Source: an uncultured bacterium | Lineage (GTDB): Bacteria; Patescibacteriota; Patescibacteriia; CAIQCM01 | Assembly: GCA_963708045.1 (NCBI GenBank) | Contig: OY970181.1 | Coordinates: forward strand, 779,537-843,536 | Length of the DNA stretch: 64,000 nt | Direction of reading: 5' to 3' | The notes under the pieces: model-generated | The model's input: only the letters and a program-made list of their open reading frames with translations | Database searches by the model: none | Told to the model about the DNA's origin: nothing | Shown: positions 1-64,000 of the stretch, in pieces | How positions within the stretch are numbered: the first letter of the stretch is position 1 | Layout of the letters: every line of letters begins with the position of its first letter | Made by a program: the position numbers and the translations under genes

Positions 1-4
1 ATTT

Positions 5-445
5 ATGAATTCGAAAGATGTGAAGGTCAATCGTTCAGGAGAAGGTGAGCTGGCCTGTGGTTATTTACATGTCATTGCCGGTAAGGATGGAAAATCATTG
101 GATGAAAAATACGATAGTATTTACATTAATCCACAGGGTTTTGGTGGACATGTACTTAGCAAGAAGGGTGCTATTAATATTGTAAACAACAGCACTAATA
201 AAACTGAATTTTTACTACCTTTGACTTCTATTGCTTATCTATCAAAAATTCCCTTTGATCCGAACTCGCAAAATTATAAAACCGCAAATTGGGTCAATGT
301 TTTAAACGCTTCTAACCAAACAGATTTCATTTTAGGTCTGTCAACATTACATCAAGAGGGTTATATAGAAGATGTTTCAATTGCTTATAGGTGTTGGGAT
401 CCAGTCTCTGGAAAAGAAATACAAACCTGTCAATTAGGTTTGTAA
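5..445 (+). CDS. hypothetical protein (146 aa; the ATG lies 4 nt from the window edge, so the N-terminus may be longer upstream)
   Basis: Long ORF on + strand with no competing ORF. No recognisable motif. Confidence 0.4.
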   Translation: MNSKDVKVNRSGEGELACGYLHVIAGKDGKSLDEKYDSIYINPQGFGGHVLSKKGAINIVNNSTNKTEFLLPLTSIAYLSKIPFDPNSQNYKTANWVNVLNASNQTDFILGLSTLHQEGYIEDVSIAYRCWDPVSGKEIQTCQLGL

Positions 446-455
446 AGTTACTTAT

Positions 456-1766
456 TTAACAAATCAACATCCCATTTTGAAAAGTGATATTGCTACGGAT
501 TCCTAAAAGCAGATTTCTTTTTTCCTCCCGCGTTCCTTCTTTTAAAATATATTTGGCGCAGGCGTAAACATCAATTTTTGGAATTTCAGCGGCGATTTTG
601 GCGGTTAATGTATGTCCACCCAAGCTTGTGATCATTTTTTGCATTCGGTCGATTTCTTCTTTTATACGTTCAATCGCGGTTAGCTTGTCGATCTTGATTT
701 TATCGACCATTTTATAAAGTTGGTTTAGCAATTCTTCTTCGCGTATATACGGCTGTTTGCATTTGGTCTCCCACCGCTTACAGCAACCATAATATACATA
801 GCGATGTATCGTTCCGTCTTTAAGTCGCTTCATTTTTTCCGTTGCGGTTATACCATATCCGCAACCGCCGCACCGGAACATTTTTATGAACCCGAATTCT
901 TTACTGCCTTGCGGTTGTTTTGGCGACCCTTTCATTACTTCCTGAACGCGGTCAAATATCTCTTGATTGATTAGGGGTTCGTGCTTTCCGGTGAACCATT
1001 TACCACTGCCTTCCGGGAATTCGTAACGCCCGGTATAAAAATGATTATCCATCATTCTATAAATCATGCTTAAGGTAATTTTCTTGCCTTTTCTTGTCGT
1101 AAACTGTTTTTCATCGTCTAACCATCGTTTTACATCTCGCCCTGTCCAACCCTCGTATGCGACCTTTTGAAAGACCTCGCGGATGGCCGGTCCGCGTACA
1201 GGGTCAATAAAGATCAGTTTACCGCCCTTGAGACCGAATTTGTCGTGTAGATAGCCTAAGGGAGCCATTGTCGGCCTATAGCCCATCTCCAGCTTCGCCC
1301 TAAGGCCGCGTTTAACATTTAAGCCCTTGTTATCGTTTTCTAGCTTGGCTTGACTGCAAAGCATCATCAGCATGAACTTGTCGCTTGGCGAATTGGTGAA
1401 TCTGGGGCCGCTGGTTCGAATCTCCTTAAGCAATCCTTGATCCATAAGATCGACCACAGTTCCGAGGTCGCCTGCATTACGACTTATGCGGTCAGCCGCC
1501 CAAGTTAGAATCGCGTTGAACTTGCCAGATCTGATATCTGCCACAATACGATTAAACTCCGGTCGTGAGCCGGAGCTTTTTGCCGAATGACTTTCTTTTC
1601 GGACTTCCGTGATATTCAACCCATCACGGGCGGATTGCTCCAACATCTCCTTAATTTGGCTATCAATCGACAATGCCTGCCGTTCGTCGTCCTCGGTCGA
1701 TTTGCGGGCATAGAGACAGTAGGTAAGGGCTGGTGCGGCGACGGCTGTATTTGCTTGTTCGCTCAT
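456..1766 (-). CDS. large serine recombinase (resolvase/integrase family)
   Basis: ATG start. N-terminal 'YCLYARKSTEDDERQALSIDSQ' carries the catalytic-Ser motif (Y-x-R-x-S-T...Q) and 'DRISRN' of serine recombinases. Central recombinase domain. Cys cluster 'CGGCGYG...YYGCCKRWETKC' is a typical zinc ribbon of large serine recombinases. A coiled-coil tail follows. Confidence 0.9.
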   Translation of the reverse strand: MSEQANTAVAAPALTYCLYARKSTEDDERQALSIDSQIKEMLEQSARDGLNITEVRKESHSAKSSGSRPEFNRIVADIRSGKFNAILTWAADRISRNAGDLGTVVDLMDQGLLKEIRTSGPRFTNSPSDKFMLMMLCSQAKLENDNKGLNVKRGLRAKLEMGYRPTMAPLGYLHDKFGLKGGKLIFIDPVRGPAIREVFQKVAYEGWTGRDVKRWLDDEKQFTTRKGKKITLSMIYRMMDNHFYTGRYEFPEGSGKWFTGKHEPLINQEIFDRVQEVMKGSPKQPQGSKEFGFIKMFRCGGCGYGITATEKMKRLKDGTIHRYVYYGCCKRWETKCKQPYIREEELLNQLYKMVDKIKIDKLTAIERIKEEIDRMQKMITSLGGHTLTAKIAAEIPKIDVYACAKYILKEGTREEKRNLLLGIRSNITFQNGMLIC

Positions 1767-2047
1767 ATTTACGCTTAATTCTTACAAGCCACACACTACC
1801 GCGCCTGTCCCGGGTGCCTAGTCCCAGAAGTAGGCAAGCTGTTGGTAACTAAAACCTTTACATAAAGGCTTTTTATGTTAGTATTCAAATGTCTCTACTC
1901 AACTTAAGCTCGGGCTTTTGCTCGAACCGGATAGCGCGCTTTAAGCGGCATCCGGATAAAACAACTCTTGCACTATCCAGTGCTTTAGTTGGGTAGAGAC
2001 ACCTCCGGGTGTCGCTTTTGTTTTATAAGCACATCCGAATCGAAGAT

Positions 2048-3742
2048 ATGCTTAATGAACAAACGACACAGGAGGCGTTGCTCGTAAAAATTGCCGCGCT
2101 TCAAAACGAAATTAAAAAGCTTAAGAAAAGAAAGAAGTACGGACTCGTGTGGGAAGAAAAACCTGAAGAAGTTGTTTTACAATGTCAAAATAATATTCCG
2201 GTTTTGAAAGAAGTCAAAACCCGAAAAATAATTGGCGGTTCGGGGAATAATATTTTGATAGAGGGCGATAATTATCACGCTCTTTCCGTTCTTAATTATA
2301 CGCACAAGAAAAGCATTGACCTTATTTATATTGACCCTCCGTATAATACGGGTGCTAAAAATTGGAAATATAATAATGACTATATTGATAAGGAAGACGC
2401 TTATCGTCATAGCAAATGGCTTTCGTTAATGTGCCATCGTATTAAGTTGGCCAAAAATTTGCTTAAAGATAATGGGGTGTTAGTTTGTGCCATTGATGAA
2501 AATGAACAAGCGCATTTAGGTGCGCTTATTGAAGAGATTTTTCCAACATACGATCAACATACGATAACAGTGGTGCATAATCCAAAAGGAGTCCAGGGAA
2601 CAAATTTTTCATATACCCACGAATACGCAATTTTTGTCGTACCAAGTAATAAAAAAACTATAGGGGATCGCTCTCTTGTCGAAGATGAGATTTATGTTTC
2701 AAATTTAAGAAATTGGGGGAATGAATCTGAACGAACAGATGCTAAGAATTGTTTTTATCCGATAGTGATATCAAGAGAAAAAATTGTAGGCTTTGGCAAT
2801 GTTGCACAAAATGAATTTCATCCCAAATCAGCAAATGAAAAACAAAAAGACGGCACCATTTGGGTTTGGCCGATTGATGAGAAAGGTGTTGAAAGAAAGT
2901 GGCGTTATGCACGCCAGAGCGTCGAAGAAATAAAAGATATACTTCAGATTAAAGAAACGAGGGGTGGTTTGATTCAGATAATGATTGCCAAAGATTATGG
3001 CACATATAAAACTGTTTGGAATGATAAGAAATATGATGCAAGCGAATATGGAACCAAACTACTTAGAGAAATAATTCCAAATTGCGATTTTGATTTTCCA
3101 AAATCACTTTATACAGTTTATGATTGTATTTTTGCGGTAGTTGGAGATCGTCTTCATGCAAATGTGCTTGATTTTTTTGCCGGGTCGGGAACGACTGGCC
3201 ACGCGGTTCTTGAATTGAATAAAAAGGATGGTGGCAATCGTCAATTTATTCTTTGCACTAATAACGAAAGCAATATTTGCGAAGAAGTAACATACGAACG
3301 CATCAAACGCGTTATCAAGGGATATAAGAACAAGAAGGGCGAAAAAGTTGATGGCCTTGGCGGTAATTTATCGTACTACAAAACAGATTTGGTTAATGTT
3401 GAAAAACTTCATCGCGTTTCGGACGACGCGAAAATCAAGATTACCCATCAAGCCGGTGAGATGATCGCGCTTCGCGAGGATACGCCGAATGAGGTTGAAA
3501 AAACCGATTGGTGGCAGGTCTTTAGCGGCGGCGGAAAAATAACGGCAATCTACTTTAAGGAAGATAAGCAAAAATTATCAGAGTTAGTTAAAAAACTTGA
3601 AAAGGAGCAAAAGCCGACGGTTCTCTATGTCTTTAGCTGGGGGAAGAATGAATATAAAAACGAATTCACCTCAAAGCTTATTCATATCGAGGATATTCCC
3701 GATCCAATTCTTGAGGTTTACAAAGAAATCAACCGCGCTTAA
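2048..3742 (+). CDS. mod: Type III restriction-modification Mod subunit (N6-adenine DNA methyltransferase)
   Basis: 'IDPPYNTG' (motif IV, DPPY) precedes 'DFFAGSGTTGHA' (motif I, FxGxG). This order is the beta-class arrangement of Type III Mod and other N4/N6 MTases. The gene lies immediately upstream of, and is translationally coupled to, a Res-like helicase. The ORF track starts at a GTG at 2009. The first ATG is at 2048. Confidence 0.85.
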   Translation: MLNEQTTQEALLVKIAALQNEIKKLKKRKKYGLVWEEKPEEVVLQCQNNIPVLKEVKTRKIIGGSGNNILIEGDNYHALSVLNYTHKKSIDLIYIDPPYNTGAKNWKYNNDYIDKEDAYRHSKWLSLMCHRIKLAKNLLKDNGVLVCAIDENEQAHLGALIEEIFPTYDQHTITVVHNPKGVQGTNFSYTHEYAIFVVPSNKKTIGDRSLVEDEIYVSNLRNWGNESERTDAKNCFYPIVISREKIVGFGNVAQNEFHPKSANEKQKDGTIWVWPIDEKGVERKWRYARQSVEEIKDILQIKETRGGLIQIMIAKDYGTYKTVWNDKKYDASEYGTKLLREIIPNCDFDFPKSLYTVYDCIFAVVGDRLHANVLDFFAGSGTTGHAVLELNKKDGGNRQFILCTNNESNICEEVTYERIKRVIKGYKNKKGEKVDGLGGNLSYYKTDLVNVEKLHRVSDDAKIKITHQAGEMIALREDTPNEVEKTDWWQVFSGGGKITAIYFKEDKQKLSELVKKLEKEQKPTVLYVFSWGKNEYKNEFTSKLIHIEDIPDPILEVYKEINRA

Positions 3743-3745
3743 ATT

Positions 3746-6076
3746 ATGTTTTCGCTAAAGCCATTTCAAGAACAGACGGTCGCCAAACTGCGTAACGAAT
3801 TTTTATCGTTATGGAAATCGCCACACGATAACATTTCGCTAGTTTTTAAGTCGCCAACGGGTTCGGGTAAGACAATTATGTTGGCGCAATTTTTGCGCGA
3901 TATGGTGGGAGATCCGCGCTTTCAAGGGAACGATGTAGCTTTTGTTTGGTTCTCGTTTAGCGAAGACTCATACGAACAAAGCAAAAAGAAGCTGTTTGAT
4001 TATTACGGTGGCGCTTCGGAGCTTGATTTGCTGGATTTGAATGACCTGTCGCGCGGCAAGCTTAACAAGAACAGCGTTTTCTTTATTAACTGGCAAAAGA
4101 TCAAGGGCAAATCAAAAGAAAGCCGAAAACTGCGACGCGACAATGAATGGGGTTTAACATTCGATAGTTTGATTGAAAAGACGCACGAAGACGGTCGCAA
4201 ACTTGTCGTTATCATTGACGAAGAACATATTGGTTCGGATACAGAGCTGGCTTTTGAGGTTATTAATGGACTTATCAAGCCGAAAATAACTATTCGCGTT
4301 TCCGCGACGCCGAAGTATATCCCTAACGCCGAGGAAATAGGAGAAAAGAAAGGCGGTTTTGTCCAAGCAAAGCGCGACGAAGTTATCGAGGCCGGCCTTA
4401 TTAAAGAGAAAATCGTCTTTCAAACGAAAGAAGATTTGGATTTGAAAGAATTTAAGGAAAAGGATCAAGACGAGATTTTACTTGAACTCGCATATCGCAA
4501 GAGAAATGAGACATCGGCCTTGTATAAAAAACTTGGAGTTTCCGTTAATCCGCTTGTGTTGATTCAGTTGCCGAATGACGACCAAGAGGTAAAAGGCACG
4601 ACGACGGTCAACAAACAAACAATTGTTATTGATTATTTGAAAAGCAAGGGCGTAGGGGAACACGAAATTGCGATTTGGCTTTCGAACGAGAAAATCAATC
4701 TCGAAGAAATAGAAAATAATACTTCGCCAATTTCGTTTTTGCTCTTTAAGCAAGCCGCGGCGACTGGTTGGGATTGTCCTCGCGCCAGCGTACTCGTGAT
4801 GTTCCGCGAGATCAAAAATCCGACCTTTGCCATTCAAACGGTTGGCCGCATTTTACGCATGCCTTTTGGGACGCATTTTGCCAAACCCGAACTCAATATC
4901 GGCTACCTCTACACGAACTATAAGCGTAATGAAGTGCTGGCGGAATACGCCAAGTTGAAGAACGAAAATCGTCCGGCCATTTATCCGAGCTACCGCAAAG
5001 AATCGGTAAAGCCGATTCAAATGGAATCCGTGTTCATGAGCCGAACAGACTATAACGATCTTGGGGACAGCTTCCAAGAAGCGTTTGGCAAAGTCGCAGA
5101 CAAGTATTTTGATATCGGTGAGCGCGATATGGCTTTAACCGCCATTAAGAAAATGGAAAAGGCTGGTTTGAATTTTTCGCCAAAGGTAACAAATGGGATT
5201 ATCGTTGGCGTTGAGATTGACGATTACGATAATTTTACCAACGAGCTATTAAACGAAGGTGGTAGCTACGACCAAGAAATGTCCGAATATGATCTTGAGC
5301 AGCTGTATAACCTTATTTGCTTTAAAGCTATATCAAAGCAAACCGATGAATTAAAGAAGTTTGCGCCTGAACGATCTTGGGGAAAGTTAAAAACTGCGCT
5401 TAATGTTTGGCTTATCAAACGCGCTGCGCAACCGCGTCAAATTATATATCGGGTAATCGTAAACGACTTGTTAAACGCAAACAGCATTTTGGCTCCGCTT
5501 ATCGGCTCCGCGCTCGCCGCATATCGTCCGATACGCGAACATGAGGTTAACAAGCGGTCGGAACGCTCGCGCCGTACCGAGGTTATCGAAATACCGAACG
5601 CATCGCTTTTCTATACCGATCAGTATCGCGTGATGAAAACCGAGCGCTGCGCCATGGAACCGTTCTATATTGAAAAGGATTATCAAGGTGAAGATAACGA
5701 GTCCGCGTTCATTAAATTTATCGATAACCATAAGCGGATTGAGTGGTGGTATAAGAATGGCGACTCGGGTAGCGAATTCTTTTCTATCCCATATTTCAAT
5801 CCCGAAGAAAACAAAGAAAAGCTGTTTTATCCAGACTGGATAATAAAAACCAAAGAGGGGATATGGATCATTGATACTAAAGGCGGCGTTACGGCTGAAC
5901 TCATTGATACTAAGTATAAGGCCGAAGCGCTTCAGGTGTGGCTTAAGGGTAAGAAAGGTTTTGGTGGCGGCATAGCCGTTCAAGACGGTCCCAATGGTTG
6001 GAAAATAAATAATAATGCTAATTATTCATATACCAAATCCCTTAGTGGCTGGAATAATTTAAACGACAGTCTATAA
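3746..6076 (+). CDS. res: Type III restriction enzyme Res subunit (SF2 helicase-nuclease)
   Basis: Helicase motif I 'SPTGSGKT' and DEAH-type motif II 'VIIDEEH'. A large C-terminal region follows. The start lies 4 nt after the mod stop. Confidence 0.85.
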   Translation: MFSLKPFQEQTVAKLRNEFLSLWKSPHDNISLVFKSPTGSGKTIMLAQFLRDMVGDPRFQGNDVAFVWFSFSEDSYEQSKKKLFDYYGGASELDLLDLNDLSRGKLNKNSVFFINWQKIKGKSKESRKLRRDNEWGLTFDSLIEKTHEDGRKLVVIIDEEHIGSDTELAFEVINGLIKPKITIRVSATPKYIPNAEEIGEKKGGFVQAKRDEVIEAGLIKEKIVFQTKEDLDLKEFKEKDQDEILLELAYRKRNETSALYKKLGVSVNPLVLIQLPNDDQEVKGTTTVNKQTIVIDYLKSKGVGEHEIAIWLSNEKINLEEIENNTSPISFLLFKQAAATGWDCPRASVLVMFREIKNPTFAIQTVGRILRMPFGTHFAKPELNIGYLYTNYKRNEVLAEYAKLKNENRPAIYPSYRKESVKPIQMESVFMSRTDYNDLGDSFQEAFGKVADKYFDIGERDMALTAIKKMEKAGLNFSPKVTNGIIVGVEIDDYDNFTNELLNEGGSYDQEMSEYDLEQLYNLICFKAISKQTDELKKFAPERSWGKLKTALNVWLIKRAAQPRQIIYRVIVNDLLNANSILAPLIGSALAAYRPIREHEVNKRSERSRRTEVIEIPNASLFYTDQYRVMKTERCAMEPFYIEKDYQGEDNESAFIKFIDNHKRIEWWYKNGDSGSEFFSIPYFNPEENKEKLFYPDWIIKTKEGIWIIDTKGGVTAELIDTKYKAEALQVWLKGKKGFGGGIAVQDGPNGWKINNNANYSYTKSLSGWNNLNDSL

Positions 6077-6133
6077 AGCCCTGTTGATTGAATTACCCAA
6101 ACAAATAATATAAATTAATTCGTAAAAATAATT

Positions 6134-6592
6134 ATGAATAACAATGCCAATAATCAAGAAGTCTGGGATAAAATCCTAGGCAAAGACGAGAAAGTTAAAC
6201 ACAGTTTTACAATCGGCCCACGGTATCTAAAATACAATCTTATCGCCGGTGCGATAATCTGCGTGCCGTTCGTTTTCGCGTACGGTTTTGGCGTCGTCTT
6301 GTTCTTGATTATTCTGTTCAACTACGGTTTCTACGCTAAGAAGTTGAACATCTACGCCTTTACTGATAAGCGCGTATTAATCCACAAGGGCTGGCTTTCA
6401 ACACACATGACTAGCATCGACTATTCAAAAATTACCGATGTCCATGTTCGGGAACAATTCTTGGATAAAATCGTGTACCATACGGGCGACTTGGCCATTA
6501 ATACGGCCGGAAGTGGACGATTAGAAGTCTTCCTAAGACACATCGAAAACCCGTACGAAGTGAAGAAGATTTTAGACGAACTTAAGGGCTAA
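6134..6592 (+). CDS. membrane protein with bacterial PH (bPH_2/YdbT-like, DUF304) domain
   Basis: Two predicted TM helices ('LIAGAIICVPFVFAYGFGVVLFLIILF') followed by 'YAFTDKRVLIHKGWLSTHMTSIDYSKITDVHV', which is typical of the YdbS/YdbT PH-domain family. Confidence 0.55.
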   Translation: MNNNANNQEVWDKILGKDEKVKHSFTIGPRYLKYNLIAGAIICVPFVFAYGFGVVLFLIILFNYGFYAKKLNIYAFTDKRVLIHKGWLSTHMTSIDYSKITDVHVREQFLDKIVYHTGDLAINTAGSGRLEVFLRHIENPYEVKKILDELKG

Positions 6593-6607
6593 CTCGAGGC
6601 TAATAAT

Positions 6608-6644
6608 AAAAACGCCGTCCATACTTCGCGAACGGCGTTTTTGA
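6608..6644. terminator. bidirectional rho-independent terminator-like hairpin between convergent genes
   Basis: 'aaaaacgccgt' / 'acggcgttttt' form an 8-9 bp GC-rich stem around a 13-nt loop. An A-run lies upstream and a T-run downstream. It sits between the + gene ending at 6592 and the - gene ending at 6646. Confidence 0.55.
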
Positions 6645-6645
6645 T

Positions 6646-8139
6646 TTAGATAAAGTAGACTCGCGGAACGATCGGAGGATTTTCCAAGAGACTATGGACG
6701 ACATTGGCGAAAGCGTCGGCAAGGTCATCGTGTTTTTCAACGCCGAAATGAACGATCTGTTCGATTAGACGTTCCGCCCCTTCGCGCGGGAAGAGAATTT
6801 TTCCGGTCTTAATCATGTTGGCCGTAAGCACCAGCCTACTGCGTTTGTCTTGGACTCCGGGCCTAATCGTCAGCACGCCATCAATGCCTTCATATTTAAG
6901 CTGTTGGGGCAATGCTTTTTGGTAGGCGACATCCTCGATGATCAGTTTGGGGTAATCGTAATCCTCCTTGTAGCTGTTATATAGCGTTTTACACATATCG
7001 ACCGTTTCTGGGAAGGTCATGCGCTTATTTATGATTTTAGGCAAAATATATATGCGGTATCCGTCTTCGAGTTCAAAGAGGACTCCGGGCACCATGGCCG
7101 TATAATCAGCCGCATCACTTGTTGATATGGCTGGATCAATGCCAATCCGTACCTCAAGATGCGACCGGTATCCTTGGAATAGGACAAGTCTTTCGGGAAT
7201 CTTGTCGTAGTATTGAATCCATTCGCGTTGGATGGCTTGGTCTTCGGCCGGAACGATGTTTAGGAGATACTCACGTTGCCAAGCGAATTCGTTGGCGGCT
7301 TTGCTTTTCTCTTCTTCAATTTCGGTCATTGTCGGATATTTGCCCGGCCAAATTATTGCGCCGTCGGTAATTAGGGGATAGGACTTGAAGACGCCGTTAA
7401 TCTTTTTCTTGTCGATGTCCTCTTTAAGGCGCATGAGGAGTGAGTCCTCGTGCAAGAGGTTGCCTATGATAACGAGCCGCGTATTGCGGTCGCCAGCCGG
7501 AACCACTTCTCCAGTCAGCCATTGATAGGTCTTGTTCCGACCCTCGCGTGTTTTGGTGGAGGCCAAGTCTTCAAGGTCATCGCCGATAATAAGGTCGGGA
7601 CGGTGTTGATTATGGCGTAGGCCACGGACGCTTTGTTCGGTGGAAACGGCAGTTATACGGGCATGCAAACTGGAGAAAACGAGCGACGATGCGCCCCATT
7701 CGTTATTTTCTTCTTGGAACGGTCCAAGGTCGTTTTTTAGAAGCGAATTGCTTTCAAGCTCGCGGCGCAGGTTCATCATGTGTTGTTTAGCTTGCGCTTG
7801 CGTTTGGCAAAGGATTAGCACAAACTTTTTCTTTTGCTCGCCAAGAATCGCCCAAACCGGGTATGAGGTCGTGAAGATTGTCAACTTAGCCGAACCGCGA
7901 AACGCCACAATAAACAAGTTTTTAATGTCTTGCCTTTCGCTAAGGCGAAATAGCTCGCGCTGGAATTCTGCGGTAGCATATTTCACATAATGAGCGAAGT
8001 AGAAGTGAAAGAACATGAAATGACTCTGGCGGGTGATGGCTGCGCGAACGGTTCGGTCGCGGAACATTTCGTTTGCCAACTCCGGCGGCATTCCCTTGTT
8101 TTCTTCTTGCGTCGCGTTTTTCTCGATAAAGTTTTCCAT
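6646..8139 (-). CDS. phage terminase large subunit-like protein
   Basis: C-terminal RNaseH-like nuclease motifs typical of TerL: 'GIDPAISTSDAADYTAMV' and a terminal 'HDDLADAF'. An N-terminal ATPase-like region precedes them. The start lies directly downstream of a TerS-like gene. The track start is a TTG at 8199. The first ATG at 8139 leaves a 5-nt gap to the TerS stop. Confidence 0.65.
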   Translation of the reverse strand: MENFIEKNATQEENKGMPPELANEMFRDRTVRAAITRQSHFMFFHFYFAHYVKYATAEFQRELFRLSERQDIKNLFIVAFRGSAKLTIFTTSYPVWAILGEQKKKFVLILCQTQAQAKQHMMNLRRELESNSLLKNDLGPFQEENNEWGASSLVFSSLHARITAVSTEQSVRGLRHNQHRPDLIIGDDLEDLASTKTREGRNKTYQWLTGEVVPAGDRNTRLVIIGNLLHEDSLLMRLKEDIDKKKINGVFKSYPLITDGAIIWPGKYPTMTEIEEEKSKAANEFAWQREYLLNIVPAEDQAIQREWIQYYDKIPERLVLFQGYRSHLEVRIGIDPAISTSDAADYTAMVPGVLFELEDGYRIYILPKIINKRMTFPETVDMCKTLYNSYKEDYDYPKLIIEDVAYQKALPQQLKYEGIDGVLTIRPGVQDKRSRLVLTANMIKTGKILFPREGAERLIEQIVHFGVEKHDDLADAFANVVHSLLENPPIVPRVYFI

Positions 8140-8143
8140 ATAT

Positions 8144-8620
8144 TTATTCAACGGATTTATTATTAAGATTTTCAGGTTGTTTAGAATTTTGGTCGGCAAC
8201 AGTCGGTTCCGTGGGCTGTCTTATGGTCATGGAGGCAAGCCGGAGTGCTTCTTTAACGGTCGCTTCTTGCTCCTCAGTTAGTTCTTCTTGCGGACGAGCC
8301 GCCGCTACTTCCAGTCGGTCGCGGAAGCGTGGACTTCTTTTCCTAAGCCAGAAACTGATTGCGTTAAAGTTTTGTTCTTTTATCGCGGTAATGAGCTTGG
8401 ACTCGGCCATGTCGCTCACCAGTTCGTCGCCCTCGTCGATGGCCGCATCGCAGGCCGTTGCAAAATGCGGATCTTCTTTGCGCCAGCGGTAATATGTGGC
8501 GCGGCTAACACTTGTCTTTTCGCACGAGAGCTGGACGATCGGCGTTTTCTTAAGCTGATCGATGAGTGCGATCTTTTGTTCTTTTTGTCGCTCCAAGGCG
8601 GCTTCGTTAGCGTTTTCCAT
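8144..8620 (-). CDS. phage terminase small subunit-like HTH protein
   Basis: 'CEKTSVSRATYYRWRKEDPHFATACDAAIDE...AISFWLRKRSPRFRD' matches the HTH-containing terminase small-subunit family pattern. Position immediately upstream of TerL. Confidence 0.6.
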   Translation of the reverse strand: MENANEAALERQKEQKIALIDQLKKTPIVQLSCEKTSVSRATYYRWRKEDPHFATACDAAIDEGDELVSDMAESKLITAIKEQNFNAISFWLRKRSPRFRDRLEVAAARPQEELTEEQEATVKEALRLASMTIRQPTEPTVADQNSKQPENLNNKSVE

Positions 8621-9404
8621 AGATGCTGGTCAATTTAACGGCTTTAATTCCTGTATGGTTCTCAATGCGCCTGATGATGGTTCGGCAGTACTCAATATCC
8701 GCCTCGACCATATAACAGCGTCGTTTGGTATCCTCACAGGCGATCATTGTCGAACCAGAACCGCCAAAGCCGTCGTAGACGATTTCATTGACCTTGGTGC
8801 TGTTTAGGATTAGACGGCGTAGCAACCCGACCGGCTTCATCGTTGGATGAAGCTTGCTGGCACTTGGTTTAGGATAAACAAGAATCGACTTGTCCTTTGC
8901 TTTGTGGAATTTATGCCGTCCGAACCAGCCATAGGCGATAAGTTCGTGTTGGGGTAGGTAGTCCATCCGTCCGATTACGGCGTGCGTCTTTATCCAGATC
9001 AGTAGTTGCGTAAACGCGTAGCCGGCTTCGCGCATCGCCTCGCGAAGCGCGAAGATCATCTTGTCGGAGTTGAAGATATAGACGCTGTTGTGACTCGCGA
9101 GAAACGGACGAACAGCCATAAGCCAGTCTTTGGTAAAGGCGCGGTATTCGTCGTCGGTCTGTTCGTGGTCGTTTAGGATTATTTTTTCTTTACCAAGTTT
9201 TTGCTTGAATCCGGACTTGCTTTCAACGTACCCGACGGCGTACGGCGGATCGATAACGACGGCGGCAATCTTGTCTTTTCCGATCAATGTTGCGACCGAT
9301 GACGCGTCAAGCGAACTACCGCACAAGAGGCGGTGTTCGCCGATGGCGAAAATATCGCCTTGATTAACCGATACGGACGGCTTTGTTTTTTGTGAGGGCT
9401 TCAT
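8607..9404 (-). CDS. DNA methyltransferase (N4/N6 class, DNA_methylase_N-4/N-6 domain)
   Basis: 'VVIDPPYAVGY' (DPPY motif IV) near the N-terminus and 'FGGSGSTMIACEDTKRRCYMVE' (motif I) near the C-terminus. ATG start. Confidence 0.8.
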   Translation of the reverse strand: MKPSQKTKPSVSVNQGDIFAIGEHRLLCGSSLDASSVATLIGKDKIAAVVIDPPYAVGYVESKSGFKQKLGKEKIILNDHEQTDDEYRAFTKDWLMAVRPFLASHNSVYIFNSDKMIFALREAMREAGYAFTQLLIWIKTHAVIGRMDYLPQHELIAYGWFGRHKFHKAKDKSILVYPKPSASKLHPTMKPVGLLRRLILNSTKVNEIVYDGFGGSGSTMIACEDTKRRCYMVEADIEYCRTIIRRIENHTGIKAVKLTSIYGKR

Positions 9405-10659
9405 ATCTTTTTATGATTAGGGTACAAAAGACGGGATCGATTTCACACAGAAAGGCGCGGCGCTTCATCTGCTCGCAACAGGAAAGAGTAGAGCCAGAAC
9501 CGCCGAATAAGTCCAAGACAGTATCGCCGGGTTTGGTACAACGGCGCATGGCTTTTTCATGAAGTGTCGTTGGTTTTTCCGTCGGGTGCTCGTAGTCTTG
9601 CGCCGGAAGACGTTTGACGAGCCAGATGTTAAAGAGATCGATAATGTCGTCGATGGCGCGATTACCACTCGCGACTTCTTTATTCAACACCTCGTTAAGG
9701 TTTTGTATGCGTGGTACAAGGAACGGTTTGCCGCGTGTGCCATAGACGCAAGGCTCGTATGCCTTGTTGAACGCGACTTGCGGAGTCATATTAAAGTTAT
9801 TTTTGACCCAAAGGCAGACGCGTCGATTAACAATGCCTAGTTCCTCGTATAAACTCTGAACCAATCCGATACTCGCTTCGTCGCACCAGAAGAAAACATG
9901 CGTATTCGGTTTTGCGACCGCAAGACCATTTTCCATCGCTCGCTTTAAGAATAGGCGATAGTCAGCATGCGTCTTTTTATCGTTTGTTTCACCGCCGTAT
10001 TTTCCTGATGTGCTGATGCCTTTGCTGTAATCAAGGGAAATGTTATACGGAGGGTCGCTGTAGATCATGTCGATTTGGTTTTTGCCTACCAATCGTTTAA
10101 TCAACTTCGGGTCGGTTGAGTCGGAACACAGCAAGGTATGGCTTCCCAGCCGATACATTTCGTCCAGCTTAACGGTTGGTTTTTTAATCGCGGCAAGTTC
10201 CTTTTCAGTATCAAAATCGTCGTCCTCGGCTTCAAGCGAATCGTCCCAGACATTACCCAAGTCGATATCGTCGAAACCAGCATCAAGAAGCATTTCGATA
10301 TCAAACTCCTTGAGCATCTCAAAGTCCCATGATCCGTGAGCGCGATTTAGCGTTAGATTCAACGCCTTTTCTTTTTCGATATTCGGTATGTTCACGAAGA
10401 CCGCCGGAATTTCGGTGATGCCAAGTTCCTTTGCGCAGGCAACCCGCATATGGCCACCGATTAGGACGCCTTTCCGCGCAGGCGCGGAATTGACCAGCAC
10501 AGGATCAACTAACCCGTACTTTAAGATGCTTTCTTTTAACGTCGCCTTTTCGGACTCTGACCATTTTCTGGGGTTATAGATGGCCGGTTGTAACGATCCG
10601 ATCGGGATATATTGAACGGCGATTTTTGTGTCGTCGTGAGTTAGTATATTTTTTGGCAT
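9364..10659 (-). CDS. ParB-like nuclease domain fused to DNA methyltransferase (phage-type ParB-MTase)
   Basis: N-terminal ParB/Srx-like segment 'IPIGSLQPAIYNPRKW...GGHMRVACAKELG'. It is followed by 'MIYSDPPYNISLDY' and 'DLFGGSGSTLSCCEQMKRRAFLCE' MTase motifs. The track start (10725) is a TTG. The first ATG is at 10659. Confidence 0.8.
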   Translation of the reverse strand: MPKNILTHDDTKIAVQYIPIGSLQPAIYNPRKWSESEKATLKESILKYGLVDPVLVNSAPARKGVLIGGHMRVACAKELGITEIPAVFVNIPNIEKEKALNLTLNRAHGSWDFEMLKEFDIEMLLDAGFDDIDLGNVWDDSLEAEDDDFDTEKELAAIKKPTVKLDEMYRLGSHTLLCSDSTDPKLIKRLVGKNQIDMIYSDPPYNISLDYSKGISTSGKYGGETNDKKTHADYRLFLKRAMENGLAVAKPNTHVFFWCDEASIGLVQSLYEELGIVNRRVCLWVKNNFNMTPQVAFNKAYEPCVYGTRGKPFLVPRIQNLNEVLNKEVASGNRAIDDIIDLFNIWLVKRLPAQDYEHPTEKPTTLHEKAMRRCTKPGDTVLDLFGGSGSTLSCCEQMKRRAFLCEIDPVFCTLIIKRYEALTKNKAVRIG

Positions 10660-10701
10660 ATTTTTAGAAGAGATATGAAGAGTAAGCACAGAAATAAAAA
10701 T

Positions 10702-10763
10702 GCCCACCTCGCGGAGATGAGTCAAAATCTAAAAAGACTTTGGTTAATCTCTGCGAAGTGGGC
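10702..10763 (-). terminator. long stem-loop (17-bp imperfect stem) followed by a T-run on the minus strand
   Basis: 'gcccacctcgcggagat' (10702-10718) pairs with 'atctctgcgaagtgggc' (10747-10763) with 2 mismatches. On the minus strand the stem is followed by 'attttta ttt'. It lies between the 149-aa minus-strand ORF and the ParB-MTase gene. Confidence 0.35.
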
Positions 10764-10874
10764 ACGACCGAGGCAAAGCCTCTTCGGCGCGTTTACGCGC
10801 CTTCTACCGCTCGCGGACGGAATTAGCTATACGCCACAATTTGTTACCGAGGAAAAGAACTTAACTCTATTTAA

Positions 10875-11324
10875 TCACATGATGCCCTGTCGTTTCAAGG
10901 CCGCATACTTTTCAATCGCGTCTTTACCTAGAAGTATCGGAAGGTTTTGCGGGATAAATAGACGAACTTTTTTCCCGTTTTTTTCTGCCTTTTCCATCAC
11001 TTCCTTTAGTCCCTCGTCAAAAGGAAATACGAAGGTGAATGTTCTCCCGTCGCTATCTTTCTTTGGCCTAATCGCATTGTTCACATATGTCCTCCCAGGT
11101 CTCCCGGAACGGATTGAACTTTCCAGCCCGCGCGAGAATAATTTCGGGTTACAGACTGGATTAGTATGCAGAGTAATATCAGTTATGAAGATGTGTACTT
11201 CTTTTTCGGTCTCAGTTACGGTAGGACCACTAATTTTATGGTTATCCTTTTGGGGGATTGGGGTCGGGTTTCCCATAGGTATTACGTTCGCGGATTTTTC
11301 CGCCACGATCATGAATAAATACAT
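10875..11324 (-). CDS. hypothetical protein (149 aa)
   Basis: Minus-strand ORF co-oriented with its neighbours. Non-repetitive composition. It overlaps the DUF2188 gene 3' end, so the start is uncertain. The competing + strand ORF 10675..11460 looks non-coding. Confidence 0.3.
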   Translation of the reverse strand: MYLFMIVAEKSANVIPMGNPTPIPQKDNHKISGPTVTETEKEVHIFITDITLHTNPVCNPKLFSRGLESSIRSGRPGRTYVNNAIRPKKDSDGRTFTFVFPFDEGLKEVMEKAEKNGKKVRLFIPQNLPILLGKDAIEKYAALKRQGIM

Positions 11325-11463
11325 CGCCGCCTTGGTTTATCGCGATGTCTTTGGCGATCTCAAACGCTTCTGCCTGAGTATCGGCGACTTTAGTGTCGCG
11401 CGTAGCACCTTCTTTTCGCACCGCCCATCCATCGTCGCGTTGAACCACATGTTGGTTTGACAT
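11242..11463 (-). CDS. DUF2188-family small protein
   Basis: 'NQHVVQRDDGWAVRKEGATRDTKVADTQAEAFEIAKDIAINQGGDVFIHDRGGKIRERNTYGKPDPNPPKG' resembles the conserved DUF2188 pattern (HVVP..DGWAV..EG..R..K.F.TK.EA...A..IA.NQ..EL.IH..DG.I....SYG.DP.PPKD). This is matched from memory, not from a search. Confidence 0.65.
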   Translation of the reverse strand: MSNQHVVQRDDGWAVRKEGATRDTKVADTQAEAFEIAKDIAINQGGDVFIHDRGGKIRERNTYGKPDPNPPKG

Positions 11464-11464
11464 A

Positions 11465-11782
11465 TCAGAGAGTTTTTAGCTGTTCGTTATATTTAGGACT
11501 GAAGCGCCTAATTTCGTTTGCCTCAAGTGCGATTGCTTCAGTAGCTGAACCACAGACCGTGAAATTGAAGTGTGTGACATCTGGCCAGTAATCATCCGTA
11601 AGGTGCTGAAGCAAGCGTCCGCGAATTCCGCCATCGGCAACCGATCTCCCGATGTAGTAAGGGACGACGCCGCTACCATCTCGAATCGGAATTCCGCAGT
11701 AGTAGATGCCGATGGCGCTGGAGTTCCAGTCGGTTAAGGTCTGTTTGTTGTATAAATATGGTCCTTTATAGTGATTTCCCAT
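11465..11782 (-). CDS. GIY-YIG nuclease domain protein
   Basis: 'GIYYCG...PYYIGRS...RLLQH...EANEI' gives the GIY / YIG / R / E order of the GIY-YIG catalytic core. Confidence 0.7.
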   Translation of the reverse strand: MGNHYKGPYLYNKQTLTDWNSSAIGIYYCGIPIRDGSGVVPYYIGRSVADGGIRGRLLQHLTDDYWPDVTHFNFTVCGSATEAIALEANEIRRFSPKYNEQLKTL

Positions 11783-12019
11783 AGAAATGGGGTTAATGTT
11801 AGTCCAACCCCATTTCTACTCGGAGACAAGCGATGTTGTTTAAGAGTAATTTCCGGGGGTGGTATTGGTTATATACTGACTTCGCCCATAAGACCCTTGA
11901 TTGTTTTTCAAGGCTTTGATATTTGGCTAGTTATTATAGATAAAACGTCTTTTCGCTGTGCAACGGCGATTAGGCGGTGGGTAATATTAGAATATATCCT
12001 AGAATGACGCAATATGTTC

Positions 12020-12048
12020 TTGACCTAACTTATCCACAGTGCTATGAT
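12020..12048 (+). promoter_or_regulatory. sigma70-like promoter TTGACC-N17-TATGAT; the predicted TSS lies only a few nt before the ATG (leaderless-type)
   Basis: 'ttgacc' at 12020-12025, an exact 17-nt spacer, 'tatgat' at 12043-12048, and the ATG at 12058. A small palindrome 'ttagctaa' lies between the -10 and the ATG. Confidence 0.5.
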
Positions 12049-12057
12049 TAGCTAATT

Positions 12058-12663
12058 ATGAACAACCTCCACCGAACGCAGTCTAAGCTCTTGGAACTCC
12101 TTAAGGAGAACCAGACAGAGCCATTGACCATGATGGAGCTGAAGGAAGAAATGAGCCTCTCGTCCACGAGCGTGGTTTTTCACCATATACGCCAACTAGA
12201 GAAGAAAGGTCTTTTACGTCGTAACCCGGCAAACCCTAACGACTATCAGGTACTCTCGGAAGACGATAAAGATAAAAAGATTGCTTATTTAAATTTATAC
12301 GGTTTGGCCCAATGCGGTCCTCATGGAACCATCTTAGAAGATACGCCGGTTGATCGAATTCCTATTTCAACACAGATACTTGGTTTTTCGTCCACCGATG
12401 CGTTTTTGGTTCGCGCACGTGGTAACTCGATGGTGCCGAAAATATACAATAACGATCTTGTTATCGTAAAGAAGACTGAAAATATAAACGATGGCGATGT
12501 TGCCGTATGTGTAAATGAAGGTGAGGCTCTAATTAAGAAGGTAAGAAAGATAGACTCAAAAATATTTTTATTTTCTGAAAATCACGAATTTGAATCTTTT
12601 CCAGCGAGCGATGATTTCCGCGTTGTTGGCGTGGTAAGAGGTGTGCTTTCCTACACGATCTAA
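12058..12663 (+). CDS. LexA/CI-like transcriptional repressor (HTH + S24 peptidase domain)
   Basis: N-terminal winged-HTH 'MMELKEEMSLSSTSVVFHHIRQLEKKGLL'. The C-terminal S24 domain has 'GNSMVP' (Ser nucleophile) and a downstream Lys ('LIKKV'). Confidence 0.8.
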   Translation: MNNLHRTQSKLLELLKENQTEPLTMMELKEEMSLSSTSVVFHHIRQLEKKGLLRRNPANPNDYQVLSEDDKDKKIAYLNLYGLAQCGPHGTILEDTPVDRIPISTQILGFSSTDAFLVRARGNSMVPKIYNNDLVIVKKTENINDGDVAVCVNEGEALIKKVRKIDSKIFLFSENHEFESFPASDDFRVVGVVRGVLSYTI

Positions 12664-12676
12664 TAAATTTGTATTT

Positions 12677-13336
12677 ATGTCCTTTGAAAAACCGATTTCG
12701 AAAAAGATAGGGCGTAATGATCCTTGTTTTTGCGAATCGGGCAAGAAATATAAAAAATGTTGTTGGTTAGACGGAATTAAAATTACATCGACAGAAATAG
12801 GTAAGCATGGCCCGCCGCAGTCAATCGAAAAATATGTAGTCGATTTTTGTAAGACTATTTCCAACGATGATCCATTTTACATGGGGGTAGAGTCAGGAGC
12901 CGATGATGAACCGCTGGATTGTTTTAATAACGTTCGAAAATATATAACAAAAAGTGGCGGGGACATGATGCTGGGCTGGCAAATATGGGAATGGTATGGA
13001 TTTATGATTGAGGCAGAGTTCCATGCAGTTTGGAAAACCACCGACGGTGAATTAAAAGATGTGACGCCGAAACCTATACCTTTCGATCGGGTTTTGTTTT
13101 TGCCAGACGCGTCTCTGGAATACGATGAAACTCAAATTAATAATAAACGTTTCGCTCTATCTAAAGATATTCGCGTAACGGAATACATTAACCTGTGCGA
13201 AGAGGAATTTAAAATTAAAAATTTAGGCGAGAGAGCTAAGAAATACGATGGCCTCAATTTTTCTGCAGACGAGATTAAGCGTCTAGAAGAAATATTTCAG
13301 CGTCGTATTGAAATTGAACATGAATTGGTACAATAA
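12677..13336 (+). CDS. SEC-C motif (SecA C-terminal zinc-binding-like) domain protein
   Basis: 'RNDPCFCESGKKYKKCC' is the SEC-C metal-binding motif. The track start (12641) overlaps the upstream gene. The ATG at 12677 ('MSFEKPI') is preferred. Confidence 0.55.
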   Translation: MSFEKPISKKIGRNDPCFCESGKKYKKCCWLDGIKITSTEIGKHGPPQSIEKYVVDFCKTISNDDPFYMGVESGADDEPLDCFNNVRKYITKSGGDMMLGWQIWEWYGFMIEAEFHAVWKTTDGELKDVTPKPIPFDRVLFLPDASLEYDETQINNKRFALSKDIRVTEYINLCEEEFKIKNLGERAKKYDGLNFSADEIKRLEEIFQRRIEIEHELVQ

Positions 13337-13814
13337 AGTCTTAAAAGTTGTAGTCAAGGAACAGGTAACGATAGCGACATTCACAGTTACCGCGTTGTCC
13401 GGCGTACTCACATGGCGGTATGGCTTCCATCATGCTTTCGCATGGCAAAATATTACGCCGATATCCGCACCGGAGCTATTCGAGCGTGTGATTTACAGCG
13501 CATTGGTATTCGTGAGTATCGGGGCTTTTCTTTACTGGGCTAAGTTTTATAAGTGGTTGCATGGGGTAATCGTTATTGGTCTCGAAGACCGATGGCTCTA
13601 CAGGAAAGTAAAGGCGATTATCTGGGGTATCTTGATGCTGGTCATGTATTTTTGGATCGTTCCGACCGTCGTAAATATCTTAAATTTTGTGGTTTCACTA
13701 ATATACAACCTCTTAAACTTTGCGATATATCTTTTCCCGCCAATTGGTTGTGCTGTTATAGTCACCGGTTTGGCGGGTATATTCGTTCTACGTAAGGGGA
13801 ATCTGCACGATTAA
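13308..13814 (+). CDS. hypothetical polytopic membrane protein
   Basis: Three to four hydrophobic helices. No motif. An alternative start lies at 13320. Confidence 0.4.
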   Translation: MKLNMNWYNKVLKVVVKEQVTIATFTVTALSGVLTWRYGFHHAFAWQNITPISAPELFERVIYSALVFVSIGAFLYWAKFYKWLHGVIVIGLEDRWLYRKVKAIIWGILMLVMYFWIVPTVVNILNFVVSLIYNLLNFAIYLFPPIGCAVIVTGLAGIFVLRKGNLHD

Positions 13815-13825
13815 GATATAAGATT

Positions 13826-14545
13826 ATGAAATATTTGAAGAAATTGCACCTATTATGTTTTTCAATAGAAGAAATAAAACAACTTCTAAGTGATGAATTT
13901 AAAAGGATCGTATTTGATGGTCTCGGTAAACAACAGATTGACTTAACCGCTTTTCGCAAAAACCGCAAGGCCATGGAAGATTTTGTTTCCGATTTGGTGA
14001 GAAAGAACAGTAAACGAAAAGAATTCGTCAAACTGTTTTATGCTACTGATTTGGCTGATTCCGTTTATGTGTCTAATGATACCTTGGTCTGTTTTGAATT
14101 AAAGAAAACCATACAACCAAATTCTATTCCAATCCCCAATAATTATCAGGAATTGATTGATATCTTAGAGGAGAATACGCCCGTTGATTTTGCCATCTCA
14201 AACAAAGAGGGGCTTAGGCAATTTCAGTTGAAACAATATAAAGATTTATTAGAAACCGAAAAAGTTGCCGAATTCATAAAGAAAAAGCTCAAGACTTACG
14301 GAAACCTTGGACAAATTAATTTGTTGGTCGTGCTTCAGGGGCGCGATAACGATGGTTCCACAATTGTTCCTGTTAATATTGATTTTGATAAAGTTTATAA
14401 CCACTTAAAAGATGGAAAATTTAAAATAGCCGCGGAAGTCTTAATCGCAATGAACGACCGAAATGAGGAACAGACATTCACTCAAGTTTATCCAAAATTG
14501 AATCGATTCAGAAAAAAGATTTCAATGTCTAGCTCGCGGTGGTGA
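13826..14545 (+). CDS. hypothetical protein (239 aa)
   Basis: Clean ORF with no competitors. No recognisable motif. Confidence 0.45.
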   Translation: MKYLKKLHLLCFSIEEIKQLLSDEFKRIVFDGLGKQQIDLTAFRKNRKAMEDFVSDLVRKNSKRKEFVKLFYATDLADSVYVSNDTLVCFELKKTIQPNSIPIPNNYQELIDILEENTPVDFAISNKEGLRQFQLKQYKDLLETEKVAEFIKKKLKTYGNLGQINLLVVLQGRDNDGSTIVPVNIDFDKVYNHLKDGKFKIAAEVLIAMNDRNEEQTFTQVYPKLNRFRKKISMSSSRW

Positions 14546-14601
14546 AGTTGGGAATAATAAAAATGTTCAAGGTGTAATTAGCTAGATTCTATTAAAAACA
14601 T

Positions 14602-15156
14602 ATGTTCAAAAAAAGAATAATAAAGTATCGGAATATTCTAAAAAAATTACCTCTAATAATCCCTCTTTTTGCAATTGCAATAACACTGATTATAAATATT
14701 TGGAATTCCTATGCGAGTTTTAATGGGAGATTAAAGGTTTTACTTAGTGCTACGGTTTATAATAATGGCATTTTCAATACCGTGGAGTCGAGTATAAAAG
14801 ATGGAAGCTTCAATCAGAAAAATTTTTCTAGTAGTTTTAATATAGATATCTATAAAAATAATCTAGACTTATTAGGTTCGTTACGGGGTGATTGTATCGA
14901 GACATATTTTCAACTAATCGCGCGCATGGATGGTATTAATCGTAAGAATGATAAACTTTGGGATTTATATATACAAGAAGGTCTTATTTTTGAAAGTAAT
15001 CAATGGAAAAATACAAAAGAACGTCAAGAAGGTTTGCAAAATGATTTAAAAAAAGAAGTACTCGAGGTTGTTTCTCTCTTTAATACGATTCACAAAAATT
15101 CAAACTGTGCATTTCGTACAAAAAACTTCCTAGGAATATTTTCCCCGGGATTATAA
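14602..15156 (+). CDS. hypothetical protein with N-terminal TM anchor (184 aa)
   Basis: N-terminal 'LPLIIPLFAIAITLIINIW' hydrophobic segment. No motif. Confidence 0.45.
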   Translation: MFKKRIIKYRNILKKLPLIIPLFAIAITLIINIWNSYASFNGRLKVLLSATVYNNGIFNTVESSIKDGSFNQKNFSSSFNIDIYKNNLDLLGSLRGDCIETYFQLIARMDGINRKNDKLWDLYIQEGLIFESNQWKNTKERQEGLQNDLKKEVLEVVSLFNTIHKNSNCAFRTKNFLGIFSPGL

Positions 15157-15222
15157 TACTAACAAGCGTGGGCAAGAGCTGGGCCATGTTTTTCCGGTGG
15201 CGAGCTGTCTATTATCGGGTAA

Positions 15223-16545
15223 ATGCTATTCATAACAATGCATTTTAAAATTCATATGCCCGGCCACATTGATACCGATATCCAATATTGCCTCTACGCG
15301 AGAAAAAGTACCGAATCGGAAGAACGCCAATCGCTATCAATAGAATCCCAGATTAAAGAAATGACCCGGGTCGCAGAACGTGATCGGTTGGTTATTAAAG
15401 AAATCAAACGCGAAAGCCGGTCGGCAAAATCACACGGCGGTCGTCAGGTTTTTAACGATCTCATCAACGAAATTAGCCAAGGTAAATTTACCGGCATCGT
15501 CGCTTGGTCGCCGGATCGGTTAAGTCGCAATGCAGGTGATTTAGGTGTCTTGGTAGATTTGATGGATGCTGGAAAGCTTTTAGAAATTCGGACTTTTAAC
15601 CAAAGATTTACAAATTCGCCAAACGAAAAGTTTTTACTCATGATCTTGGGTAGCCAGGCCAAACTTGAGAATGATAATCGGAGCGTTAACGTAAAGCGGG
15701 GGATGCGGGCGCGGGTTGAGATGGGGTTATGGCCGGGAGTGTCACCGCTGGGCTATCTTAATCAATACCGAACCGATAAGAAGTGCGAGATTATAGTTGA
15801 TGAAGCTCGTGCACCAATAATCAAGCAGATGTTCAAGAAAGTCGCCGACGAAAAATGGACAACGCGCGATATACATAAATGGCTTAAGGATACCGGTTTT
15901 AAAACTCGTGGAGATAAACCCCTCGCTTATAGCGGTGTGCAGCGAATGCTGACGAACTCTTTTTACTACGGAAGATTTGAATACCCAAGGAACAGCGGCA
16001 AATGGCATACCGGTAAACACGAGCCGATAATTACCAAAGATTTATTCGAACGGACACAACAAAGATACCGCCGCCTTTCTTATAAAAGTAAAGTAAGGGA
16101 ATTTTCATTCGTTCGGCTTTTTACCTGCGGCCTTTGCGGATCTGGAATATCCGCCAGCGAAAAGTTTAAAAATCTCAGCGACGGCACGGTTGCGCGTTAT
16201 ATTTATTACAACTGCAACCTCGGTAAAGATAGGTTTTGTAAAAATACATCTATTAGGGAGGAGGAGCTAATTAAGGAGTTGATTAAGGTTGTCGATACTG
16301 CCGAAATTGACGAACTTGGTATCCGTCATAAATTTGAAAATGAAGTTGAACGATTTGGAAAATTCAACAATTACATTCTCGGAAAACCTACTGATCTAAA
16401 GCCCGAAGAAATTGACATAAATATCCGCGCGTACGCCAAGTATGTCCTCATGGACGGATCAAAAAGCGAAAAACGAGAGCTGCTCGGCCACCTGCGAAGT
16501 CGCTTGGTTTATACGCACAAAAGGTTTAAGCTACTCCCGTCTTAA
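15223..16545 (+). CDS. large serine recombinase, paralog of the 456..1766 gene
   Basis: 'YCLYARKSTESEERQSLSIESQ', 'DRLSRN', and zinc ribbon 'CGLCGSG...YYNCNLGKDRFC'. It aligns by eye along its whole length with the first recombinase (roughly half identical). Orientation is inverted relative to the first. Confidence 0.9.
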   Translation: MLFITMHFKIHMPGHIDTDIQYCLYARKSTESEERQSLSIESQIKEMTRVAERDRLVIKEIKRESRSAKSHGGRQVFNDLINEISQGKFTGIVAWSPDRLSRNAGDLGVLVDLMDAGKLLEIRTFNQRFTNSPNEKFLLMILGSQAKLENDNRSVNVKRGMRARVEMGLWPGVSPLGYLNQYRTDKKCEIIVDEARAPIIKQMFKKVADEKWTTRDIHKWLKDTGFKTRGDKPLAYSGVQRMLTNSFYYGRFEYPRNSGKWHTGKHEPIITKDLFERTQQRYRRLSYKSKVREFSFVRLFTCGLCGSGISASEKFKNLSDGTVARYIYYNCNLGKDRFCKNTSIREEELIKELIKVVDTAEIDELGIRHKFENEVERFGKFNNYILGKPTDLKPEEIDINIRAYAKYVLMDGSKSEKRELLGHLRSRLVYTHKRFKLLPS

Positions 16546-16555
16546 GATCACATAT

Positions 16556-17452
16556 ATGTGTTTGTTATCAAAAGACATAGTAAAATCCGTTTTTAGTGAT
16601 AATTTTCCTTTAGTAAAAACGAATAGAGAATTGGAGGCGCTAATCAATGCGAATACCTGTTTTGATTCATCATATGTTTCATCGGGATGTATTTCAAATA
16701 GAAAAGAAAAAATTGATGCACTCTGGCCTATTTTTAAGCCGTATGCTGATAAAGATTTTTTAAATCAAATACGTTTAGATTTTGATCAAAGGTGTTGGGA
16801 AATGTATTTGGCTAATTTATTTAACGGTCATTTTGACATCTCGGCGAGCAATAATAATCATGGACCAGATTTTATTTTAAATAAACAAATTTGTGTTGAG
16901 GCCACCGTATGTAATCATGGCGAGGGTTCGGACAGGGTTCCTGAGATTCGCATAGCAGATTTTACAAAAGGTGAACATCCAATCGTGCAAACGATTCCAG
17001 AAAAAGAAATGATTTTAAGAATAACCTCCGCGATTAGTGAAAAGTTAACACAATATAGTCGGTGGCTGGGTAGTATCTCGTCAATAAATGAGCAATCGCC
17101 ATTTGTGATTGCGATAAACATGGGTAGTTTGGGGTTTCCAAGTCCGGGAGATTTACCGTTTATTTTGAAACCTTTGTTTGGAATTGGCCATAGGCAGTTT
17201 CAGAAGGACTCCGATTGTTTATTGGATTGTGGTTGGAGTTTCCGTCCAACTACCGTTAAAAAAAATGGCTCGCAAGTTAACACTTGCATCTTTGATGATG
17301 GACAATATGCGGCAATAAGCGCCATTTTATTTTCGGGAACGCGGGTTCTCGATCACCCACAGACTATTGGAACGGATTGCATTGTTGTTCGTAACCTCAA
17401 TGCGAAGAATCCGATTAATCCAGAGATTTTTTCCTTTCTTCGTGTTTATTAA
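16556..17452 (+). CDS. hypothetical protein (298 aa)
   Basis: ATG 11 nt after the recombinase stop (the track start 16442 overlaps the recombinase). No confident motif. Confidence 0.45.
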   Translation: MCLLSKDIVKSVFSDNFPLVKTNRELEALINANTCFDSSYVSSGCISNRKEKIDALWPIFKPYADKDFLNQIRLDFDQRCWEMYLANLFNGHFDISASNNNHGPDFILNKQICVEATVCNHGEGSDRVPEIRIADFTKGEHPIVQTIPEKEMILRITSAISEKLTQYSRWLGSISSINEQSPFVIAINMGSLGFPSPGDLPFILKPLFGIGHRQFQKDSDCLLDCGWSFRPTTVKKNGSQVNTCIFDDGQYAAISAILFSGTRVLDHPQTIGTDCIVVRNLNAKNPINPEIFSFLRVY

Positions 17453-17713
17453 TTTTTTCTTTTAAATCCTTATTTTTTTGATGGTAAGACACTACCCGCG
17501 AGACAGTCAAAACACCCTCGTTCTGTGTCTTTTTTGTCTCACGGTGACCCTCAAAACCGATGAGACCTAGGTGCCTCAAACTCTATCTTAAATACCCCAT
17601 AAAGGTTGAGCAAAATTCGGTTCAGTACCCACCCTGCGAGCCAGGAAAATTTCTTATCGTGCATACCCGCTTGCCCATGGCGACGGGGGTACCCGATTGG
17701 GTCTTGTCCGATA

Positions 17714-17741
17714 GACAAAACCGCCGAAAGGCGGTTTTGTC
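17714..17741. terminator. perfect 12-bp stem / GAAA tetraloop hairpin inside an ORF-free structured region
   Basis: 'gacaaaaccgcc' 'gaaa' 'ggcggttttgtc' is perfectly complementary. It lies within the 417-bp ORF-poor region 17460-17876. Confidence 0.5.
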
Positions 17742-17876
17742 GTATTGTCGTGGCGATTTTTTATACAGTCACCATTTTTTAGGACAAATGCGTGTCTCGG
17801 TTGCGCACGGAAGACGGTTGGGTGATAATGGAAGGGTCGAGAAAAAAATGATAAATACGGACCAGAGCATAAAGTT

Positions 17877-18401
17877 ATGTTAAGCAAAAAGGCATACATC
17901 GCCATGCGGGGTAAATATACACCAAAAAAGATAAGGGTGATTTTTGTTTTGGAGTCACCGCCCGAATCTGGAAAGTATTTTTATAATTTGAACGGAAAAA
18001 TTTCAGAACCCCTTTTTAGAGCAATGATGGGGTTAATCGGATGCAAGTCGTCCGATAAATCTTTAGGTTTGGCTGGATTTGTTAAGAGTGGATTTATTAT
18101 AGTCGATGCGACTTATGTGCCAGTAAATCACAGCAGAAACATAAGAGAACGCAATCAAGTTATATTGGAATCGTATCCAGACCTCGTTAAAGATTTACGG
18201 GCTGTTACTAAGAATAAAAAGACGCCTATTATTTTGGTTAAAGCGAATATCTGCGAACTTCTGGCCAATCCACTCAAGGCAGATGGTTTTAATGTTATAA
18301 ATGATGGAGTCAGAATTCCGTTTCCGGCATCAGGCCAGCAGACAAGGTTTCGAGAACGGGTTGCTGTGGTTTTTAAGAAAGCGGCACTAACCAAAAAATA
18401 A
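17877..18401 (+). CDS. hypothetical protein (174 aa)
   Basis: Clean ORF. 'VIFVLESPPESGKYFY' N-terminal segment. No confident family assignment. Confidence 0.45.
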   Translation: MLSKKAYIAMRGKYTPKKIRVIFVLESPPESGKYFYNLNGKISEPLFRAMMGLIGCKSSDKSLGLAGFVKSGFIIVDATYVPVNHSRNIRERNQVILESYPDLVKDLRAVTKNKKTPIILVKANICELLANPLKADGFNVINDGVRIPFPASGQQTRFRERVAVVFKKAALTKK

Positions 18402-18405
18402 AAAT

Positions 18406-18861
18406 ATGGAGTTAACACAAAGAGATCATGAAATAATCGGCCGAGTTTGGGATATCGTTTATTCGTCAGGCCGTAAGATGCCCGCGCATTTTACCAGCAA
18501 TGGCGATCGTTACATGAGTTTTTGTATTGATTTTGAACCGTTGACTAAAAAGGATGATGAAAATATGGCAGGAGAGGCATGGGGGTCTATAGATCAGTAT
18601 CTTGCCAACAAGCCAGAAATACCAAAGCCGCAGTTTATGGCAATAGTTGTTTGCGGCGAGGATGTAATGATCGGGGCTTACATAATCACGAAACTCGGCT
18701 CAATGAATTTGATTGAAAGCCTGAAAGAAGCGCTCGTGGCTAATACTATAAAATCGTTTCCGACACTAAATGATCTGAATGATGTTTTTGTGTTGCCGTA
18801 TGTTAAAGATTATTTTGACCACTGTATGAAATATGGCGAGCGCACGGCCGATGGACTATAA
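18406..18861 (+). CDS. hypothetical protein (151 aa)
   Basis: Starts 5 nt after the upstream gene stop (operon-like). No motif. Confidence 0.45.
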   Translation: MELTQRDHEIIGRVWDIVYSSGRKMPAHFTSNGDRYMSFCIDFEPLTKKDDENMAGEAWGSIDQYLANKPEIPKPQFMAIVVCGEDVMIGAYIITKLGSMNLIESLKEALVANTIKSFPTLNDLNDVFVLPYVKDYFDHCMKYGERTADGL

Positions 18862-18908
18862 GTTCGGGCACACCTTTATGATGTAAAGTACGTTACTATT
18901 GATAATTA

Positions 18909-19295
18909 ATGGTCGACCCACAAATACTCGCATTCGCAAAATCTTTGCCAAAAATATTTGAAGACGCTTCGTTAGAAGCCGCGTTGATATTTTGGAGTGT
19001 TTTTCTTAATTTCTTAAAAATTAATTGTTTGCTCACTATTGGATTTATATTTGTAGTGTTTGTTGTAGTTGCGATTAAAGCCATGTACGGCAGATGGGGA
19101 AGTTTGGGTAGTTTCCTGTACAAATTTTTCTATTTCGGAACCCTATTAGTGCTCGGTCTCATATTTGGTCCGGGCATCTTCTTGAATGATTGGTTCAATG
19201 CCACATGTGCCGCGATTCTATATCCGGTCTGCTATTGGCTGGTTGGAAGGATATTGGTCAAAACGCGTTTCCTCGAATACACCCAATCGTCATAG
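18909..19295 (+). CDS. hypothetical membrane protein (128 aa)
   Basis: Three hydrophobic helices. Confidence 0.4.
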   Translation: MVDPQILAFAKSLPKIFEDASLEAALIFWSVFLNFLKINCLLTIGFIFVVFVVVAIKAMYGRWGSLGSFLYKFFYFGTLLVLGLIFGPGIFLNDWFNATCAAILYPVCYWLVGRILVKTRFLEYTQSS

Positions 19296-19321
19296 TACGA
19301 TAAGTTTATAAAAACAATAAA

Positions 19322-19516
19322 ATGGAAATATCTATTCATACGATAGATGCGCGTGATAACGTTTTTCTTGAAATAATTAAGAAGAAATTCGGCTTGTCTC
19401 CATCGGCGATGCTTGCTGCTATCCAAAATTTTTTTAATGAAACTGTTAGTGTATTAGAAACTAAAGGGATAAAATATACTGAATTACGTGGCGCATTAGC
19501 TCCAGGCACCGATTGA
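19322..19516 (+). CDS. hypothetical small protein (64 aa)
   Basis: Short ORF in an operon-like position. Confidence 0.3.
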   Translation: MEISIHTIDARDNVFLEIIKKKFGLSPSAMLAAIQNFFNETVSVLETKGIKYTELRGALAPGTD

Positions 19517-19522
19517 AAAGAG

Positions 19523-20437
19523 ATGGTATTAGTTTTTGACAGAACAAAAATTAGTAATTCTTTTTATGGGATGGAAGTATATAAACGTGTTTTACCAGCG
19601 ATCTCTCTCTATTGCCTAGATAGTTCGCACTGTGTTCTGCATGGTGATTATTTGGCAGTCACTGGTCACGAGGTAAAACAAAAGAGTGATTTATTTTCTA
19701 AAATTGTACAGTGCAATACAACAAATTATGTTAGACCGAATCAATATTTTTTGGTTTATATAAATAATTTAACAAAGCACATGTTGGCAGGTATCAATAA
19801 ATCTTTGATGCTTTACGATGCTTATATTGGCTATGCTGATACTTCGACCTTTTCTCGCTTCAAATCGTACTTATCAACTACGCTACCGCAATCTTTTATT
19901 TGGTTTAGAAAAACCGCGTTAATGGCCCATGAGGATGATAGGCCAAACTCAGAAGATGTTAATACACAATGTCTGCCTGAAGAAGGTTTGAAAATACGTA
20001 GCATTCAATCGCTATATTATGGCGTTTTTCTATCATATAAAATTCAAAGACCAGTGTTGTCTTTGCTAGAAGTTGATAATTTGATTTCGTTAAACGCAAT
20101 TAGCGATAAGCCAGTAAGCTTATTGAATTTTGATGTGCGTCTTGAAGAGTCAAAACTTCAATATCTTCTAACGAACAAGAGGGAAAGCCTTGAACGGTTA
20201 GGCCTGGCGAACTCCGATACGAAGAAAATATCTGCCCTCATCAAAAATAGGTTAAATTCCGGATACCTTTATAATCTTAGAATTATCGAGCCGAATGGTA
20301 AAAAAGTGATGCTATTTAATATTCAATTAGAAAAAATAAACGGGGTCAGTTCTGATTTTCGCGCTGTTGTTAGTATAAGCAGACAAAAATTATCTTTTTG
20401 TTATGCAAAAAAATTGTTGTGTGTTAGAGGTGTATAA
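19523..20437 (+). CDS. hypothetical protein (304 aa)
   Basis: Long ORF. No motif. Its 3' end contains the left copy of the REP-like repeat. Confidence 0.45.
   Translation: MVLVFDRTKISNSFYGMEVYKRVLPAISLYCLDSSHCVLHGDYLAVTGHEVKQKSDLFSKIVQCNTTNYVRPNQYFLVYINNLTKHMLAGINKSLMLYDAYIGYADTSTFSRFKSYLSTTLPQSFIWFRKTALMAHEDDRPNSEDVNTQCLPEEGLKIRSIQSLYYGVFLSYKIQRPVLSLLEVDNLISLNAISDKPVSLLNFDVRLEESKLQYLLTNKRESLERLGLANSDTKKISALIKNRLNSGYLYNLRIIEPNGKKVMLFNIQLEKINGVSSDFRAVVSISRQKLSFCYAKKLLCVRGV
20342..20354 (-). repeat. REP-like repeat copy (reverse complement of CAGAACTGACCCC), left flank of the Y1 transposase gene
   Basis: 'ggggtcagttctg' at 20342-20354. It is inverted relative to the copy at 21178. Confidence 0.5.
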
Positions 20438-20497
20438 CAGTTTCATTGAAAAATGAAGATAAAAATTAGATGATGGCATAAATAGTATTTTATTTTT

Positions 20498-21178
20498 ATG
20501 CCTAGACCTCCACGGATCAAAGCTCCAAATTTGTTATTTCACATTATGAATCGTGGAAATGGGCGACAGCGCGTCTTTTATTCTGATAAGGCGTACAAAG
20601 AATTTTATGAGATCATGATCCGTTATAAAAAATTGTTTCCAATCAAAATATTTCACTACGTTTTAATGCCTAATCATTTTCATTTGTTGGTTGAATCGGA
20701 AAACGAGACGGCGATTTCAAAGTTTATGCAACGCGTCACCTTGTCGCATACGCGCCGGTTTAACTTGAAATATCATACAGTTGGCCACCTGTGGCAAGGT
20801 CGATTTAAAAGCATTTTGATTGATTCTGATGAATACTATCTCCAATGCGGACGCTACATTGATCTAAATCCGATTCGTGCGAAATTGGTAGAACATCCGT
20901 CAGAGTGGCGTTGGAGTAGTTATGGGGCTTTGGCGAACGGCGCGAAAGAACAGCTTGTTGATTTTCATCCTCTGTATGTTGCTTTGGGAAATGATAAAAA
21001 TATTAGGCAAAAAAATTACGCGAGATTTGTTAAAATGGAAATAGATGCTTCGCGGTTAAATAATGCGATGCGTTTTTCGGAAAAATATTTTTATGGGAAA
21101 GATGAGTTTATCGAACAGATTAAAGAAAAATATTTTGTAGTCATCCCGCGTCCGAAGGCTGGTAGGCCGCGAAATTAG
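20498..21178 (+). CDS. tnpA: Y1/HUH tyrosine transposase (IS200-like / REP-associated tyrosine transposase family, Y1_Tnp)
   Basis: 'IFHYVLMPNHFHLLVE' is the HUH motif (H-F-H flanked by hydrophobics). 'WQGRFKSILIDSDEYYLQCGRYIDLNPIRAKLVEHPSEWRWSSY' contains the conserved catalytic-Tyr region of the IS200/RAYT family. Confidence 0.8.
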   Translation: MPRPPRIKAPNLLFHIMNRGNGRQRVFYSDKAYKEFYEIMIRYKKLFPIKIFHYVLMPNHFHLLVESENETAISKFMQRVTLSHTRRFNLKYHTVGHLWQGRFKSILIDSDEYYLQCGRYIDLNPIRAKLVEHPSEWRWSSYGALANGAKEQLVDFHPLYVALGNDKNIRQKNYARFVKMEIDASRLNNAMRFSEKYFYGKDEFIEQIKEKYFVVIPRPKAGRPRN

Positions 21179-21191
21179 AACTGACCCCATT
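21176..21191 (+). repeat. REP-like repeat copy TAGAACTGACCCCATT, overlapping the tnpA stop codon
   Basis: Identical core 'GAACTGACCCCATT' also at 21999-22012. A degenerate copy 'gacttgaccccatt' is at 23683-23696. Confidence 0.5.
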
Positions 21192-21246
21192 ATTAAATAG
21201 CCCCGCCGTTGGAAGACGGGCGGGGCTTGTACCATTTAGCGCCGAG

Positions 21247-21268
21247 GACGGAAGTCTCCGTCTTTTTA
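21247..21268 (+). terminator. rho-independent terminator downstream of tnpA
   Basis: 'gacgga' 'agtc' 'tccgtc' followed by 'ttttta'. It is flanked by two further perfect hairpins (21199-21227 with a 9-bp stem; 21292-21313 with a 9-bp stem). Confidence 0.5.
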
Positions 21269-21344
21269 CGCGAGCAGGTCTCGTAGAATTCGCTTGCTTC
21301 GTATGAAGCAAGCCTGTGGTCAAGATACTCTCATTGTTTGTTTG

Positions 21345-21731
21345 TTAGTCGTTTAGCGGCAGGACAAGCGTTGCGACGTAATCACACTCACGTATCAGCG
21401 AACATCCATAGTAACTTCCATGGCGTCCACGTATCTCGGTGGCAGAGGTGAACGTTCCAGAAACTATATAGCCGTCCGTGGGACATTCTGTGCCATCAGC
21501 TCCCCAGCCGTGGACGCAGCTGAATGTTCCGCAGGTCACGCGAAAAAAGGCGGCAATGCCCTCCGAGAAAGTAATTTGCAAAAGTCCGGTGGAGCTATTG
21601 TGAGACAGGTTGAGAGAGAAATCATTATACAAGTAAGTATCGGTGCCTGCGTCCGGTACAAGGGCAGTCATTTTGTAAATACCTGTATTCGGTTTCTCGT
21701 AGCCGCATGTTGCGGGTGTTGTTTTAAGCAC
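21345..21731 (-). CDS. hypothetical Cys-containing protein (128 aa)
   Basis: Minus-strand ORF between the tnpA terminator and the ars promoter region. Several Cys and Gly/Thr-rich segments. No motif. Confidence 0.3.
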   Translation of the reverse strand: MLKTTPATCGYEKPNTGIYKMTALVPDAGTDTYLYNDFSLNLSHNSSTGLLQITFSEGIAAFFRVTCGTFSCVHGWGADGTECPTDGYIVSGTFTSATEIRGRHGSYYGCSLIRECDYVATLVLPLND

Positions 21732-21996
21732 GCCGTCTTTGTCTGTTGCGGGAGAAATACAACCGCAAAAAGAGGCAAAGCATACGTAAATCGAAAGTTT
21801 TGTTCATTTCCTTCTTCCTGTAATTGATAGGCTAGGTCGTTTTTTACGCGTTGTCAATGATAGTCATAAGTAAATGTGGTTAGTTTTAATTTTCACGACG
21901 TTGTAGTATAAACAGACATAAATTATCTTTTTGTTGAAAGTTGTTGAAAGCCGATCGGGGTCAATTAAATTTTTTTTAACATATCACACATCAATC

Positions 21997-22012
21997 AGAA
22001 CTGACCCCATTG
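21997..22012 (+). repeat. REP-like repeat copy CAGAACTGACCCCATT
   Basis: Exact 15/16 match to the copy at 21176. It is preceded at 21953-21960 by an inverted partial copy 'cggggtca' that could pair with it. Confidence 0.5.
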
Positions 22013-22036
22013 TTATGGTTTAATTCACGCTATTTA

Positions 22037-22070
22037 CTATATCAATATATGTTGATATAGTAATCAACAT
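22037..22070. promoter_or_regulatory. candidate ArsR operator: two overlapping perfect inverted repeats directly upstream of arsR
   Basis: P1 is 'ctatatcaa-tatatg-ttgatatag' (9-bp arms, 22037-22060). P2 is 'atgttgat-atagta-atcaacat' (8-bp arms, 22049-22070). The arsR ATG is at 22076. ArsR/SmtB operators are AT-rich imperfect inverted repeats that overlap their own promoter. Confidence 0.45.
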
Positions 22071-22075
22071 AAAAT

Positions 22076-22381
22076 ATGACGCCAAAATGTTGTCTTAACA
22101 AAAGGTCATTTGTTGAGCTTGACGATACGGTCAAATTTTTAAAGGTTGTAGCTGATGAAAATCGGTTAAAAATTTTGTGTATGCTTCGGTCGGGGGAAAA
22201 GTGTGTTTGCGAAATTTGGAAATTTCTTAATCTCTCGCAAAACCTTACCTCGCATCACTTAAAGGTATTAAAATCTTTTGGTTTGGTTTGCGACAGAAAA
22301 GATGGACTTAATGTATATTATTCAATTAACAAAGGTGAAATCGTTAAATACGATTCATTATTAACAAAATTTTTACGATGA
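22076..22381 (+). CDS. arsR: ArsR/SmtB-family metalloregulatory transcriptional repressor
   Basis: Winged HTH 'ADENRLKILCMLRSGEKCVCEIWKFLNLSQNLTSHHLKVLKSFGLV' with the Cys pair 'CVC' at the metal-sensing position of the alpha3 helix. Confidence 0.8.
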   Translation: MTPKCCLNKRSFVELDDTVKFLKVVADENRLKILCMLRSGEKCVCEIWKFLNLSQNLTSHHLKVLKSFGLVCDRKDGLNVYYSINKGEIVKYDSLLTKFLR

Positions 22382-22382
22382 T

Positions 22383-22682
22383 ATGAGCAATAATAAAATT
22401 CAGGTTTTAGGTTCTGGCTGTCATTCGTGCAAGAAGTTGTTTGAACTTACAAAACAGGCAGTGCGGGAGCTGGGGATTGATACCGAAGTTGAATATATTA
22501 CCGACATCCAAAAAATCATAGAGATGGGCGTGATGCAGAGCCCGGTGCTAGCTATAAACGGCAAACCAGTAATGGCCGGATCGGTATCGGACATAGAAAG
22601 AATAAAAGAGCTGATAACTAATCAGCCCAACAGTTCTATATCCAGTAATACACCGTCCTGCAATTGCGGAGGTAATTGTTAG
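22383..22682 (+). CDS. thioredoxin-fold small redox-active disulfide protein (Thioredoxin_3-like)
   Basis: 'KIQVLGSGCHSCKKLFE' CxxC motif in a roughly 80-aa thioredoxin-like protein. This is a common partner of ArsP/DUF318 permeases. The start lies 1 nt after the arsR stop. Confidence 0.65.
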   Translation: MSNNKIQVLGSGCHSCKKLFELTKQAVRELGIDTEVEYITDIQKIIEMGVMQSPVLAINGKPVMAGSVSDIERIKELITNQPNSSISSNTPSCNCGGNC

Positions 22683-22691
22683 TCCAAGTCT

Positions 22692-23669
22692 ATGGATATT
22701 TTTTACCCGATACAATTACTGGCGGATTTCATTAACCGCCTGATCGGCTTAGAAAAAACATCGTATTTTGGGAGTGCAACTAATTTTTTTGTTTACGACA
22801 CGATTAAAATTGGTCTATTACTGGTTGTTATAAATTACGTAATGGCCATCACCCGTTACTATTTCCCGATGGAAAGGGCTAGGAATATTCTAACCAAGAA
22901 ACGCTGGTTCGGGTTAAATTACCTAATGGCCGCCGTGCTCGGCATAGTTACGCCGTTCTGTTCATGCTCGTCAATTCCGCTTTTCATCGGATTCGTGGGG
23001 GCGGGGATACCGATGGGAATAACCTTTGCCTTTTTAATCAGCTCACCCCTCATCAACGAATCGTCGCTATATTTATTTCCGGCGATGTTCGGTTGGAAAG
23101 TGACGATCTTATACAACTTGTTCGGACTGGCGATTGCAATAATTGGAGGCATGATTATTCAAAAACTTAATGTAGAAAAATATATTATTCCAGAATTGTT
23201 GAAATTCAAATCACGATCTCAGATTGAAGCGGAAAACGGTAACAAGAAGCTTTCATTTGAGAAACTTGTTTCATATTTTTGGAAAGACGGAATGAAGATT
23301 ACAAAACAAATTTTCCCTTATGTTATTTTAGGGGTCGGGGTCGGGGCGATTATCCACGGTTTTGTGCCGAGCGGTTTAGTTGAACGCTATCTATCCGCCA
23401 AAGCATGGTGGACTGTGCCCTTGGCTGTTATTTTAGGCGCCCCGCTTTACGCCAACTCAGTAAGTGTAATTCCTATAATGGAGGCGCTCGTTGGGAAAGG
23501 CGCCCCGCTTGGTACGGTTCTGGCCTTTATGACGGCAATAGTGACGCTTTCTATTCCTGAAGCCTTGATACTTAAAAAAGTCATGCGTTGGCAATTGCTT
23601 GCCATATTTTTTGGCATAACCACTATTGGAATAGTGGTTATGGGATATTTGTTTAATGCAATTTTCTAA
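22692..23669 (+). CDS. arsP: ArsP-type (DUF318) permease, putative organoarsenical efflux permease
   Basis: Polytopic membrane protein with the 'TPFCSCSSIPLF' motif (the TPFCSC motif described for ArsP). It is in an operon with arsR. Confidence 0.65.
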   Translation: MDIFYPIQLLADFINRLIGLEKTSYFGSATNFFVYDTIKIGLLLVVINYVMAITRYYFPMERARNILTKKRWFGLNYLMAAVLGIVTPFCSCSSIPLFIGFVGAGIPMGITFAFLISSPLINESSLYLFPAMFGWKVTILYNLFGLAIAIIGGMIIQKLNVEKYIIPELLKFKSRSQIEAENGNKKLSFEKLVSYFWKDGMKITKQIFPYVILGVGVGAIIHGFVPSGLVERYLSAKAWWTVPLAVILGAPLYANSVSVIPIMEALVGKGAPLGTVLAFMTAIVTLSIPEALILKKVMRWQLLAIFFGITTIGIVVMGYLFNAIF

Positions 23670-23756
23670 CAAATACTGGACTTGACCCCATTATTTTGGC
23701 GGTTATAGAATATCGGAGTATGCTTGAAGAAAAATCGTACCTAATTTTATTTCTTT

Positions 23757-24245
23757 ATGAATCATAAACTTCACGACAAAGAAACCAACGAGCACATTAA
23801 ACAATCCATTACCGCCTGCGCATTTATCCATCAGAGTATAGATGAGGTTGAGAAAGTTTTATTGCTTAAACGTGCAGATACAAAAAAGTTCTTACCAGGC
23901 GTATTTGAATTACTTGGAGGACATATTGATTTTGGTGAAGATATAGTTGATGGTCTGAAACGAGAGGTTATGGAAGAAATTGGAATGAGTATTTCCGTAG
24001 GCGATCCTTTCGCTGCATTTACTTATTCAAACGAAATAAAAAAGTCTCACTCGGTTGAGGTTGTTTATTTCGCAAAGTTCAATGACCCGTTGAAAAATAT
24101 AAAGCTGAACCTAAAAGACCATACCGAAAGTAAGTGGGTTACCGAAAGCGAGATAGCGTCAATTTCTCCGATAAGCGATGCGGAACTAATGATTATTAAA
24201 AAAGGATTCAAAATTTTATCCGGCAAACCACTTTTATTAGGATGA
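23757..24245 (+). CDS. NUDIX hydrolase
   Basis: Perfect Nudix box 'GGHIDFGEDIVDGLKREVMEEIGM' (G-x5-E-x7-R-E-U-x-E-E-x-G-U). Confidence 0.8.
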   Translation: MNHKLHDKETNEHIKQSITACAFIHQSIDEVEKVLLLKRADTKKFLPGVFELLGGHIDFGEDIVDGLKREVMEEIGMSISVGDPFAAFTYSNEIKKSHSVEVVYFAKFNDPLKNIKLNLKDHTESKWVTESEIASISPISDAELMIIKKGFKILSGKPLLLG

Positions 24246-24275
24246 AAGTAGTGATAGCGGGTCAAAGCAGAGTAG

Positions 24276-24671
24276 CTATTTGCTGTATTGATTTATAAAA
24301 TCCCTTGCTTCACAAAGAAGTAGTTTTGACGATAGGTTGTACCGTGCTTTGGTTTGTTTATAAAAATTTTGCTTGGCACGACTATAAGCTTCTATCCTAG
24401 TTTTGTCAGAAAAGGTGGCCGGAGAATTGCGGACTGCGCAGGTGCAAATTTTACTTTCATCTGTTTTGGCATCGCTTTGTTGCAAATACGCGGTATCGTC
24501 CATACACGACAGCATATCATTTTTATATTTGCGTTCTAACAAAAGTGGTTGAATAAGGTCTGGACCAATCGCGATTAACGCGATAATGCCAATTATCGAT
24601 CCGCCGATGATCTTATTTTTGAGCGCCTTCTTTTTTATTTTTAAGTCATCTGTCGGTTCGTGAGAATCCAT
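24276..24671 (-). CDS. hypothetical membrane-anchored protein (131 aa)
   Basis: N-terminal TM 'IIGGSIIGIIALIAIG'. No motif. Confidence 0.4.
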   Translation of the reverse strand: MDSHEPTDDLKIKKKALKNKIIGGSIIGIIALIAIGPDLIQPLLLERKYKNDMLSCMDDTAYLQQSDAKTDESKICTCAVRNSPATFSDKTRIEAYSRAKQNFYKQTKARYNLSSKLLLCEARDFINQYSK

Positions 24672-24879
24672 ATAGGGATTATTAGGTATTATGTAATTTA
24701 TTATATAGACGATTTACTGAATTGTATATATAAGTAAACGCGGTTAATCCTTACAACATTGGGCAGAGTACGAACATAATGTCGTAAACAAAGAGCGTAC
24801 CCAAACGGTGAAGAGTGAGTTTGCTCTTTGTCGTTTGGGTACGCGATGCGAAATAGGATGCCTTGAAAACAAGAACTAT

Positions 24880-25275
24880 CTATTTGGTGCAGTCGTTGAA
24901 TTCCATATCGCAGTTGCTTACGCATCTGCTTTGCGCGGAGTAGTCCACTTCTTGGCCGTAAGTTGCCGGATGACAGGCGTTCCAGCACATTTTTCTTCTA
25001 AGGTAACACGAACTGGTATTACGCACTGGCGCTGGCGCGGAATACGACGGTGGAGCGCTGTAGGTGACCGGCGCAGGTGCTGCTTGATTGTTCATGCTGG
25101 CACTTAGCCCGTTGGCGAAGTTGGCGAAAATCATGGCTCGTTGCGCTTCTTCTTGCTGCTCCTGTACCCATTGAGCGCATTTGCCCTGCTCGTATTCCAC
25201 GTTATTCTTTTCGCAAAAAGCAGGCGTGCACCCGCTCGCAGCGATACAAAGCACCAAGATCAATGTACTCTTCAT
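24880..25275 (-). CDS. small Cys-rich secreted lipoprotein (131 aa)
   Basis: Signal peptide with lipobox 'LCIAASGC'. About 11 Cys in the mature part. Confidence 0.45.
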   Translation of the reverse strand: MKSTLILVLCIAASGCTPAFCEKNNVEYEQGKCAQWVQEQQEEAQRAMIFANFANGLSASMNNQAAPAPVTYSAPPSYSAPAPVRNTSSCYLRRKMCWNACHPATYGQEVDYSAQSRCVSNCDMEFNDCTK

Positions 25276-25523
25276 CGGGGGATCCTTTCGTGATTCTTTT
25301 TGTGATTGTTAGTGTCCGAATGAGTCTAATTTATATGCTAAATAAATTATTTTGTCAATGATATGACATGAACCCATCTGGTACAGGGGAGGTTGATTTT
25401 TTTCAAGAAATGTTATATCTTTGCGCTGTCGCATAGCAAATAACCTGCGGCAAGAAGAGGGGGCACGCGAACTGCACCTTTGTCCTTTGTACAATTAACA
25501 CAACACAGTACAGAAAGGTCTCA

Positions 25524-26105
25524 ATGAAAAACATCGGCTTGTTAGTGGCAATGGCATTGACTTTGAATTGCAGTGGTGGCAACAGCGGCAATAACAGCGG
25601 CACCATTCCTTATGGTGGTGACGGTGGAAATTTCGGGGGTGGCGTCGGCAACGAAAGTGAAAATGTAGATAACGAAGCTGCCTTGGCGGCTTTGAAAGCA
25701 CTGGAAGACACTGGTGCTATCCCAAAGTTGGAGCGCACTGACACTGTTCAGGGTGTAGACATTGGTATGAATGGGATTCGTGATGATGTTGAAGAGTATG
25801 TTGTCGCCCATTACAATGTTCCAACTCAACAAAAGGCGGCTTTGCAATTTGCAACGAGCGTGCAGTTGGCACTTCTGGTAGATACGACGGACAGCGAGAG
25901 CGTGCAAAACGCATCCAAAAAGATGGTGTCCGCCGTGAGTTGCATTTATGCAAGGTTTGACACTGGCATAGAACCGGAGACGGTTGTAAGTGAGGTCAGA
26001 TCAATATCGACCAACACAAAGATAAGGCTTCTGGCCTATTTGGCCTTTGGAAGCGCACTTGATGGAACGGTTATGACGTTGCCGGAAGGAGATTCCTGTG
26101 AATAA
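25524..26105 (+). CDS. hypothetical lipoprotein (193 aa)
   Basis: 'MKNIGLLVAMALTLNCSGG' signal peptide and lipobox. Gly/Asn-rich linker. It overlaps the downstream hydrolase gene by 8 nt (operon). Confidence 0.45.
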   Translation: MKNIGLLVAMALTLNCSGGNSGNNSGTIPYGGDGGNFGGGVGNESENVDNEAALAALKALEDTGAIPKLERTDTVQGVDIGMNGIRDDVEEYVVAHYNVPTQQKAALQFATSVQLALLVDTTDSESVQNASKKMVSAVSCIYARFDTGIEPETVVSEVRSISTNTKIRLLAYLAFGSALDGTVMTLPEGDSCE

Positions 26106-27444
26106 GAAACTTTTGTTTGTTGCAGTTGTTGTTTCGTTTTTGGTGGGCATTTCAGAAAATACCTATGGACAAACAGCGGACTCTCCATACGCAAAGTGCC
26201 TAGGTAAAGATGTCGCCTTTCTATACTTTAACGGAATTCACAACGATCCAGCTGTAGCGACAGCAGCGCTTCACGAACTTAGGCGCATACACGGCACCAA
26301 GACTCCAGCTGGAGAGGTGATTGAGTATACGTTGATGTACAACCAAACAAATGGTTTTGCGGATGTTGTTGAGACATTTGAACAACGACTTCTTGAACAG
26401 AGCAAACTCTTGGCAGGAAGATTTGAATTGTTCTTTGAAGTGCTGAACGGAGATGGGCCATGGTGGAACAAAATTGTCGCCTCAATTCCGTCGGCGGCTA
26501 AGACATTGAACGGTATTGCTGACTGGTATCGAGCGGTTGTTAGCATTGTGCTGACAAAACTTTTTGGATACCCGCCAACCGCATTTGACTATGCTCTGCA
26601 TCGATCAATTATTGATAATAAGATTGATGTGGGGAGGAAGCTGCTACTTGTTGCTCACTCTCAAGGAAACTTGTTCGCTAACGTTGCGTATGATTACGCG
26701 AGGAAGCGGCTGGGTTCAAATTCAGTAAAAGTCGTTCATATTGCACCGGCTTCGTCGAGAATAATCGGGAGTCACACGCTTGCCAACCTTGACTTGATAA
26801 TTAACGGATTGCGTGTGACAGGAACGGTCGCGGACAACACCGATGACATCCCTGAATACAAATACAGACCGGCTGGTGTCAATGGGAAGAAGGATATCTT
26901 CGGGCATAATCTCATTGCGATCTACCTAAACCCATACTTGACGACGTCGTTACGAGTTAAGACCCACATTCAGGACGCTTTGGCTAGTCTGGTTTCTCCG
27001 CTAAATCGTGAGGCAATTGGTTTCTTCTCTGCTGCCCATTATAGGGCAACTGCATGTATGGCGGATCCAGCAACGTGCCATGGTATAGACTTAATAGGCG
27101 AGAAAGTAATCACCAACCCAGCTTCGTTGCCACACTGGCGAAGCTGCATGGACACCTACCGCACAGAGATTTCTAGTTCGCAATGGGATTATATAAAATC
27201 CTTCTGTGAATCTCAGATCAAGACGAGCAGTGGCGGATGGTTGCCCGTTAGCGTGAACTTTGATGGTAAGAAAGATGTTGGGTTACTGGGTGACGAAGAG
27301 TCCGGTTGGAATATGTGTGATCCACAGTTGATTTGTGGTGATGTGACCATTTCAATCTTCCCAAAGATGTGCGATGGCGTGAAAGATTGTCCCAATGGCG
27401 TGGATGAAGATCCTGTGCAGTGCCGCTTGCTCGGGAAGCATTGA
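26098..27444 (+). CDS. secreted alpha/beta-hydrolase (lipase/esterase-like, GHSxG nucleophile elbow) with a C-terminal LDL-receptor class A-like module
   Basis: Signal peptide 'MNKKLLFVAVVVSFLVGISENTYG'. 'LLLVAHSQGNLFANVAY' is a lipase-type nucleophile elbow. The C-terminal 'CGDVTISIFPKMCDGVKDCPNGVDEDPVQC' matches the LDLa calcium-cage consensus C-D-G-x-x-D-C-x-x-G-x-D-E...C. Confidence 0.6.
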   Translation: MNKKLLFVAVVVSFLVGISENTYGQTADSPYAKCLGKDVAFLYFNGIHNDPAVATAALHELRRIHGTKTPAGEVIEYTLMYNQTNGFADVVETFEQRLLEQSKLLAGRFELFFEVLNGDGPWWNKIVASIPSAAKTLNGIADWYRAVVSIVLTKLFGYPPTAFDYALHRSIIDNKIDVGRKLLLVAHSQGNLFANVAYDYARKRLGSNSVKVVHIAPASSRIIGSHTLANLDLIINGLRVTGTVADNTDDIPEYKYRPAGVNGKKDIFGHNLIAIYLNPYLTTSLRVKTHIQDALASLVSPLNREAIGFFSAAHYRATACMADPATCHGIDLIGEKVITNPASLPHWRSCMDTYRTEISSSQWDYIKSFCESQIKTSSGGWLPVSVNFDGKKDVGLLGDEESGWNMCDPQLICGDVTISIFPKMCDGVKDCPNGVDEDPVQCRLLGKH

Positions 27445-27642
27445 GCATTCCAGTAGAAATAATTCGTCAAGTAGTTTCGTTTCAAGCCCATGCGACCGAA
27501 TATGGTACATGGGCTTTTTTAATTCTCAAACGAGAAGGGGATATGACCCTTCGTTTTTTATGTATGGAACTAAATTGGAAGTGAAGTAGTTTGCATTAGA
27601 GATTTATTTAAGAGATTGTGCTAACATAAAAAAGATCTAATA

Positions 27643-28113
27643 ATGAATATTTCAAAAAATATGACGGCAATGCCGCGCGGCGAAAGCTCTGAAATTAATC
27701 AAGTTCCACCTCAGGAAAGTGCTGAGAATTTTTCATTGTCTAAACTGTTGGAATGCGTAAATGAACTGGCCGATCGGGATTATGAATTTTTGGAAACTCT
27801 TATTCAAGACGGGACGATTAAGGCCGGCGTTGCGGCAAAAGTCAGAAAAGCCACCGAAGCTTTACTGGACATAAAAAACGCCGCGGATAAAATCGGCACC
27901 CTCAAAAAATATATTCCAAATTTGGTTGATTTTATTTACGCGCGGTGCAAAGTGGATGATCTGATCGGGGAGAAGGGTGTCAATCCAAAGCTGAGCAGTG
28001 CCATCTATAATTTAGTAGACGCGGTTTATAAAGTTGCCTCGGATGATGTTCGTGCCAGCGCCAATGAGGCAATACTTAAAACTGTTGATGAAAATTTTTC
28101 GGTTGACGAATAA
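27643..28113 (+). CDS. hypothetical protein (156 aa)
   Basis: Clean ORF followed by a hairpin. No motif. Confidence 0.4.
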   Translation: MNISKNMTAMPRGESSEINQVPPQESAENFSLSKLLECVNELADRDYEFLETLIQDGTIKAGVAAKVRKATEALLDIKNAADKIGTLKKYIPNLVDFIYARCKVDDLIGEKGVNPKLSSAIYNLVDAVYKVASDDVRASANEAILKTVDENFSVDE

Positions 28114-28149
28114 AACGAAGGGGACATGACTCTTTGTTCTAATCATTTT

Positions 28150-29199
28150 TTATTTTGTAATCGGGTCGCCGATTTTATAGTTGGTAAAAAATACATCAGG
28201 AATATCTTCAACTTTTTTTGCCCAGACTGATCCGTAGTATTTAACGGCAATGGCGGTTGAAGATATCCAACGGAGAGTGCCGTTTTTGTCAACGGCGTAC
28301 ACCTTTGAATCGGTTTGAATTTTAACGAGCTTTACTCCTGGACGATAAGTTACATTTCCGCCCAAACTAATTTTTGCCATATCTTCGGGTGAAATTGTTT
28401 GAACGGTGGAGAAATCTTTGTACCACGTGGCGTAGGTGTTGGCGTTTGGAAAAACATAACGCCGACCGTCTTCGCCGCAATAATATACCGATGCATTTGT
28501 TGCCGTACGAATAAGCGAGCCAGACGCGCAATAAATAATTGTTGAAGGATTAACAACTAATCCTTTGTCGGCGTTAATGGATGGACTCATAGCCTCGGCG
28601 TCGGATACATTATAAGTATATATTTCTAGCGCGGCGTTTAAATATGGATATGGATTAATTGCGACGCTATCCTTAAGGCGGATTTCAAAATGAAGATGCG
28701 AAACGGTGGACTCGGCGTTTCCGGAGTCGCCAACCCAGGCAAGAAGTTGTCCTTGAATCACCGTCGCGCCCGCCTGAATGCCGGGCGCATAAGCATATTG
28801 CGTTCCGCCTGCGCCATCGTCGGTTCCCGGCGTGTCGTTATTAATGTGCACATAATTATATTCATAGCCATCGTCGCCGGCGATTGAAAGATAATATCCG
28901 TAATCCGGTTCGGTGGTTGGTGCAAAAGTAATCGTGCCGCCCCTAGCCGCGATAATCGGTGTCATTTTTGGCGCAATAAGATCGTTGCCGTAGTGCAGTC
29001 GCCCTGTGCTTGCTCCATCGTTAAAGTCGTCGGTAAAGCTCGCGCCTCCTTGAACTGGAAAGATGATACTAGGTGGTCCGGATATGGGAATTTCCGCCGT
29101 ATGGTGCCACCCAAAGTCGGAATAAGACTGCGCCTTAGCCAAAAACGGTGAAAACACGGCCGCAAAAATCAAAATAAATAAGACTATCTGTTTTTTCAT
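28150..29199 (-). CDS. secreted M23-family (LytM-like) peptidoglycan endopeptidase with an extra C-terminal domain
   Basis: Signal peptide 'MKKQIVLFILIFAAVFSPFLAKA'. M23 motifs 'HYGNDL' (HxxxD) and 'SHLHFE' (HxH). The track start (29220) lies 7 codons upstream of this ATG. Confidence 0.8.
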   Translation of the reverse strand: MKKQIVLFILIFAAVFSPFLAKAQSYSDFGWHHTAEIPISGPPSIIFPVQGGASFTDDFNDGASTGRLHYGNDLIAPKMTPIIAARGGTITFAPTTEPDYGYYLSIAGDDGYEYNYVHINNDTPGTDDGAGGTQYAYAPGIQAGATVIQGQLLAWVGDSGNAESTVSHLHFEIRLKDSVAINPYPYLNAALEIYTYNVSDAEAMSPSINADKGLVVNPSTIIYCASGSLIRTATNASVYYCGEDGRRYVFPNANTYATWYKDFSTVQTISPEDMAKISLGGNVTYRPGVKLVKIQTDSKVYAVDKNGTLRWISSTAIAVKYYGSVWAKKVEDIPDVFFTNYKIGDPITK

Positions 29200-29469
29200 A
29201 TACTTGTATCTTACACCCAAACCGGGACAGGACCGCTTATTGACGACATACTGGTATACTGCAAAACAATTCTCTGTGATTTGACTGACTAAGACGCCGT
29301 GAGTGAAAAATTCGCCAAGGCGTCTTTCTTAATTAAAAAATCGCCGGTTTATAAACCGATACTCTGACTTGTCCAGATATTTATCTTGAAGAGAGTGGAC
29401 GAAAATGTTATCTTAAGTAGTGAGCATCAATTAATCGAAAGCCGTATTTATTTGTACATCCAAGTTTCT

Positions 29470-32400
29470 ATGAAAAAAGTTTTTGGGACAATACTCTTGG
29501 TAGTCTTGGTGTTGGTGGGCTTCCTTGAACATGTTCCAAATGCTTCCGCTGCCGTGGACTGGGTTGCGTATAATGACGCCGGAGGGTCAGCCAATTTTGC
29601 ATCAACGGGAAATGTCACCAACTATAGTTTTACGCAAGCAAGCGCGGCTAATTTATTGAAATATGCCGATGGCACCAGCTCTGGCGTCACGGTTGCTTTT
29701 GCCGGAACCAACAATGGAGTGTACGCCGCTGCCGATGGTACTTACGCTAGTCCATACGTAACATCAAGCACGGATGCTTATAATGAATTAGTCGGCGGTG
29801 GAACGCCCATTATCAATTTGGGTTATGCCAGCCAAGTAACAACAACCAACACCATCACCATGACTTTGAGTGGTGTTTCGTCTGCCAAAACTTATGATTT
29901 GGTGATGTTTGGCGACCGTGGCAACAGTACCTATACGACCAGATACACCAAATACACCGTATCGGGCGTTCAAAGCGGGTTTGTGAACGCAAGTTCTACG
30001 GGCGCTACGAAAGCCACAACGACTTTGGCAAATGATTCAACATATTATTGTACAGGGTTCAACTATACTGCGGGTTATGTTGCAAAGTGGACCGGTTTGG
30101 TTCCGACAGGTACCACCATAACGGTCACTATTAAAGGGGTGGATGCAACCGGAGCGAGTGTCAGCATGACCGCTTATCTTAACGCCTTCAAGCTCACCCA
30201 AAATACCCCAACTTCTATCGTCGCGCCGACCGTTACGGCTTCGGCCGCGAGCACTATTACGGCGAACGGTGCTGACTTAAACGGTAATATCACTGTTGAT
30301 GGGGGAGAGTCCGCTACTGCAAGAGGTTTCCATTATGGTCTCACCGCTTCATACGGTTCAACTTCTACCACCTCCGGAACATACGGCACGGGCGCGTATT
30401 CGCAAACTATTTCCGGCTTAACTTGCAACACTCTTTACCATTACAGATCTTTTGCCACGAACTCGGGCGGCACCGGCACGTCGGCGGACGGCACTTTTAC
30501 CACCTCGGCGTGTTCCGCGCCGACCGTTACGGCTTCGGCTGCGAGCACTATCACGACCACTGGTGCTGATTTGAATGGTAATATCACGGCTGACGGCGGA
30601 GCCGCTCCTACCGCCAGGGGTTTTTATTATGGAACCACCGTTTCGTACGGCTCGACCTCTTCCACGACCGGCACATACACCACGGGTACATATTCCCAAA
30701 GCATTACTGGTTTAACCTGCAATACTCTTTATCATTATCAGGCCTTTGCTACTAACTCCGGTGGTACAGGGACCGCGACCGATGGAACCTTCACCACTGC
30801 GGCATGTCCTGTTGCGCCTACTGTTACAGCTTCAGCCGCTAGCTCGATTACGACTACTGGTGCGACCTTGACCGGCAACATTACCGCTACTGGTGGGGAA
30901 AATGCCACTGCAAGAGGTTTTCATTATGGAACCACTGTTTCATACGGTTCAACTTCTACCACTTCCGGTTCGTATGGCACTGGTGAATATACGCAAGACA
31001 TTACTGGCTTAACTTGCAACACTCTTTATCATTACCGATCTTTCGCCACTAACTCAGGCGGTACCGGCACCTCGTCGGACAACACCTTCACCACTGCGGC
31101 ATGTCCTGTTGCGCCAACTGTTACAGCTTCAGCTGCTAGCTCGATTACGACCACTGGCGCGACCTTGACCGGCAACATTACCGCTACTGGTGGGGAAAAT
31201 GCCACCGCAAGAGGTTTTCATTATGGACTCACCGCTTCATATGGTTCAACTTCTACCACTTCCGGTTCGTATGGCACTGGTGAATATACGCAAGACATTA
31301 CTGGCTTAAGCGCCAATACCATTTACCATTACAGGTCTTTTGCTACTAACTCGGGTGGCACCAGCACCTCTTCAGATAATACTTTCACCACCTCGGCTTA
31401 TTCGGTTCCCGGTGCCCCTACCAGCGCGGTCGCAACAGCCGGCAACACGCTAGCGTCCGTTGCTTTCACCGCCCCGGCATCGGACGGCGGCTCGCCCATC
31501 ACCGGCTACACCGTTACTTCAAGTCCGGGAAGTTTTACCGGCACAGGCGGCACTTCGCCGATCGTTGTTTCTGGTCTCACGAACGGCACGGCCTACACCT
31601 TTACGGTAACGGCGACGAATGTGGCTGGCACGGGTTCGGCTTCGACCGCCTCAAACTCGGTGACCCCGGCGCCCGCCGCGGGTTGGGTGGCGTATAACGA
31701 CGCTGGAGGATCGGGTACTTCGCCATCAACGGGCAATGTCACCAACGTCGCTTTTACGACGACGGCGGCAACTAATTTGGTGAAATATTCCGACAACACT
31801 AGTAGTGGTGTCACGGTTGCTTTTGCTAAAAGGGGTACCACTGGGACTTTTCAGTTGGGAGTCGCTGCCGAAGATACAGCTTCCAGCAACAGAGCATCTC
31901 CGTATGTAACATCTGGTACAGACGCCTACAATGAATTTGTCGGTGGGGGAACACCCATCATCAATTTGGGTTACGCGGGCCAAATAACGACAAACGGCAT
32001 TGTTGACATGACTTTGAGCGGCGTTTCGTCCGGTAAATCTTATGATTTAACGCTGGTGGCCTTGCGAGGTTATAACAACGCCAGTTATACAGGCAGGTAT
32101 ACGAAGACTATCGTATCGGGCGTCCAGGCAGGATTCACAAATGCCAGCTCGACCGGAACCACTATCACCACCACGACTTTGACGAACGATACCACGCGAT
32201 ATGTTGGGGGAGATAACTATGCGAACGGCTATGTTGCCAAGTGGACTGGTTTGGTTCCGACAGGCACCACCATATCCGTCTCATTTCAAGGTGTAGATTT
32301 GACTGGCGCAACCGGAGTAACCAACGCCCAAACCGCTTACCTTAACGCCTTCAAGCTCACCGAAAATGGTGCATCTTCAACAACTGTGCCGACCGTTACG

Positions 32401-35400
32401 GCCTCGGCCGCGACTTCGGTCACAGCTACCGGCGCCGCATTGAATGGCAATATCACAGCTGATGGCGGAGTCGCTCCGACCGCCAGAGGTTTTCATTATG
32501 GAACTACAGCTGCATACGGCTCGACCTCTTCCACGACCGGCACATATACCACGGGCACATATTCTCAAAGCATTACCGGCTTGACCTGCAATACCCTTTA
32601 TCATTACCGATCTTTTGCCACCAACTCGGCCGGTACCGCCACCTCGACGGACAGCACCTTCACCACCTCGGCGTGCTCCGCACCGGGAGCGCCGACCAGT
32701 GTTGTTGCGACAGGTGGCAATGCGCAAGCATCCGTCGCTTTCACGGCTCCGGCAAACGACGGTGGCTCGGCAATAACCGGCTACACCGTCACCTCAAGTC
32801 CGGGAAGTTTTACCGGCACAGGAAGTGCTTCGCCAATTGTCGTCACCGGACTCACGAACGGCACGGCATACACTTTCACAGTTACCGCGACGAATGCGAT
32901 CGGTACGGGTGCGGCTTCGACCCCCTCGAGTTCGATTACTCTGTCTACTGGAACAGGACCGCTCATTTCATCGGCGGCATCGCAGATGTTTTTGACGGGT
33001 AGTGCCGCGGCTGCGATTTCTACGATAACCGTAACCGACAATACTCTTACTCCGTACATAACGGCCGCTAACGACATCCGCATCAAAATTCCTTCTGGCT
33101 TCAACATGGTCTGGGATTCGACGGATACCGCCGCCACTATTGGTGGAGCGGCGTCAGCTCATGTATCGGGAACGGTTTCGTACGAAGACGCGGATAAGAC
33201 CCTGGTCATTAATGTCAGCGAAAATTTTGCTGTTAGCGACGTAATAACCATTTCCGGCCTGTCTTTCAAGACCTTCAGCGCGGCGTCCGTGGCCGATAAT
33301 TTGGAATTGGAGGTCAACAATGCCGGCACGACAATCGCCGTGGATGACAAGACGATTTCCATCACCGCAGTGACTGTTTCTTCTGCTGCTAACCAGACAT
33401 TTACCGTCGCAGATCCGACAACCGCGATGTCGCAAATTACCGTCACTGACAGCGCTTCGTCTCCGTATATAACGGCTACCAACGACATCAGGATCAAAAT
33501 TCCAGCCGGCCTCGACATGACTTGGGATGCAGCTGCTTTGGGAAGCGTTGTTATTGGCGGCGCAGCATCGGCCAAGATTAGCACCTCGGGAGGTCTTGAT
33601 TCGCCGTACACGCCGATCGTTAACTTGCACAGGGCGAACTTGCACGGGCATACCACGAATAGCGACGGCGCCCAGACGGCGTTCGGCCTACATGACTTCA
33701 TATTTGAACCTCGGTTATTCGGCGGCCGCCATCACTGATCACGATTATTTCACGCCCAACCCGAGCGTTTCTGGCATTACCCACGTGAGGGGTGTTGAGA
33801 ACACGGCCAATGCCGCCGGTGGAATGGGGGATATGGCTTCGTTTGGCATAACTTCATTTTTGTCGTCAAACAGGCAGACACAGGTCGATACCTATACGAG
33901 CCAAGGAGGTGTTTCTAGCGTCAACCATCCTATCACCGGTTGGACTAACGCCGGCACGGTGAATTTGAATGGCTACACAAATATGGAAGTCTTCAACTCC
34001 CATTACGGGGATTTGGAGCCGTATGTTGACTATGCGTTAAGCAACGGCAAACAGTTTTGGCTTGTTGCGAACGATGACCTTCATACTACTATTCAGATAT
34101 ACCGTGCTTGGAACGAGTTAAACAGCTCAAAGACCGTCGGAAACCTTACCGAAGCCGATGTCGTGAATATAATAAAAAGCGGCGATTTCTATGCTTATGG
34201 CAGAGGGGACAGAAGCAATGCTCCTGCTGCAGATCAACAGTACGGCAGTTTGCCGACCCCAGCTAAGTTTACGGGCATTACGGTGAGTGGTTACGCGGTT
34301 ACCGCTAATATCGATAAGAGCGCCAACATACAATTCATCACGAAAAACGGGACGATTTCGCAAACCAACAATAGTGTGACGACAGCCAGCTATACAGCGT
34401 CGCTCACTGATATTTATGTCAGGGTAAAGGTGTCCTACACTTCCGGGGGAAAAACCGCATACTCATTCAGCAACCCGATTTACATAACGGAGTCGGGCCC
34501 GGCGGCAGTTTCTTTGGAAGACAGCGGCAAGACGCTGGTCATCGATGTTGGAACTAACTTTGTTGCAGGTGACGCAATAACTATTTCGGGATTAAAATTC
34601 AACAACTTTACTACAGCGGGTTCCGGTAATTTGACCTTGTCGGTTAGCGGATCGGGAGCCACGGTAAATGACACTGACGACAAAACGATAACCATTGAAT
34701 CGGGATTACTGACCCCGACCGCTTCCATCACCAACACACCCCGGTCATACAACGGCTCGGCTCAAACCGCGACTGTCGCCTGTACAGGCGGAGGCACTGC
34801 CACGATCGCATCGGGCGGAACCGGAACTGATGCAGGGTCGTATGCGACCACGGTGAACTGCGCCGCGAGCGCTGGCTATGAAGCTGCGACAGGACTTTCA
34901 GCAGGAAACTTTGTTATCTCCAAAGCAACTCCAACTGCCTCCATCACCAACACACCCCGGTCATACAACGGCTCAGCTCAGACGGCGAACGTTGCTTGTT
35001 TAGGTGGAGGCGCCGCTACAATAAACACTGGCGGAACTGGCACCAATGCTGGTTCATACGCAACCACGGTTGATTGCGCCACGAGCACTAACTACTCCGC
35101 AGCAACAGGACTTTCAGCAGGGAACTTTGTTATTGAAAAAATAGCCCCTACTGCTTCCATCACTAATTCGTCTCAGCCATACACTGGCTCAGCGCAGACC
35201 GCGACTGTTGCTTGCTTGGGTGGAGGAACTGCCACGCTTGCGTCAGGTGGAACCGGAACTGATGCAGGTTCGTATGCAGCCACCGTCAACTGTGCCACGA
35301 GCACCAATTATTCCGCAGCTACGGGACTTTCAGCAGGAAATTTCGTTATTGAAAAAATAGCTCCGACTGCTTCTATCACCAACACGCCACGGTCATACAC

Positions 35401-38400
35401 CGGCTCAGCTCAGACGGCGAACGTTGCTTGTTTAGGTGGAGGCGCCGCTACAATAAACACCGGTGGAACTGGCACAAGCGCTGGTTCATACGCAACCACG
35501 GTTGATTGTGCCACGAGCACTAACTACTCTGCAGCAACAGGACTCTCAGCGGGAAATTTCGTTATTGAAAAAATAGCTCCAACTGCCTCCATCACCAACA
35601 CGCCTCAGTCATACAACGGCTCGTCGCAAACCGCGAACGTTGCTTGTTTAGGTGGAGGAACTGCCACGCTTGCCTCAGGTGGAACTGGAACTGATGCAGG
35701 ATCGTATGCAGCCACCGTCAACTGCGCCGCGAGCACCAACTACTCTGCAGCAACAGGACTTTCGGCAGGAAATTTCGTCATTGAAAAAATAACTCCAACT
35801 GCTTCCATCACCAACACGCCTCAGTCATACAACGGCTCGTCGCAAACCGCGAACGTTGCTTGTTTAGGTGGAGGAACTGCCACGCTTGCCTCAGGTGGAA
35901 CTGGAACTGATGCAGGTTCATACGCAACCACGGTTGATTGTGCTACGAGCACCAACTACTCTGCAGCAACAGGACTCTCGGCCGGAAACTTCGTCATTTC
36001 CAAAGCAACTCCGACTGCTTCCATCACCAACACGCCCCGGTCATACAATGGTTCAGCTCAAACCGCGACCGTCGCCTGTACGGGCGGAGGCGCCGCTACA
36101 ATAAACACCGGTGGAACTGGCACAAGCGCTGGTTCATACGCAACCACAGTTGATTGTGTTGCAAGCACAAACTACTCCGCCGCCACGGGACTTTCGGCGG
36201 GTGACTTCGTCATTTCCAAAGCAACTCCAACTGCCTCCATCACCAACACACCCCGGTCATACAATGGTTCAGCTCAAACCGCGACTGTTGCTTGTTTGGG
36301 TGGAGGTGCCGCTACAATAAACACTGGCGGAACTGGCACCAATGCTGGAACATACGCAACCATGGTTGATTGCGCCACAAGCACCAACTACTCTGCAGCC
36401 ACCGGACTTTCAGCAGGGAACTTTGTTATTGAAAAAATAGCTCCAACTGCTTCCATCACCAACACACCCCGGTCATACAATGGTTCAGCTCAAACCGCGA
36501 CTGTTGCTTGTTTGGGTGGAGGTGCCGCTACAATAAACACGGGTGGAACTGGCACCAATGCTGGAACATACGCAACCACGGTTGATTGCGCCACAAGCAC
36601 CAACTATAATGCCGCCACCGGATTATCGGCAGGCGACTTCGTAATCTCTAAGATTGCTCCTACCGCTTCCATCACCAATTCGTCTCAGCCATACACTGGC
36701 TCAGCGCAGACGGCGACTGTTGCTTGTTTAGGTGGAGGCGTTGCCACGCTTGCGTCAGGTGGAACTGGAACTGATGCAGGATCGTATGCAGCTATAGTTG
36801 ATTGCGCCACAAGCACCAACTACTCTGCAGCCACCGGACTTTCAGCAGGGAACTTTGTTATTGAAAAAATAGCTCCAACTGCTTCCATCACTAATTCGTC
36901 TCAGCCATACACTGGCTCAGCGCAGACTGCGACTGTCGCCTGTACAGGCGGAGGCGCCGCTACAATAAACACCGGTGGAACTGGCACAAGCGCTGGTTCA
37001 TACGCAACCACGGTTGATTGTGCCACGAGCACCAACTACTCCGCAGCAACAGGACTCTCGGCAGGAAATTTCGTTATTGAAAAAATAGCCCCAACTGCTT
37101 CCATCACTAATTCGTCTCAGCCATACACTGGCTCAGCGCAGACCGCGACTGTTGCTTGTTTAGGTGGAGGCGTTGCAACGCTTGCCTCAGGCGGAACCGG
37201 AACTGATGCAGGTTCGTATGCAGCCACCGTCAACTGCGCCGCGAGTACCAACTACAATGCCGCCACCGGATTATCGGCAGGCGACTTCGTAATCTCTAAG
37301 ATTGCTCCTACTGCCTCCATCACCAATTCGCCTCAGTCATACAACGGCTCAGCGCAGACTGCGACTGTCGCCTGTACAGGCGGAGGCGCCGCTACAATAA
37401 ACACCGGTGGAACTGGCACAAGCGCTGGTTCATACGCAACCACAGTTGATTGTGTTGCAAGCACAAACTACTCCGCCGCCACGGGACTTTCGGCGGGTGA
37501 CTTCGTCATTTCCAAAGCAACTCCAACTGCCTCCATCACCAACACACCCCGGTCATACAATGGTTCAGCTCAAACCGCGACTGTTGCTTGTTTGGGTGGA
37601 GGTGCCGCTACAATAAACACTGGCGGAACTGGCACCAATGCTGGAACATACGCAACCATGGTTGATTGCGCCACAAGCACCAACTACTCTGCAGCCACCG
37701 GACTTTCAGCAGGGAACTTTGTTATTGAAAAAATAGCTCCAACTGCTTCCATCACTAATTCGTCTCAGCCATACACTGGCTCAGCTCAGACCGCGACTGT
37801 TGCTTGTTTAGGTGGAGGCGTTGCCACGCTTGCGTCAGGTGGAACTGGAACTGATGCAGGATCGTATGCAGCTATAGTTGATTGCGCCACAAGCACCAAC
37901 TACTCTGCAGCCACCGGACTTTCAGCAGGGAACTTTGTTATTGAAAAAATAGCTCCAACTGCTTCCATCACTAATTCGTCTCAGCCATACACTGGCTCAG
38001 CGCAGACTGCGACTGTCGCCTGTACAGGCGGAGGCGCCGCTACAATAAACACCGGTGGAACTGGCACCAATGCTGGAACATACGCAACCATGGTTGATTG
38101 CGCCACAAGCACCAACTACTCTGCAGCCACCGGACTTTCAGCAGGGAACTTTGTTATTGAAAAAATAGCTCCAACTGCTTCCATCACTAATTCGTCTCAG
38201 CCATACACTGGCTCAGCTCAGAACCGCGACTGTTGCTTGTTTAGGTGGAGGCGTTGCCACGCTTGCGTCAGGTGGAACTGGAACTGATGCAGGATCGTAT
38301 GCAGCTATAGTTGATTGCGCCACAAGCACCAACTACTCTGCAGCCACCGGACTTTCAGCAGGGAACTTTGTTATTGAAAAAATAGCTCCAACTGCTTCCA

Positions 38401-41400
38401 TCACTAATTCGTCTCAGCCATACACTGGCTCAGCGCAGACTGCGACTGTCGCCTGTACAGGCGGAGGCGCCGCTACAATAAACACCGGTGGAACTGGCAC
38501 AAGCGCTGGTTCATACGCAACCACAGTTGATTGTGTTGCAAGCACAAACTACTCCGCCGCCACGGGACTTTCGGCGGGTGACTTCGTCATTTCCAAAGCA
38601 ACTCCAACTGCCTCCATCACCAACACACCCCGGTCATACAATGGTTCAGCTCAAACCGCGACTGTTGCTTGTTTGGGTGGAGGTGCCGCTACAATAAACA
38701 CTGGCGGAACTGGCACCAATGCTGGAACATACGCAACCATGGTTGATTGCGCCACAAGCACCAACTACTCTGCAGCCACCGGACTTTCAGCAGGGAACTT
38801 TGTTATTGAAAAAATAGCTCCAACTGCTTCCATCACTAATTCGTCTCAGCCATACACTGGCTCAGCTCAGAACCGCGACTGTTGCTTGTTTAGGTGGAGG
38901 CGTTGCCACGCTTGCGTCAGGTGGAACTGGAACTGATGCAGGATCGTATGCAGCTATAGTTGATTGCGCCACAAGCACCAACTACTCTGCAGCCACCGGA
39001 CTTTCAGCAGGGAACTTTGTTATTGAAAAAATAGCTCCAACTGCTTCCATCACTAATTCGTCTCAGCCATACACTGGCTCAGCGCAGACTGCGACTGTCG
39101 CCTGTACAGGCGGAGGCGCCGCTACAATAAACACCGGTGGAACTGGCACCAATGCTGGAACATACGCAACCACGGTTGATTGTGTTGCAAGCGCTAACTA
39201 CTCTGCAGCTACAGGACTTTCAGCAGGGAACTTCGTCATTGAAAAAATAACTCCAACTGCTTCCATCACTAATTCGTCTCAGCCATACACTGGCTCAGCG
39301 CAGACGGCGACTGTTGCTTGTTTAGGTGGAGGCGTTGCCACGCTTGCGTCAGGTGGAACTGGAACTGATGCAGGATCGTATGCAGCTATAGTTGATTGCG
39401 CCACAAGCACCAACTACTCTGCAGCCACCGGACTTTCAGCAGGGAACTTTGTTATTGAAAAAATAGCTCCAACTGCTTCCATCACTAATTCGTCTCAGCC
39501 ATACACTGGCTCAGCGCAGACTGCGACTGTCGCCTGTACAGGCGGAGGCGCCGCTACAATAAACACCGGTGGAACTGGCACAAGCGCTGGTTCATACGCA
39601 ACCACAGTTGATTGTGTTGCAAGCACAAACTACTCCGCCGCCACGGGACTTTCGGCGGGTGACTTCGTCATTTCCAAAGCAACTCCAACTGCCTCCATCA
39701 CCAACACACCCCGGTCATACAATGGTTCAGCTCAAACCGCGACTGTTGCTTGTTTGGGTGGAGGTGCCGCTACAATAAACACTGGCGGAACTGGCACCAA
39801 TGCTGGAACATACGCAACCATGGTTGATTGCGCCACAAGCACCAACTACTCCGCAGCAACAGGACTTTCGGCTGGAAACTTTGTTATTGAAAAAATAACT
39901 CCAACTGCTTCCATCACCAATTCGTCTCAGCCATACACTGGCTCAGCGCAGACCGCGACTGTTGCTTGTTTGGGTGGAGGTGCCGCTACAATAAACACCG
40001 GTGGAACTGGCACTAACGCCGGGTCATATGCGACCACGGTTGATTGCGCCACAAGCACAAACTACTCCGCAGCAACGGGACTCTCGGCAGGAAACTTTGT
40101 TATTGAAAAAATAACTCCTACAGCTTCCATCACTAATTCGTCTCAGCCATACACTGGCTCAGCGCAGACGGCGACTGTTGCTTGTTTAGGTGGAGGCGTT
40201 GCAACGCTTGCCTCAGGTGGAACTGGAACTGATGCAGGATCGTATGCAGCTATAGTTGATTGCGCCACAAGCACCAACTACTCTGCAGCCACCGGACTCT
40301 CGGCAGGAAATTTCGTTATTGAAAAAATAGCCCCAACTGCTTCCATCACTAATTCGTCTCAGCCATACACTGGCTCAGCGCAGACCGCGACTGTTGCTTG
40401 TTTAGGTGGAGGCGTTGCAACGCTTGCCTCAGGCGGAACCGGAACTGATGCAGGTTCGTATGCAGCCACCGTCAACTGCGCCGCGAGTACCAACTACAAT
40501 GCCGCCACCGGATTATCGGCAGGCGACTTCGTAATCTCTAAGATTGCTCCTACTGCCTCCATCACCAATTCGCCTCAGTCATACAACGGCTCAGCGCAGA
40601 CTGCGACTGTCGCCTGTACAGGCGGAGGCGCCGCTACAATAAACACCGGTGGAACTGGCACAAGCGCTGGTTCATACGCAACCACAGTTGATTGTGTTGC
40701 AAGCACAAACTACTCCGCCGCCACGGGACTTTCGGCGGGTGACTTCGTCATTTCCAAAGCAACTCCAACTGCCTCCATCACCAACACACCCCGGTCATAC
40801 AATGGTTCAGCTCAAACCGCGACTGTTGCTTGTTTGGGTGGAGGCGTTGCAACGCTTGCCTCAGGCGGAACTGGAACTGACGCAGGTTCGTATGCAGCCA
40901 CCGTCAACTGTGCCACGAGCACCAATTATTCCGCAGCTACTGGACTTTCGGCAGGCGACTTCGTTATCTCCAAGGCCACTCCAACCGCTTCCATCACCAA
41001 TACGCCTCAGCCATACACTGGCTCCTCGCAGACCGCGACTGTTGCTTGTTTGGGTGGAGGAGCTGCTACTCTCGTTTCCGGCGGAACCGGCACCAGTGTG
41101 GGGTCGTATGAAGCCTTCGTTAACTGTGCTGCCAGCGCCAACTATAACGCCGCCTCGGGGCTTTCGGCGGGCTTCTTCATTATCGGAACAGTAGCCCCCA
41201 CTGCCTACATTACCAACTCACCTCAGCTATACACCGGTTCAGCACAGACCGCTACGGTGGCTTGCACGGGCGGAGGAGTAGCCACTATCGCTTTAGGCGG
41301 AGTCGGCACTAACATCGGTTCATATCCGACCACTGTGAACTGCGCCGCAAGTCCCGGATACGAAGCGGCTACCGGCCTAGACGCCGGGAGTTTCGTCATC

Positions 41401-44400
41401 TCCAAGGCCACACCCACCGCTTCAATCATCAATTCGCCGCAGGTATACACCGGCTCCTCGCAAACTGCGACTGTCGCTTGTTTGGGTGGAGGAACTGCCA
41501 CGCTTGCCTCAGGCGGAACCGGCACCAATGCGGGAACATATCCTGCAATCGTCAACTGCGCTGAAAGCACAAATTACAATGCAGCCACAGGCCTCTCGGC
41601 AGGAAACTTCGTCATTGAAAAAATAACTCCAACTGCCTCCATCACCAACACGCCTCGGTCATACAACGGCTCGGCGCAAACCGCCACGGTGGTATGTTTG
41701 GGCGGAGGAACTGCCACGCTTGCCTCAGGCGGAACCGGCACCAATGCGGGAACATATCCTGCAATCGTCAACTGCGCCGCGAGCACCAACTATAACACCG
41801 CCTCGGGACTTTCAGCAGGCGATTTCGTAATCTCTAAGATTGCTCCGACCGCTTCCATCACCAATACACCTCAGCCATACACTGGTTCCTCGCAAACTGC
41901 CGCTGTCGCTTGTTTGGGTGGAGGAGTAGCAACGATTGCGACCGGTGGTACTGGTACTGATGCAGGTTCATACGCAACCACGGTTGATTGTGCTACGAGC
42001 ACCAATTACTCCGCCGCCACAGGACTCTCGGCCGGAAATTTCGTCATCTCTAAAGTAACTCCAACTGCCTCCATCACCAACACACCACAGTCATACAATG
42101 GCTCAGCTCAGACGGCCGTCGTTGCTTGTTTGGGTGGAGGCGCCGCTACAATAAACACGGGTGGAACTGGCACAAGCGCTGGTTCATACGCAACCACCGT
42201 TGACTGCGCCACGAGCACCAATTATTCCGCAGCTACGGGACTTTCGTCAGGGAACTTTGTCATCTCTAAAATTGCTCCAACAGCTTCCATAACCAACTCG
42301 CCTCAGTCGTACACCGGTTCGTCGCAAACGGCGGCCGTGTCTTGCTTGGGCGGGGGCGCTGCCACGATTAATACAGGCGGAACCGGAACTGACGCGGGAA
42401 CATATCCGGCCACGGTTGACTGCGCCACAAGCACCAACTACTCCGCCGCTACGGGACTTTCGGCTGGAAATTTCGTCATCTCCAAAGCAACTCCTACGGC
42501 TTCCATCACCAATTCGCCTCAACCATATACCGGCTCAGTTCAGACCGCCATCGTTGCTTGTTCGGGCGGAGGTGTTGCCACGCTTGCCTCAGGCGGAACT
42601 GGAACTGATGAAGGTACATATCCTACAATCGTCAACTGCGCTGAAAGCGCCAACTACTCAGCCGCTACGGGACTTTCGGCAGGTGACTTCGTTATTGGAA
42701 AAATAAACCCGACCGCTTCCATCACCAATACGCCACGGTCATACAACGGCTCAGCTCGAGACGGCGACTGTCGTCTGTACGGGCGGGGGCACTGCTACAA
42801 TAAACACTGGCGGAACTGGAACTAACGCCGGATCGTATGCGACCACAGTTGATTGTGCCGCAAGCGCTGGTTACTTCGCAGCCACGGGACTTTCAGCAGG
42901 AAACTTTGTTATTGAAAAAATAGCTCCAACTGCCTCCATCACCAACTCACCACGGTCATACACTGGTTCAGCCCAAACAGCGAACGTTGCTTGTTTAGGT
43001 GGAGGCACCGCTACAATAAACACCGGTGGAACTGGCACTAATGCGGGAACATACGCAACCACGGTTGATTGTGCTACGAGCACCAATTACTCCGTCGCCA
43101 CAGGACTCTCGGCCGGAAATTTCGTCATCTCTAAAGTAACTCCGACAGCTTCCATAACCAACTCACCCCAAACACACACTGGCTCGTCTCAAACTGCCGC
43201 GGTTTCTTGTTTGGGCGGAGGTGTCGCAACGATAAACACAGGCGGAACCGGAACTAATGCGGGAACATACGCAACCACAGTTGATTGTGCCACGAGCACC
43301 AACCACTCCGCAGCCACCGGACTTTCAGCAGGCGACTTCGTTATCTCCAAGGCCACTCCAACTGCTTCTATCACCAATTCGCCGCAGCTATATAACGGTT
43401 CGGCTCAAACGGCCGTCGTGTCTTGTTTGGGTGGAGGTGTTGCGACGCTCGCATCTGGCGGAACCGGCACTAATGCTGGAACATATGCCGCAGTCGTCAA
43501 CTGCGGCACAAGCACTAACTACTCCGCCGCCACGGGACTTTCGGCAGGAAACTTTGTCATTGAAAAAATAACTTCAACTGCTTCCATAACCAACTCGCCC
43601 CAAACATACACCGGCTCGGCGCAAACCGCGAACGTCGCTTGCTTGGGCGGAGGTGCCGCTACAATAAACACCGGTGGAACTGGCACTAACGCCGGGTCAT
43701 ATGCGACCACTGTTAACTGCGCCACGAGCACTAACTACAGCGCGGCCTCGGGACTCGCGGCGGGCGACTTCGTAATCTCTAAAGCGACTCCGACTGCTTC
43801 CATCACCAACACACCCCAGACATACACTGGTTCCGCTCAAACCGCGAACGTTGCTTGCTTGGGCGGAGGCGTTGCGACTCTTGCCTCAGGTGGAACTGGA
43901 ACTGATGCAGGTTCGTATGCGGCCACCGTCAACTGCGCCGAAAGTGCTAACTACTCAGCGGCTACAGGACTCTCGGCGGGAAACTTCGTCATCGGCGCTA
44001 CCCCAGTGGTAATCAGCGTTGCGGCAATACCCGGAGTCACGATCCCTGTGAGAGCAGTAACTCCAGTGTCAACTATAGCTGACACTGGTGAATACACCGC
44101 GACAATTACATGGTCGCCTGTAAGTAATCCATTTGCAGCAAACACCGTTTATACGGCAACAATTACGATCACGCCCAATGCGGGTTATACCTTAACAGGT
44201 ATAGCAAGTAATTTCTTTACAGTAGCTGGAACAAGTATTCCAGCTACAAATTCAGCAGGATCTGGGGTGGTCACGGCAGTATTTCCGGCGACGGGATCTG
44301 CGCCTTCTAGCGGTGGCGGTGGCGGCGGCGGTGGTGGCGGCGGGTATTATGTTCCACCACCAATCGCTCCGGTTGTTTCTGTTACGCCCCCTGTGTTGAC

Positions 44401-45070
44401 TCCGGCTCCGGTTGTTCCTGTTACACCCACCGAGACTTCTCCAACTCCAACTCCAGCTCCAGCGGTTTCTGATCAGGATAAATTCAAAAAGAATTTAACC
44501 TACCTCACAACGAACTCGGATATACGCGAGTTGCAAAAATATTTTAACGCAAACGGCTTCATAGTTGCATCAAGAGGCGCTGGTTCGCCAGGCAAGGAAA
44601 CGGATTATTTCGGCGATTCAACCTTAAGCACTCTCATTAAATTCCAAGAAGCAAATAAAGATAAAGTTGTTGGATTAATTGATGAAAAAGGATATTTTGG
44701 TCCGATAACTCGACAATTGATCAATACGATAATAATCACAAATCCAACTCCAGCTCCAGCGGTTTCTGATCAGGATAAATTCAAAAAGAATTTAACCTAC
44801 CTCACAACGAACTCGGATATACGCGAGTTGCAAAAATATTTTAACGCAAACGGCTTCATAGTTGCATCAAGAGGCGCTGGTTCGCCAGGCAAGGAAACAG
44901 ATTATTTCGGTGATTCAACCTTAAGCACTCTCATTAAATTCCAAGAAGCAAATAAAGATAAAGTTGTTGGATTAATTGATGAAAAAGGATATTTTGGTCC
45001 GATAACTCGACAATTGATCAATACGACAATAATCACAAATCCAACTCCAGCTCCAGCCCAGCAACCCTAA
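29470..45070 (+). CDS. giant (about 15.6 kb) cell-surface repeat protein gene, reading frame interrupted by four +1 shifts (near 33690, 38222, 38871 and 42757). It is either a pseudogene or an indel/assembly error in the repeats
   Basis: Signal peptide 'MKKVFGTILLVVLVLVGFLEHVPNASA' at 29470. The protein theme then continues without stops across frame 1 (to 33738), frame 2 (to 38287), frame 3 (to 38936), frame 1 (to 42825) and frame 2 (to 45070). Domains: a duplicated roughly 230-aa N-module, five Fn3-like roughly 97-aa repeats plus two Fn3 domains, a PHP domain, about forty 72-aa repeats, a poly-Gly/Pro linker and 2 x PG_binding_1. Confidence 0.7.
30229..31392 (+). repeat. four tandem roughly 291-bp Fn3-like repeats (a fifth copy at about 32383-32676)
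   Basis: Repeated 'PTVTASAAS.IT..GA.L.GNIT..GG..ATARGFHYG.T.SYGSTS.TSG.YGTG.Y.Q.I.GLTCNTLYHYRSFATNSGGTGTS'. Confidence 0.7.
33600..34130 (+). other. PHP (polymerase and histidinol phosphatase) phosphoesterase domain embedded in the giant protein, split by the first frameshift
   Basis: Frame 1 carries 'NLHGHTTNSDGAQT' (PHP motif I, D/N-L-H-x-H-T-x-x-S-D-G). Frame 2 continues 'YLNLGYSAAAITDHDYF' (motif II, AITDHD) with the expected spacing of about 27 aa. Later come 'NMEVFNSHYG' and 'LVANDDLHT' (the G-S-D-A-H-like motif). Confidence 0.55.
34700..43990 (+). repeat. about 40 tandem 216-bp (72-aa) repeats with two conserved Cys per unit (count estimated from length, not counted exactly)
   Basis: Unit consensus 'PTASITN[ST][PS][RQ][SP]Y[NT]GS[AS]QTA[TN]VAC[LT]GGG.AT[IL][NA][TS]GGTGT[NDS]AG[ST]YA..V[DN]CA[TA]STNYSAATGLSAG[ND]FVI[ES]K[IA]'. 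Several subtypes are present. There are long near-identical blocks, e.g. 38221 vs 38870 (period 649 = 3x216+1). Confidence 0.8.
44455..45036 (+). repeat. near-identical tandem duplication (2 x about 291 bp) encoding peptidoglycan-binding (PG_binding_1-like) domains
   Basis: 'PTPAPAVSDQDKFKKNLTYLTTNSDIRELQKYFNANGFIVASRGAGSPGKETDYFGDSTLSTLIKFQEANKDKVVGLIDEKGYFGPITRQLINT' occurs twice with only a few synonymous nucleotide differences. The pattern matches PG_binding_1 (L..G....DG.FG..T..A...FQ...GL..DG..G..T...L). Confidence 0.6.
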
Positions 45071-45095
45071 AACGAAGGGGACATGACCCTTCGTT
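45071..45095 (+). terminator. terminator-like hairpin of a recurring family (AACGAAGGG-GACATGA-CCCTTCGTT)
   Basis: Perfect 9-bp stem immediately after the giant gene stop. Related copies lie at 27527-27560 (with a T-run) and 28113-28140 (degenerate). Confidence 0.5.
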
Positions 45096-45145
45096 CATAA
45101 ACGCACTCATCCCGACGACCATCGGGGCGGTTAATCTTTATAAGT

Positions 45146-45175
45146 AAAAAGCACCACGCAAACGGTGCTTTTTGC
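45146..45175. terminator. rho-independent terminator hairpin
   Basis: 'aaaaagcacc' 'acgcaaac' 'ggtgcttttt' has a 7-bp stem with an A-run upstream and a T-run downstream. Confidence 0.55.
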
Positions 45176-45212
45176 GTAGGTATAAATGTCTCAAACTTTG
45201 GGCGAAGACATC

Positions 45213-45241
45213 TTGACTTTTTGCCGAAAAAATGCTTAAAT
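45213..45241 (+). promoter_or_regulatory. sigma70-like promoter TTGACT-N17-TTAAAT upstream of the GC-rich gene
   Basis: 'ttgact' at 45213-45218, a 17-nt spacer, 'ttaaat' at 45236-45241. The ATG is at 45300. Confidence 0.35.
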
Positions 45242-45299
45242 GCAACTTCTTCTGCCACAGCAATAACGCTCTTTTTATGCGGAAGAAAAAGGAAAAATC

Positions 45300-47126
45300 A
45301 TGATACGTAAAAGTAGCGATGGAAGGCGCGAAATCGTTCGCAGTATTAACGGAACGCCTCATGGCGGTCATTTGGAAACATTGGCCAAATTGGCTTTCGC
45401 GGTCATGCTGGTCGTGAACTTGCTGTCCTGGATGAATCAACGGTCTAAGCACGAGGTAGTCGCGACTCAGCACGGAGACATTGCGGCTTTGCACAAGGCC
45501 GAAGCGGCCTTTCAGACTTTTCAGTCCAAAGGAAATGCTTGGACGATTGATGATCTGGTCAACGTGCGAAACACACTCGTCACGATCCGCGATGCCGAGG
45601 GACACAGCCAGTCCGTAAGCACACGCATTGACGCGCTAGTTCAGGCCTCGGTCGGGAAAACTCTTGATGCGCTCAATAGTGCGGCGGCCGCATCTATTAC
45701 TGTGAAAGAAAGGATCGTTACTCAGGGTCGGGTGGAAAGGGTGCGAAGCGAACTGTTTTCTCACCCCCCATTTCAACCGGTCTTCGCGGGCGGTTTCGGA
45801 CATATTCTTTGGGCGCTGGCCAAGCTGGGCGGCAAGACCTACTTGCTGTTCATGTCGTTTGCGCTTCTCTGTTTTCTGGCGCGGGTATCAAGGAACCGGT
45901 TGTCACTCAGTGACGAATTGATGTTCGGGTTTCGGCGTCTCGCCGTTTCAACGGTCTTTTGGCCGGCTGGGATGTCCGAGTATCCGCGCGATACGGCCTT
46001 CGTGTTGCGTCGCCAGAAGATCGCCAAGGAATATTTGGTGCGGCATGGTAGAAGTGTTTGGGACTCGCTTACTGAAATGGATCAACGCGCCATTGACCGA
46101 CTGGTCATGCAGCCGCTCACTGAACTGCGTCAAAGTCTGGACGCGATTCGCGAACTCCCGTTCCGTCTCGTGCTCAAAGCCCGTCTCGCGTTCTGTGTCT
46201 CAGTGTTCGCGAGTTACATGCTTACGGTGACCACTTTCGGTCGCAGTACGGCTCATGCGGCGGAAAATACCGCGGTTACCGACGTGGCGGCGCAAGTCAC
46301 CACGCCTTCGCAAGATGCGCCGGAGGTTCCCCAACCGCTCAGTCTGAGCGGTTTTACGCAAGTTTCGGCGAACATGGAGAACGGCAACACCAAAGCCGAA
46401 CGCATGTTTATCCGAGGCGTTAGCGGCCCGTTCAAAGGACTAACTGTTAACTTAATGGGCAATGTCGTGAATCCGGCCTTGCTTATTGCTCAGGCAGTTT
46501 ACCGGCGCGGTTCAATTAGTGTCGGCGCCGGACAGATTGTCTACCCATCGGCGCTCCAGGTTCCTTCTCCGGACGGGCAAAGGATTATTGGCGGCCCGCT
46601 GTGTCAAAGTCTGATTCCTTTCTGGGGACTTGGCGCGGAAGTGCTCGGGGATCATGGGGTGGTTAAGTGGGGATTGGCGTATTTGTCCGAAACCGATCTT
46701 GGTGCACCAGGAGTCCGCAAACCGCGTTCGGCTCAAGCAGCGCTCTCTTTGCCAAAATTGGGACCATTTGGTTTACTGGTCACGGCAACCGTTGGCAAAG
46801 ATGACGCAGGAATACATGCCTATTATTCGGCAATGGCAAACCTCCATCTCGGCCCAGTTGATGTGGTTGGCAATGGCGTCCTCAACAAAGACGCGGGCGT
46901 CTTTTCCAAAGGAGTAACGGGTTTCCTCGGCTGGCATTTCACCCCGCATTTAGATGTTACGGGGCAATTCGACCGGCTCGAAGTTCCCAACGCTCCCGTG
47001 AATCAGCGCTTCGGGTTGCAAATCACTGCGCTTGGCTGGACAGATCGTCTGAGACTCGGAATCCTTGGATTCAGAAGCTCAGTCGCCGGCCTTGGTTCGC
47101 TCATGCGCTTGCAGTTCGCATTCTGA
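45300..47126 (+). CDS. hypothetical protein (608 aa) in a visibly GC-richer segment. The C-terminal third has beta-barrel/porin-like alternating hydrophobicity and ends in '...LQFAF'
   Basis: 1.8-kb ORF. Internal TM-like helices ('HILWALAKLGGKTYLLFMSFALLCFLARV'). C-terminal aromatic residue. GC is clearly higher than the flanks by eye (not computed). All competing ORFs are short. Confidence 0.4.
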   Translation: MIRKSSDGRREIVRSINGTPHGGHLETLAKLAFAVMLVVNLLSWMNQRSKHEVVATQHGDIAALHKAEAAFQTFQSKGNAWTIDDLVNVRNTLVTIRDAEGHSQSVSTRIDALVQASVGKTLDALNSAAAASITVKERIVTQGRVERVRSELFSHPPFQPVFAGGFGHILWALAKLGGKTYLLFMSFALLCFLARVSRNRLSLSDELMFGFRRLAVSTVFWPAGMSEYPRDTAFVLRRQKIAKEYLVRHGRSVWDSLTEMDQRAIDRLVMQPLTELRQSLDAIRELPFRLVLKARLAFCVSVFASYMLTVTTFGRSTAHAAENTAVTDVAAQVTTPSQDAPEVPQPLSLSGFTQVSANMENGNTKAERMFIRGVSGPFKGLTVNLMGNVVNPALLIAQAVYRRGSISVGAGQIVYPSALQVPSPDGQRIIGGPLCQSLIPFWGLGAEVLGDHGVVKWGLAYLSETDLGAPGVRKPRSAQAALSLPKLGPFGLLVTATVGKDDAGIHAYYSAMANLHLGPVDVVGNGVLNKDAGVFSKGVTGFLGWHFTPHLDVTGQFDRLEVPNAPVNQRFGLQITALGWTDRLRLGILGFRSSVAGLGSLMRLQFAF

Positions 47127-47140
47127 TAGCGAGTAACTTA

Positions 47141-47195
47141 ATCAGATCTTTAGCCTCCGACTCTCCTCCTAGATAACATCAAAGGGGAGAGTTTT
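47141..47195 (+). repeat. 55-bp direct repeat, copy 1, containing a terminator-like hairpin
   Basis: 'atcagatctttagcctccgactctcctcctagataacatcaaaggggagagtttt' is identical to 47654-47708. Internal stem 'gactctcc'/'ggagagt' followed by T's. Confidence 0.7.
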
Positions 47196-47313
47196 TTATT
47201 TGTTAAAAATGCTAATAATGCTGGCTGGACAAACGCGGGTGGGTAGTTGACAAATGTCATTTAAAATGGTACTAATTTGCCGTGTCGTGTTAGAAAAACA
47301 CAGGAGGTTCCGA

Positions 47314-47601
47314 ATGCGTACGCTCAAAGGTCTTTGTATTTTCTTTGTCGTGTCTTTGTCATTGTTTTCTGGGTGCGGAAGCAGCACCGGGATTGTCAAA
47401 TTGGACGACAATCTTTACATCACCAGTAAGACAGATATGATGGTTGGTTCAGGGACAAAACTCAAGATGTCGCTTTATCCTGGGGCGGTAGATTTTTGCC
47501 AGTCTATGGGCAAAAAGATGGAGGTTGTCTCAACTCAACAAAGCGACATGGATGAGAATAAGTCGTGGGCTGGAGCGGAGTTACAATTCCGTTGCAAATA
47601 A
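47314..47601 (+). CDS. small lipoprotein (95 aa)
   Basis: SD 'aggagg' 6 nt upstream of ATG 47314. 'MRTLKGLCIFFVVSLSLFSGC' is a signal peptide with lipobox. It lies exactly between the two 55-bp direct repeats. Confidence 0.55.
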   Translation: MRTLKGLCIFFVVSLSLFSGCGSSTGIVKLDDNLYITSKTDMMVGSGTKLKMSLYPGAVDFCQSMGKKMEVVSTQQSDMDENKSWAGAELQFRCK

Positions 47602-47653
47602 TCAGCACTATGACTGTCGTGGATTCCTTCACTGTCACCAAATAGTAGTTTCT

Positions 47654-47708
47654 ATCAGATCTTTAGCCTCCGACTCTCCTCCTAGATAACATCAAAGGGG
47701 AGAGTTTT
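47654..47708 (+). repeat. 55-bp direct repeat, copy 2
   Basis: Identical to 47141-47195. Confidence 0.7.
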
Positions 47709-47838
47709 ATATTAATTCTAAATGTCAATAATAGACACGACCCTTTATTTGATAGCTGTTAGCAAAGGCTGACAGCTATTTTGTTTTAAAATACTTACAT
47801 TTTCTTTTTATTCTACAAAAATGTTATAGTTAATAACT

Positions 47839-48774
47839 ATGAAAAAACGAATATTTATTTATTTGTTAACAATTGTACTTTTAGCAACGCCGATTTTATC
47901 TTTTGCGGCGGTTCCAGCGAACACGATTGGTCGTATTCTTTTGCAAGTTCAATCATCTGGCGAAGCTTGGTATGTGAGTCCGGTTACTAAAACGCGTGTC
48001 TACCTTAAAAACGGCGCGATGGCATATGACTTGCTCAGAACAGACGGTTTGGGAATAACAAAAAACGATTTATCTTTAATACCGATTGGGATTGAAGATC
48101 GTTTCGTTGGCTCTGATACTGATACTGACGGCGATGGTTTACCCGACACCCTTGAGCAAGCCATAGGAACGGATCCGAATAAAGTTGATACTGATGGTGA
48201 CGGCTTTTCTGATGGTGTTGAGGTTCGGAGTGGCTATGACCCCGTCGGCAACAAATCCGGCGCCAAAACTATCATCAACGCCGCGCTTACCAAACGTCTC
48301 TCGGGGCGCATTGTTATTGATGTCTCAAGGGTTGGTCAGGCTTGGTATATAAATCCGTCTAATCTTAAACGGTATTTTCTGAAGGATGGAAACGCGGCTT
48401 ACACGATCATGCGATATTTAAGTTTGGGTATCACCAACGCCAGTCTGGCGTTAATACCAATTGCTGCCCAAACGATTTCAGCAACTGGCGTCGCCAGTGT
48501 CCAATTAATATTAGAAGATTTTCGTCAAGCGTTCTTAACTTGCGATATGTCGCTGATTACAAAACACTCAACCGTTGAAACTTCAAAGATTGTATTGTCT
48601 TCATCGGCGCAATGCAAGAAGGCTAGTTCGGTAAAAGTTGAAAGCGTTACCGTAACTTCTAATTCAAATATTGAAGCTGTTTTGCAAATTGAAGGGGAAG
48701 CAAGCGGAAGCAAAGTTTTAATTTTTGTAAACGAAAATGGCGGTTGGAAGTTTGATATTAACGCCACTTATTGA
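47839..48774 (+). CDS. secreted protein with thrombospondin type-3-like calcium-binding repeats
   Basis: Signal peptide 'MKKRIFIYLLTIVLLATPILSFA'. 'DTDTDGDGLPDTLEQAIGTDPNKVDTDGDGFSDGVE' are TSP3-type D-x-D-x-D-G-x-x-D repeats. The duplicated flanking domain contains 'GEAWYVSP' / 'GQAWYINP'. Confidence 0.5.
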   Translation: MKKRIFIYLLTIVLLATPILSFAAVPANTIGRILLQVQSSGEAWYVSPVTKTRVYLKNGAMAYDLLRTDGLGITKNDLSLIPIGIEDRFVGSDTDTDGDGLPDTLEQAIGTDPNKVDTDGDGFSDGVEVRSGYDPVGNKSGAKTIINAALTKRLSGRIVIDVSRVGQAWYINPSNLKRYFLKDGNAAYTIMRYLSLGITNASLALIPIAAQTISATGVASVQLILEDFRQAFLTCDMSLITKHSTVETSKIVLSSSAQCKKASSVKVESVTVTSNSNIEAVLQIEGEASGSKVLIFVNENGGWKFDINATY

Positions 48775-48820
48775 ACGAAGGGGGCGCAACCCCTTAATTA
48801 AAAAATACTTTTTTAATTTT

Positions 48821-49096
48821 TTAAGCGCATTTGCCAAGAAATATTTTAATAAGGTGAATGGAAAGCATCACCACGCCAATCGCCACAAGGACGTTGGAAT
48901 AGCTGCTGCGTTTTTTATTCTTTTTCGCTAGTAATTCGGATGACAAAATAAAACCAATACCAACCGCGGAGGCGAGGGTATTGTGGATTTGCGATGCCGA
49001 ATGGGTTGAAATATTTTCTAGTAAATAAAATTCTTCAAACGATACAATTAACGCGGCGCATGTTGTTGTTGCAATGATGATAATTTTTTTTAGCAT
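48821..49096 (-). CDS. small hydrophobic membrane protein (91 aa); possibly one gene with 49090..49368
   Basis: Two to three TM helices. It overlaps the next minus-strand ORF by 7 nt. Confidence 0.3.
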   Translation of the reverse strand: MLKKIIIIATTTCAALIVSFEEFYLLENISTHSASQIHNTLASAVGIGFILSSELLAKKNKKRSSYSNVLVAIGVVMLSIHLIKIFLGKCA

Positions 49097-49368
49097 AACA
49101 ATCCGCCATTAATCATTCGCAGAATATGGGTTGCAACAATTATTGCCGAAAGCGCAACGGCAATAAGGTAGGGGCTGTACCAATCCTCGGTCATTAGTTT
49201 TTTGGCACTTACCACCCAAACCGTCGTGCCAATTGCGATAACTAGAATATCCTGAAGTCGTTTATATAGATATGCGTCCCAATGAAAATAATAAGCCAAA
49301 AGCGTGTGGCTTAAAAAAACAATAAAGAGAATTGCAAAAAATAATCGTGGTAGGCGTGACAAGATCAT
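49090..49368 (-). CDS. small hydrophobic membrane protein (92 aa)
   Basis: Three TM helices. Adjacent to and co-oriented with 48821..49096. Confidence 0.3.
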   Translation of the reverse strand: MILSRLPRLFFAILFIVFLSHTLLAYYFHWDAYLYKRLQDILVIAIGTTVWVVSAKKLMTEDWYSPYLIAVALSAIIVATHILRMINGGLLC

Positions 49369-49416
49369 TATTTATGATACTATATCTAAACATTATCGCC
49401 TATTTTAGTAATTATT

Positions 49417-50115
49417 ATGAAAGTATTAATTAAAATTTTGTTGGGTTTACTCGCGCTTTGCGCAGTTATTGCTTTGGTTGGGGGATATTTTGGCTTAGTG
49501 CCTGGCGTTTCTTCCATCTTTGGCGCCGACAGGCCGCGAAATCTTGGTATAAAAACCACGGAGGCACTTTATAATTCTACAAACGAAAAAATTTCTTTGC
49601 TCCGAACAGGTAACGCGGCATTGGCCGACAAGCCGATATATTCGGGATCGCGCTCGGTAGATACGGTGTTTACAAGTGAAGAGGTTTCGTCGCTTTTTTC
49701 TCAAGGTAAATGGAAATACAATCCAATTGCGGACGGTTTTCAAATGAAAATTAGCGAAAACGGCGCGGTGGAGGTGTCTGGCATGCTTGATCAAACGCGT
49801 CTTAATGGGTACTTAACAGCAACTGGTTTTGTGGGTGCTAATACGTATCTTGATAAGTTTAATTTTCTTCCTAAAAAAGTTCCTTTTTATCTAAACGGCT
49901 CGGCAGTTGTTGAAAACAATCGTTTAAATTTAAATTTGTCTTCGGCCGAGCTTGGTCGCGTGCCACTACCAACTGATCCTGGAGCAATTAAAGCGGTGGA
50001 GGGTTTTGTTAATGCTAGAATTACCGCTATCCCTGGAATGAACATTAAATCGTTGGATTTTAAAAACGGAAAACTTAATTTAAAAGGAACACTCCCGACG
50101 AAAATGTCTTTTTAG
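49417..50115 (+). CDS. hypothetical membrane-anchored protein (232 aa)
   Basis: N-terminal TM 'ILLGLLALCAVIALVGGYFGL'. No motif. Confidence 0.45.
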   Translation: MKVLIKILLGLLALCAVIALVGGYFGLVPGVSSIFGADRPRNLGIKTTEALYNSTNEKISLLRTGNAALADKPIYSGSRSVDTVFTSEEVSSLFSQGKWKYNPIADGFQMKISENGAVEVSGMLDQTRLNGYLTATGFVGANTYLDKFNFLPKKVPFYLNGSAVVENNRLNLNLSSAELGRVPLPTDPGAIKAVEGFVNARITAIPGMNIKSLDFKNGKLNLKGTLPTKMSF

Positions 50116-50159
50116 TAAAATTTTAATGTTAAAAAAATACAAACCGACCTACCGAAAAT

Positions 50160-51038
50160 ATGAAAGGAATAATAATGGCTGGCGGAAGAGGAACGCGGCT
50201 TTACCCGCTTACTCTCGCGACAAATAAAACGCTCTTGCCGGTTTATGATAAACCGATGGTTTTTTATCCGCTTTCGGTTTTAATGCAAGCTGGCATTAAG
50301 GATATTTTGATTATTTCCACACCCCACGATTTGCCTGGCTTTAAAAAACTTTTAGGCAACGGCGATAATTTTGGCATCAATGTTTCTTATGCCGAAGAGC
50401 CGGAACCAAAAGGTTCGGCGATGGCGATAACTCTTGGCGCTGAATTTATTGGTAGTGACAGTGTTGTTGTTATTTACGGTGACAATATAATTTACGGCGT
50501 CGAGCTTCCAAAACTGTTAAAAGAAGCGGCCAGCAACACCGCTCGTGCGACAATTTTTGGGTATTATGTAAACGATCCGTCCCGCTATGGTGTTGTTGAA
50601 TTTGATGAAAACGAAAAAATTATTTCCGTTGAAGAAAAACCCAGTAAGCCAAAATCCAACTACGCCGTAATTGGTTTATATTTTTATGATAACCGGTCAA
50701 TTGATTTTGCCAAAAAAGTTCAGCCGAGCGTAAGGGGGGAGCTGGAAATAACCGACATAACCCAAATGTATTTAGCGGCCGGGGATCTGGACGTTAAACT
50801 TTTGGGAAAGGGTTATGCCTGGCTTGATACGGGTACGGTTGATTCGCTTATGGAGGCGAATTATTATATTCAAACCATAGAAGAACGCCAAAATACTAAA
50901 ATTGCCGCCCTTGAAGAAATTGCCTATTTAAACGGTTGGATAACCAAAGATAAATTAATTGAAGTCGGCACCAAGTACTCCAAATCTCCTTACGGTCAGC
51001 ATTTATTGCGGGTGGTGGAGGGTAAACTAAAAAACTAG
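50160..51038 (+). CDS. rfbA: glucose-1-phosphate thymidylyltransferase
   Basis: '[16 protein letters not shown]' nucleotidyltransferase signature. Whole-length RmlA-like pattern ('[14 protein letters not shown]', 'GLYFYD'). Confidence 0.85.
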
Positions 51039-51044
51039 TGATAT

Positions 51045-52028
51045 ATGAAAATATTAGTCACTGGCGGGGCAGGATATATTGGGTCGCATACCGTTAATCT
51101 CCTTAAAAAATTGGGAGATTTTGTTGTTGTTTTGGACTCAATGGAATTTGGCCACCAAGAGGCCATCCACGATACGCCGCTTGTCGTGGGGAATGTTAGT
51201 GACAAAGAATTGGTTAAAAAAACCATTGCCGAGCACGGAATTGAGGCTGTCGTCCATTTTGCGGCATATAAAGAGGTGGGGGAATCAATGGCTGATCCAG
51301 CGAAGTATTTTGAAAATAATTTTGTCGGGTCACTTCGTTTGCTTGAAGCGTGTCACGAAGCGGGGATACGCAAGTTTGTATTTTCTTCATCGGCAGCGGT
51401 TTATGGAATGCCGAAAGTTTTGCCGGTAAACGAAGAAGCCAACTTAAACCCGGAAAATCCGTATGGCGAAAGTAAATTGCTCGTTGAAAAAGCTTTGCAC
51501 TGGTTTAGCGAGCGGTTGGGTTTTAAGTATGTTGCGCTTCGTTATTTTAACGCGGCCGGCGCGGCCACGGACGGCGAGAATGGTGAGGATCCGCGCTTTG
51601 TAAGTAATTTAATCCCGCTCGTGATGAAAGTCGCGAGCGGTCGTTTGCCGCAGCTAAAGATTTTTGGAAATGATTATCCAACCACTGACGGCACGTGTGT
51701 GCGTGATTATGTTCACGTGCTCGATCTAGCCTCGGCGCACACGGCGGCGCTCGCGTATTTGGAGGCAAATAATAATTCTAATATTTTTAACCTTGGCACT
51801 GGCAAAGGCGCTTCGGTTACGGACGTTGTAAATCTTGCCCGCGAAATAACGGGCAAAGAAATTCCGGTTGAAATTGTTGCTCGTCGCCCCGGTGATTCAC
51901 CGGCTGCATTGGCAGATAATAAAAAAGCGGTGGCGGTATTGGGATGGAAACCACAATATGGAATAAAAGAAATTATTGAATCGGCTTGGCAGTGGACACA
52001 AAAATATCCGGGTGGATTTGAGAAGTAA
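51045..52028 (+). CDS. galE: UDP-glucose 4-epimerase
   Basis: 'MKILVTGGAGYIGSHT' Rossmann motif. 'YGESK' (YxxxK catalytic motif). 'CVRDYVHVLDLA'. Confidence 0.85.
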   Translation: MKILVTGGAGYIGSHTVNLLKKLGDFVVVLDSMEFGHQEAIHDTPLVVGNVSDKELVKKTIAEHGIEAVVHFAAYKEVGESMADPAKYFENNFVGSLRLLEACHEAGIRKFVFSSSAAVYGMPKVLPVNEEANLNPENPYGESKLLVEKALHWFSERLGFKYVALRYFNAAGAATDGENGEDPRFVSNLIPLVMKVASGRLPQLKIFGNDYPTTDGTCVRDYVHVLDLASAHTAALAYLEANNNSNIFNLGTGKGASVTDVVNLAREITGKEIPVEIVARRPGDSPAALADNKKAVAVLGWKPQYGIKEIIESAWQWTQKYPGGFEK

Positions 52029-52094
52029 GTGTTAGTAGTCTCCTATGTTTAATTTTGGCGACAATTGGTTGGGTATTGTATAGTTAATAACTAT

Positions 52095-52907
52095 ATGAAC
52101 CGACGTGCTTTTACCGTTATTGAACTTCTTGTCGTGATCGCGATTATCGGCCTATTATCCAGTGTAGCTATTGTTGCTTTTAATTCTACTAGAGAAAATG
52201 CGCGCCTGACTTCGGGGAAACATTTTTCGTCAATGATTAATAATAGTATAGGAAGTTATGCTATTGGCTGGTGGAACCTTAATGAATGTTCGGGCACAAC
52301 GGCAAATGATGCTTCGGGTTACGGCAATAATATAACCCTGTACGGTGGTCCGGGTTGGCCTGCTGATTCTCCCACAGATCAAGCATGTTCAATGTCTCTG
52401 AATGGATCGCAATACGGCAGGATTGTCTCCTTGAACGGCCAGCCAATAGGGAATTCCGCGGTTACAATTTCCGCATGGGTGAAGCCAACGGATGTGAGTA
52501 GCTTAAAGACGATTGCCTGCTTGGGAGTAGATAGTGCAGGTGCTACTGCATATGGAATTGCATTAAGAAACTTGCAGTTTACCGCTTTCTTTTCTTCATA
52601 TAACGGCATTGTAACTGGTAGATCATTACCCAAGGTGAACAAATGGTATTTTGTCACCGGCGTATACGATGGGACGAAAAATAGTATTTATGTTGACGGG
52701 CATTTGGATAATAGCGTTGACTATTCTTCGGGCAATCTATCCGCTGGTCAGGCCTCAATCGGACTTTGGTGCGGATATTTATCTGGAAATAATTTTATCG
52801 GCAACGTTGGTGATGTAAAGATTTTTGCGAGTGCCTTGTCAGCCGAAAGAGTGCACAACCTCTACGCAGAGCAAAAAAAATTTTTTGAGTTGGCGTCACA
52901 AAAATAA
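52095..52907 (+). CDS. type IV pilin-like protein (prepilin-type N-terminal methylation domain) with a LamG/concanavalin-like C-terminal domain
   Basis: 'MNRRAFTVIELLVVIAIIGLLSSVAIVAF' is the class III signal / pilin N-terminal helix with the conserved Glu. The C-terminus 'WYFVTGVYDGTKNSIYVDGHLDNSV' is LamG-like. The track start (52065) is a TTG. Confidence 0.7.
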   Translation: MNRRAFTVIELLVVIAIIGLLSSVAIVAFNSTRENARLTSGKHFSSMINNSIGSYAIGWWNLNECSGTTANDASGYGNNITLYGGPGWPADSPTDQACSMSLNGSQYGRIVSLNGQPIGNSAVTISAWVKPTDVSSLKTIACLGVDSAGATAYGIALRNLQFTAFFSSYNGIVTGRSLPKVNKWYFVTGVYDGTKNSIYVDGHLDNSVDYSSGNLSAGQASIGLWCGYLSGNNFIGNVGDVKIFASALSAERVHNLYAEQKKFFELASQK

Positions 52908-52917
52908 CGCATTGCAT

Positions 52918-53322
52918 ATGTCCAATATAATTGCCGAAGTAAAACAACTAGAGTTTCCACTGGGTAAATATTCGGTCGTTGGTAGTGGAGCTTTGTCGGT
53001 TAGAAAAATACGAGAACATAACGATCTTGATATTATCGTTACTGACGATCTTTATGCGCAATTAAAGAATAATGGTTGGGAAGAGAGGCAAAAAAATAAT
53101 GGTCACTTTAATTTATATAAAGAGAATGTAGAAATTGATAAAAATTTTTCAAATATCGCTAATTGCGACCTTAAGACCGAAGCGGTAATCAAAAACTCGG
53201 ACATCATTAATGGCGTACCATTTATGTCATTAAAAGATTTGCTTATTTTAAAACAAGCTCTGGGACGAGAAAAAGATTTTAAAGATATTGAATCAATAAA
53301 TAAGTATTTGGAAAGCCTGTAA
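52918..53322 (+). CDS. minimal nucleotidyltransferase-domain protein
   Basis: 'VVGSGALSVRKIREHNDLDIIV' is a G-S ... D-x-D nucleotidyltransferase-fold motif. The ATG at 52918 follows the pilin stop. Confidence 0.45.
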   Translation: MSNIIAEVKQLEFPLGKYSVVGSGALSVRKIREHNDLDIIVTDDLYAQLKNNGWEERQKNNGHFNLYKENVEIDKNFSNIANCDLKTEAVIKNSDIINGVPFMSLKDLLILKQALGREKDFKDIESINKYLESL

Positions 53323-53392
53323 GATTGCTAATTTAAAAAACGGTTCAAGCCTGATGGCAAGAACCGTCTCGCGGGTGGGTTTCGTTTGGTGG

Positions 53393-53893
53393 TTAGAATT
53401 TGTATTCGGTGTAGAGACAGCGTTGACCGATAAAGAAGCCCATTCTTTGTAATAGGTTGACTCCAAGGCTTTTGCCTTCGGCGATAGCATAACAAGAAAC
53501 CGTGTTTATACCCATTCCCTTGATGGCAGAAAGGCATTCGCGCGTTAGTGCTTTGCCAATTCCTTGTCTACGTTTTTCAGGCAAAACAGCAATCATCATA
53601 AGGTATGCACGTCGGGGCACACATCCGTCTTCTACGGCTTCCTGTTTAGCGTAGATGAAACCGACGGGGCGGCCAGCTTCTACAGCCACAAGAAAGACGC
53701 CAAAGGGGTCAATAATTGCATCCAGAAACTCGTCTGGATCCATAAACACCCTGTTGTTAATTAGCTGTAGCTCGGGTATTGCCAACCCGATTTGGTAAAG
53801 ATCTTTGGTATGGCTAGTTGTTGCCATTTCTATTAAGAACTGCGGTTCGTTCATTTTTTCCTCGCTTTCATTTTTTTGATCGCGACCGTACAT
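53393..53893 (-). CDS. GNAT-family N-acetyltransferase
   Basis: Motif A 'RRQGIGKALTRE' (Q/R-x-x-G-x-G/A) with the surrounding GNAT pattern. Confidence 0.75.
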   Translation of the reverse strand: MYGRDQKNESEEKMNEPQFLIEMATTSHTKDLYQIGLAIPELQLINNRVFMDPDEFLDAIIDPFGVFLVAVEAGRPVGFIYAKQEAVEDGCVPRRAYLMMIAVLPEKRRQGIGKALTRECLSAIKGMGINTVSCYAIAEGKSLGVNLLQRMGFFIGQRCLYTEYKF

Positions 53894-53961
53894 TAACGCC
53901 GTAAGTTAAATTTGTCCAGTTTGTGGTATTATAAATAAGGTAAATATTAATTTCTTAAAAT

Positions 53962-54039
53962 ATGGCCAAAGGCAATAACTCGCAACGCGGCAATAAGAAT
54001 GCGAAAAAACCAAAGAAGGATAAAAAGAAGCAAGCCTAG
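53962..54039 (+). CDS. tiny Lys-rich basic peptide (25 aa: MAKGNNSQRGNKNAKKPKKDKKKQA), speculative
   Basis: ATG with an AT-rich leader. It ends exactly at a very strong terminator hairpin. Absent from the ORF track (too short). Confidence 0.2.
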   Translation: MAKGNNSQRGNKNAKKPKKDKKKQA

Positions 54040-54082
54040 ATACAAAAACATCCTCGCCAAGGCGGGGATGTTTTTGTATCTA
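54038..54082. terminator. strong bidirectional terminator (about 21-bp stem) between the tiny ORF and cspA
   Basis: 'agatacaaaaacatcctcgcc' aa 'ggcggggatgtttttgtatct' has one G-U-type mismatch and T-runs on both strands. Confidence 0.65.
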
Positions 54083-54094
54083 GAAATTCTAGAA

Positions 54095-54295
54095 TTAGAC
54101 GCGGCGAACGTTGGTCGCGCGAGGACCCTTTTCGGATTCCTCGGTTTCAAACGTTACCTTGTCGCCTTCGCGAAGTTGGTCGAAGGAAACGTCAACGAGG
54201 CTGGAGGAGTGAAAAAACACATCCTTAGCGCCGCCGTCTGGGGTGATGAATCCAAATCCTTTTTCGGATTGGATCCGCTTGATAACACCAGTCAT
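54095..54295 (-). CDS. cspA: cold-shock protein (CspA family)
   Basis: 'MTGVIKRIQSEKGFGFITPDGGAKDVFFHSSSL...GPRATNV' carries RNP1 'KGFGFI' and RNP2 'VFFHSS'. The track ORF extends to 54340. The ATG is at 54295. Confidence 0.85.
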   Translation of the reverse strand: MTGVIKRIQSEKGFGFITPDGGAKDVFFHSSSLVDVSFDQLREGDKVTFETEESEKGPRATNVRRV

Positions 54296-54903
54296 AGGTA
54301 TGATAAGTTTACGAATTAGTTCCGCAAATAGTGACCTCATTGCGGAAATTTTCGACGAATCTCCTGTGGGGTGTGATTTGCTTGTCTATAAGCTACCACA
54401 AACGACTAAATTAAGGAAGCCCGGCGGTTGTTTTGTATTAATTGACTTGGAAAGTCGGTTCTAGTAATCTCCAGCTTAGGAGGTTAGCACTTTTGAATCT
54501 AAAACCGCGTTTTCGCAAACGAACCGTCACAAGGAGAACAAAATGGTAGAATGGTCACGGTGGCAAAAAATGTCCAGGAAAGAACGTTGACAGCACTGCA
54601 TCAGTGAGGCTGCGTACTATCTTTCAGAGAAACGGAAAGGGGTGAAGAGTCACGAAACAGATGTCCAGGATTGGCGGGCGGCCGAGCAGCAGGTAGATAC
54701 GGACATCAGGCGTGGCAACATTGAGATCTAGCGCCCGTCATCGTTCCTACTAAGAACGCCGTTCGTTCCTGGTGTAAACGTCTGAATAATATGGGGTAGT
54801 TCCACCTGTTTGTTCAGACGTTTTTAATTAATAAATTTTTTAGCACAGATAATTAATAAAGGTGTATAATTAAAACGTTAACTTTTAATAATTAAAAATA
54901 TTT

Positions 54904-56055
54904 ATGAAAAAACAATATTTTAAAGGATTTGCGGTTTTGGCTTTTGTTTTAGCCCTTGCGCCAAGCATGGCCGTGGCCGCTGAATTTCGCGGCGAGTCAT
55001 CGGGAACAATGAGCGTTAACGAAGCGGTTAACGACGACCTTTATGCCGGTGGCAGCAGTGTGTCGCTTGTGGCGCCAATTGCCGGTGATGCCGTTTTGGG
55101 CGGGGGCAACGTTTTTGTCTCGGGAGAAGTAAAAGAAAGTATTTTGGCGGCTGGCGGAACGGTTGTTGTGTCAGGGAACGTTGCCGATGATGTCCGTGTT
55201 CTTGGTGGAAATATTATTTTGACCGGGGAAGTGGCGCACGATGTTGTCGTGCTGGGCGGACAAATTAATATTTCGCCATCGGCGATGGTGGGAAAGGATC
55301 TGGTTGTTTTAGGCGGAATGGTAACAATAGACGGCGCGGTTAAGGGGAACGTATTTGTGCGGGGAGGGGACGTAGTAATCAACGCGCCAATCGGCGGATC
55401 GGTTAATGCTAAAGGAAAAACAATAACCTTAGGGTCAAAAGCGTCAATCGGCGGAAAATTAATTTATTCCAGCCAGAACGAATTAACTATTGGTAGTGGC
55501 ATAGTTGGCGGCGGGGTTGAATATAATAAAATGATAACCAAAGAGGTAAAAGATGTGAGGGGTGAGTTTGCTGGTTTGTTGTTTGCTGGCTTCTTATTAA
55601 AAATAATCTCACTCCTTGTTTTGGCTCTTATCGTAACAGCCATCTTTAAAAAGCGTTCCCTTGCATTAACGCAAAACGCGCTTAATTCATTTGGTTGGAA
55701 TATTCTCTACGGTTTTGCGGCGATGGTTTTAGTTCCAGTTGCCGCGATTCTTTTACTCATCACACTTATCGGAATGCCGTTCGCGATGATCGCGATGTGC
55801 GTATATTGCATTCTCCTCGCGCTCGCGGGAATATTTGCGCCGGTTATCATTGGCAGCTGGGCGTGGAAACGCATAAGCAAAGCCTCGGCCTATCCAGTAA
55901 ATACCTACTCAATTCTTATTGGTGTGGTTATCTTTGCTATTCTTGGCCTCATTCCGATTATCGGCTGGCTCTTTGGTTTTATCTTTGTACTTGTAGCCCT
56001 AGGCACGCTTACGCGCGCTCTCGCACTTGGTCTTACGGCGGCAATTAAACGCTAA
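54904..56055 (+). CDS. bactofilin-like beta-helix repeat protein with N-terminal signal peptide and C-terminal multi-TM region
   Basis: Signal 'MKKQYFKGFAVLAFVLALAPSMAVA'. Repeated 'VLGG.I.L.GEV..DV.VLGG' is a bactofilin/DUF583-like beta-helix repeat pattern. About 4 C-terminal TM helices. Confidence 0.55.
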   Translation: MKKQYFKGFAVLAFVLALAPSMAVAAEFRGESSGTMSVNEAVNDDLYAGGSSVSLVAPIAGDAVLGGGNVFVSGEVKESILAAGGTVVVSGNVADDVRVLGGNIILTGEVAHDVVVLGGQINISPSAMVGKDLVVLGGMVTIDGAVKGNVFVRGGDVVINAPIGGSVNAKGKTITLGSKASIGGKLIYSSQNELTIGSGIVGGGVEYNKMITKEVKDVRGEFAGLLFAGFLLKIISLLVLALIVTAIFKKRSLALTQNALNSFGWNILYGFAAMVLVPVAAILLLITLIGMPFAMIAMCVYCILLALAGIFAPVIIGSWAWKRISKASAYPVNTYSILIGVVIFAILGLIPIIGWLFGFIFVLVALGTLTRALALGLTAAIKR

Positions 56056-56184
56056 AATTCTTTTTTAAAAAACGCTTGGTTTTTTATACAGCTCGTTTAT
56101 AGGAATGGGCTGTATTTTTTATACACAACCGTGTTGTGGTATTTAGTGTAGCGCGGTAAAATACATTTATTGATATATATTTAA

Positions 56185-57186
56185 ATGAAAAACGACATTC
56201 TTTTAAAAATTGAAAAAGCCGGACTGGTGGGGCGGGGTGGAGCGGAATATCCAACGGCTAAAAAATGGCAAGAGGTTGGTCGCGCTTTGGGCGCGCAAAA
56301 ATTCGTCGTCTGTAACGCGAGCGAAGGGGAGATTGGTCTCTTCAAAGATCTTTATATTTTAAAGACTTATCCCGAAATGGTTGTTAAGGGAGTAATTTTG
56401 GCGCTGGATTTTTTGGGTTCCAAGGACGCGTTTTTTAATTTGAACAAACGATATTTTAAAATGATTGGTTCTAGGCTCGCGCCAATTATTAAAAAATACA
56501 ACCACCAAGGATATAACATTAAAATTTTTGTTGAAGAGCCGAGTTATATTGGTGGCGAAGAAACAGCGCTTCTTAACGCAATAGAAGGCAAGCGTACCGA
56601 ACCGCGTCAAAAGCCGCCGTACCCGTCAAATGCCGGCCTCTATGGCGCCCCAACGCTTATTAACAACGTTGAAACGCTTTACAACATCGCTTGCGTTCAC
56701 GACGGCACGTTTGCGAACAAACGTTTCTATTGTCTTTCTAAAAGCGGAAAAAAAATCGGCGTGTATTATTTGCCCGACAATTGGGATATAGAAAAAATTT
56801 TGAAAGAAACAAAAAATTATCCCAACTATAAATTTTTCGTTCAGGTCGGCGGTAGCGCTTCGGGAATTGTTTTTGACGAAAGCCAGATTAAAGGCAAGCT
56901 CGCAACTGGCGCCGCCGCGCTTGATATTCATAATAAAAATGAAGCCCCAAGAAAGGTTCTTTTAAACTGGCTTAAATTTTACCAGCAGGAAAGTTGCGGT
57001 AAATGCACCCCTTGCCGCGTCGGCACTTTTGAACTTTACGAAATGGTGAAGAAAAATAAAAATATTCCTTGGAAAGAAATGTTTGAAATTTTGGAAACAA
57101 TGGACGCGACTTCGTTTTGTGCCCTTGGCCGTTCGGTTAGCGTGCCGATTAGGTCTTATTATTCCAATGTCTTAAAACTGAAATGA
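56185..57186 (+). CDS. NuoF-like NAD(H)-binding FMN/4Fe-4S subunit (hydrogenase diaphorase-type subunit)
   Basis: 'GLVGRGGAEYPTAKKW', 'VVCNASEGEIGLFKD', 'YIGGEETALLNAIEGKR', 'SCGKCTPCRVG' and 'FCALGR' are all NuoF/HoxF family motifs. It overlaps hydA by 4 nt. Confidence 0.8.
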   Translation: MKNDILLKIEKAGLVGRGGAEYPTAKKWQEVGRALGAQKFVVCNASEGEIGLFKDLYILKTYPEMVVKGVILALDFLGSKDAFFNLNKRYFKMIGSRLAPIIKKYNHQGYNIKIFVEEPSYIGGEETALLNAIEGKRTEPRQKPPYPSNAGLYGAPTLINNVETLYNIACVHDGTFANKRFYCLSKSGKKIGVYYLPDNWDIEKILKETKNYPNYKFFVQVGGSASGIVFDESQIKGKLATGAAALDIHNKNEAPRKVLLNWLKFYQQESCGKCTPCRVGTFELYEMVKKNKNIPWKEMFEILETMDATSFCALGRSVSVPIRSYYSNVLKLK

Positions 57187-58898
57187 AAAAAGTCACAGTC
57201 AGCGTTAACGGCAAAAAGTTTTCTGTTCCGCTAGGCGAAAACATTTTAGCGGTGGCGATTAAAAACGGAATAGATATTCCGCATTTTTGCTATCACGAAG
57301 ATTTACCAATCGGATCAAGTTGCCGAACGTGTTTAGTTGAAGTTAAAAAAACCGGCAAAGTTGTTACCTCGTGTACGCTAAAAGCCGAAAGTGGGCTCGT
57401 GGTTTTTACCGATACGCCCAAGGTTAAGGAGTTGCGCCTAAAAAACTTAGAATTACTGCTCGCCGGACACCAAGAAAAATGCCCCAAGTGCCAAAAGGGG
57501 ATTTATTGCCGCGTTGCCGAACAAATTGGCAAATACGGCGTTTCCACGGTCAAATATTGGCGGCCGGAGATTCAAGAAAAACTTCACAAAATGAGCCAAG
57601 CGGCGCTAATAGATCCTCAACTTTGCATTGGTTGTAATAAATGCGTAGAAATTTGCGATAAGATCGGAATAGGATTTTTGGAAATGAAAGGGAAAAATAT
57701 CCAAACGCACGCCACTTGGACGCGCGATCCTAAAATTGATTGCATTTATTGCGGCCAATGCACGGTTCATTGTCCGGTTGGTTCGGCGCGCGAACAAAAC
57801 GAGATTGAAGATGTTGAAAAAGCTCTTCAAGACAAAAATAAAATCGTCATCGCGCAAATGGCGCCATCGGTTCACGCCAGTCTTGGCGAAGAGTTTGGTT
57901 TGCCAATCGGCACCGATGTGACGGGACGAATTTATACAGCGTTCCGCAAGTTAGGTTTTGATAAAGTTTTTGACGTTAATATGGGCGCCGACATTACAAC
58001 CGTGGTTGAAGCGGCCGAGCTCGCCGAACGGATAAAGGAAAACAAAAATTTGCCGATGTTTACGTCGTGTTGTCCAGCCTGGGTCAAGTTTATGGAGTTT
58101 TATCATCCGGAAATGTTGAGTCATTTAACGACCGCGCGTTCGCCGCAGATTCACTCGGCCGGCGCTTACAAAACTTGGTGGGCAAAAAAGGAAGGAATTG
58201 ATCCGAAAAAAATCGTCATTGTTTCGTTTATGCCGTGCACTTCCAAAAAATATGAAGCGCGGCATAAAAAACTTAAAATTAACGGGATGCAACTCGTGGA
58301 TCACGTTCTTACGACGCGCGAGTTTGGCGCCCTTCTTAAAAAACACAAAATTGATTTGCCAAATTTGAAACCAAGTAAAGTTGATCTTCCGGGAACCTAC
58401 TCAGGCGCGGCGGCGATTTACGGCGCTTCGGGCGGCGTTATGGAATCGGCTCTGCGAACGGCTTATTTTAATATTACGGGCAAGGAATTAAAAAACGTAA
58501 ATTTTAAAGCGGTTCGTGGTATAGAAGGAATCAAAAAGGCGCAAATCAAACTCCCGGGCGGCCGGGTGCTAAAGGTGGCCGTTGCCTCCACCGCCGCCAA
58601 TGCCGAAAAAATAATTCAAGAAATTAAAAAAGATAAAAACGCCTACGATTATCTAGAAGTAATGGCTTGTCCGGGTGGTTGTATTGGCGGCGGCGGTCAG
58701 CCGATTCCGACGACCTTAAACATCGTCGCCAAAAGAATTGAATCGCTTTACAAAATAGATTCAAAAATGAAATTAAGAAAAGCTCATCTTAATCCAGTAG
58801 TGCGCGATTTTTTTGACAATTACATTGCGCGCCTTAGTCCTGCAGAAAAGAAAAAAATTCTTTACACCTCATATTCCCGTAAAAAGAAATTTGAATAA
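57183..58898 (+). CDS. hydA: [FeFe]-hydrogenase large subunit HydA (M3-type with N-terminal 2Fe-2S and 4Fe-4S domains)
   Basis: H-cluster motifs L1 'FTSCCPAW', L2 'MPCTSKKYE', L3 'EVMACPGGCIGGGGQP'. N-terminal 2Fe-2S 'CRTC' and two CxxCxxCxxxCP ferredoxin motifs. Confidence 0.85.
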   Translation: MKKVTVSVNGKKFSVPLGENILAVAIKNGIDIPHFCYHEDLPIGSSCRTCLVEVKKTGKVVTSCTLKAESGLVVFTDTPKVKELRLKNLELLLAGHQEKCPKCQKGIYCRVAEQIGKYGVSTVKYWRPEIQEKLHKMSQAALIDPQLCIGCNKCVEICDKIGIGFLEMKGKNIQTHATWTRDPKIDCIYCGQCTVHCPVGSAREQNEIEDVEKALQDKNKIVIAQMAPSVHASLGEEFGLPIGTDVTGRIYTAFRKLGFDKVFDVNMGADITTVVEAAELAERIKENKNLPMFTSCCPAWVKFMEFYHPEMLSHLTTARSPQIHSAGAYKTWWAKKEGIDPKKIVIVSFMPCTSKKYEARHKKLKINGMQLVDHVLTTREFGALLKKHKIDLPNLKPSKVDLPGTYSGAAAIYGASGGVMESALRTAYFNITGKELKNVNFKAVRGIEGIKKAQIKLPGGRVLKVAVASTAANAEKIIQEIKKDKNAYDYLEVMACPGGCIGGGGQPIPTTLNIVAKRIESLYKIDSKMKLRKAHLNPVVRDFFDNYIARLSPAEKKKILYTSYSRKKKFE

Positions 58899-58904
58899 TT
58901 TGCT

Positions 58905-59861
58905 GTGGCAATGGCAAAGTTTTTAAGAATCATAAAAATTTTTGTCGGCGTGATTGTGCTGGTTTTGCTCGCTGGTTTTTGGTATCTCTATTCGGATGAG
59001 ATTAAAAAAATCGCTGAGATAATTTATGCCAAAGCGCGGCCATGCGATAGGCCGATAACTTATGTCATTGGTACAATTGACCCGCGTTTTGGGCTAACCA
59101 AAGCCGAAGCGCAGAGCCGACTAAAAGAGGCTGAAATGATTTGGGAAGAACCGATTGTAAAAAATTTATTTGAGTATTCGGAAACGGGCGTCTTAAAAAT
59201 AAATTTTATTTATGACGAACGGCAGCAGGCGACGGATGACCTTAAAAAAATTGGCTTAGTTATTGACGATAGTCGGTCGGCCTACGAAGCTTTAAAAGCC
59301 AGACAAGATCAAATGACTGCTTCGTATAATAAAGAAAAGGCCAAACTTGATAAAATGATCGCTGTTTTAAAAACTGATCAGAGTTCTTACGAAAAAGATA
59401 TTGCTTATTGGAACGCGCGCGGCGGCGCACCAAAAATGGAATACACCCTTTTGGAAAATAAACGAACCAATTTAAATAATCAAGTCGCGGCTATTAACCA
59501 AGAACAAGAAAGTTTAAATAAACTGGCGGGAACGATCAATTCGGCAAATATTGTTCTAAATAAAATGATTGATTCGTTAAATTTAAAAATAAACAAATAC
59601 AATACGATTGGTTCGGGAACGGGAAAAGAGTTTAGAGAGGGTGTGTATACGTTAAGCGGGAGCGAACAGTCAATTGACGTCTTTCAATTTAACGACAAAG
59701 ACAAACTAGTGCGGCTGCTTGCTCACGAGTTTGGTCACGCGCTCGGGCTTGAACACGCAAGCGACCCCAAGGCGATTATGTATTATCTAAATGAGGGCGA
59801 AGACGAAAATTTTTCCGCTGCCGACCTTGCTGCCCTAAAAGCAGTTTGCGAAATAAAATAA
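58905..59861 (+). CDS. membrane-anchored metzincin (matrixin-like) zinc metalloprotease with coiled-coil region
   Basis: N-terminal TM 'IFVGVIVLVLLAGFWYL'. 'LAHEFGHALGLEHASDPKAIMYY' contains HExxHxxGxxH and a Met-turn-like 'AIMYY'. Confidence 0.65.
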   Translation: MAMAKFLRIIKIFVGVIVLVLLAGFWYLYSDEIKKIAEIIYAKARPCDRPITYVIGTIDPRFGLTKAEAQSRLKEAEMIWEEPIVKNLFEYSETGVLKINFIYDERQQATDDLKKIGLVIDDSRSAYEALKARQDQMTASYNKEKAKLDKMIAVLKTDQSSYEKDIAYWNARGGAPKMEYTLLENKRTNLNNQVAAINQEQESLNKLAGTINSANIVLNKMIDSLNLKINKYNTIGSGTGKEFREGVYTLSGSEQSIDVFQFNDKDKLVRLLAHEFGHALGLEHASDPKAIMYYLNEGEDENFSAADLAALKAVCEIK

Positions 59862-59914
59862 TAGACGTGGTATAATCAATAAATCTAGCTTTAAACTTGA
59901 CGCGAAAATAAACT

Positions 59915-60304
59915 ATGGAATCAGAAGCTGAAAGACGGGTGGCAGAAAAATTGCGAGAGTATGCCGAGGCGTCAAAAGATAATAAAAAGGTAGACAAGGC
60001 GGCGCTCGCGATTGCGGCTTTGGAAACGCCGATTTTTGAAAATCGCGTTTCTGCCAAGATGAAAAAGTGGGCGTATTTAATTTCGCTCGGTTTGCCACCG
60101 TTTGGGCTTGTTTTTTCCGTCTACTACTATTTTTCAGAAAAATCCGACGGCAAACGGGTCGCGATTATTTGTGCAATTGTTACGCTTATTGGTGTGTTAA
60201 TGTTTTGGCTGGCACTGTCTTCAATCTTTTCCTCCATTCCGAAAGAGTCGCTTGATCAACTAAAAACGCTTCAACCTAACGACATAAACAGTCTTTTGCA
60301 ATAA
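59915..60304 (+). CDS. hypothetical small membrane protein (129 aa)
   Basis: Two TM helices in the C-terminal half. Confidence 0.4.
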   Translation: MESEAERRVAEKLREYAEASKDNKKVDKAALAIAALETPIFENRVSAKMKKWAYLISLGLPPFGLVFSVYYYFSEKSDGKRVAIICAIVTLIGVLMFWLALSSIFSSIPKESLDQLKTLQPNDINSLLQ

Positions 60305-60494
60305 TTTTTTAAACAATGTTTTTAAATCAGAAGAACTGGATCTTGTATTAAAAGTAAGTGTTTTTATGTTGCAAAATTACATATTTTTTGCTATGATTTG
60401 AGCGGTTTAATGTCTTCAAAATTAATTGAGGCATACGTCAAACAATATGAAAAAGATCGTTGAGTTACTGAACCTTGCAAAAAATAAATCAAAA

Positions 60495-61997
60495 ATGAAA
60501 ATCTTGTTTGTTACGAGCGAAGAAGCGCCGTTTGCCAAAGTGGGTGGGCTTGGCGAAGTCATTTTTTCTTTACCGCGCGCGCTTAATCGCCTTGGCCACG
60601 ACGCTAGAGTAATGATGCCGCTTTACGGAACCGTTGATTTAGAAAAATTTAAACTTTCTTATATACACAAAGATTTGCAAGTTCCAACCTCGTCCGAAAG
60701 CGACACGAAAAATTTAGTTTGCAACGTACGACGATACAAACCGAAAGATTTAAGCAAAGATCCGGTCATGACTTATTTTTTAGAAAATAGGGAATATTAC
60801 GAATTGCGGTCAAATGTTTATGGTTATACTGACGACCGTATTCGTTTTGCGCTGCTTTCTCGCGGTTGTCTTGAATTTTTAAACACATCGTCGGAATGGT
60901 TGCCGGACGTTATTGTTTGCGCCGATTGGATGACCGGCTATTTGCTTAATTATTTTAAACTTGAATATAAAGACAGCAAAAAATTGCGCGGCATTGCCAC
61001 GGTTTTGTCCATCCATAATTTGCAAGGGCAAGGAACGGAAAAGCCTCAGCGCTTTATTTCGGAAATGCAAAGAGACGACGGGCACGGACCGATTCCAGAT
61101 TTTTTTGACGACCGCTTGAAAAACATCAATGCGATGAAACGCGGAATTATGTATGCCGACGTTGTGAACACTGTTTCTTCAACATACGCCAAAGAAATTA
61201 CTACCGAAGAATATGGCGAAGGGCTTGAAGATCTTTTGAGCGAAAAACGGGAAAAGCTCTACGGAATTTTAAACGGCATTGACTACGAAACAAACAATCC
61301 GGCGACCGATAAATGCGTTTCTGCTAAATTCACCACGCACAATCTTGAAGATCGCGAAGAAAATAAAGCCGTCCTGCAAAAAAGAATGGGCTTGCCGCAA
61401 AAGAAGGACGCGTTCGTTATGGGTATTGTTTCCAGAATCACCCGGCAAAAAGGTTTTAATCTGCTTCAACCGATTATAGAACCATTTTTAAAGATCACCG
61501 GTTCGCAGCTTATCGTTGTTGGGACAGGGGATCCGGAAATAATGGATTTCTTTATTGCTTTAGAAAAGAAATTTCCTGAGCAAGTGGTCGCATTTATGCA
61601 ATTTGACGCTGAATTGCCGCATCTTATTTATTCCGGCTGCGACGTTTTGCTTATTCCTTCCAAGTTTGAACCCTCGGGTTTGACGCAGATGGAGGCAATG
61701 CGTTTTGGCGCAATACCGATTGCGAGAAAAACCGGCGGCCTAGCCGACACAATTGACGATTTTGATCCAAGTAAGGGAAACGTGGGAACGGGATTTCTTT
61801 TTGAAAATATGGACGCCCAAGAGCTTCTTATTGCGTTAACTAGAGCTTATACCAATTGGCAACATCGGACAGATTGGAAAAAATTGCAAAAACGGGCGAT
61901 GGAAAAAGATTTTTCCTGGGATCATTCGGCTAAAGAATATGCCATTCTGTTTCAAAAAGCGATTAATGGTCTAAAAAATGACAAAACGACGCATTAA
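60495..61997 (+). CDS. glgA: glycogen (starch) synthase
   Basis: 'MKILFVTSEEAPFAKVGGLGEV' matches the GlgA N-terminal signature K-V-G-G-L-G-D/E-V. GT-B C-terminal 'E..G..Q' region ('FEPSGLTQMEAMRFG'). The track start is 60426. The ATG at 60495 is preferred. Confidence 0.85.
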   Translation: MKILFVTSEEAPFAKVGGLGEVIFSLPRALNRLGHDARVMMPLYGTVDLEKFKLSYIHKDLQVPTSSESDTKNLVCNVRRYKPKDLSKDPVMTYFLENREYYELRSNVYGYTDDRIRFALLSRGCLEFLNTSSEWLPDVIVCADWMTGYLLNYFKLEYKDSKKLRGIATVLSIHNLQGQGTEKPQRFISEMQRDDGHGPIPDFFDDRLKNINAMKRGIMYADVVNTVSSTYAKEITTEEYGEGLEDLLSEKREKLYGILNGIDYETNNPATDKCVSAKFTTHNLEDREENKAVLQKRMGLPQKKDAFVMGIVSRITRQKGFNLLQPIIEPFLKITGSQLIVVGTGDPEIMDFFIALEKKFPEQVVAFMQFDAELPHLIYSGCDVLLIPSKFEPSGLTQMEAMRFGAIPIARKTGGLADTIDDFDPSKGNVGTGFLFENMDAQELLIALTRAYTNWQHRTDWKKLQKRAMEKDFSWDHSAKEYAILFQKAINGLKNDKTTH

Positions 61998-62018
61998 TAA
62001 TCAATAAAACAATTTATT

Positions 62019-62663
62019 ATGAAACTGAGAAAATCAGAAGTATTAAATTTGTTGCTTATTGTCATCGCTTTTGGCGCGGCTGCATATTTTTATCCGTCAC
62101 TCCCCGAAAAAGTCGCTTCGCATTGGGATATTAATGGGCAGGTAAATGGTTATATGGGGCGTTTTTGGGGCGCGTTTTTTGTTCCCGTCATTGCCCTCGC
62201 GTTAAATATTTTATTCATTATCATCCCGCGCATTGATCCTAAGAAAAATAATATTGAAAAATTCAGAAAGAATTTTGACTGGTTTGTTTTTTTAATGTTG
62301 CTTTTTATTTTATATATTTACGCCTTAACGCTGTTTTTTGCTTTCGGCTATCGGTTTAATATGAGCCAGCTAATGATTCCCGCTTTTTCGGTTCTGCTTT
62401 TCGCGCTCGCGATGCTTGTTTCTGGCGCCGAACCAAATTGGAGTATTGGCATAAGAACGCCGTGGACGCTTTCAAGCGAAATTGTTTGGCGAAAGACGCA
62501 TCTTTTAGGAAGTAAGTTGTTTACTATCGCGGCGCTAATTACGCTTCTTGGTATGTTTTTTCCGAAGCAGGCGGCTTGGTTTGTTCTTGCACCGATTTTG
62601 TTTAGTATGATATTTTTAGTCGCGTATTCGTATTTTGAATACATAAAAATTTCAAAAAAATAA
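62019..62663 (+). CDS. SdpI/YhfL-family membrane protein (DUF1648 + SdpI-like)
   Basis: 'YPSLPEKVASHWDINGQVNGY' (DUF1648-like) and 'GIRTPWTLSSEIVWRKTH' (SdpI signature). Four to five TM helices. Confidence 0.55.
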   Translation: MKLRKSEVLNLLLIVIAFGAAAYFYPSLPEKVASHWDINGQVNGYMGRFWGAFFVPVIALALNILFIIIPRIDPKKNNIEKFRKNFDWFVFLMLLFILYIYALTLFFAFGYRFNMSQLMIPAFSVLLFALAMLVSGAEPNWSIGIRTPWTLSSEIVWRKTHLLGSKLFTIAALITLLGMFFPKQAAWFVLAPILFSMIFLVAYSYFEYIKISKK

Positions 62664-62713
62664 GTTTTTGGCCGCTCACGTCCCTGAGATGATAATGGTG
62701 ATATAATGTAGTT

Positions 62714-64000
62714 ATGAATTTTAGCGGCTGTAGAAAAATTTTTATTTATGCTATTTTTTCGCTTATTTTAGCAAGCGCAAATTTTTCTTTGGCGCAAACA
62801 ACTGACGAGCAGACCGAGCTGCAAAATCAGCTAAAACAAATTGAAGCGCAAATCAGTCAGTATCAGCAGGATCTTAAAAAAATCGCCAGCCAAAAAAATA
62901 CTTTGCAAAATAAAATAACGGCGCTAAAAAAAGAGCAGGCGGCCGACGAACTTCAGGTTGAAAAGTTGTCGCTGCTTATCATTAGCATCAACACGCAGTC
63001 GCGTCTTACTAGCGATCAAATAGAGACCACTAAAGAATTAATTGCGAAAAGGAAGATTGAACTTGGTGCGCTTGTTCGCGAGTTAAATAAACGCGATGGT
63101 TTTTCGCTTGCTTATGTTCTTGCGTCGGGTAATTTTGTTTCACAAGCGCTCGCCCTAGAACGCGACTATGAACAGGTTGTACAAAATATTGGAAAATTAG
63201 CGAGCGAAGCCGGAGTCGCGCGCGAAGAACTAAAATCCGCCCAACAAAATCTTGAAGAAAAATATTCCGAAGCCGCAAATTATCTTTCATTAAAAATTAT
63301 TGCCCAAAAACAAGTTGCCAATTCGCTTGGCGCGCAAAGTACACTTTTAAAAACAACTAAGGGCAAAGAAAGTTTGTATCAGGCCGAGCTTTCTGACAGC
63401 AAGACACAGGCGGCGGCGATTAAAAATCGGTTGTACCAATTGCTTCAGTCCAGCCAGCAAATAAATTTTGGCCAAGCCGTAACAATTGCCAAGTGGTCAT
63501 CAGGGCAAACTGGCGTTCGTGCGTCGTTTTTGCTTGCGGTAATTACGCAAGAATCAAATTTAGGAAAAAATGTTGGTACGTGTAACCGAAAAGGCGATCC
63601 GCCATCAAAAAGTTGGCGCGTCGTAATGAAGCCGGAGCGCGATCAGCAGCCATTTTTAAAAATAACAACTAAGCTTGGGCGCGACCCAGAAACAACGCCG
63701 GTTTCTTGCCCGATGCGTGACGCTAGTGGCAAACAGGTCGGTTGGGGTGGAGCAATGGGGCCGGCGCAGTTTATTCCGTCGACATGGGTTGGATATGAAA
63801 ACAGAATCTCGGCCGTAACTGGCAAAACCGCCGACCCTTGGGATATTCGCGACGCTTTTCTTGCTGCCGCGATTAAACTGGCCGCTGATGGCGGAACATC
63901 AGTAAGTGGCGAATGGGCCGCGGCAATGCGCTATTTTTCCGGCTCAACCAATCTTGCTTATCGTTTTTACGGTGATAACGTTGTTGCGACCGCCGCTAAA
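62714..64000 (+). CDS. secreted coiled-coil protein with C-terminal lytic-transglycosylase (SLT)-like domain; 3' end truncated by the window
   Basis: ATG 62714 with signal peptide 'MNFSGCRKIFIYAIFSLILASANFSLAQ'. A coiled-coil of about 250 aa follows. 'AVITQESNLGKN...GWGGAMGPAQFIPSTW' matches the SLT catalytic-Glu/GLMQ-type motifs. The frame stays open to position 64000. Confidence 0.55.
   Translation, partial: MNFSGCRKIFIYAIFSLILASANFSLAQTTDEQTELQNQLKQIEAQISQYQQDLKKIASQKNTLQNKITALKKEQAADELQVEKLSLLIISINTQSRLTSDQIETTKELIAKRKIELGALVRELNKRDGFSLAYVLASGNFVSQALALERDYEQVVQNIGKLASEAGVAREELKSAQQNLEEKYSEAANYLSLKIIAQKQVANSLGAQSTLLKTTKGKESLYQAELSDSKTQAAAIKNRLYQLLQSSQQINFGQAVTIAKWSSGQTGVRASFLLAVITQESNLGKNVGTCNRKGDPPSKSWRVVMKPERDQQPFLKITTKLGRDPETTPVSCPMRDASGKQVGWGGAMGPAQFIPSTWVGYENRISAVTGKTADPWDIRDAFLAAAIKLAADGGTSVSGEWAAAMRYFSGSTNLAYRFYGDNVVATAAK

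Follow-up and report, generated by a model that had tools for sequence, protein, structure and literature searches.

A probable TIRtron in a Patescibacteria genome, with a RAYT-like Y1/HUH gene between GGGGWSAS-type terminal inverted repeats

Results and Discussion

A 64-kb stretch of DNA from a Patescibacteria (CPR) genome (hereafter the window) most likely carries a TIRtron, i.e., one HTH-less RAYT-like Y1/HUH gene (TIRYT) situated between 17–23 nt terminal inverted repeats with GGGGWSAS at their outer end, and accompanied by a second, duplicated left end, an inverted dimer without a gene, and a solo copy, all of them decayed derivatives. This kind of element is known but little studied, and the locus is another example of it rather than a new system. 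GGGGWSAS has been described as the signature of the terminal inverted repeats that flank TIRYT genes (Di Nocera, De Gregorio & Rocco 2013, BMC Genomics 14:522; PMC3733652), and such repeats make up a moderately abundant genomic family in only some TIRtrons.

An inverted repeat pair brackets a Y1/HUH gene

The gene and its immediate flanks comprise the following features (positions are those of the window):

20339–20358, plus strand: left terminal inverted repeat, copy A, AACGGGGTCAGTTCTGATTT (inverted-repeat comparison)
20356–20402, plus strand: leader segment just inside the left repeat, holding the direct repeat 20371–20402 and duplicated at 21889–21935
20498–21178, plus strand: putative TIRYT gene, encoding a 226-aa Y1/HUH enzyme (Pfam, NCBIfam, alignment, and structure model)
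21172–21195, minus strand: right terminal inverted repeat, copy B, AAATTAGAACTGACCCCATTATTA (inverted- and direct-repeat comparison)

The initial annotation had proposed that a short motif forms an inverted pair around the gene and recurs nearby, and this was borne out by the repeat comparisons. The pair (20339–20358 / 21172–21191) is 17–20 nt long, with 20 nt at 90% complementarity, and its arms lie 813 nt apart. Copy A, in which GGGGTCAGTTCTG starts at 20342 as originally reported, terminates 140 nt before the start codon, within the 3′ end of the upstream ORF (19523–20437). Copy B was rightly seen to overlap the stop codon of the gene (TAG, 21176–21178), but it reads TAGAACTGACCCC instead of the proposed CAGAACTGACCCC, in an arm located at 21172–21191. 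The core GGGGTCAG, present in copies A, B, and C (see below), fits GGGGWSAS and stands at the outer end of the repeat. The leader segment (20356–20402) may be a promoter or leader.

Decayed derivatives cluster next to the gene

Four further features were located downstream of the gene:

21870–21935, plus strand: degenerate duplicate of the left end (14-mer scan match at 21873–21886 with 3 mismatches, and repeat comparison)
21957–21966, plus strand: partial repeat copy E, GGGGTCAATT, overlooked in the initial annotation
21993–22015, minus strand: repeat copy C, AATCAGAACTGACCCCATTGTTA, 91% identical to copy B
23674–23696, minus strand: degenerate solo copy D, TACTGGACTTGACCCCATTATTT, beginning 5 nt past the arsP stop codon (23669)

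Located 61 nt ahead of arsR, copy C pairs with copy E as an inverted dimer that holds no gene (21957/22008; outer ends 54 nt apart). The arsR gene also has a separate perfect palindrome operator of its own at 22035–22060. Two recurrences of the motif that had been reported here are real but needed repositioning, as CAGAACTGACCCCATT lies at 21996–22011 (rather than 21997) and the degenerate GGACTTGACCCCATT past arsP lies at 23677–23692, 8 nt past the stop codon (rather than 23683). The same applies to a reported direct repeat, which spans 32 nt at 20371–20402 and 21904–21935 (given earlier as 20378 and 21905) and belongs to a ~68-nt duplication of the left end (20336–20402 vs. 21870–21935, ~81% identical). 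In this duplicate, the leader copy (21904–21935) is 94% identical to 20371–20402 (30/32), and the repeat part has decayed to GTGGTTAGTTTTAATTTTC (21876–21894), where GTGGTTAG at 21876–21883 constitutes another previously missed repeat copy.

Six copies or remnants were found, all within 3.4 kb around the gene. By chance, an exact 14-mer should turn up ~5e-4 times in 128 kb (two strands), yet two exact copies and one copy with a single mismatch were observed. With up to 3 mismatches allowed, the window yielded 14 matches, a number not attained in any of 100 shuffles, although eight of the 14 come from an unrelated coding tandem repeat at 35–40 kb. The bare 8-mer GGGGWSAS was not enriched in the window (14 sites vs. 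~16 expected), and non-randomness is confined to the full-length copies in the 3.4-kb cluster. Elsewhere in the window (~60 kb), no copies were present, a result that, as the window represents ~5% of a genome measuring 1 Mb or more, is compatible with up to a few tens of copies genome-wide. The region is also rich in mobile-element genes, including two large serine recombinases, methylases, and ResIII.

The protein fits TnpA-Y1 subclass 2.1

The product of ORF 20498–21178 had correctly been recognized as a Y1/HUH protein, as it matches Pfam PF01797 (Y1_Tnp) with an E-value of 1.7e-16. Moreover, it scores 80.0 bits against the NCBIfam model REP_Tyr_transpos (NF047646), i.e., exactly at the cut-off of 80, and 27.5 bits against the IS200 model (NF033573), i.e., below the cut-off of 55. 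Its AlphaFold model (pLDDT 88) has E. coli TnpA-REP bound to a REP hairpin (4ER8) as best PDB match (Foldseek E-value of 3.8e-9), followed by ISDra2 TnpA and IS608 TnpA. With regard to the choice between IS200 and RAYT raised in the initial annotation, these scores and the nearest structure place the protein on the RAYT branch.

Its key residues are the HuH motif N59-H60-F61-H62, W99-Q100, the catalytic Y120 within YIDLNP, and S140-S141, and its C-terminal AGRPRN is AT-hook-like. Across a 35-sequence family alignment, H60, H62, and Y120 are invariant and a conserved C-terminal extension ends in GRPRK. The motifs NHFH, WQ, YIDLNP, and SS fit TnpA-Y1 subclass 2.1 (Table 1 in Quentin, Siguier, Chandler & Fichant 2018; PMC6006769), for which NH[VYF]H, W[EQ], YIELNP or Y[IV]HLNP, an SS tail, and a median of 238 aa were reported; YIDLNP instead of YIELNP is one conservative change, and the length (226 vs. 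~238 aa), low copy number, and absence of REPs agree as well. Judged by motifs and homologue context, and not by the authors' HMM/MCL procedure, the protein would therefore fit subclass 2.1, or RAYT group 1 of Bertels, Gallie & Rainey 2017 (PMC5581495). For this subclass, the literature reports GGGGWSAS terminal inverted repeats (TIRYT/TIRtron) and not REPs. The initial annotation noted that REP/RAYT systems are described mainly in proteobacteria; because group 1 spans 21 bacterial classes, more than any other RAYT group, an occurrence outside Proteobacteria is unsurprising.

Within the subclass, subgroup 2.1.2, to which the previously described TIRYTs belong, bears a C-terminal HTH (Bac_DnaA_C, HTH_23, or HTH_28), but none of the 35 family members showed a Pfam match to any of these three domains at E-values up to 1. 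The protein would thus lie outside subgroup 2.1.2, and its motifs (as opposed to the authors' HMMs) suggest assignment to subgroup 2.1.1.

The gene is present once in the 64-kb window. Among 5.8 billion clustered proteins and, in a second search, 1.84 billion cluster representatives, the best other matches were 59% identical, the sole closer match being a C-terminal fragment (99% identical) that stems from this locus in a different sample. In a 99%-identical strain (Logan sample ERR12035931), the gene is called as two ORFs (101 and 120 aa), and because of this split the gene may be decaying instead of active.

The architecture is conserved across phyla

A survey of 140 homologous genes from many phyla (78 from a genome set and 62 from an independent metagenome set) revealed that 116 of them are flanked by a cognate inverted repeat ≥12 nt long, usually with the same core in the same orientation. 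In the genome set, cognate repeats were found for 63/78 genes (median 19.5), compared to 14/78 and 5/78 in the non-cognate and shuffled controls, respectively, while the metagenome set yielded 53/62 (median 21) vs. 21/62 for the non-cognate control. Correctly oriented GGGGWSAS occurred upstream of 50/78 and downstream of 50/78 genes of the genome set (vs. 5–6/78 in the wrong orientation), and 32/62 homologue flanks of the metagenome set carried the core in the same orientation. A CPR relative (L001, 48% identical) displays the same layout with CAGACCTGACACC, and a Magasanikbacteria relative displays GGGGACAGTTCTAAA. As in the window, the right repeat in most cases lies directly against the stop codon or overlaps it. 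The survey hence shows that an HTH-less clade of ~225 aa also bears GGGGWSAS inverted ends, and that the register of these ends with respect to the stop codon is fixed.

Many loci (e.g., L013, L039, L044, L066, and L068) hold additional copies as well as plus/minus dimers 48–70 nt apart, and these dimers match the 21957/22008 dimer of the window. Some small copies or dimers even lie inside genes, such as clpB in L082, and in some genomes (e.g., L046 and L044) paralogues are clustered.

The locus resembles described TIRtrons in its RAYT-like Y1/HUH gene within inverted repeats, with GGGGWSAS set at a constant distance from the coding sequence, a right repeat that may extend over the 3′ end of the gene, and extra copies that occur as singles, dimers, or clusters. 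It differs from them in its Patescibacteria/CPR host, in extra copies being seen only locally, and in lacking a detectable C-terminal HTH, which the TIRYTs of Di Nocera et al. in subclass 2.1 all carry.

The repeats are not canonical REPs

Neither a GT[AG]G foot nor a CGTC tag was found on the repeats. As for the formation of hairpins, no copy folded as ssDNA more stably than shuffled sequence (z-scores of –1.3 to +1.9). The stems in the window copies comprise only 3–4 A·T pairs, and in copy C a 4-bp stem (caat/attg) closes a 13-nt loop, GGGGTCAGTTCTG. Across the family, 0.59–0.60 of the flank positions pair in the 13-nt-loop register vs. 0.46–0.49 with permuted 3′ halves (z ~7), a statistic open to inflation by the relatedness of the sequences. 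Other loop registers mostly gave |z| ≤1, with loops of 12 and 14 nt (and of 10 nt in the upstream set) reaching z ~3–4, under the peak. The opening of the loop, GGGGWCAG, is near-invariant. A weak stem closing a 13-nt loop is thus recurrent among the 140 surveyed genes, and its family-wide occurrence is possibly a new detail.

These data bear directly on the suggestion that the locus is a canonical REP/RAYT system (REPtron/REPIN), in which genome-dispersed palindromes are mobilized by a single-copy RAYT. The REP_Tyr_transpos score at the cut-off, TnpA-REP as nearest structure, the inverted gene-flanking pair, and the extra copies at gene boundaries together with one inverted dimer would all agree with it, and at the superfamily level the RAYT label indeed stands. 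Nevertheless, the repeats themselves lack the REP tags, do not out-fold shuffled sequence, and are missing from the remaining ~60 kb of the window, and the motifs of the protein fit a subclass in which automatic and manual searches found no REPs, making this explanation improbable. E. coli TnpA-REP (RayT/YafM; 4ER8) offers the closest solved fold, shares the HUH and single-tyrosine chemistry, and has inverted presumed-substrate copies flanking its gene, but it is a 165-aa protein with DHLH, WE, and YIHYNP motifs, and the REPs of E. coli, present in hundreds of copies, form stable GC-rich hairpins with GTAG as their 5′ guide, unlike the A/T-flanked 17–23 nt repeats found here. The 21957/22008 pair and the related 48–70 nt dimers likewise recall REPINs (Bertels & Rainey 2011) in consisting of two inverted units around a short spacer, although the units are of the TIR type rather than palindromic REPs and their mobility is only presumed.

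We consider it quite improbable that the repeats are duplex protein-binding sites (operators, transcription boundaries, or nucleoid-protein sites) and that the Y1 protein is a domesticated DNA-binding factor devoid of a strand-transfer role. The precise location of copies at gene boundaries (on a stop codon, 61 nt ahead of arsR, and 5 nt past arsP), the A- and T-tracts flanking the cores in combination with the AT-hook-like GRPRK ending of the family, and the general behavior of RAYTs as vertically inherited host genes could be explained in this way. However, the invariance of the HUH histidines and catalytic tyrosine speaks for retained catalysis, the inverted arrangement around the gene, conserved across phyla, is that of an enzyme with its substrate, and arsR already possesses its separate palindrome operator.

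Finally, an autonomous IS200/IS605-type IS, or an IS-like mobile TIRtron that moves as a unit of gene and ends, is highly improbable, since the Y1/HUH (Y1_Tnp) fold and single-strand DNA chemistry common to IS608 and ISDra2 TnpA, the neighboring mobile-element genes, the clustered paralogues in L046 and L044, and the partly IS-like traits of Bertels group 1 (6.3% duplicates, 1.2% on plasmids) are opposed by an IS200 score under the cut-off, YxxxNP instead of YxxxQ, 226 instead of ~150 aa, ends that are inverted and non-folding instead of directly oriented subterminal hairpins, the absence of a target-site duplication at 20338/21192, one copy in 64 kb as opposed to multiple copies, and best full-length database matches of 59% identity (the same-locus fragment aside), which give no indication that the gene has recently spread in multiple copies.

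A possible mode of action

For the TIRtron favored here, the observations comprise the architecture, its conservation across phyla together with the gene, an intact HUH motif and catalytic tyrosine, and a TnpA-REP-like fold. Because the literature searched, where the term TIRYT itself is rare, yielded no TIRYT biochemistry, we infer binding, cleavage, and mobility from related enzymes. By analogy with TnpA-REP and IS200/IS605 TnpA, the nuclease would bind the DNA when it is single-stranded and cut a single strand, either at the repeats or beside them. Such cutting might occasionally generate or move repeat copies and dimers as REPIN-like non-autonomous elements, with the gene itself remaining essentially single-copy. 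Recognition could involve either the weak A·T stem presenting the 13-nt loop GGGGWCAGNNNNN, or duplex DNA whose A/T tracts would be contacted by the conserved C-terminal GRPRK motif.

A more far-reaching and tentative idea, which we regard as rather doubtful, is that subclass 2.1 TIRs, instead of being plain duplex ends, are REP-like single-strand signals of a third class (a covarying, mostly A·T stem of ~4–7 bp and a 13-nt loop starting with GGGGWCAG) that are read and cut by the enzyme in ssDNA, with the small copies and dimers found here and in many phyla being an active REPIN-like population, including in streamlined CPR bacteria.

In practical terms, the flanks of such genes should be checked before these are named IS200 or REP-associated transposases. 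Moreover, the GGGGWSAS ends, stop-codon register, and 13-nt-loop stem from the survey provide a concrete substrate design for a first in vitro test of a TIRYT. The locus itself offers a CPR/Patescibacteria example of the largest and least-studied branch of RAYT-like enzymes.

Inverted repeats around the TIRYT gene

The RAYT-like Y1/HUH transposase gene (hereafter the TIRYT gene) and its surroundings are arranged in the following order:

20339–20358: left repeat (copy A), followed by the leader, i.e., the segment just inside this repeat
20498–21178, plus strand: TIRYT gene
21172–21195: right repeat (copy B)
21345–21806, minus strand: Cys-rich gene
thereafter: decayed left end and leader
21957 (plus) and 22008 (minus): inverted dimer, with copy C at 21993–22015
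22035–22060 onwards: putative arsR operator, arsR (22076), thioredoxin-like gene and ArsP permease gene
23674–23696: degenerate solo repeat copy (copy D), followed by a NUDIX gene

The inverted motif pair proposed in the initial annotation to surround the HUH transposase was recovered as a 20-nt pair with 90% complementarity. Its right arm does include the TIRYT stop codon as proposed, but the first base of this arm is a T instead of the C originally read. When the 64-kb window was searched for GAACTGACCCCATT with mismatches allowed, the motif was found at the following four sites and was absent from the rest of the window:

20339–20352, minus strand: one mismatch
21178–21191: exact
21998–22011: exact
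23679–23692: two mismatches (the degenerate solo copy)

Remnants of the repeat were moreover seen at 21957 (GGGGTCAATT) and 21876 (GTGGTTAG). Eight matches with three mismatches at 35–40 kb have no relation to it, as they belong to a tandem repeat within coding sequence. This tandem repeat lies inside a region of giant ORFs (33527–42825; 1023–1586 aa) with a GC content of 51–57% vs. ca. 40% in its flanks, where GAACTGGCACCAAT is found eight times (35034–39801).

The direct repeat of roughly 30 bp noticed earlier was also present (32 nt, 30/32 positions identical), and proved to be the best-kept portion of a ca. 68-nt duplicate of the entire left end (20336–20402 vs. 21870–21935). Because it is contained in this duplicate, it was rejected as a separate element, and a promoter scan over it yielded nothing exceeding shuffled expectation. 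Copies A and C can be paired over a longer stretch (33 nt, 79%), but these were not favoured as the true ends of the element, since right repeats of the family usually lie directly against the stop codon, as copy B does. Finally, Tn3-family ends read GGGGTCTGA...; the likeness of the repeat (GGGGTCAG...) to these was treated as a coincidence, with no DDE transposase among the annotated ORFs of the window.

Motif-based assignment to subclass 2.1

The 226-aa protein encoded by ORF 20498–21178 (plus strand) matched Pfam Y1_Tnp (E-value of 1.7e-16) and scored 80 bits with the NCBIfam REP-associated tyrosine transposase model, exactly the cut-off, vs. 27.5 bits with the NCBIfam IS200 model (cut-off of 55). 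A 35-sequence alignment of the family revealed H60, H62, and Y120 to be invariant, together with the motifs NHFH, WQ, YIDLNP, and SS, and a conserved C-terminal end, (R/K)xGRPRK. The top PDB match of the AlphaFold model (pLDDT 88, pTM 0.84) was 4ER8, i.e., TnpA-REP with a bound REP hairpin (E-value of 3.8e-9), followed by ISDra2 and IS608 TnpA, and a profile search of PDB sequences agreed with the match to TnpA-REP. No identical record of the exact 226-aa protein was found in the look-up; the nearest proteins were 43–59% identical, and those with a source name came from Uhrbacteria, Magasanikbacteria, other Patescibacteria, and Omnitrophota. This is a very large family, with 15,845 representatives counted at 50% identity (E-value ≤1e-10).

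TnpA-Y1 subclass 2.1 is characterized by NHVH/NH[YF]H, W[EQ], YIELNP, and SS, a median length of 238 aa, and "no REP" (Table 1 in Quentin et al. 2018, PMC6006769). It equals group 1 of Bertels (PMC6006769; PMC5581495), and Quentin et al. (PMC6006769) connected it with the TIRYT genes reported by Di Nocera et al. in 2013 (PMC3733652), which carry terminal inverted repeats with a common GGGG[AT][CG]A[CG] (PMC3733652; PMC6006769). The motifs of the window protein match those in Table 1, and the window repeat starts with GGGGTCAG, an exact fit to this consensus. The element is a TIRtron (a TIRYT gene with such terminal inverted repeats), a type already documented in the 2013 and 2018 papers.

Of the REP/RAYT system initially proposed, the RAYT superfamily assignment holds, but "REP" does not, since the window repeat copies have no GT[AG]G foot and do not fold stably. 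When all copies were folded as ssDNA on both strands, none beat its dinucleotide shuffles (z of –1.3 to +1.9), and the idea of REP hairpins was rejected. Rfam at gathering thresholds gave no match anywhere in the 64-kb window.

Flanking repeats at homologous loci

Homologous loci were taken from species-representative genomes (80) and metagenomes (80), each among the matches listed, and four CPR loci (L001, L082, L083, and L084) were added through exact look-up; apart from these four, the survey covers relatives more distant than the closest ones (55–59% identical). For each gene, the 300 nt upstream were compared with the sequence surrounding and following the stop codon for inverted repeats of at least 12 nt. 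Among the matches listed, such a cognate repeat was found for 63 of the 78 genes in the genome set (median 19.5 nt), vs. 14/78 in non-cognate and 5/78 in shuffled controls, and for 53 of the 62 genes in the metagenome set (median 21 nt), vs. 21/62 in the non-cognate control. GGGGWSAS occurred in the expected orientation upstream and downstream of 50/78 genes each in the genome set (wrong orientation 5–6/78), and of 32 and 29 of the 62 metagenome genes (wrong orientation 7 and 9).

The median distance from the beginning of the left repeat to the start codon is 70 nt. On the right, the distance from the stop codon to the outermost repeat base has a median of 21 nt, and is only 4 nt at many loci. 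Hosts among the matches listed include Proteobacteria, Acidobacteria, Planctomycetes, Omnitrophota, Saccharibacteria, TA06, Bipolaricaulota, and others. A CPR relative (L001, 48% identical) showed the same pattern with CAGACCTGACACC, and its third, degenerate copy one gene downstream mirrors the window layout.

A candidate stem closing a 13-nt loop

When 179 unique flanking repeats were aligned on their GGGG, an A-rich 5′ flank became apparent and, after ca. 13 nt, a T-rich segment. Positions –1 to –6 paired with +13 to +18 at 0.60 (upstream repeats) and 0.59 (downstream repeats), vs. 0.49 and 0.46 when 3′ halves were permuted among sequences (z of 6.9 and 7.7, uncorrected for relatedness). 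Loops of 12 and 14 nt (z of 3–4), 10 nt (2.7, upstream set), and 17 nt (1.8, downstream set) stayed below this peak, and most other registers gave |z| ≤1. Moreover, about one quarter of the 99 flanking repeats in the genome set contain 5–10 bp stems of differing sequence (e.g., atcaat/attgat, aaaacc/ggtttt, and ggaaat/atttcc), mostly closing the 13-nt loop GGGGWCAGNNNNN. In this register, copy C forms caat/attg, and copies A and B form three A.T pairs. This suggests recognition of the repeats as hairpins, a mode shared by other Y1 enzymes, although we rate this only as a lead because the statistic ignores relatedness and the stems are weak.

Additional copies and dimers

Many surveyed loci carry further copies of their own repeat within the 10 kb searched on either side (20 copies in 20 kb at L039 and 27 copies at L044), often as plus/minus dimers 48–70 nt apart (e.g., L013, L021, L039, L044, L066, and L068). 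Singles, dimers, and clusters of such repeats have already been described by Di Nocera et al. (PMC3733652). The 21957/22008 pair in the window shares the dimer geometry, but one of its arms is decayed. The lack of copies in the remaining ca. 60 kb of the window leaves room for no more than a few tens in the genome, which is at least 1 Mb long.

In a Magasanikbacteria MAG (L082; JACTTX010000013.1), the repeat is a tandem doublet, GGGGACAGTTCTAAAGGGGACACTTCTAAATT, found at 9511–9542, 9932–9963, and 10648–10679. The left copy of the flanking pair includes the clpB stop codon, and a third, identical doublet lies within the clpB ORF (7342–9945) and is translated through in another frame, so that the repeat has inserted intragenically. 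Several divergent TIRYT paralogues are clustered within 10 kb in Stutzerimonas zhaodongensis (L046; 4091–10702), with similar clusters at L044, L034, L035, L067, and L077; most of the flank-scored paralogues at L046 and L044 bear their own GGGGWCAG repeat variant.

Genomic surroundings and strain variation

For the window glycogen synthase, the best named relatives (Wolfebacteria, Giovannonibacteria, Sungbacteria, and other Parcubacteria) share 60–62% identity, placing the genome in the Patescibacteria/CPR. Two large serine recombinases are encoded in the left third of the window, together with two N6/N4 DNA methylases (one of them a fusion with ParB_N) and a ResIII helicase (456–1766, minus; 15223–16545, plus; 2009–6076; 9364–10725). 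This part resembles an integrated mobile element or a defence island, and the TIRtron is thus situated within or next to a stretch rich in mobile-element genes. Elsewhere, the 24-nt GATAACATCAAAGGGGAGAGTTTT at 47172–47195 recurs at 47685–47708, 513 nt apart, and may represent duplicated ribosome-binding or leader regions.

Upstream of the TIRYT gene, the last ca. 32 codons of a 304-aa ORF without a Pfam match (19523–20437, plus strand) fall within the left repeat and leader, so that the TIRtron may have generated the C-terminus of this ORF. The small Cys-rich ORF (21345–21806, minus strand) has a good ribosome-binding site and an ATG at 21806, but this start is shifted by one base from the frame of the 128-aa ORF; removing one A of AACAAAAC would yield a lipoprotein-like signal peptide, MNKLSIYVCFASFCGC. 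Since this gene is called intact (153 aa) in sample ERR12035931 of the Logan assembly resource, the window copy carries either a frameshift or a sequencing error. Just upstream of arsR, a perfect 10-bp palindrome (ACTATATCAA-tatatg-TTGATATAGT, 22035–22060) overlaps a promoter-like –35/–10 pair and is probably the ArsR operator of the arsR/thioredoxin-like/ArsP operon.

Exact matches to the proteins of the neighbouring genes are present in two Logan samples, ERR15459707 and ERR12035931, as well as on a contig of >1 Mb. A 99%-identical strain in ERR12035931 has this locus too, but its TIRYT gene is called as a pair of ORFs (101 and 120 aa) that occupy the same 681 nt, and the gene may thus be dispensable and decaying in that population. 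On the 2216-bp contig concerned, equivalent to ca. 19847–22062 of the window, the upstream 304-aa ORF is likewise split (24 and 171 aa), which points to decay of the locus at the level of strains. The break of this contig at ca. 22035–22062 was rejected as a hint of repeat multiplicity because it falls on the perfect palindrome ahead of arsR; a palindrome of this kind might by itself interrupt a k-mer assembly graph.

Putative mode of action

The element combines an intact catalytic core and a conserved enzyme and inverted-repeat layout with decayed local derivatives. By analogy with the chemistry of TnpA-REP and IS200/IS605 TnpA, the Y1 enzyme would cut and rejoin single strands at the repeats, with repeat copies and dimers arising occasionally and the TIRYT gene itself remaining single-copy. 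The enzyme may also make an additional contact with duplex DNA, as suggested by its AT-hook-like C-terminus and by the A/T tracts beside the core. The interest of this TIRtron lies chiefly in the scant knowledge of these enzymes and in the lead offered by the stem-loop.

Follow-up and report, generated by a model that had tools for sequence, protein, structure and literature searches.

The closest described counterparts of the locus reported here are the periscope and fibrillar adhesins of Gram-positive bacteria, including SasG/Aap, Rib/alpha C and Sgo_0707 (PMC8201768, PMC8286594). These proteins carry a signal peptide and distal modules, a stalk that consists of a long array with DNA-identical copies, and a C-terminal wall attachment in the form of an LPXTG/sortase signal. 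The DNA identity of the repeats is a property of the periscope class (PMC8201768) and recurs in the array described below. A second point of reference is provided by the CehA/McbA proteins and the two-domain PHP proteins 3e38, 2anu and 7ug9, which combine a PHP fold with a C-terminal beta domain; CehA/McbA relatives are either stand-alone proteins of 284–469 aa or carry tandem Ig-like domains.

Here, we describe a plus-strand locus at positions 29470–45070 of a 64-kb window (the whole stretch of DNA analyzed) that shares the general plan of these adhesins and places a CehA/McbA-like unit inside a domain of a 5198-aa protein. In contrast to the Gram-positive adhesins, it ends in two non-covalent PG_binding_1 domains rather than an LPXTG/sortase signal, its stalk is built from two-Cys MBG-type repeats, and an enzyme is nested in a beta domain of its head. 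Its basic type is that of well-known bacterial adhesins, and it is the combination of modules that is unusual.

Results

One gene in five stop-free stretches

The coding theme runs from an ATG at 29470, with no clear Shine–Dalgarno sequence upstream, to a stop codon at 45068–45070. It is made up of five stop-free stretches that follow each other in frames 1, 2, 3, 1 and 2 (29368–33738, 33521–38287, 38169–38936, 38818–42825 and 42707–45070, respectively). Deletion of a single base at each of four positions (about 33682, 38223, 38872 and 42758) yields one open reading frame of 5198 codons, which is present only with those four bases taken out. The repaired frame contains no in-frame stop in 5198 codons, and the 72-aa period of the repeat array continues unbroken over the array junctions. 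An earlier note on this DNA had proposed a single coding theme of about 5200 codons; the theme and its coordinates stand, but it is not a single open reading frame. The third-position GC content of the gene (GC3 = 0.475) is similar to that of neighboring genes, and its high overall GC is due to codon position 2, i.e., to its Thr/Ala/Gly/Ser content.

Read mechanically, the region breaks into open reading frames of 1450, 1586, 1023 and 619 aa, and in a public protein collection, with entries credited to NCBI and ENA, a 1447-aa version of the first of these and the final 619-aa one are deposited as separate proteins. That these are several separate genes is nevertheless very improbable, as every boundary bisects a domain: all frame junctions fall mid-domain and none between genes. 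At the first junction, frame 1 holds PHP motif I (HGHTTNSDG) and frame 2 holds motif II (AITDHD), while the array repeats are broken at S-A-Q|T-A. The downstream pieces lack signal peptides and start with residues that come from reading the preceding domain out of frame, and the stretch at 38169–38936 has no long open reading frame of its own. At three of the four junctions, moreover, neighboring stop-free stretches share 118 nt, which is what single-base shifts inside a repeat would produce. Since the frame junctions split domains, these results support one giant modular surface-protein gene at 29470–45070.

A head of N-modules and Fn3-type spacers

The start codon and a putative signal peptide (29470–29553; aa 1–28, MKKVFGTILLVVLVLVGFLEHVPNASAA) open the gene. 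The peptide, also proposed in the earlier note, was read by eye from the sequence on the strength of K-K, a hydrophobic core and A-S-A at the N-terminus. It is followed by the first of two copies of an uncharacterized domain, termed the N-module (29554–30222; aa 29–251; 223 aa); the second copy (31678–32388; aa 737–973; 237 aa) is 68% identical to the first. Four 99-aa repeats lie between them (30226–31407; starts at aa 253, 351, 450 and 549), for which Tandem Repeats Finder reported a period of 297, 3.6 copies and 79% matches, together with a canonical fibronectin type III domain (31408–31668; aa 647–733; Pfam fn3 E = 7.5e-19). The second N-module is followed by a fifth 99-aa repeat, identified in the translation (from aa 974; 32389–32682), and a second canonical fibronectin type III domain (32683–32943; aa 1072–1158), which contains the top-scoring Pfam fn3 stretch (aa 1074–1154). 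The Pfam fn3 model (PF00041) matched two stretches at 68.2 bits against a gathering cut-off of 25. For the 99-aa repeats, the Pfam matches were weak and sub-threshold (Pur_ac_phosph_N, 6.8e-4, 20.6 bits; fn3, 0.12, 13 bits), and the label “Fn3-like” is a plausible one for all five. The duplicated N-module, the five repeats and the two fn3 domains that the note had listed were thus all recovered.

Structural modeling predicts a CBM/malectin-like beta-sandwich for the N-module. The predicted fold resembles the YxiM N-domain (2o14), the C-terminal sugar-binding domains of GH2 enzymes (6ed1/6d50) and FERONIA (6a5e), as well as CBM61, CBM36, CBM22 and CBM35, at a sequence identity of only 7–16%. 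A Foldseek search with the N-module gave no match at E ≤ 0.001; it had no Pfam or NCBIfam match that would place it in a described CBM family, and its PDB profile matches all had E > 0.01. The N-module is therefore CBM-like in its predicted fold and not by sequence membership.

A PHP unit nested in a RIKIP domain

The two beta domains that follow, named after the RIKIP motif, were delimited by alignment to each other, in agreement with the “RIKIP”-type segments noted before. The first is contiguous (32965–33375; aa 1166–1302) and matched nothing in PDB or Pfam except, weakly, BppU_IgG (E = 0.004), so that the Ig-like character proposed for it in the note is tentative. The second is split into an N-terminal half (33376–33573; aa 1303–1368), which aligns to aa 1166–1230 of the first, and a C-terminal half (34505–34714; aa 1679–1748), which aligns to aa 1235–1312. 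The insertion that separates the halves (33574–34504; aa 1369–1678; ~310 aa) is by homology a CehA/McbA-like metallohydrolase of the PHP superfamily, together with a C-terminal beta domain of its own, and contains the first of the four frameshifts. The location of the PHP unit inside a RIKIP domain is an unusual feature of the giant protein.

Stand-alone homologs of the PHP unit, 284–469 aa in length, are 24–35% identical to it and cover up to 99% of the query. In an alignment free of gaps, H18, H20, D49, H50, E69, H112, D162 and H164 are invariant in 11 sequences including the giant protein, which shares the ligands HxH, SDG, TDH, E, HP and DxH with CehA/McbA proteins. A profile of the unit matched the solved PHP proteins 7ug9 (4e-16), 9etk (2.1e-15), 2anu (1.6e-13) and 3e38 (4.4e-13). 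The NCBIfam model for CehA/McbA, NF038032, aligned over its full length (14–298 vs 4–314/315; 3.8e-16) at 59.4 bits, below its curated cut-off of 80, and the Pfam PHP model (PF02811) covered the N-terminal motifs only (20.6 bits, E = 5.9e-4), below its gathering cut-off of 26.4. Judged by these sequence comparisons, the unit is a relative of the CehA/McbA metallohydrolases but not a certified member. The “PHP phosphoesterase” of the note is accordingly retained as a member of the PHP superfamily with intact ligands and nothing finer, NF038032 being the closest family.

A 43-unit stalk and a peptidoglycan-binding C-terminus

The largest part of the gene is an array of tandem 72-aa (216-nt) two-Cys repeats (34715–44005; aa 1749–4844), in which the period is exact in all 43 units, compared with the approximately forty estimated earlier. 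Tandem Repeats Finder reported 42.1 copies with a score of 7593, and the mean protein column identity is 84%. With the extra bases removed, several copies are identical at the DNA level (repeats 8, 14 and 19; 15, 17 and 20; 12 and 27; 13 and 28; 18 and 23).

The 72-aa unit corresponds in length to the 72-position Pfam model MBG_3 (PF18887), to which it aligned end to end (4–72/72), and it retains the pattern Y-x-G ... G-[ST]-Y ... N-Y ... G-x-F-x-I-x-K of MBG_3 and MBG_2 (PF18676) proteins. The scores of 15.2–15.5 bits (E about 0.02) did not reach the cut-off of 25, and a query of 14 repeats gave no MBG match. A repeat profile, however, reached P0042 (5.3e-19), P0043 (7e-13) and P0054 (1.2e-4), which clear the MBG_3 cut-off at 38.9, 27.5 and 26.8 bits, respectively; the fragments reached by the profile clear the MBG_3 or MBG_2 cut-offs. 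Via these intermediate sequences, the array is classified as a divergent MBG-type stalk. The repeats form a divergent subfamily, which differs from Pfam MBG domains in its two invariant cysteines (C23 and C49) and a Gly-rich loop; its close relatives in the databases are all short fragments.

Downstream of the array, the translation contains a ~100-aa beta-rich domain with no significant Pfam match (44006–44311; aa 4845–4946) and a run of eleven glycines (aa 4947–4957) that leads into a Pro/Val/Thr-rich linker (44312–44461). The gene then ends with two PG_binding_1 domains and the stop codon (44462–45070; Pfam E = 3.5e-15). The two domains form a 297-nt duplication (98% identical; Tandem Repeats Finder period 297, 2.1 copies) and matched PF01471 in two stretches at 56.4 bits against a cut-off of 23. 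No LPXTG motif is present in the giant protein. The two-Cys repeats, the Gly11 linker and the C-terminal pair of peptidoglycan-binding domains are as first described.

Four +1 frameshifts at a shared motif

All four interruptions are +1 insertions, with the extra bases T, A, A and G. Frameshift 1 was placed by homology at 33682 (range about 33679–33686; one extra base, modeled as T), 9–13 nt downstream of GCCCAGAC at 33670; after its repair, SDGAQTASAYMTSY aligns without gaps with SDGAQSPTSLMTSY of P0004. Frameshift 2, at 38223, is an extra A in repeat 17 (GCTCAGA[A]CC, unit phase 52), and frameshift 3, at 38872, is the identical extra A in repeat 20; the surrounding 444 nt are the same in both. 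Frameshift 4, at 42758, is an extra G in repeat 38 (GCTC[G]AGACGG, unit phase 49). The sequence GCYCAGAC occurs at or beside all four. The gene has eight sites of this type, four of which have a frameshift at the site or within 13 nt of it; the non-repeat sequence, 6.3 kb in all, contains a single one, the site by frameshift 1. Since a single 8-base motif is common to all four shifts, we consider systematic consensus errors in the assembly the most likely explanation; if so, cells probably produce the protein intact.

Three observations count against an artefact. The sequence around frameshifts 1 and 4 is made up of unique 31-mers, where polishing by accurate reads should work; GCYCAGAC is also found outside the gene, at 28220 and 46342, both times in an intact open reading frame; and the remaining 48 kb of the window, which contains no broken domain, would be equally clean if real mutations had accumulated in one gene. 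On such a view, the insertions are real, the gene being a recent pseudogene or the source of a secreted 1422-aa N-terminal fragment devoid of stalk and anchor, and the shared A of frameshifts 2 and 3 having been copied between repeats by gene conversion or duplication; we regard this as possible but somewhat doubtful. The restriction of frameshifts to the giant gene within the 64 kb agrees with it, as do their roughly length-proportional distribution (one in the non-repeat part and three in the array), the unique mappability of frameshifts 1 and 4, the identical block around frameshifts 2 and 3, which recombination predicts, and the deposition of the first and last pieces as separate proteins. 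Yet independent random indels would all fall at one 8-mer with a probability of approximately (15/6300) × (7/216), about 1e-5 before post-hoc correction. The 15.6 kb contains no nonsense codon or deletion, the PHP metal ligands are all intact, and repeat 15, identical in sequence to repeats 17 and 20, is unaffected. Bacterial pseudogenes usually show a deletion bias, which also argues against genuine +1 insertions.

The array itself could instead be partly misassembled. Its 9.3 kb may contain too few, too many or reordered copies, in which case the frameshifts would stem from the mixing of reads from different copies in the consensus. Many 216-nt copies are 100% identical. The CAG-A-ACC of frameshifts 2 and 3, located where the codons of the unit vary most, looks as though the alleles CAGACC and CAAACC had both been written out one after the other, and frame changes abound in a related array from a different ENA assembly (L081). 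In an independent Logan assembly of ERR15459707, moreover, the short-read contigs end precisely where 31-mers cease to be unique. The same assembly nevertheless places both gene ends next to the same neighbors, and the period is exact over 43 units of 72 aa with no partial units. Frameshift 1 lies outside the array, and the copy carrying frameshift 4 is diverged, with 39 or more differences in its 216 nt to any other copy. We consider misassembly unlikely; it bears on the copy number and not on the identity of the gene. Least probable, to the point of being nearly dismissed, are programmed +1 ribosomal frameshifts or transcriptional slippage at GCY CAG ACN GCG (GCTCAGAACC). A common direction and a common motif are what such a mechanism would produce, but four other repeats read through the motif in frame, the extra base is not the same at every site, and the sites have no slippery codon pair, zero-frame stop, rare codon or homopolymer run. 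We therefore retain consensus errors at the shared motif as the most likely origin of the four shifts.

N-module relatives and the novelty of the architecture

The earlier note had called the architecture unique. An exhaustive search returned 336 proteins related to the N-module, so this module is not itself unique, and uniqueness applies to the overall combination. Relatives such as P0056, P0057, P0068, P0071, P0092 and P0151 share a common ~210-aa N-module, in one to six copies, together with a phosphoesterase-type catalytic domain, as is the case here. Among 32 sampled carriers, 13 have Metallophos (calcineurin-like phosphoesterase), three Pur_ac_phosph_N and one PhoD_N. Metallophos is found in P0056, P0057 and P0068, and in the latter two a RIKIP domain lies beside the N-modules (local hmmsearch, domain E 1e-32 to 1e-40). 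Some cluster members among the relatives are labeled as Phycisphaerae and Dehalococcoidia MAGs.

The pairing of a PHP domain with these modules, singled out in the note as new, has precedents: among the best 150 matches, at least three further proteins (P0151, P0071 and P0092) have the same PHP family next to an N-module, whereas nesting of the PHP unit inside a RIKIP domain is unusual. The relatives examined lack a RIKIP-nested PHP unit, a 43-unit MBG stalk and a PG_binding_1 anchor, all three of which are present in the giant protein; the best non-self match, P0056 (4101 aa), has the N-module alone in common with it. Since no full-length homolog was found, and no second genome with an ortholog appeared in our searches, the overall combination of modules is new.

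A proposed periscope-type adhesin carrying an enzyme

The order of the modules is a putative signal peptide, two N-modules interleaved with Fn3-type spacers, two RIKIP domains of which the second carries the PHP unit, 43 MBG-type domains, a Gly/Pro linker and two PG_binding_1 domains. Features of the periscope class recognizable here are the DNA-similar tandem folded domains (43 × 216 nt/72 aa) and the combination of an N-terminal secretion signal, as read from the sequence, with a C-terminal wall attachment. The best reading of this order is a periscope-type fibrillar adhesin/enzyme on peptidoglycan, and we lean towards the full statement that the 5198 codons form one gene for a secreted, wall-held, stalk-shaped fibrillar adhesin of this type.

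On this model, the PG_binding_1 pair would hold the protein non-covalently on peptidoglycan, assuming a monoderm envelope. The MBG array would form a rod on the order of 100 nm long if each domain contributes 2.5–3.5 nm, and recombination between identical repeats could change its length. In the head, the PHP insert is a complete PHP-superfamily metallohydrolase unit in a loop of the second RIKIP domain, and at this distal end the N-modules may bind a glycan and present the metal-dependent (phospho)esterase to it, a function suggested by fold and domain co-occurrence.

The earlier note had placed the gene among the giant surface proteins of episymbiotic small-genome bacteria, a setting that is tentative for this source contig of 1,188,223 bp. 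Elsewhere in the 64-kb window, in which no rRNA or tRNA was found, an RmlA, the one taxonomic probe, is encoded whose relatives are mixed (Nomurabacteria, Saccharibacteria, Clostridia and others; 60–69% identity), and a pilin-like protein with N_methyl and Laminin_G_3 domains is also present.

One gene across five stop-free stretches

The giant gene, predicted to encode a wall-anchored surface protein, carries an unbroken coding theme on the plus strand from an ATG at 29470 to a stop at 45068–45070. The earlier note had described a single coding theme over 15.6 kb; the continuity of the theme is borne out, but it is spread over five stop-free plus-strand stretches instead of one open reading frame (ORF): 29368–33738 (frame 1), 33521–38287 (frame 2), 38169–38936 (frame 3), 38818–42825 (frame 1) and 42707–45070 (frame 2). 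The frame advances by one at every change, and deletion of four bases (T near 33682, A at 38223, A at 38872 and G at 42758) yielded a single frame of 5198 codons with zero internal stops, in which a 72-aa period is perfect across 43 repeats. All four junctions split a domain. Frameshift 1 separates motif I of the PHP metallohydrolase (LHGHTTNSDG, frame 1) from motif II (AITDHD, frame 2), and the three junctions in the repeat array all fall between G-S-A-Q and T-A-T-V-A-C. Each downstream piece opens with out-of-frame nonsense and lacks a signal peptide. Together, these features argue for one gene that is interrupted in the present assembly, and we rejected several separate genes on the same grounds. 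Public protein records nevertheless list the first piece, of 1447 aa, and the last, of 619 aa, as separate proteins.

The GC content of the gene is 0.53, compared with ~0.42 in its flanks. We rejected this elevation as an indication of horizontal transfer, because the surplus sits at codon position 2 (0.64, reflecting Thr/Ala/Gly/Ser) and GC3 (0.475) is like that of the neighbours; there is therefore no compositional sign of foreign origin.

Domain anatomy and the repeat stalk

Conceptual repair recovered most of the architecture proposed earlier. A putative signal peptide (aa 1–28, plus strand) is followed by the first copy of the N-terminal module, here called the N-module; as had been noted, this module is present twice (aa 29–251, 29554–30222; aa 737–973, 31678–32388), with 68% identity between the copies. 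The five Fn3-like repeats and two fn3 domains were likewise found, the former as 99-aa units detected by Tandem Repeats Finder (period 297) with weak Pfam matches (Pur_ac_phosph_N 6.8e-4, fn3 0.12), the latter as bona fide Pfam domains (68.2 bits). Two beta domains of ~140 aa each, RIKIP1 and RIKIP2, are also present. The 72-aa two-Cys unit was confirmed, whereas its number, previously put at about forty, was counted as 43 in the repaired frame (aa 1749–4844). Between these repeats and a Gly11 tract (aa 4947–4957) lies a beta-rich domain of ~100 aa; a Pro/Val/Thr linker follows, and the two expected peptidoglycan-binding domains at the C-terminus matched PG_binding_1 (56.4 bits) within a 98%-identical 297-nt duplication.

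Direct comparison of the 72-aa repeats with Pfam gave a weak match to the repeat-domain family MBG_3 (15.5 bits), though aligned over positions 4–72 of 72. A profile of the repeats matched database protein P0042 at 5.3e-19, which itself scores 38.9 bits to MBG_3; further profile matches above Pfam cut-offs were P0043 and P0054 (MBG_3) and P0044 (MBG_2). The repeats make up a divergent MBG subfamily in which two cysteines, C23 and C49, are invariant. Their close database relatives are all fragments of 93–126 aa, as expected, because such arrays break assemblies. With 14–16 tandem repeats as the Pfam query, the only matches, to STK_08120-like and DUF6333 models, were spurious. Several repeat copies are identical at the DNA level (8=14=19, 15=17=20, 12=27, 13=28 and 18=23). 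In periscope proteins, a class of fibrillar adhesins with a variable-length stalk, arrays with DNA-identical copies form rods whose length alters by intragenic recombination (PMC8201768); the identical copies in the giant gene are the hallmark of this class.

An MBG-type array was also observed in ENA ERZ25039459 contig_30719 (positions 2900–6100), with roughly 15 units, a 216-nt period and ~65% nucleotide identity to the array studied here. This array changes frame repeatedly, and the contig has a Flye-style name. Over the rest of the contig the genes are mostly short fragments, such as YitT_membrane and DUF2179 as separate products of 91 and 89 aa, which suggests an error-prone long-read assembly.

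Origin of the four frameshifts

All four frameshifts are +1 insertions at or beside one shared context, GCYCAGAC (codons Ala-Gln-Thr). The gene has only eight sites of this type, three disrupted copies included (33670, 34976, 35408, 37784, 38216, 38865, 42106 and 42754). Across the 6.3 kb of non-repeat coding sequence, 33670 is the sole such site, and frameshift 1 lies 9–13 nt downstream of it. Repeats 2, 4, 15 and 35 carry the four intact sites. Of the disrupted ones, those in repeats 17 and 20 each read GCTCAGA[A]CC (phase 52 of the 216-nt unit), and the one in repeat 38 reads GCTC[G]AGACGG (phase 49). Four of the eight sites, or half, are affected. For independent random indels, the chance of such clustering is very low, roughly (15/6300) × (7/216), or ~1e-5, uncorrected for the fact that the motif was chosen post hoc; this points to a context-specific process. 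The context is specific only in this longer form: the methylation-type motif CAGAC alone was rejected as the source of error, since 26 such sites within the gene and 46 beyond it are intact. We also rejected programmed frameshifting: other copies of the motif leave the frame unchanged, the inserted base is not the same at every site, and a slippery context is lacking.

The simplest context-specific process would be a systematic base-calling or consensus error at GCYCAGAC, and with moderate confidence we take the four frameshifts to be an assembly artefact of this kind. Repeat 15 lacks the extra A although it matches repeats 17 and 20 at 100% identity, which suggests ~50% penetrance; the extra A itself resembles a merger of the alleles CAGACC and CAAACC. 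Among the products encoded in the window are a type III Mod/Res pair and two further N6/N4 methyltransferases, so methylation of the motif is conceivable and may have led to base-calling errors, with the type III Mod (2009–3742) as a candidate enzyme. The related array in ERZ25039459 is likewise full of frame changes. Against an artefact, the remaining 48 kb of the window has no broken domains, frameshifts 1 and 4 lie within unique 31-mers, and the two GCYCAGAC sites outside the gene (28220 and 46342) are both in intact ORFs.

That the frameshifts instead mark a real, recent pseudogene seems to us rather unlikely. A misassembled repeat number is a caveat that overlaps both the artefact and the pseudogene readings. 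Partial products predicted from 31-mer uniqueness for contig limits at frameshifts 1 and 4 in the Logan assembly, an independent short-read assembly of ERR15459707, were in neither case recorded. The association of all four frameshifts with one motif is a warning that motif-specific consensus errors can split giant repetitive genes of long-read genomes into several 'proteins'.

A PHP metallohydrolase nested in a beta domain

Against Pfam alone, the PHP unit scored a sub-threshold 20.6 bits. The repaired 304-aa segment has 29 relatives (24–35% identity, query coverage up to 99%), mostly stand-alone proteins of 284–469 aa, several of them annotated with PF02811. In the alignment, the repaired frameshift-1 junction is gap-free (SDGAQTASAYMTSY versus SDGAQSPTSLMTSY), and the metal ligands H18, H20, D49, H50, E69, H112, D162 and H164 are invariant. 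The match to the CehA/McbA family metallohydrolase model, NCBIfam NF038032, runs end to end at 3.8e-16, with 59.4 bits against a curated cut-off of 80, and the PHP-family profile matched the solved PHP proteins 7ug9 (4e-16), 2anu (1.6e-13) and two-domain 3e38 (4.4e-13). These results support assignment of the unit to the PHP superfamily as a probable CehA/McbA-like metallohydrolase. The earlier note's embedded PHP phosphoesterase therefore stands as an embedded metallohydrolase, with 'phosphoesterase' best read as a superfamily-level label only.

RIKIP1 (aa 1166–1312) aligns with aa 1303–1368 and then with aa 1679–1756 of the second copy, indicating that the ~310-aa PHP unit is probably inserted in a loop of RIKIP2. 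No second case of a PHP unit nested in a RIKIP domain was found among the PHP relatives; in P0014 (Big_2) and P0016 (TIG), an Ig-like domain adjoins the PHP unit and does not surround it. Opposite the RIKIP/PHP region, at 33154–33701 on the minus strand, lie antisense ORFs of 165 and 180 aa, most likely spurious by-products of the Thr/Ala/Gly-rich sense frame.

The N-module recurs with phosphoesterases

In a word-indexed search, the N-module gave one weak match and looked like an orphan, a view overturned by an exhaustive HMMER search that returned 336 proteins (E≤1e-3), 109 of them at E≤1e-10. Its carriers reach 6419 aa with 1–6 copies each, and two clusters contain NCBI members labelled as Phycisphaerae and Dehalococcoidia MAGs. 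The module falls outside all Pfam and NCBIfam models, and a scan of genome contigs with it gave zero matches. The family shares the motif W-[TV]-A-Y-N-D ... G-T-D-A-Y ... K-T-Y ... R ... Y-T-[IL]-S ... N-x-S-S-x-G ... G-Y-V-A-[KR]-W. A 34-sequence alignment gave a usable AF2 model (a two-sequence alignment reached only pLDDT 44), and the predicted fold is CBM-like, a model we grade as confident. Many CBM/malectin-like relatives of this fold bind anionic polysaccharides, which is a hint only.

Among 32 scanned N-module proteins, Metallophos occurred in 13, Pur_ac_phosph_N in three and PhoD_N in one. The PHP family of the giant protein was found in three of the best 150 N-module matches (P0151, P0071 and P0092; E 1e-46 to 1e-55 with the PHP-family profile A1), where it adjoins the N-module; the PHP domain is thus not the new feature that it had been taken for. 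RIKIP domains also occur in the N-module proteins P0057 and P0068. Given this strong association with Metallophos, PhoD and PHP domains, N-module plus phosphoesterase is a recurrent pair, which the giant protein places on a stalk and an anchor. As an unannotated family of >300 proteins with a CBM-like model and a strong phosphoesterase association, the N-module is a lead for a new binding module.

Proposed function and novelty

In the proposed arrangement, the PG_binding_1 pair would tie the C-terminus non-covalently to peptidoglycan, the Gly/Pro linker would span the wall, and the 43 MBG units would stack into a rod on the order of 100 nm long (at 2.5–3.5 nm per domain), displaying a head in which two putative glycan-binding modules are combined with a metal-dependent hydrolase. 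A distal head on a long rod with C-terminal wall attachment is typical of fibrillar adhesins and periscope proteins (PMC8201768, PMC8286594); by this analogy, the giant protein would be a periscope-type fibrillar adhesin, a known kind, but unlike those proteins it has an enzyme in the head and a non-covalent anchor. The apparent novelty lies in the domain combination, for which the searches found no full-length homologue, in the nesting of PHP in RIKIP, in the 43-copy two-Cys MBG subfamily and in attachment through PG_binding_1; PHP or other phosphoesterases beside an N-module are, on the family comparison, already known.

A more specific reading, which we consider improbable, is that the N-module is a previously undescribed glycan-binding family whose regular partner is a phosphoesterase (calcineurin-like, PhoD-like or PHP), and that the giant protein acts at long reach as a phospho(di)esterase targeted to glycans, on a peptidoglycan-anchored stalk of the order of 100 nm. 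It would then be more than a passive adhesin and could serve to attack or harvest phosphodiester-linked surface polymers of a neighbour or host, such as teichoic-acid-like polymers or phosphoglycan. Should the gene be intact in the cell, one surface protein takes up ~1.3% of a 1.19-Mb genome, and its putative glycan-binding heads, metal hydrolase and length-variable stalk make it a candidate for how a small-genome cell reaches and processes the surface of another.

Genomic surroundings

The source contig is 1,188,223 bp long. No rRNA or tRNA was found in the window, and in a scan of genome contigs the relatives of RmlA, which with RmlB neighbours the giant gene, were taxonomically mixed (60–69% identity); the data are compatible with a small-genome, possibly Patescibacteria-like host. 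An M23 peptidase gene (peptidoglycan endopeptidase; 28150–29220, minus strand) and the giant gene are divergently transcribed; the peptidase may be functionally linked to the wall-anchored protein through wall remodelling. Immediately downstream, 45300–47126 encodes a 608-aa membrane protein with zero Pfam or NCBIfam matches, hydrophobic segments and a Gly-rich, beta-looking C-terminal half. Its C-terminal end, ...LMRLQFAF, resembles an outer-membrane beta-barrel signature; were the protein such a barrel, the monoderm envelope on which the wall-anchoring model relies would come into question. At 47839–48774, 2.8 kb past the end of the giant gene, a secreted 311-aa TSP3_bac protein with thrombospondin type 3 calcium-binding repeats is encoded.

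Further along, a NuoF-like flavoprotein (Complex1_51K, NADH_4Fe-4S) and, immediately after it, a 571-aa [FeFe] hydrogenase with a fused small-subunit domain (56185–58898) would imply hydrogen metabolism in the 1.19-Mb genome. Outside the giant gene, only three same-strand ORF overlaps could hide a frameshift: 52065–53322, where the gene for a 280-aa pilin-like N_methyl + Laminin_G_3 protein overlaps the next ORF (165 aa, no domain match) by 83 nt, 15223–16545/16442–17452, and 8144–8620/6646–8199. Finally, 456–21178 holds a gene cluster akin to a mobile element or prophage, with large serine recombinases (456–1766, minus; 15223–16545, plus), the type III R-M Mod/Res pair (2009–6076), an HTH_Tnp_1_2 protein (8144–8620), the two N6/N4 DNA methyltransferases, one ParB-fused (8607–10725), a LexA/S24-type repressor (12058–12663) and an IS200-type Y1 transposase (20498–21178).

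Follow-up and report, generated by a model that had tools for sequence, protein, structure and literature searches.

A PHP-superfamily domain divided between two reading frames in a giant repetitive surface-protein gene of a Patescibacterium

The closest described proteins to the domain studied here are the carbaryl hydrolases of the NCBIfam family NF038032 (CehA/McbA), i.e., CehA of Rhizobium and McbA of Pseudomonas, with which it has in common the PHP-type His/Asp motifs and a C-terminal beta-sandwich. Characterised CehA/McbA members are exported with signal peptides. McbA is periplasmic and has essential His residues in its PHP-like domain, and carbamate (carbaryl) hydrolase activity is known only for CehA and McbA (PMC8292978). 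The best structural matches, which are also profile matches, are BVU_3505 of Bacteroides vulgatus (3e38), a two-domain PHP-like predicted phosphoesterase, and TM0559 (2anu). The literature yielded nothing relevant on PHP domains within giant surface proteins or surface proteins of Patescibacteria.

We analysed a stretch of 64,000 nucleotides (hereafter the window) from a small-genome bacterium of the Patescibacteria/CPR type. The contig from which it comes measures 1,188,223 bp, and the named relatives of a neighbouring protein, GlgA, are Wolfe-, Giovannoni-, Sung- and Pacebacteria (Parcubacteria). We scanned the window for Rfam families and tRNAs and found none. Positions 29470..45070 of the forward strand form a single gene for a cell-surface protein of ~5,200 residues (5,198 codons plus the stop once four single bases are removed). 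As deposited, this gene consists of five overlapping open frames; the repaired ORF is free of internal stops (Table 1).

Table 1. Features of the giant surface-protein gene, in window coordinates
Feature	Position	Strand	Remarks
Open frame 1	29368-33735 (ORF 29386..33738)	+	Holds motif I
Predicted signal peptide MKKVFGTILLVVLVLVGFLEHVPNASA	29470..29550	+	Read off the translation, no predictor; followed by AVDW
Region with two fn3 domains (about 31408-31650, 32689-32931)	31408..32931	+	Pfam fn3 E=9e-19, two stretches
Second copy of N-terminal WVAYNDAGGS...AYLNAFKLT module	inside 31408..32931	+	Motif coordinates
Open frame 2	33521-38284 (ORF 33527..38287)	+	Holds motif II
CehA/McbA-like PHP metallohydrolase module (barrel + C-terminal beta-sandwich)	33595..34492	+	Residues 1376-1674 of repaired protein
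PHP motif I NLHGHTTNSDG (H17, H19, D24, domain numbering)	33637..33669	+	Frame 0
Extra base of the PHP-domain +1 shift	33679..33688 (about 33688)	+	Stretch GCGTTCGGCC
PHP motif II AAAITDHD (D48, H49)	33722..33745	+	Frame +1; 28 residues downstream of motif I
TGA stop ending frame 0	33736..33738	+	16 codons past shift
Asp (GAT) at predicted metal-ligand position	33830..33832	+	His in 93% of 144 relatives; Asp in 5/144
NMEVFNSHYG	33980-34009	+	Downstream of motif II
C-terminal PHP motif NDDLH (D161, H163)	34070..34084	+	Motif coordinates
43 tandem repeats of 216 nt (72 aa)	34703..44011	+	Each contains ...Y(N/T)GSAQTATVAC.GGG...NY.AATGLSAGNFVI.K
Open frames 3, 4, 5	38169-38933; 38818-42822; 42707-45067	+	Frame map
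Second +1 shift, extra A	38223	+	CAGAACC vs CAGACC in other copies
Third +1 shift, same extra A as 38223	38872	+	38057-38500 identical to 38706-39149 (444 nt)
Fourth +1 shift, extra G	42758	+	CTCGAGAC vs CTCAGAC in other copies
Poly-Gly linker	44312-44344	+	Precedes PG_binding_1 pair
Two C-terminal PG_binding_1 (peptidoglycan-binding) domains, duplicated 99-aa unit	44471..45022	+	Pfam E=1e-13, two stretches

From the N- to the C-terminus, the repaired protein has a predicted signal peptide, a region with two copies of a ~210-aa module, five ~98-aa repeats and two fn3 domains, two "DIRIKIP...ISGLxF" domains, the PHP module, a third "ISGLxF" domain, the 43-repeat array, the poly-Gly linker and the PG_binding_1 pair. 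The phase of the array is exactly kept (216 = 72 x 3), and its central copies are up to 100% identical. The 72-aa repeats have no Pfam match at E<=1. We rejected their identification as MBG_2 (PF18676), since hhalign against the MBG_2 repeats of one relative (P0030) gave a probability of 0.4% and Pfam gave no match. The signal peptide, the wall-binding domains and the long repeat array are together consistent with a wall-associated repetitive surface protein. The initial annotation had described a secreted, wall-anchored, adhesin-like protein; the predicted signal peptide, the repeats and PG_binding_1 agree with it, but no sortase-type or LPXTG signal is visible at the C-terminus and the anchor would be non-covalent.

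Once one base is removed within 33679-33688, the PHP domain comprises 299 aa and matches NF038032 with 59.4 bits (E=3.7e-16, profile positions 4-314 of 315), below the curated cut-off of 80 bits. The frame +1 part alone scores 40.9 bits (profile positions 36-314), so joining both frames adds 18.5 bits and 32 N-terminal profile positions. The Pfam PHP profile (PF02811), proposed earlier as a check, does match the repaired domain, but only at profile positions 2-46 and with 16.1 bits (E=0.015), under the gathering threshold of 26.4 bits; intact relatives also score just 20-22 bits. The AF2 model (pLDDT 87.8, pTM 0.88) has beta-strands at domain residues 225-292. Its top Foldseek matches in the PDB are 3e38 (E=7e-10), 2anu (E=1e-8), 7ug9, 2yb1 and 9etk, and all 13 matches with E<=1e-3 are PHP-family structures. 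A profile search of the PDB returned the same set.

Eight of the nine predicted metal ligands are kept according to the alignment (H17, H19, D24, H49, E68, H111, D161, H163), as are 38 of the 45 strongly conserved columns. The ninth ligand is an Asp in place of His, which could reflect relaxed selection. H17, H19, D24, D48 and H49 align with columns at least 94% conserved in 144 relatives, and this holds only with the frames joined. By profile, fold and ligand pattern, a PHP-superfamily domain is thus present inside the surface protein. Structure prediction, also proposed at the outset, gave a PHP fold; the putative metal-binding residues were traced by alignment, with one His replaced by Asp. 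The domain falls in the CehA/McbA-like branch of the superfamily. The relatives P0029-P0032 score 70-74 bits with NF038032 and P0005 scores 85.5 bits; since the closest intact relatives also fall below the cut-off, the domain of the window is placed in a sister clade. The first description as a PHP phosphoesterase stands for the superfamily, whereas "phosphoesterase" is a putative activity, because the only characterised members of the branch are carbamate hydrolases.

The two N-terminal motifs lie in different frames at a PHP-like spacing, and NMEVFNSHYG and NDDLH follow downstream, as had been noticed from the sequence. We located the shift by comparison with the closest homologue, P0029, which reads SDGSLTPTQYMELY at the junction, where frame 0 of the window gives SDGAQTAFG and frame 1 gives YMTSY. 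T28 (frame 0) and YM at domain positions 32-33 (frame 1) agree with P0029. As P0029 matches on both frames, the extra base was placed within 33679-33688, i.e., in the last 10 nt of the string quoted in the initial annotation and not in the 20 nt after it. The repaired peptide crosses the junction as ...SDGAQTAFGYMTSYLNLGY... and aligns there without a gap to 10 homologues; the closest relatives each match it in one unbroken stretch. The claim that a +1 shift splits the domain is borne out by this alignment and by the gain in profile score.

Two or more separate genes, with a secreted N-terminal protein ending at 33738 and an independent protein starting at 33527 or 33692, would be the least credible reading of the locus. 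Both ORFs are long and open, and there is an ATG at 33692 in frame 1. Yet such a division would cut the PHP domain between motifs I and II, leaving a downstream product that lacks a signal peptide and the HxH motif, and the same 116-nt frame-overlap pattern recurs inside the repeats. Homologues carry the domain uninterrupted, which speaks against the truly separate genes that had been considered at the outset.

The giant gene (15.6 kb) contains four 1-nt insertions, at about 33688, 38223, 38872 and 42758; the last three were absent from the initial annotation. They are scattered over the gene, so the shift is no peculiarity of the PHP domain and reflects a gene-wide lesion or assembly problem. 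Three of the four fall in near-identical tandem repeats, whereas the PHP-site insertion sits in unique sequence. Base runs at all four sites are at most 2 nt. The repaired gene has no nonsense mutations or larger defects and its catalytic motifs are intact. We found no frameshifts in the other genes checked, over ~48 kb of the window, where suspicious ORF overlaps outside the giant gene correspond to separate, complete genes with full-length profile matches. The assembly is therefore otherwise accurate.

That all four shifts go in one direction (+1) would fit programmed +1 ribosomal frameshifting or phase variation, regulating the amount of full-length surface protein; phase variation commonly affects proteins of the cell surface. 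We nevertheless regard this as very improbable. The three distinct sites (GCGTTCGGCCTAC, CTCAGAACCGC and CTCGAGACGG) lack a common slippery motif, the 0-frame stop at the PHP site lies downstream of the shift and not at it (Table 1), and no homopolymer or short tandem repeat exceeds 2 nt at any site. Four successive low-efficiency shifts would yield negligible full-length product, and the intact homologues need none. We ascribe no function to the frame break in the PHP domain, and the data support no biological message in it.

The break is most likely either a sequencing or consensus error or a very recent gene-killing mutation, and we favour the consensus error. The best joint explanation, to which we give slightly better than even chances, is a single surface-protein gene that displays a PHP enzyme, with four insertions that are consensus errors and an intact protein in vivo. 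Such errors may have arisen at the four sites from long-read or mixed-population assembly. The "alleles" CAGACC and CAAACC both occur among paralogous repeat copies, and their merger could have produced the CAGAACC found at 38223 and 38872. Read placement and polishing are unreliable in near-identical tandem repeats, which counts for error, as does the fact that four single-base deletions, all of +1 shifts, restore the full ORF with no nonsense mutation. Against error count the absence of shifts in the other checked genes and the position of the PHP-site insertion in unique sequence. Furthermore, the copy at 37785 is identical to the insertion-bearing stretches but lacks the extra A. The same insertion is thus present in two of three otherwise identical ~440-nt copies, which argues against a purely context-driven systematic error.

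A rival reading is a true recent pseudogene, or an inactive form that prevails in the population sampled; the four insertions would then be real and the full protein no longer made. We take this as a serious but somewhat less than even possibility. An insertion that arose in one repeat unit would have spread to a second through gene conversion or unequal recombination, and an identical insertion in two identical 444-nt stretches that is absent from a third is what a copied real mutation should leave. Among the checked genes of the window, frameshifts are confined to the giant gene. The His to Asp change at a ligand position 93% conserved in relatives points the same way. The ORF fragments are missing from the protein collection, in which the neighbours are present, and the public record possibly treats the gene as a pseudogene. 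Finally, a 20-kb Logan contig of ERR12035931 has identical neighbouring proteins, which would fit accurate reads from the sample. However, a gene of 15.6 kb that had gone through three independent frameshifts should also have gathered some nonsense mutations or similar damage, and it has none. Each event adds a single nucleotide and lies outside homopolymers, whereas spontaneous bacterial indels favour deletions and runs. The conserved motifs and the repeat phase are perfectly kept.

We found no same-species copy of the giant gene in the databases searched. The Logan contigs of ERR12035931 and ERR15459707 carry identical neighbouring genes and end short of it. The best match in the GTDB representative genomes was an Acutalibacteraceae protein with 28% identity, and JGI metagenomes matched neither the exact DNA pattern across the shift nor the back-translated peptides. 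No exact product was on record for the ORF fragments or for a neighbouring gene. No protein in the word-index searches exceeded 64% identity, and P0029 alone matched over the full length. P0029 itself (52% identity) was found only by exhaustive phmmer; the first word-index search missed it, misleadingly suggesting that there were no close relatives.

If the gene is intact in vivo, a small-genome and probably host-dependent bacterium may display a metal-dependent hydrolase on a very long stalk. The C-terminal PG_binding_1 domains would hold the protein on the cell wall and the 72-aa repeat array would form the stalk, with the PHP enzyme near its distal, adhesive end. There it might hydrolyse an ester or phosphoester bond of an extracellular or host-surface substrate by means of a metal cluster bound by His, Asp and Glu. 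A bolder and, in our view, unlikely proposal is that the product of the intact gene is a new type of device by which an episymbiotic Patescibacterium interacts with its host. A PHP-type phosphoesterase, atop a 43-repeat stalk anchored in the symbiont's peptidoglycan, would cleave phosphodiester-linked polymers in the envelope of the host for nutrients or access. Candidate substrates would be teichoic acids, phospholipid head groups or extracellular nucleic acids of that envelope. Were this true, modules of this clade, which recur in giant repetitive proteins of the cell surface (P0030, P0031, P0053), would represent a class of surface-displayed enzymes that has gone unrecognised. Several of the closest members are large repetitive surface proteins. 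Being widespread and having only a putative activity, the clade is a reasonable target for characterisation. The locus also matters for curation: single-base frame errors accumulate in long tandem-repeat surface genes, and annotation pipelines may discard the broken genes as pseudogenes, so that an organism's largest surface protein goes unseen.

In CehA and McbA such a domain is the catalytic part of a catabolic enzyme; that of the window is embedded in a ~5,200-aa surface protein and has one ligand His replaced by Asp. BVU_3505 (3e38) has the same arrangement of PHP barrel and beta-sandwich; 3e38 and 2anu are only 14-17% identical in sequence to the window's domain and are both stand-alone proteins, not modules of a giant one. 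RNase AM/YciV (7ug9, 9etk), the pAp phosphatase Cv1693 (2yb1) and the PHP domain of PolX (3au2) have in common with it the fold and the N-terminal HxH...D...DH. The similarity to these nucleic-acid and nucleotide phosphoesterases is mainly in the N-terminal motifs (12-17 bits on equivalog models); unlike the window's domain, they are cytoplasmic and lack the beta-sandwich.

More than 1,000 representative database proteins have a PHP domain of this kind; the relatives number 1,245. P0029 (602 aa), P0030 (2,383 aa), P0031 (1,363 aa), P0032 (1,099 aa) and P0053 (2,477 aa) are 36-52% identical over the 299-aa module. P0029, at the upper end of this range, also has the flanking DIRIKIP/ISGLxF domains and a signal peptide, whereas P0030 carries the module among 15 MBG_2 repeats with Laminin_G_3 and P0053 among seven Flg_new_2 repeats with CARDB. 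All five encode it in one reading frame and keep His at the ligand position that is Asp in the window, and none has the array of 43 x 72 aa with PG_binding_1. The architecture is recurrent and not unusual, as many intact relatives carry the domain inside repetitive surface proteins of 600-2,500 aa.

Translation of the two ORFs that cross 33600-34130 confirmed the motifs and frames described there in the initial annotation. The frame of ORF 29386..33738 (frame 0) reads ...IVNLHRANLHGHTTNSDGAQTAFGLHDFIFEPRLFGGRHH*, and the +1 frame (frame 1, ORF 33527..38287) reads ...AYMTSYLNLGYSAAAITDHDYF..., then VNHPI, NMEVFNSHYG and NDDLH. We removed one base from TTCGGCCTACATG and obtained a 299-aa sequence (33595-34492, the PHP module), which aligned to 10 homologues with no gap at the junction. 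The NF038032 profile (CehA/McbA family metallohydrolase) matched the frame-1 part alone with 40.9 bits (profile positions 36-314) and the joined sequence with 59.4 bits (E=3.7e-16, positions 4-314 of 315). Given these scores and the ungapped alignment, both halves are one domain, i.e., a PHP-type domain is cut by a frame change, as had been proposed. The Pfam PHP model also matched the repaired domain, but below threshold (16.1 vs 26.4 bits). At the shift region the closest metagenomic homologue, P0029, reads SDGSLTPTQYMELY. Because the window matches it in frame 0 (SDGAQT..) and then in frame 1 (..YMTSY), the extra base lies within 33679-33688 (GCGTTCGGCC). This is slightly upstream of the site first suggested.

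The PHP assignment also held at the level of the fold. An AlphaFold2 model of the module, built from a small alignment, was confident (pLDDT 87.8, pTM 0.88), and every PDB structure that Foldseek matched to it significantly was a PHP-fold protein: 3e38 (PHP-like protein of Bacteroides vulgatus with two domains), 2anu (TM0559), RNase AM (7ug9, 9etk), 2yb1 and 3e0f/3o0f. Nucleotide and RNA phosphoesterases are among these structures, and a profile search of PDB sequences returned the same set. An alignment with 144 relatives has 45 columns conserved at ≥80%, and the window domain retained 38 of them, including H17, H19, D24, D48/H49, E68, H111, D160/D161 and H163. One predicted ligand position (33830-32, GAT) is Asp in the window and His in 93% of the relatives; since five of the 144 share the Asp, the substitution may be tolerated. 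The predicted metal-ligand set of the module is near-complete.

The frame map and translations of the giant surface-protein gene revealed five successive open frames, each shifted +1, and removal of four bases gave a single ORF of 5,198 codons with zero internal stops. The product starts with a signal peptide, identified by inspection. Next come an unknown module that occurs twice (WVAYNDAGGS...AYLNAFKLT), a set of five repeats of ~98 aa and a pair of fn3 domains. DIRIKIP/ISGLxF domains flank the PHP module on either side, and the C-terminal part has the 43 tandem repeats, a poly-Gly linker and two PG_binding_1 domains. This domain set, with the tandem repeats, supports the initial description of an extracellular, adhesin-like, wall-associated protein, the attachment being non-covalent peptidoglycan binding. 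The protein that contains this PHP-fold module is secreted, binds peptidoglycan and is highly repetitive. The PG_binding_1 pair would attach it to the wall and the 43 repeats would make up a stalk, holding the PHP module, along with the N-terminal domains, far from the cell, where the predicted enzyme might hydrolyse an ester or phosphoester bond of an extracellular or host-surface substrate. Such a surface-displayed PHP enzyme deserves testing.

Assignment of the 72-aa repeat to MBG_2 was unsupported by the Pfam scan or by alignment to the MBG_2 repeats of the homologue P0030. The ~100-aa flanking domain (…ITVTD…PYITA.NDIRIKIP.G..M.WD…KTLVI.V…ISGL.F…) matched no Pfam model in the window; it is a very widespread repeat in uncharacterised metagenomic proteins (>100 matches at 45-64% identity). 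The G+C content of the giant gene (30000-44000) is 52-55%, vs 38-45% in flanking genes, probably due to Gly/Ala/Thr/Ser-rich repeats; a foreign origin would be the less likely cause.

Features of the window
Feature	Position	Strand	Remark
Large serine recombinase	456-1766	minus	
Large serine recombinase	15223-16545	plus	
N6/N4 DNA methylase	2009-3742		
N6/N4 DNA methylase	8607-9404		
N6/N4 DNA methylase	9364-10725		with ParB_N domain
ResIII helicase	3746-6076		
Terminase large subunit	6646-8199	minus	
HTH protein	8144-8620	minus	small-terminase-like
Giant gene, open frames	29368-33735, 33521-38284, 38169-38933, 38818-42822, 42707-45067		
DIRIKIP/ISGL domains	33073-33267, 33484-33600, 34500-34600		
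PHP motif I	33637-33669		frame of ORF 29386..33738
PHP motif II	33722-33745		+1 frame
NMEVFNSHYG	33980-34009		+1 frame
NDDLH	34070-34084		+1 frame
Tandem repeats	34703-44011		43 copies of 216 nt
Extra A	38223		CAGAACC vs CAGACC in other repeat copies
Extra A	38872		same change as at 38223
Extra G	42758		CTCGAGAC vs CTCAGAC in other repeat copies
608-aa protein	45300-47126	plus	
Protein with bacterial TSP3 repeats	47839-48774		
RmlA and RmlB	50160-52028		
Type IV pilin-like protein	52065-52907		N_methyl motif and Laminin_G_3
NuoF-like flavoprotein and [FeFe]-hydrogenase large subunit, then M10 peptidase	56185-59861		
Glycogen synthase	60426-61997		

Three further lesions were placed by repeat register. 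We slightly favour a consensus artefact as the source of the frame breaks, because the deposited sequence differs from a perfect 15.6-kb ORF by exactly four 1-nt insertions and no other change, none of them in a run of more than 2 nt, and because three of the four fall among repeats whose copies reach 100% identity. Moreover, CAGAACC could come from merged CAGACC and CAAACC, variants that are both present among the array paralogues. That the insertions are real is a credible but less probable reading. It is favoured by the full length of the remaining genes examined in the window, by the unique sequence around the PHP-site insertion and by the His-to-Asp change, but a gene with three fixed independent frameshifts would be expected to have nonsense changes or deletions as well. 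Two exactly identical 444-nt stretches (38057-38500 and 38706-39149) both carry the extra A, and a third copy, at 37785 (37625-38062), is identical over ~437 nt except for lacking it. Such a pattern resembles a genuine mutation duplicated through recombination, and so also speaks for true mutation; either such propagation or an assembly/polishing artefact in the array explains the three ~440-nt copies. No independent copy of the giant gene was found in GTDB representative genomes, JGI metagenomes or protein collections, and the Logan contigs of ERR12035931 and ERR15459707 have identical neighbouring genes but do not extend to the giant gene. It is very unlikely that the shifts are programmed or phase-variable, because the sites have no common motif and no repeat tract, and at the PHP site frame 0 runs on for 16 codons before its stop. 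The frameshift that first drew attention is either a lesion or an artefact.

Named relatives of the neighbouring glycogen synthase (57-62% identity) belong to Wolfebacteria, Giovannonibacteria, Sungbacteria, Pacebacteria and the "Parcubacteria/Patescibacteria group", and the proteins next to the giant gene are found on one public contig of 1,188,223 bp. Together these two results point to a small-genome Patescibacteria (CPR) host. The block at 456-17452 resembles a mobile element or prophage remnant. Directly downstream of the giant gene, the 608-aa protein has no Pfam match; the Phe motif at its C-terminus (...LMRLQFAF) recalls the beta-signal of an outer-membrane beta-barrel, a feature not to be expected in a Patescibacterium. 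This protein might have a functional connection with the giant one. Other surface-type genes close by encode the TSP3-repeat and pilin-like proteins.

When 1.84 billion representative proteins were searched exhaustively with phmmer, 1,245 relatives of the PHP module were retrieved, 15 of them with E<=1e-30. The best, P0029 (52% identity), is a complete secreted protein of 602 aa whose gene has ftsH on one side and an aminoacyl-tRNA synthetase gene on the other; like the giant protein, it has DIRIKIP...ISGLxF domains. Large relatives include P0030 (2,383 aa), P0031 (1,363 aa), P0032 (1,099 aa), P0033 (1,273 aa), P0053 (2,477 aa) and P0113 (2,478 aa). According to Pfam, the module occurs in P0030 together with 15 MBG_2 repeats, Laminin_G_3 and DUF2341, and in P0053 with seven InlB-type B-repeats and CARDB. 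The gene for the secreted stand-alone homologue P0001 (34% identity) immediately follows a MetallophosN/MetallophosC phosphoesterase gene (locus L002, 4088-7068), a weak hint that the clade acts in extracellular phosphoester metabolism.

On NF038032 the close relatives reach 70-74 bits, likewise just under the 80-bit cut-off, which places the window domain in a sister clade of this curated family. We classed it as CehA/McbA-like, and not as a member, because the curated score was not reached. The only characterised enzymes of this nearest family are exported carbaryl hydrolases, in which PHP-like His residues are essential (PMC8292978). The module is uninterrupted in all close relatives, whereas it is frame-broken in the window. 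A known superfamily gains another member, with a recurrent but unstudied architecture, and a surface-displayed PHP enzyme is plausible, yet not unexpected given its many intact relatives.

Follow-up and report, generated by a model that had tools for sequence, protein, structure and literature searches.

Locus and Gene Architecture

The DNA analyzed here, a stretch of 64 kb that we refer to as the window, belongs to a genome of ~1.19 Mb that is related to Patescibacteria (candidate phyla radiation, CPR); the best named relatives of the neighboring GlgA come from Wolfebacteria, Giovannonibacteria, Parcubacteria and Patescibacteria, at ~60% identity. A giant gene runs from 29470 to 45070 on the + strand and, with four extra bases taken out, would encode ~5,199 aa. 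Its ORF has a TTG at 29386 as the earliest in-frame start, and its stop codon lies at 45068-45070. The parts of the gene are as follows:

29470..29550, + strand: gene start and putative Sec-type signal peptide (MKKVFGTILLVVLVLVGFLEHVPNASA), with a basic n-region, hydrophobic core and A-S-A, read from the translation
29551..33620, + strand: N-terminal "head", delineated by Pfam, Tandem Repeats Finder (TRF) and self-blastn
33620..34100, + strand: PHP-like module (polymerase/histidinol-phosphatase-type metallohydrolase-like) carrying the motifs HGH...DG and TDHD and interrupted by a frame break
34101..34714, + strand: beta-rich modules that link the PHP-like module to the array (...ISGLKFNNF...TITIE)
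34715..44005, + strand: array of 43 MBG_3-like two-cysteine domains, head-to-tail, 216 nt / 72 aa per unit
44006..44309, + strand: beta-rich module of ~100 aa that follows unit 43 (VVISVAAIPGVT...VFPAT), read from the translation
44310..44441, + strand: poly-glycine run (TRF period 12 at 44310-44343) and proline-rich linker, read from the translation
44442..45070, + strand: two 99-aa copies with one PG_binding_1 domain each, then the stop (TRF, Pfam)

The head carries a ~330-aa module twice (29551-30522 and 31675-32685, 70% nucleotide identity by self-blastn), 99-aa repeats at 30220-31400 with another at 32385-32680 (TRF period 297, 3.6 copies), and fibronectin type III sequence (Pfam fn3 E 9e-19, two stretches, the best at 32689-32931). 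With one base removed, the PHP-like module matches Pfam PHP at E 8.8e-4, which is under the cut-off of that family, and P0166, a 602-aa homologue with 49% identity, aligns without gaps across the repaired junction HGHTTNSDGAQTASAYMTSY. The linker modules at 34101..34714, which are conserved with P0166, have no Pfam family, nor does the module at 44006..44309. At the C-terminus, the two copies are 98% identical (TRF period 297, 2.1 copies) and match PG_binding_1 at E 4e-15 in two stretches.

Anatomy of the Repeat Array

The original prediction for this locus, a protein-coding tandem repeat of 72 aa in about 40 copies, is borne out by the analysis; TRF reports a period of 216 with 42.1 copies and 77% matches over 34892-43989, and when unit borders are set at the PTASI motif, 43 units are counted from 34715 to 44005. 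Each of the 43 units contains exactly two cysteines with C-x25-C spacing, such that the defining pair stands as proposed and its members are 26 residues apart rather than about 30. Motifs that had been called invariant are strongly conserved without being universal: VAC.GGG occurs in 38 of the 43 units and V[DN]CA in 36, GGTGT.AG.Y in 40, and the long motif STNYSAATGLSAG[ND]FVI[ES]K in only 27, while the looser V.C.GGG and the shorter V[DN]C are found in all 43. The unit subtypes (PRSY[NT]G vs SSQPYTG; ATINT vs ATLAS) do exist, and their order is not strictly alternating. Unit columns have a mean identity of 85%, the few variable positions being conservative, and units are joined by a short, proline-containing K-I-A-P-T junction. 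Four identical out-of-frame ORFs of 69 aa begin at 36111, 37407, 38488 and 39569, exactly where they had been reported.

The array is clearly coding, far above chance. Third codon positions account for 65.5% of inter-unit differences, codon differences between units are synonymous in 22,007 cases and non-synonymous in 12,427, and the unit frame has no stops in 3,096 codons, compared with ~119 in shuffles; codon-position bias is equal across all frame segments. At the nucleotide level, pairwise identity among units averages 77%, several units are 100% identical, and exact repeated tracts within the array reach 551 bp. The patchwork that these identical tracts form shows that intragenic recombination homogenizes and resizes the array.

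A Two-Cysteine Variant of the MBG_3 Domain

What kind of domain is repeated? The original prediction was of a novel family, and a case for novelty can be built from threshold-based searches. No unit reaches the gathering cut-off of MBG_3 (PF18887; 25 bits) or that of MBG_2, MBG is absent from whole-ORF Pfam scans at E<=0.01, and an NCBIfam scan gave zero matches, such that no curated Pfam or NCBIfam threshold is passed; additionally, none of the solved structures compared with the unit model is close. The units likewise have no match to the Big-family HMMs Big_3 and Big_3_5 in the Pfam scans and no qualifying sequence match to the Rib domain or Big_3 family HMMs. Below threshold, MBG_3 matches 14 of 33 distinct units at E<=1 (best E 0.0071, best score 15.7 bits) and MBG_2 (PF18676) matches 11 of 33 weakly; these are the sole recurrent Pfam families, and their matches are in register, covering profile positions 4-72 of 72.

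Profile-profile comparison argues strongly against novelty. A profile of the 33 units aligned by hhalign to 16 units of P0028 and P0037, each of which passes MBG_3 (best E 3.6e-14), gives a probability of 98.7% and E 3.3e-16 over 72 of 72 columns. A search of a protein database with an HMM built from the units, a check proposed with the original prediction, retrieved 486 representative proteins at E<=0.001, several of which have MBG_3-passing repeats. Among the ten top matches that were scanned, six are above the MBG_3 cut-off and one is above that of MBG_2; in P0027, P0028 and P0037, the 8, 11 and 8 unit matches equal the numbers of MBG_3 stretches (216-280 bits). The chain of MBG_3-passing intermediates is unbroken and includes two-cysteine units, for example one in P0005 that is 51% identical to array units and passes MBG_3 at 38.9 bits. 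Two-cysteine units also stand next to canonical, cysteine-less ones within single arrays (e.g. P0020, P0022, P0025), and the two-cysteine subtype is present in 56 non-self matched proteins among those examined, almost all of them without a name. As for members of MBG_3, which form tandem arrays in secreted or cell-surface proteins, here there are 43 copies together with a putative signal peptide, fn3 and PG_binding_1.

As judged by the full-length hhalign match and by two-way retrieval via intermediates, two-cysteine units included, the 72-aa unit is an MBG_3 domain in a variant form, with short loops and two cysteines. The array is an ordinary kind of feature rather than a novel family; the outcome named beforehand as fatal to novelty, that a profile search would place the units in a family of the MBG/Big type, is essentially what was found. 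A new domain family unrelated to MBG is largely refuted by the profile match and the intermediates, and we regard it as scarcely credible.

Predicted Fold and the Cysteine Pair

The structure model of a single unit is all-beta with a pLDDT of 93.3, and the fold is predicted to be a small Ig-like beta-sandwich, with Rib domains (PDB 6S5Y, 6S5Z, 8YKE) as the best structural matches. A model of three units, also called for by the original prediction, has a pLDDT of 30.

Both cysteines lie at beta-strand ends in the single-unit model. Among 543 homologous non-self units with residues at both cysteine columns, 129 have both cysteines, 404 have neither, 10 have only the first and 0 have only the second; no long-range column pair has higher raw mutual information than columns 23 and 49. 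Because the pair is gained or lost jointly in homologues, one disulfide per domain fits, and the earlier suggestion of one disulfide per unit gains indirect support from this co-occurrence. Most likely, then, the two cysteines form one intradomain disulfide, which would stand in for the core pair G/S...F of MBG units that lack cysteines. Against this assignment, the window also encodes an [FeFe]-hydrogenase, which points to an anaerobic bacterium, and extracellular disulfide formation is not a given there.

Frame Breaks

Units 17 (38171), 20 (38820) and 38 (42709) each measure 217 nt and so change the frame; because each carries an extra base, the array is split over four ORF pieces. With one further break upstream, there are four breaks of one extra base each (~33683, 38222, 38871 and 42757):

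33670..33690, + strand: break 1, frame 1 to frame 2, with the extra base somewhere in this interval, which includes CAGACGGCG (33673-33681); the upstream ORF stops at 33738
38222, + strand: break 2, frame 2 to frame 0; unit 17 gains an A, CAGACCGCG to CAGAACCGCG
38871, + strand: break 3, frame 0 to frame 1; unit 20 gains the same A as in break 2
42757, + strand: break 4, extra base in unit 38, CTCAGACGGCG to CTCGAGACGGCG; frame 1 to frame 2

As assembled, the gene is not translatable as one protein, the first stop (33738) preceding the stalk. The breaks also recast an earlier remark on the spurious ORFs, whose spacing of 1081 bp was read as 5 x 216 + 1; the long-period identity holds, and the "+1" is no curiosity of those ORFs but reflects real extra bases, that is, frameshifts. 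Breaks 2 and 3 share a 444-bp tract (38057-38500 = 38706-39149). The sequence CAGAC[CG]GCG, a motif defined after the break sites were seen, adjoins all four breaks.

Are these extra bases mutations, errors or signals? One reading, to which we give nearly an even chance, holds that the gene was inactivated recently and is now a pseudogene, with the +1 insertions being real and stemming from three independent events, one of which was copied by recombination in the array. The breaks are confined to the giant gene; scanned genes in the rest of the window look intact, and 89% of that remainder lies in stop-free stretches of at least 100 codons. Break 1 is in sequence whose flanking 600 nt are unique within the window. 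Unit 15 is identical to the context of break 2 for 166 nt upstream and 278 nt downstream and shares hundreds of bases with both units 17 and 20, yet lacks the extra A, which ill fits a context-driven base-calling error. Identical frameshifted products are also present in a public protein collection, attributed to the same 1.19-Mb contig. However, past the breaks, the 3,096 unit-frame codons contain neither stops nor further indels, and codon-position bias is unchanged in all frame segments, so any inactivation would have to be very recent; moreover, random decay sits oddly with events that are all +1 and all beside one motif. Under the pseudogene reading, the product, if any, would be truncated at ~1,420 aa at most and would lack the anchor.

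The same perfect preservation of frame past the breaks favors a reading in which they, and possibly the exact copy number too, are long-read assembly or consensus artefacts in a repetitive region and the real gene is intact; here too we would stop just short of calling the matter evenly balanced. With exact repeats that reach 551 bp, neither the placing of reads nor polishing can be relied upon. A related array, L001, on a Flye-style contig, is full of frame changes, repeatedly at the same unit positions, which shows that consensus errors are drawn to such arrays, and frameshifted tails end several of the database homologues. It is harder to reconcile with an artefact that break 1 falls outside the repeats, that the identical context in unit 15 is unaffected, that the inserted bases are not within long homopolymers, and that the rest of the window bears no sign of noisy assembly.

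A third reading is that programmed +1 ribosomal frameshifting or site-specific switching at CAGAC[CG]GCG controls expression of the stalk and anchor. All breaks are in the same direction beside one short motif, of which the 64 kb hold just two copies beyond the array, one of them exactly at break 1, and downstream frames are intact. However, a slippery sequence, an in-frame stop and a rare-codon pause are all absent at the sites, where the zero frame continues for 17-26 codons; eleven array units and a cold-shock gene contain the motif and have no break; and, being defined from the break sites, it is post hoc. We therefore consider such control exceedingly improbable. The broader proposal, that the three independent insertions at or beside the motif arose not by chance but from some site-specific process (candidates being targeted mutation, switching or a signal for recoding), strikes us as very unlikely; if it were true, a giant surface protein of a CPR bacterium would have its stalk and wall anchor turned on and off by this process. 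The clustered frame breaks are not yet evidence of anything unusual.

A Candidate Periscope-type Surface Protein

What might such a protein do? We consider it likely that a single giant surface protein, secreted and tethered to the cell wall, has the array of MBG_3-variant units as its stalk. Strung one after another, the 43 domains would make up a long rod that keeps the N-terminal head (Fn3, the PHP-like module and the duplicated modules) at a distance from the cell, and at the other end the pair of C-terminal PG_binding_1 domains would hold on to peptidoglycan. From this architecture we infer that the stalk is rod-shaped, acts as a spacer and points the head outward, with the anchor on the cell side. 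Such a layout is that of periscope proteins, among them SasG, Rib and CdrA, the last having a stalk of MBG_2 domains; repeat-number variation between strains is their hallmark, and their stalks are elongated, each domain having its N and C termini at opposite ends and linkers being short (Whelan et al. 2021, PMC8201768). Of the other periscope traits, two are seen here: tandem near-identical domains with high DNA identity, and a functional domain at one end (the predicted head) with wall attachment at the other. An orthologous locus was not found in the genome contigs or metagenome contigs searched.

Alternatively, the units could be adhesive or ligand-binding modules (e.g. for glycans or host cells), present in 43 copies for multivalency rather than as a mere passive spacer. 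CPR bacteria are commonly episymbionts that need to attach to a host, which counts for this idea, and MBG-type and Ig-like repeats do occur in adhesins. Some periscope stalk domains may also have ligand roles (PMC8201768). However, there is no known MBG_3 ligand site, the few variable positions of the units are conservative, and high DNA identity with mosaic tracts fits length selection and recombination rather than diversified binding; we thus find adhesive units unlikely.

With the stalk reading preferred, the 9.3-kb "unknown" repeat can now carry the annotation of an MBG-type stalk. A recurring short-loop, two-cysteine subtype escapes the curated Pfam models MBG_3 and MBG_2, and a rebuilt model seeded with array units would annotate the almost entirely unnamed proteins that carry it. 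The locus also provides a new candidate for a giant surface protein of the periscope type, with a stalk of 43 domains and a tail that would bind peptidoglycan. It comes from a Patescibacteria-related genome of ~1.2 Mb and bears on how ultra-small, often episymbiotic cells extend beyond their envelope.

Comparison with Known Systems

Canonical MBG_3 domains are of the same length class as the array units, likewise form tandem arrays in secreted proteins, and share the skeleton N-S-P-x-x-Y-x-G ... A-T-V ... G-x-Y-a-v-T ... N-Y ... A-G-N-F-V-I. The array units differ in being 72 aa rather than ~78 aa long, with three short deletions and a Gly-rich GGTGT loop, in having a cysteine pair where MBG_3 has G/S...F, and in scoring under the 25-bit Pfam cut-off.

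CdrA of Pseudomonas aeruginosa is a two-partner-secretion adhesin of a Gram-negative bacterium. Its stalk, too, consists of many near-identical domains whose high DNA identity permits intragenic recombination, and the weak in-register matches of array units to MBG_2 ("YGX type") extend the likeness to the domains themselves. Unlike CdrA, the giant protein has a putative Sec signal peptide and C-terminal PG_binding_1 domains. Finally, the Rib domains of streptococcal and lactobacillal surface proteins are small Ig-like sandwiches, as predicted for the unit, and their arrays form a head-to-tail rod in wall-anchored proteins, much like the arrangement that we propose for this array.

The repeat array

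Tandem Repeats Finder resolves the array with a period of 216 nt (42.1 copies, 77% matches, 34892-43989), and cutting it at the recurring PTASI motif yields consecutive units with the following extent:

34715-44005 (+): 43 units of 72 aa, of which 40 are exactly 216 nt long and three, units 17 (38171), 20 (38820) and 38 (42709), are 217 nt long

With the extra base removed, there are 33 distinct 72-aa sequences among the 43 units (mean column identity 85%), and every unit contains exactly two cysteines, always spaced C-x25-C. The repeat described in the original prediction is thus confirmed, as are the four identical 69-aa out-of-frame ORFs that it listed. The motifs that it called invariant are strongly conserved but not absolute (VAC.GGG in 38/43 units, V[DN]CA in 36/43, GGTGT.AG.Y in 40/43 and the long C-terminal motif in 27/43), and its subtypes are present but do not strictly alternate. 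Exact tracts of up to 551 bp form a mosaic within the array, which is the pattern that intragenic recombination and gene conversion would be expected to leave.

The array is coding and under constraint. Third codon positions hold 65.5% of the nucleotide differences between units, and codon differences are synonymous in 22,007 cases versus non-synonymous in 12,427. Not one of the 3,096 codons in the unit frame is a stop, where shuffles predict about 119; the other two frames have 79-120. Codon-position bias is equal across all four frame segments of the array.

Identity of the repeat unit

Is this a novel family, as the original prediction held? Searches of whole ORFs against Pfam and NCBIfam returned no family for the array, and the 'STK_08120-like' and 'DUF6333' matches were rejected, as they have no significant stretches and look compositional. 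When single units were scanned against Pfam, the only recurrent families were two domains of bacterial surface proteins, MBG_3 (PF18887, 14/33 units) and MBG_2 (PF18676, 11/33); the best MBG_3 match has an E-value of 0.007 and covers positions 4-72 of the 72-position profile; no single-unit match to either family reaches the Pfam 25-bit cut-off.

A profile search of protein databases, the check that had been proposed for novelty, was run exhaustively over 1.84 billion representatives (E<=0.001) and retrieved 486 proteins, MBG_3 repeat proteins among them. Ten top matches were scanned, and the cut-off was passed by six for MBG_3 and by one for MBG_2. For example, MBG_3 matches 8, 11 and 8 stretches in the homologues P0027, P0028 and P0037 (216-280 bits), and the unit profile finds equally many in each; all eight units of P0027 are of the two-cysteine kind, and a two-cysteine unit of another homologue, P0005, which is 51% identical to array units, passes MBG_3 at 38.9 bits. 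An hhalign comparison of the 33 array units with 16 units from P0028 and P0037 that all pass MBG_3 on their own gave 98.7% probability (E 3.3e-16) over all 72 columns, with three short deletions accounting for a length of 72 rather than 78 residues. Additionally, two-cysteine and cysteine-less units are adjacent within single arrays, for example in the homologues P0020, P0022 and P0025. On the strength of these homology tests and mixed arrays, the unit is, as judged from sequence, an MBG_3-type domain of a short-loop, two-cysteine subtype, which falls below present curated thresholds; with such an alignment and MBG_3-passing homologues in hand, the proposal of a novel family is unsupported. 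The closest homologues with two-cysteine units are mostly metagenomic fragments, with one from a Geobacteraceae MAG and one labelled M6 metalloprotease-like.

AlphaFold2 gave no confident model of three units (pLDDT 30) with an alignment of this gene's own units only, and produced a successful model of a single unit with an alignment of 65 diverse homologous units. Searching PDB sequences with the profile of the family returned only noise at E~0.1 (nanobodies), and Foldseek against the PDB returned no match at E<0.4.

The cysteine pair

Homologous non-self units in which both cysteine columns are occupied have both cysteines in 129 cases, neither in 404, the first only in 10 and the second only in none; the cysteine-less units mostly have G/S and F at the equivalent positions. 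Across 466 distinct units, columns 23 and 49 have the top raw mutual information among long-range pairs and rank second after average-product correction. This co-occurrence is consistent with a structural pair, of which a disulfide is the simplest form, and leaves the originally suggested disulfide plausible. One neighbouring locus bears on whether extracellular disulfides form in this organism:

56185-58898: NuoF-like flavoprotein (Complex1_51K) adjoining an [FeFe]-hydrogenase large subunit

The hydrogenase suggests an anaerobe, and the two genes side by side imply an anaerobic fermentative lifestyle, so the disulfide is one that we infer.

One gene in five frame pieces

Along the array the unit frame passes from 2 to 0 to 1 to 2. 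Units 17 and 20 each contain an extra A (CAGACCGCG -> CAGAACCGCG), inside a 444-bp tract that is the same in both places (38057-38500 = 38706-39149), and unit 38 contains one extra base (CTCAGACGGCG -> CTCGAGACGGCG); the '+1' in the 1081-bp period noted originally (5 x 216 + 1) is in other words an actual frameshift in the gene. A fourth +1 break separates an upstream 1,450-aa ORF (29386-33738) from the ORF that leads into the array. With one base removed near 33683, the translation becomes ...NLHGHTTNSDGAQTASAYMTSYLNLGYSAAAITDHD..., and the repaired junction aligns without gaps to P0166, a homologue of 602 aa, at 49% identity over 412 residues; a weak PHP-domain match (E 8.8e-4) also spans it. 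From the repaired frames and this gapless alignment we therefore take 29470-45070 to be one gene of ~5,199 codons in five frame pieces.

What produced the breaks? All four are +1 insertions adjoining CAGAC[CG]GCG (33670-33690, 38222, 38871, 42757), a motif with just two copies outside the array in the 64-kb window, one at 33673 (break 1) and one at 54232 (-). The motif CAGACGGCG alone was rejected as a marker of breaks, as 11 array units contain it without a break and the cold-shock gene around the 54232 (-) copy is intact. Programmed frameshifting was also rejected, there being no slippery or stop context at the sites and none resembling a programmed frameshift site, as was an alternative genetic code, which would leave the frame unrestored. 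The breaks may be real: they are restricted to the giant gene, with the remainder of the window clean, break 1 lies in sequence unique within the window, and unit 15 shares hundreds of identical bases with the context of units 17 and 20 yet has no insertion. They may equally be artefacts, as the frames downstream of them are free of further damage and such arrays favour consensus errors, an example being the related contig L001:

L001 (ENA ERZ25039459 contig_30719), 3033-6557: related two-cysteine MBG array of ~14 units with many frame changes

There the breaks fall repeatedly at about positions 24-27 and 56-62 of the unit, a pattern suggestive of context-specific consensus error in long reads. 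In the search for a second, independent copy, a scan of genome contigs found a single relative, 28% identical; two metagenome scans gave either no exact match across break 1 or relatives of only 30-42%, and neither the first ORF nor P0023 had an exact match on look-up. Two short-read runs, ERR15459707 and ERR12035931, contain the same strain, with flanking proteins identical to those in the window. The clustered frame breaks are a small unexplained residue.

Host and neighbouring genes

The window's proteins come from a single 1,188,223-bp contig, and the best named relatives of a neighbouring glycogen synthase (Wolfebacteria, Giovannonibacteria, Parcubacteria and Patescibacteria, at ~60% identity) indicate a small, Patescibacteria-related genome. 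Neither an Rfam nor a tRNA scan of the window had any match, and scanning the ends of the gene for promoters and terminators gave no usable signal. The neighbouring genes include:

456-1766 (-): large serine recombinase (Resolvase + Recombinase + Zn_ribbon_recom)
2009-3742: N6_N4_Mtase of a type III-like restriction-modification pair
3746-6076: ResIII helicase of the same pair
9364-10725 (-): ParB-N-fused DNA methylase
15223-16545 (+): second large serine recombinase, with the same domains
45300-47126: downstream 608-aa ORF with no Pfam family
47839-48774: downstream bacterial TSP3-repeat protein
52065-52907: downstream N_methyl/Laminin_G_3 (pilin-like) protein (short-read contig annotation)

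The two recombinases flank ~15 kb containing the methylases, possibly a mobile element that has integrated here. The frame-break motif overlaps AGACC, the recognition sequence of EcoP1I-type enzymes, an overlap that we take to be a resemblance only. The downstream genes may form a surface-protein neighbourhood. Within the giant gene (30001-44000) G+C is 52-55% with negative GC skew, and in its flanks 38-45% with positive skew; this contrast probably reflects a Gly/Ala/Thr-rich composition, but may reflect foreign origin.

The giant protein and periscope proteins

The N-terminal residues (MKKVFGTILLVVLVLVGFLEHVPNASA) read as a signal peptide of the Sec type. The head that follows comprises a duplicated module, 99-aa repeats, fn3 domains (E 9e-19) and a PHP-like module, and 3' of the 43 units come a ~100-aa beta module, a poly-Gly/Pro-rich linker and two PG_binding_1 domains:

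29551-30522 and 31675-32685: head module of ~330 aa (WVAYNDAGGS...YLNAFKLT), duplicated at 70% nt identity
30220-31400: second repeat, 99-aa units (297 nt), 3.6 copies, 79% matches, with one distant copy at 32385-32680
44310-44343: (GGC)n poly-glycine run, 5' of the PG_binding_1 duplicate
44442-45057: C-terminal 297-nt PG_binding_1 unit in two copies, 98% identical

The ~330-aa head module matches no Pfam family, and the 99-aa repeat has a conserved GLTCNTLYHY...ATNSGG motif and weak fn3-like matches only (Pur_ac_phosph_N, E 0.01). P0166 (4629-6437 of L003, JGI 3300043569; also on L004) is free-standing, adjoins ftsH and aspS, and shares the IRIKIP, PHP-like and ISGLKFNNF modules (49% identity) but has neither stalk nor anchor, so the head module is also found as a gene of its own. 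The near-identity of the PG_binding_1 copies points to a very recent duplication.

On this domain order, we read the array as the MBG-type stalk of a giant surface protein. The array would act as a spacer that sets the head's projection distance from the wall, and unit copy number would vary within the population. The MBG_2 family was created by Whelan et al. (2021, PMC8201768), who showed CdrA with an MBG_2 stalk, and the giant protein matches the layout of the periscope proteins described in that study, namely a functional head on a long stalk built of nearly identical folded domains, with an attachment to the wall.
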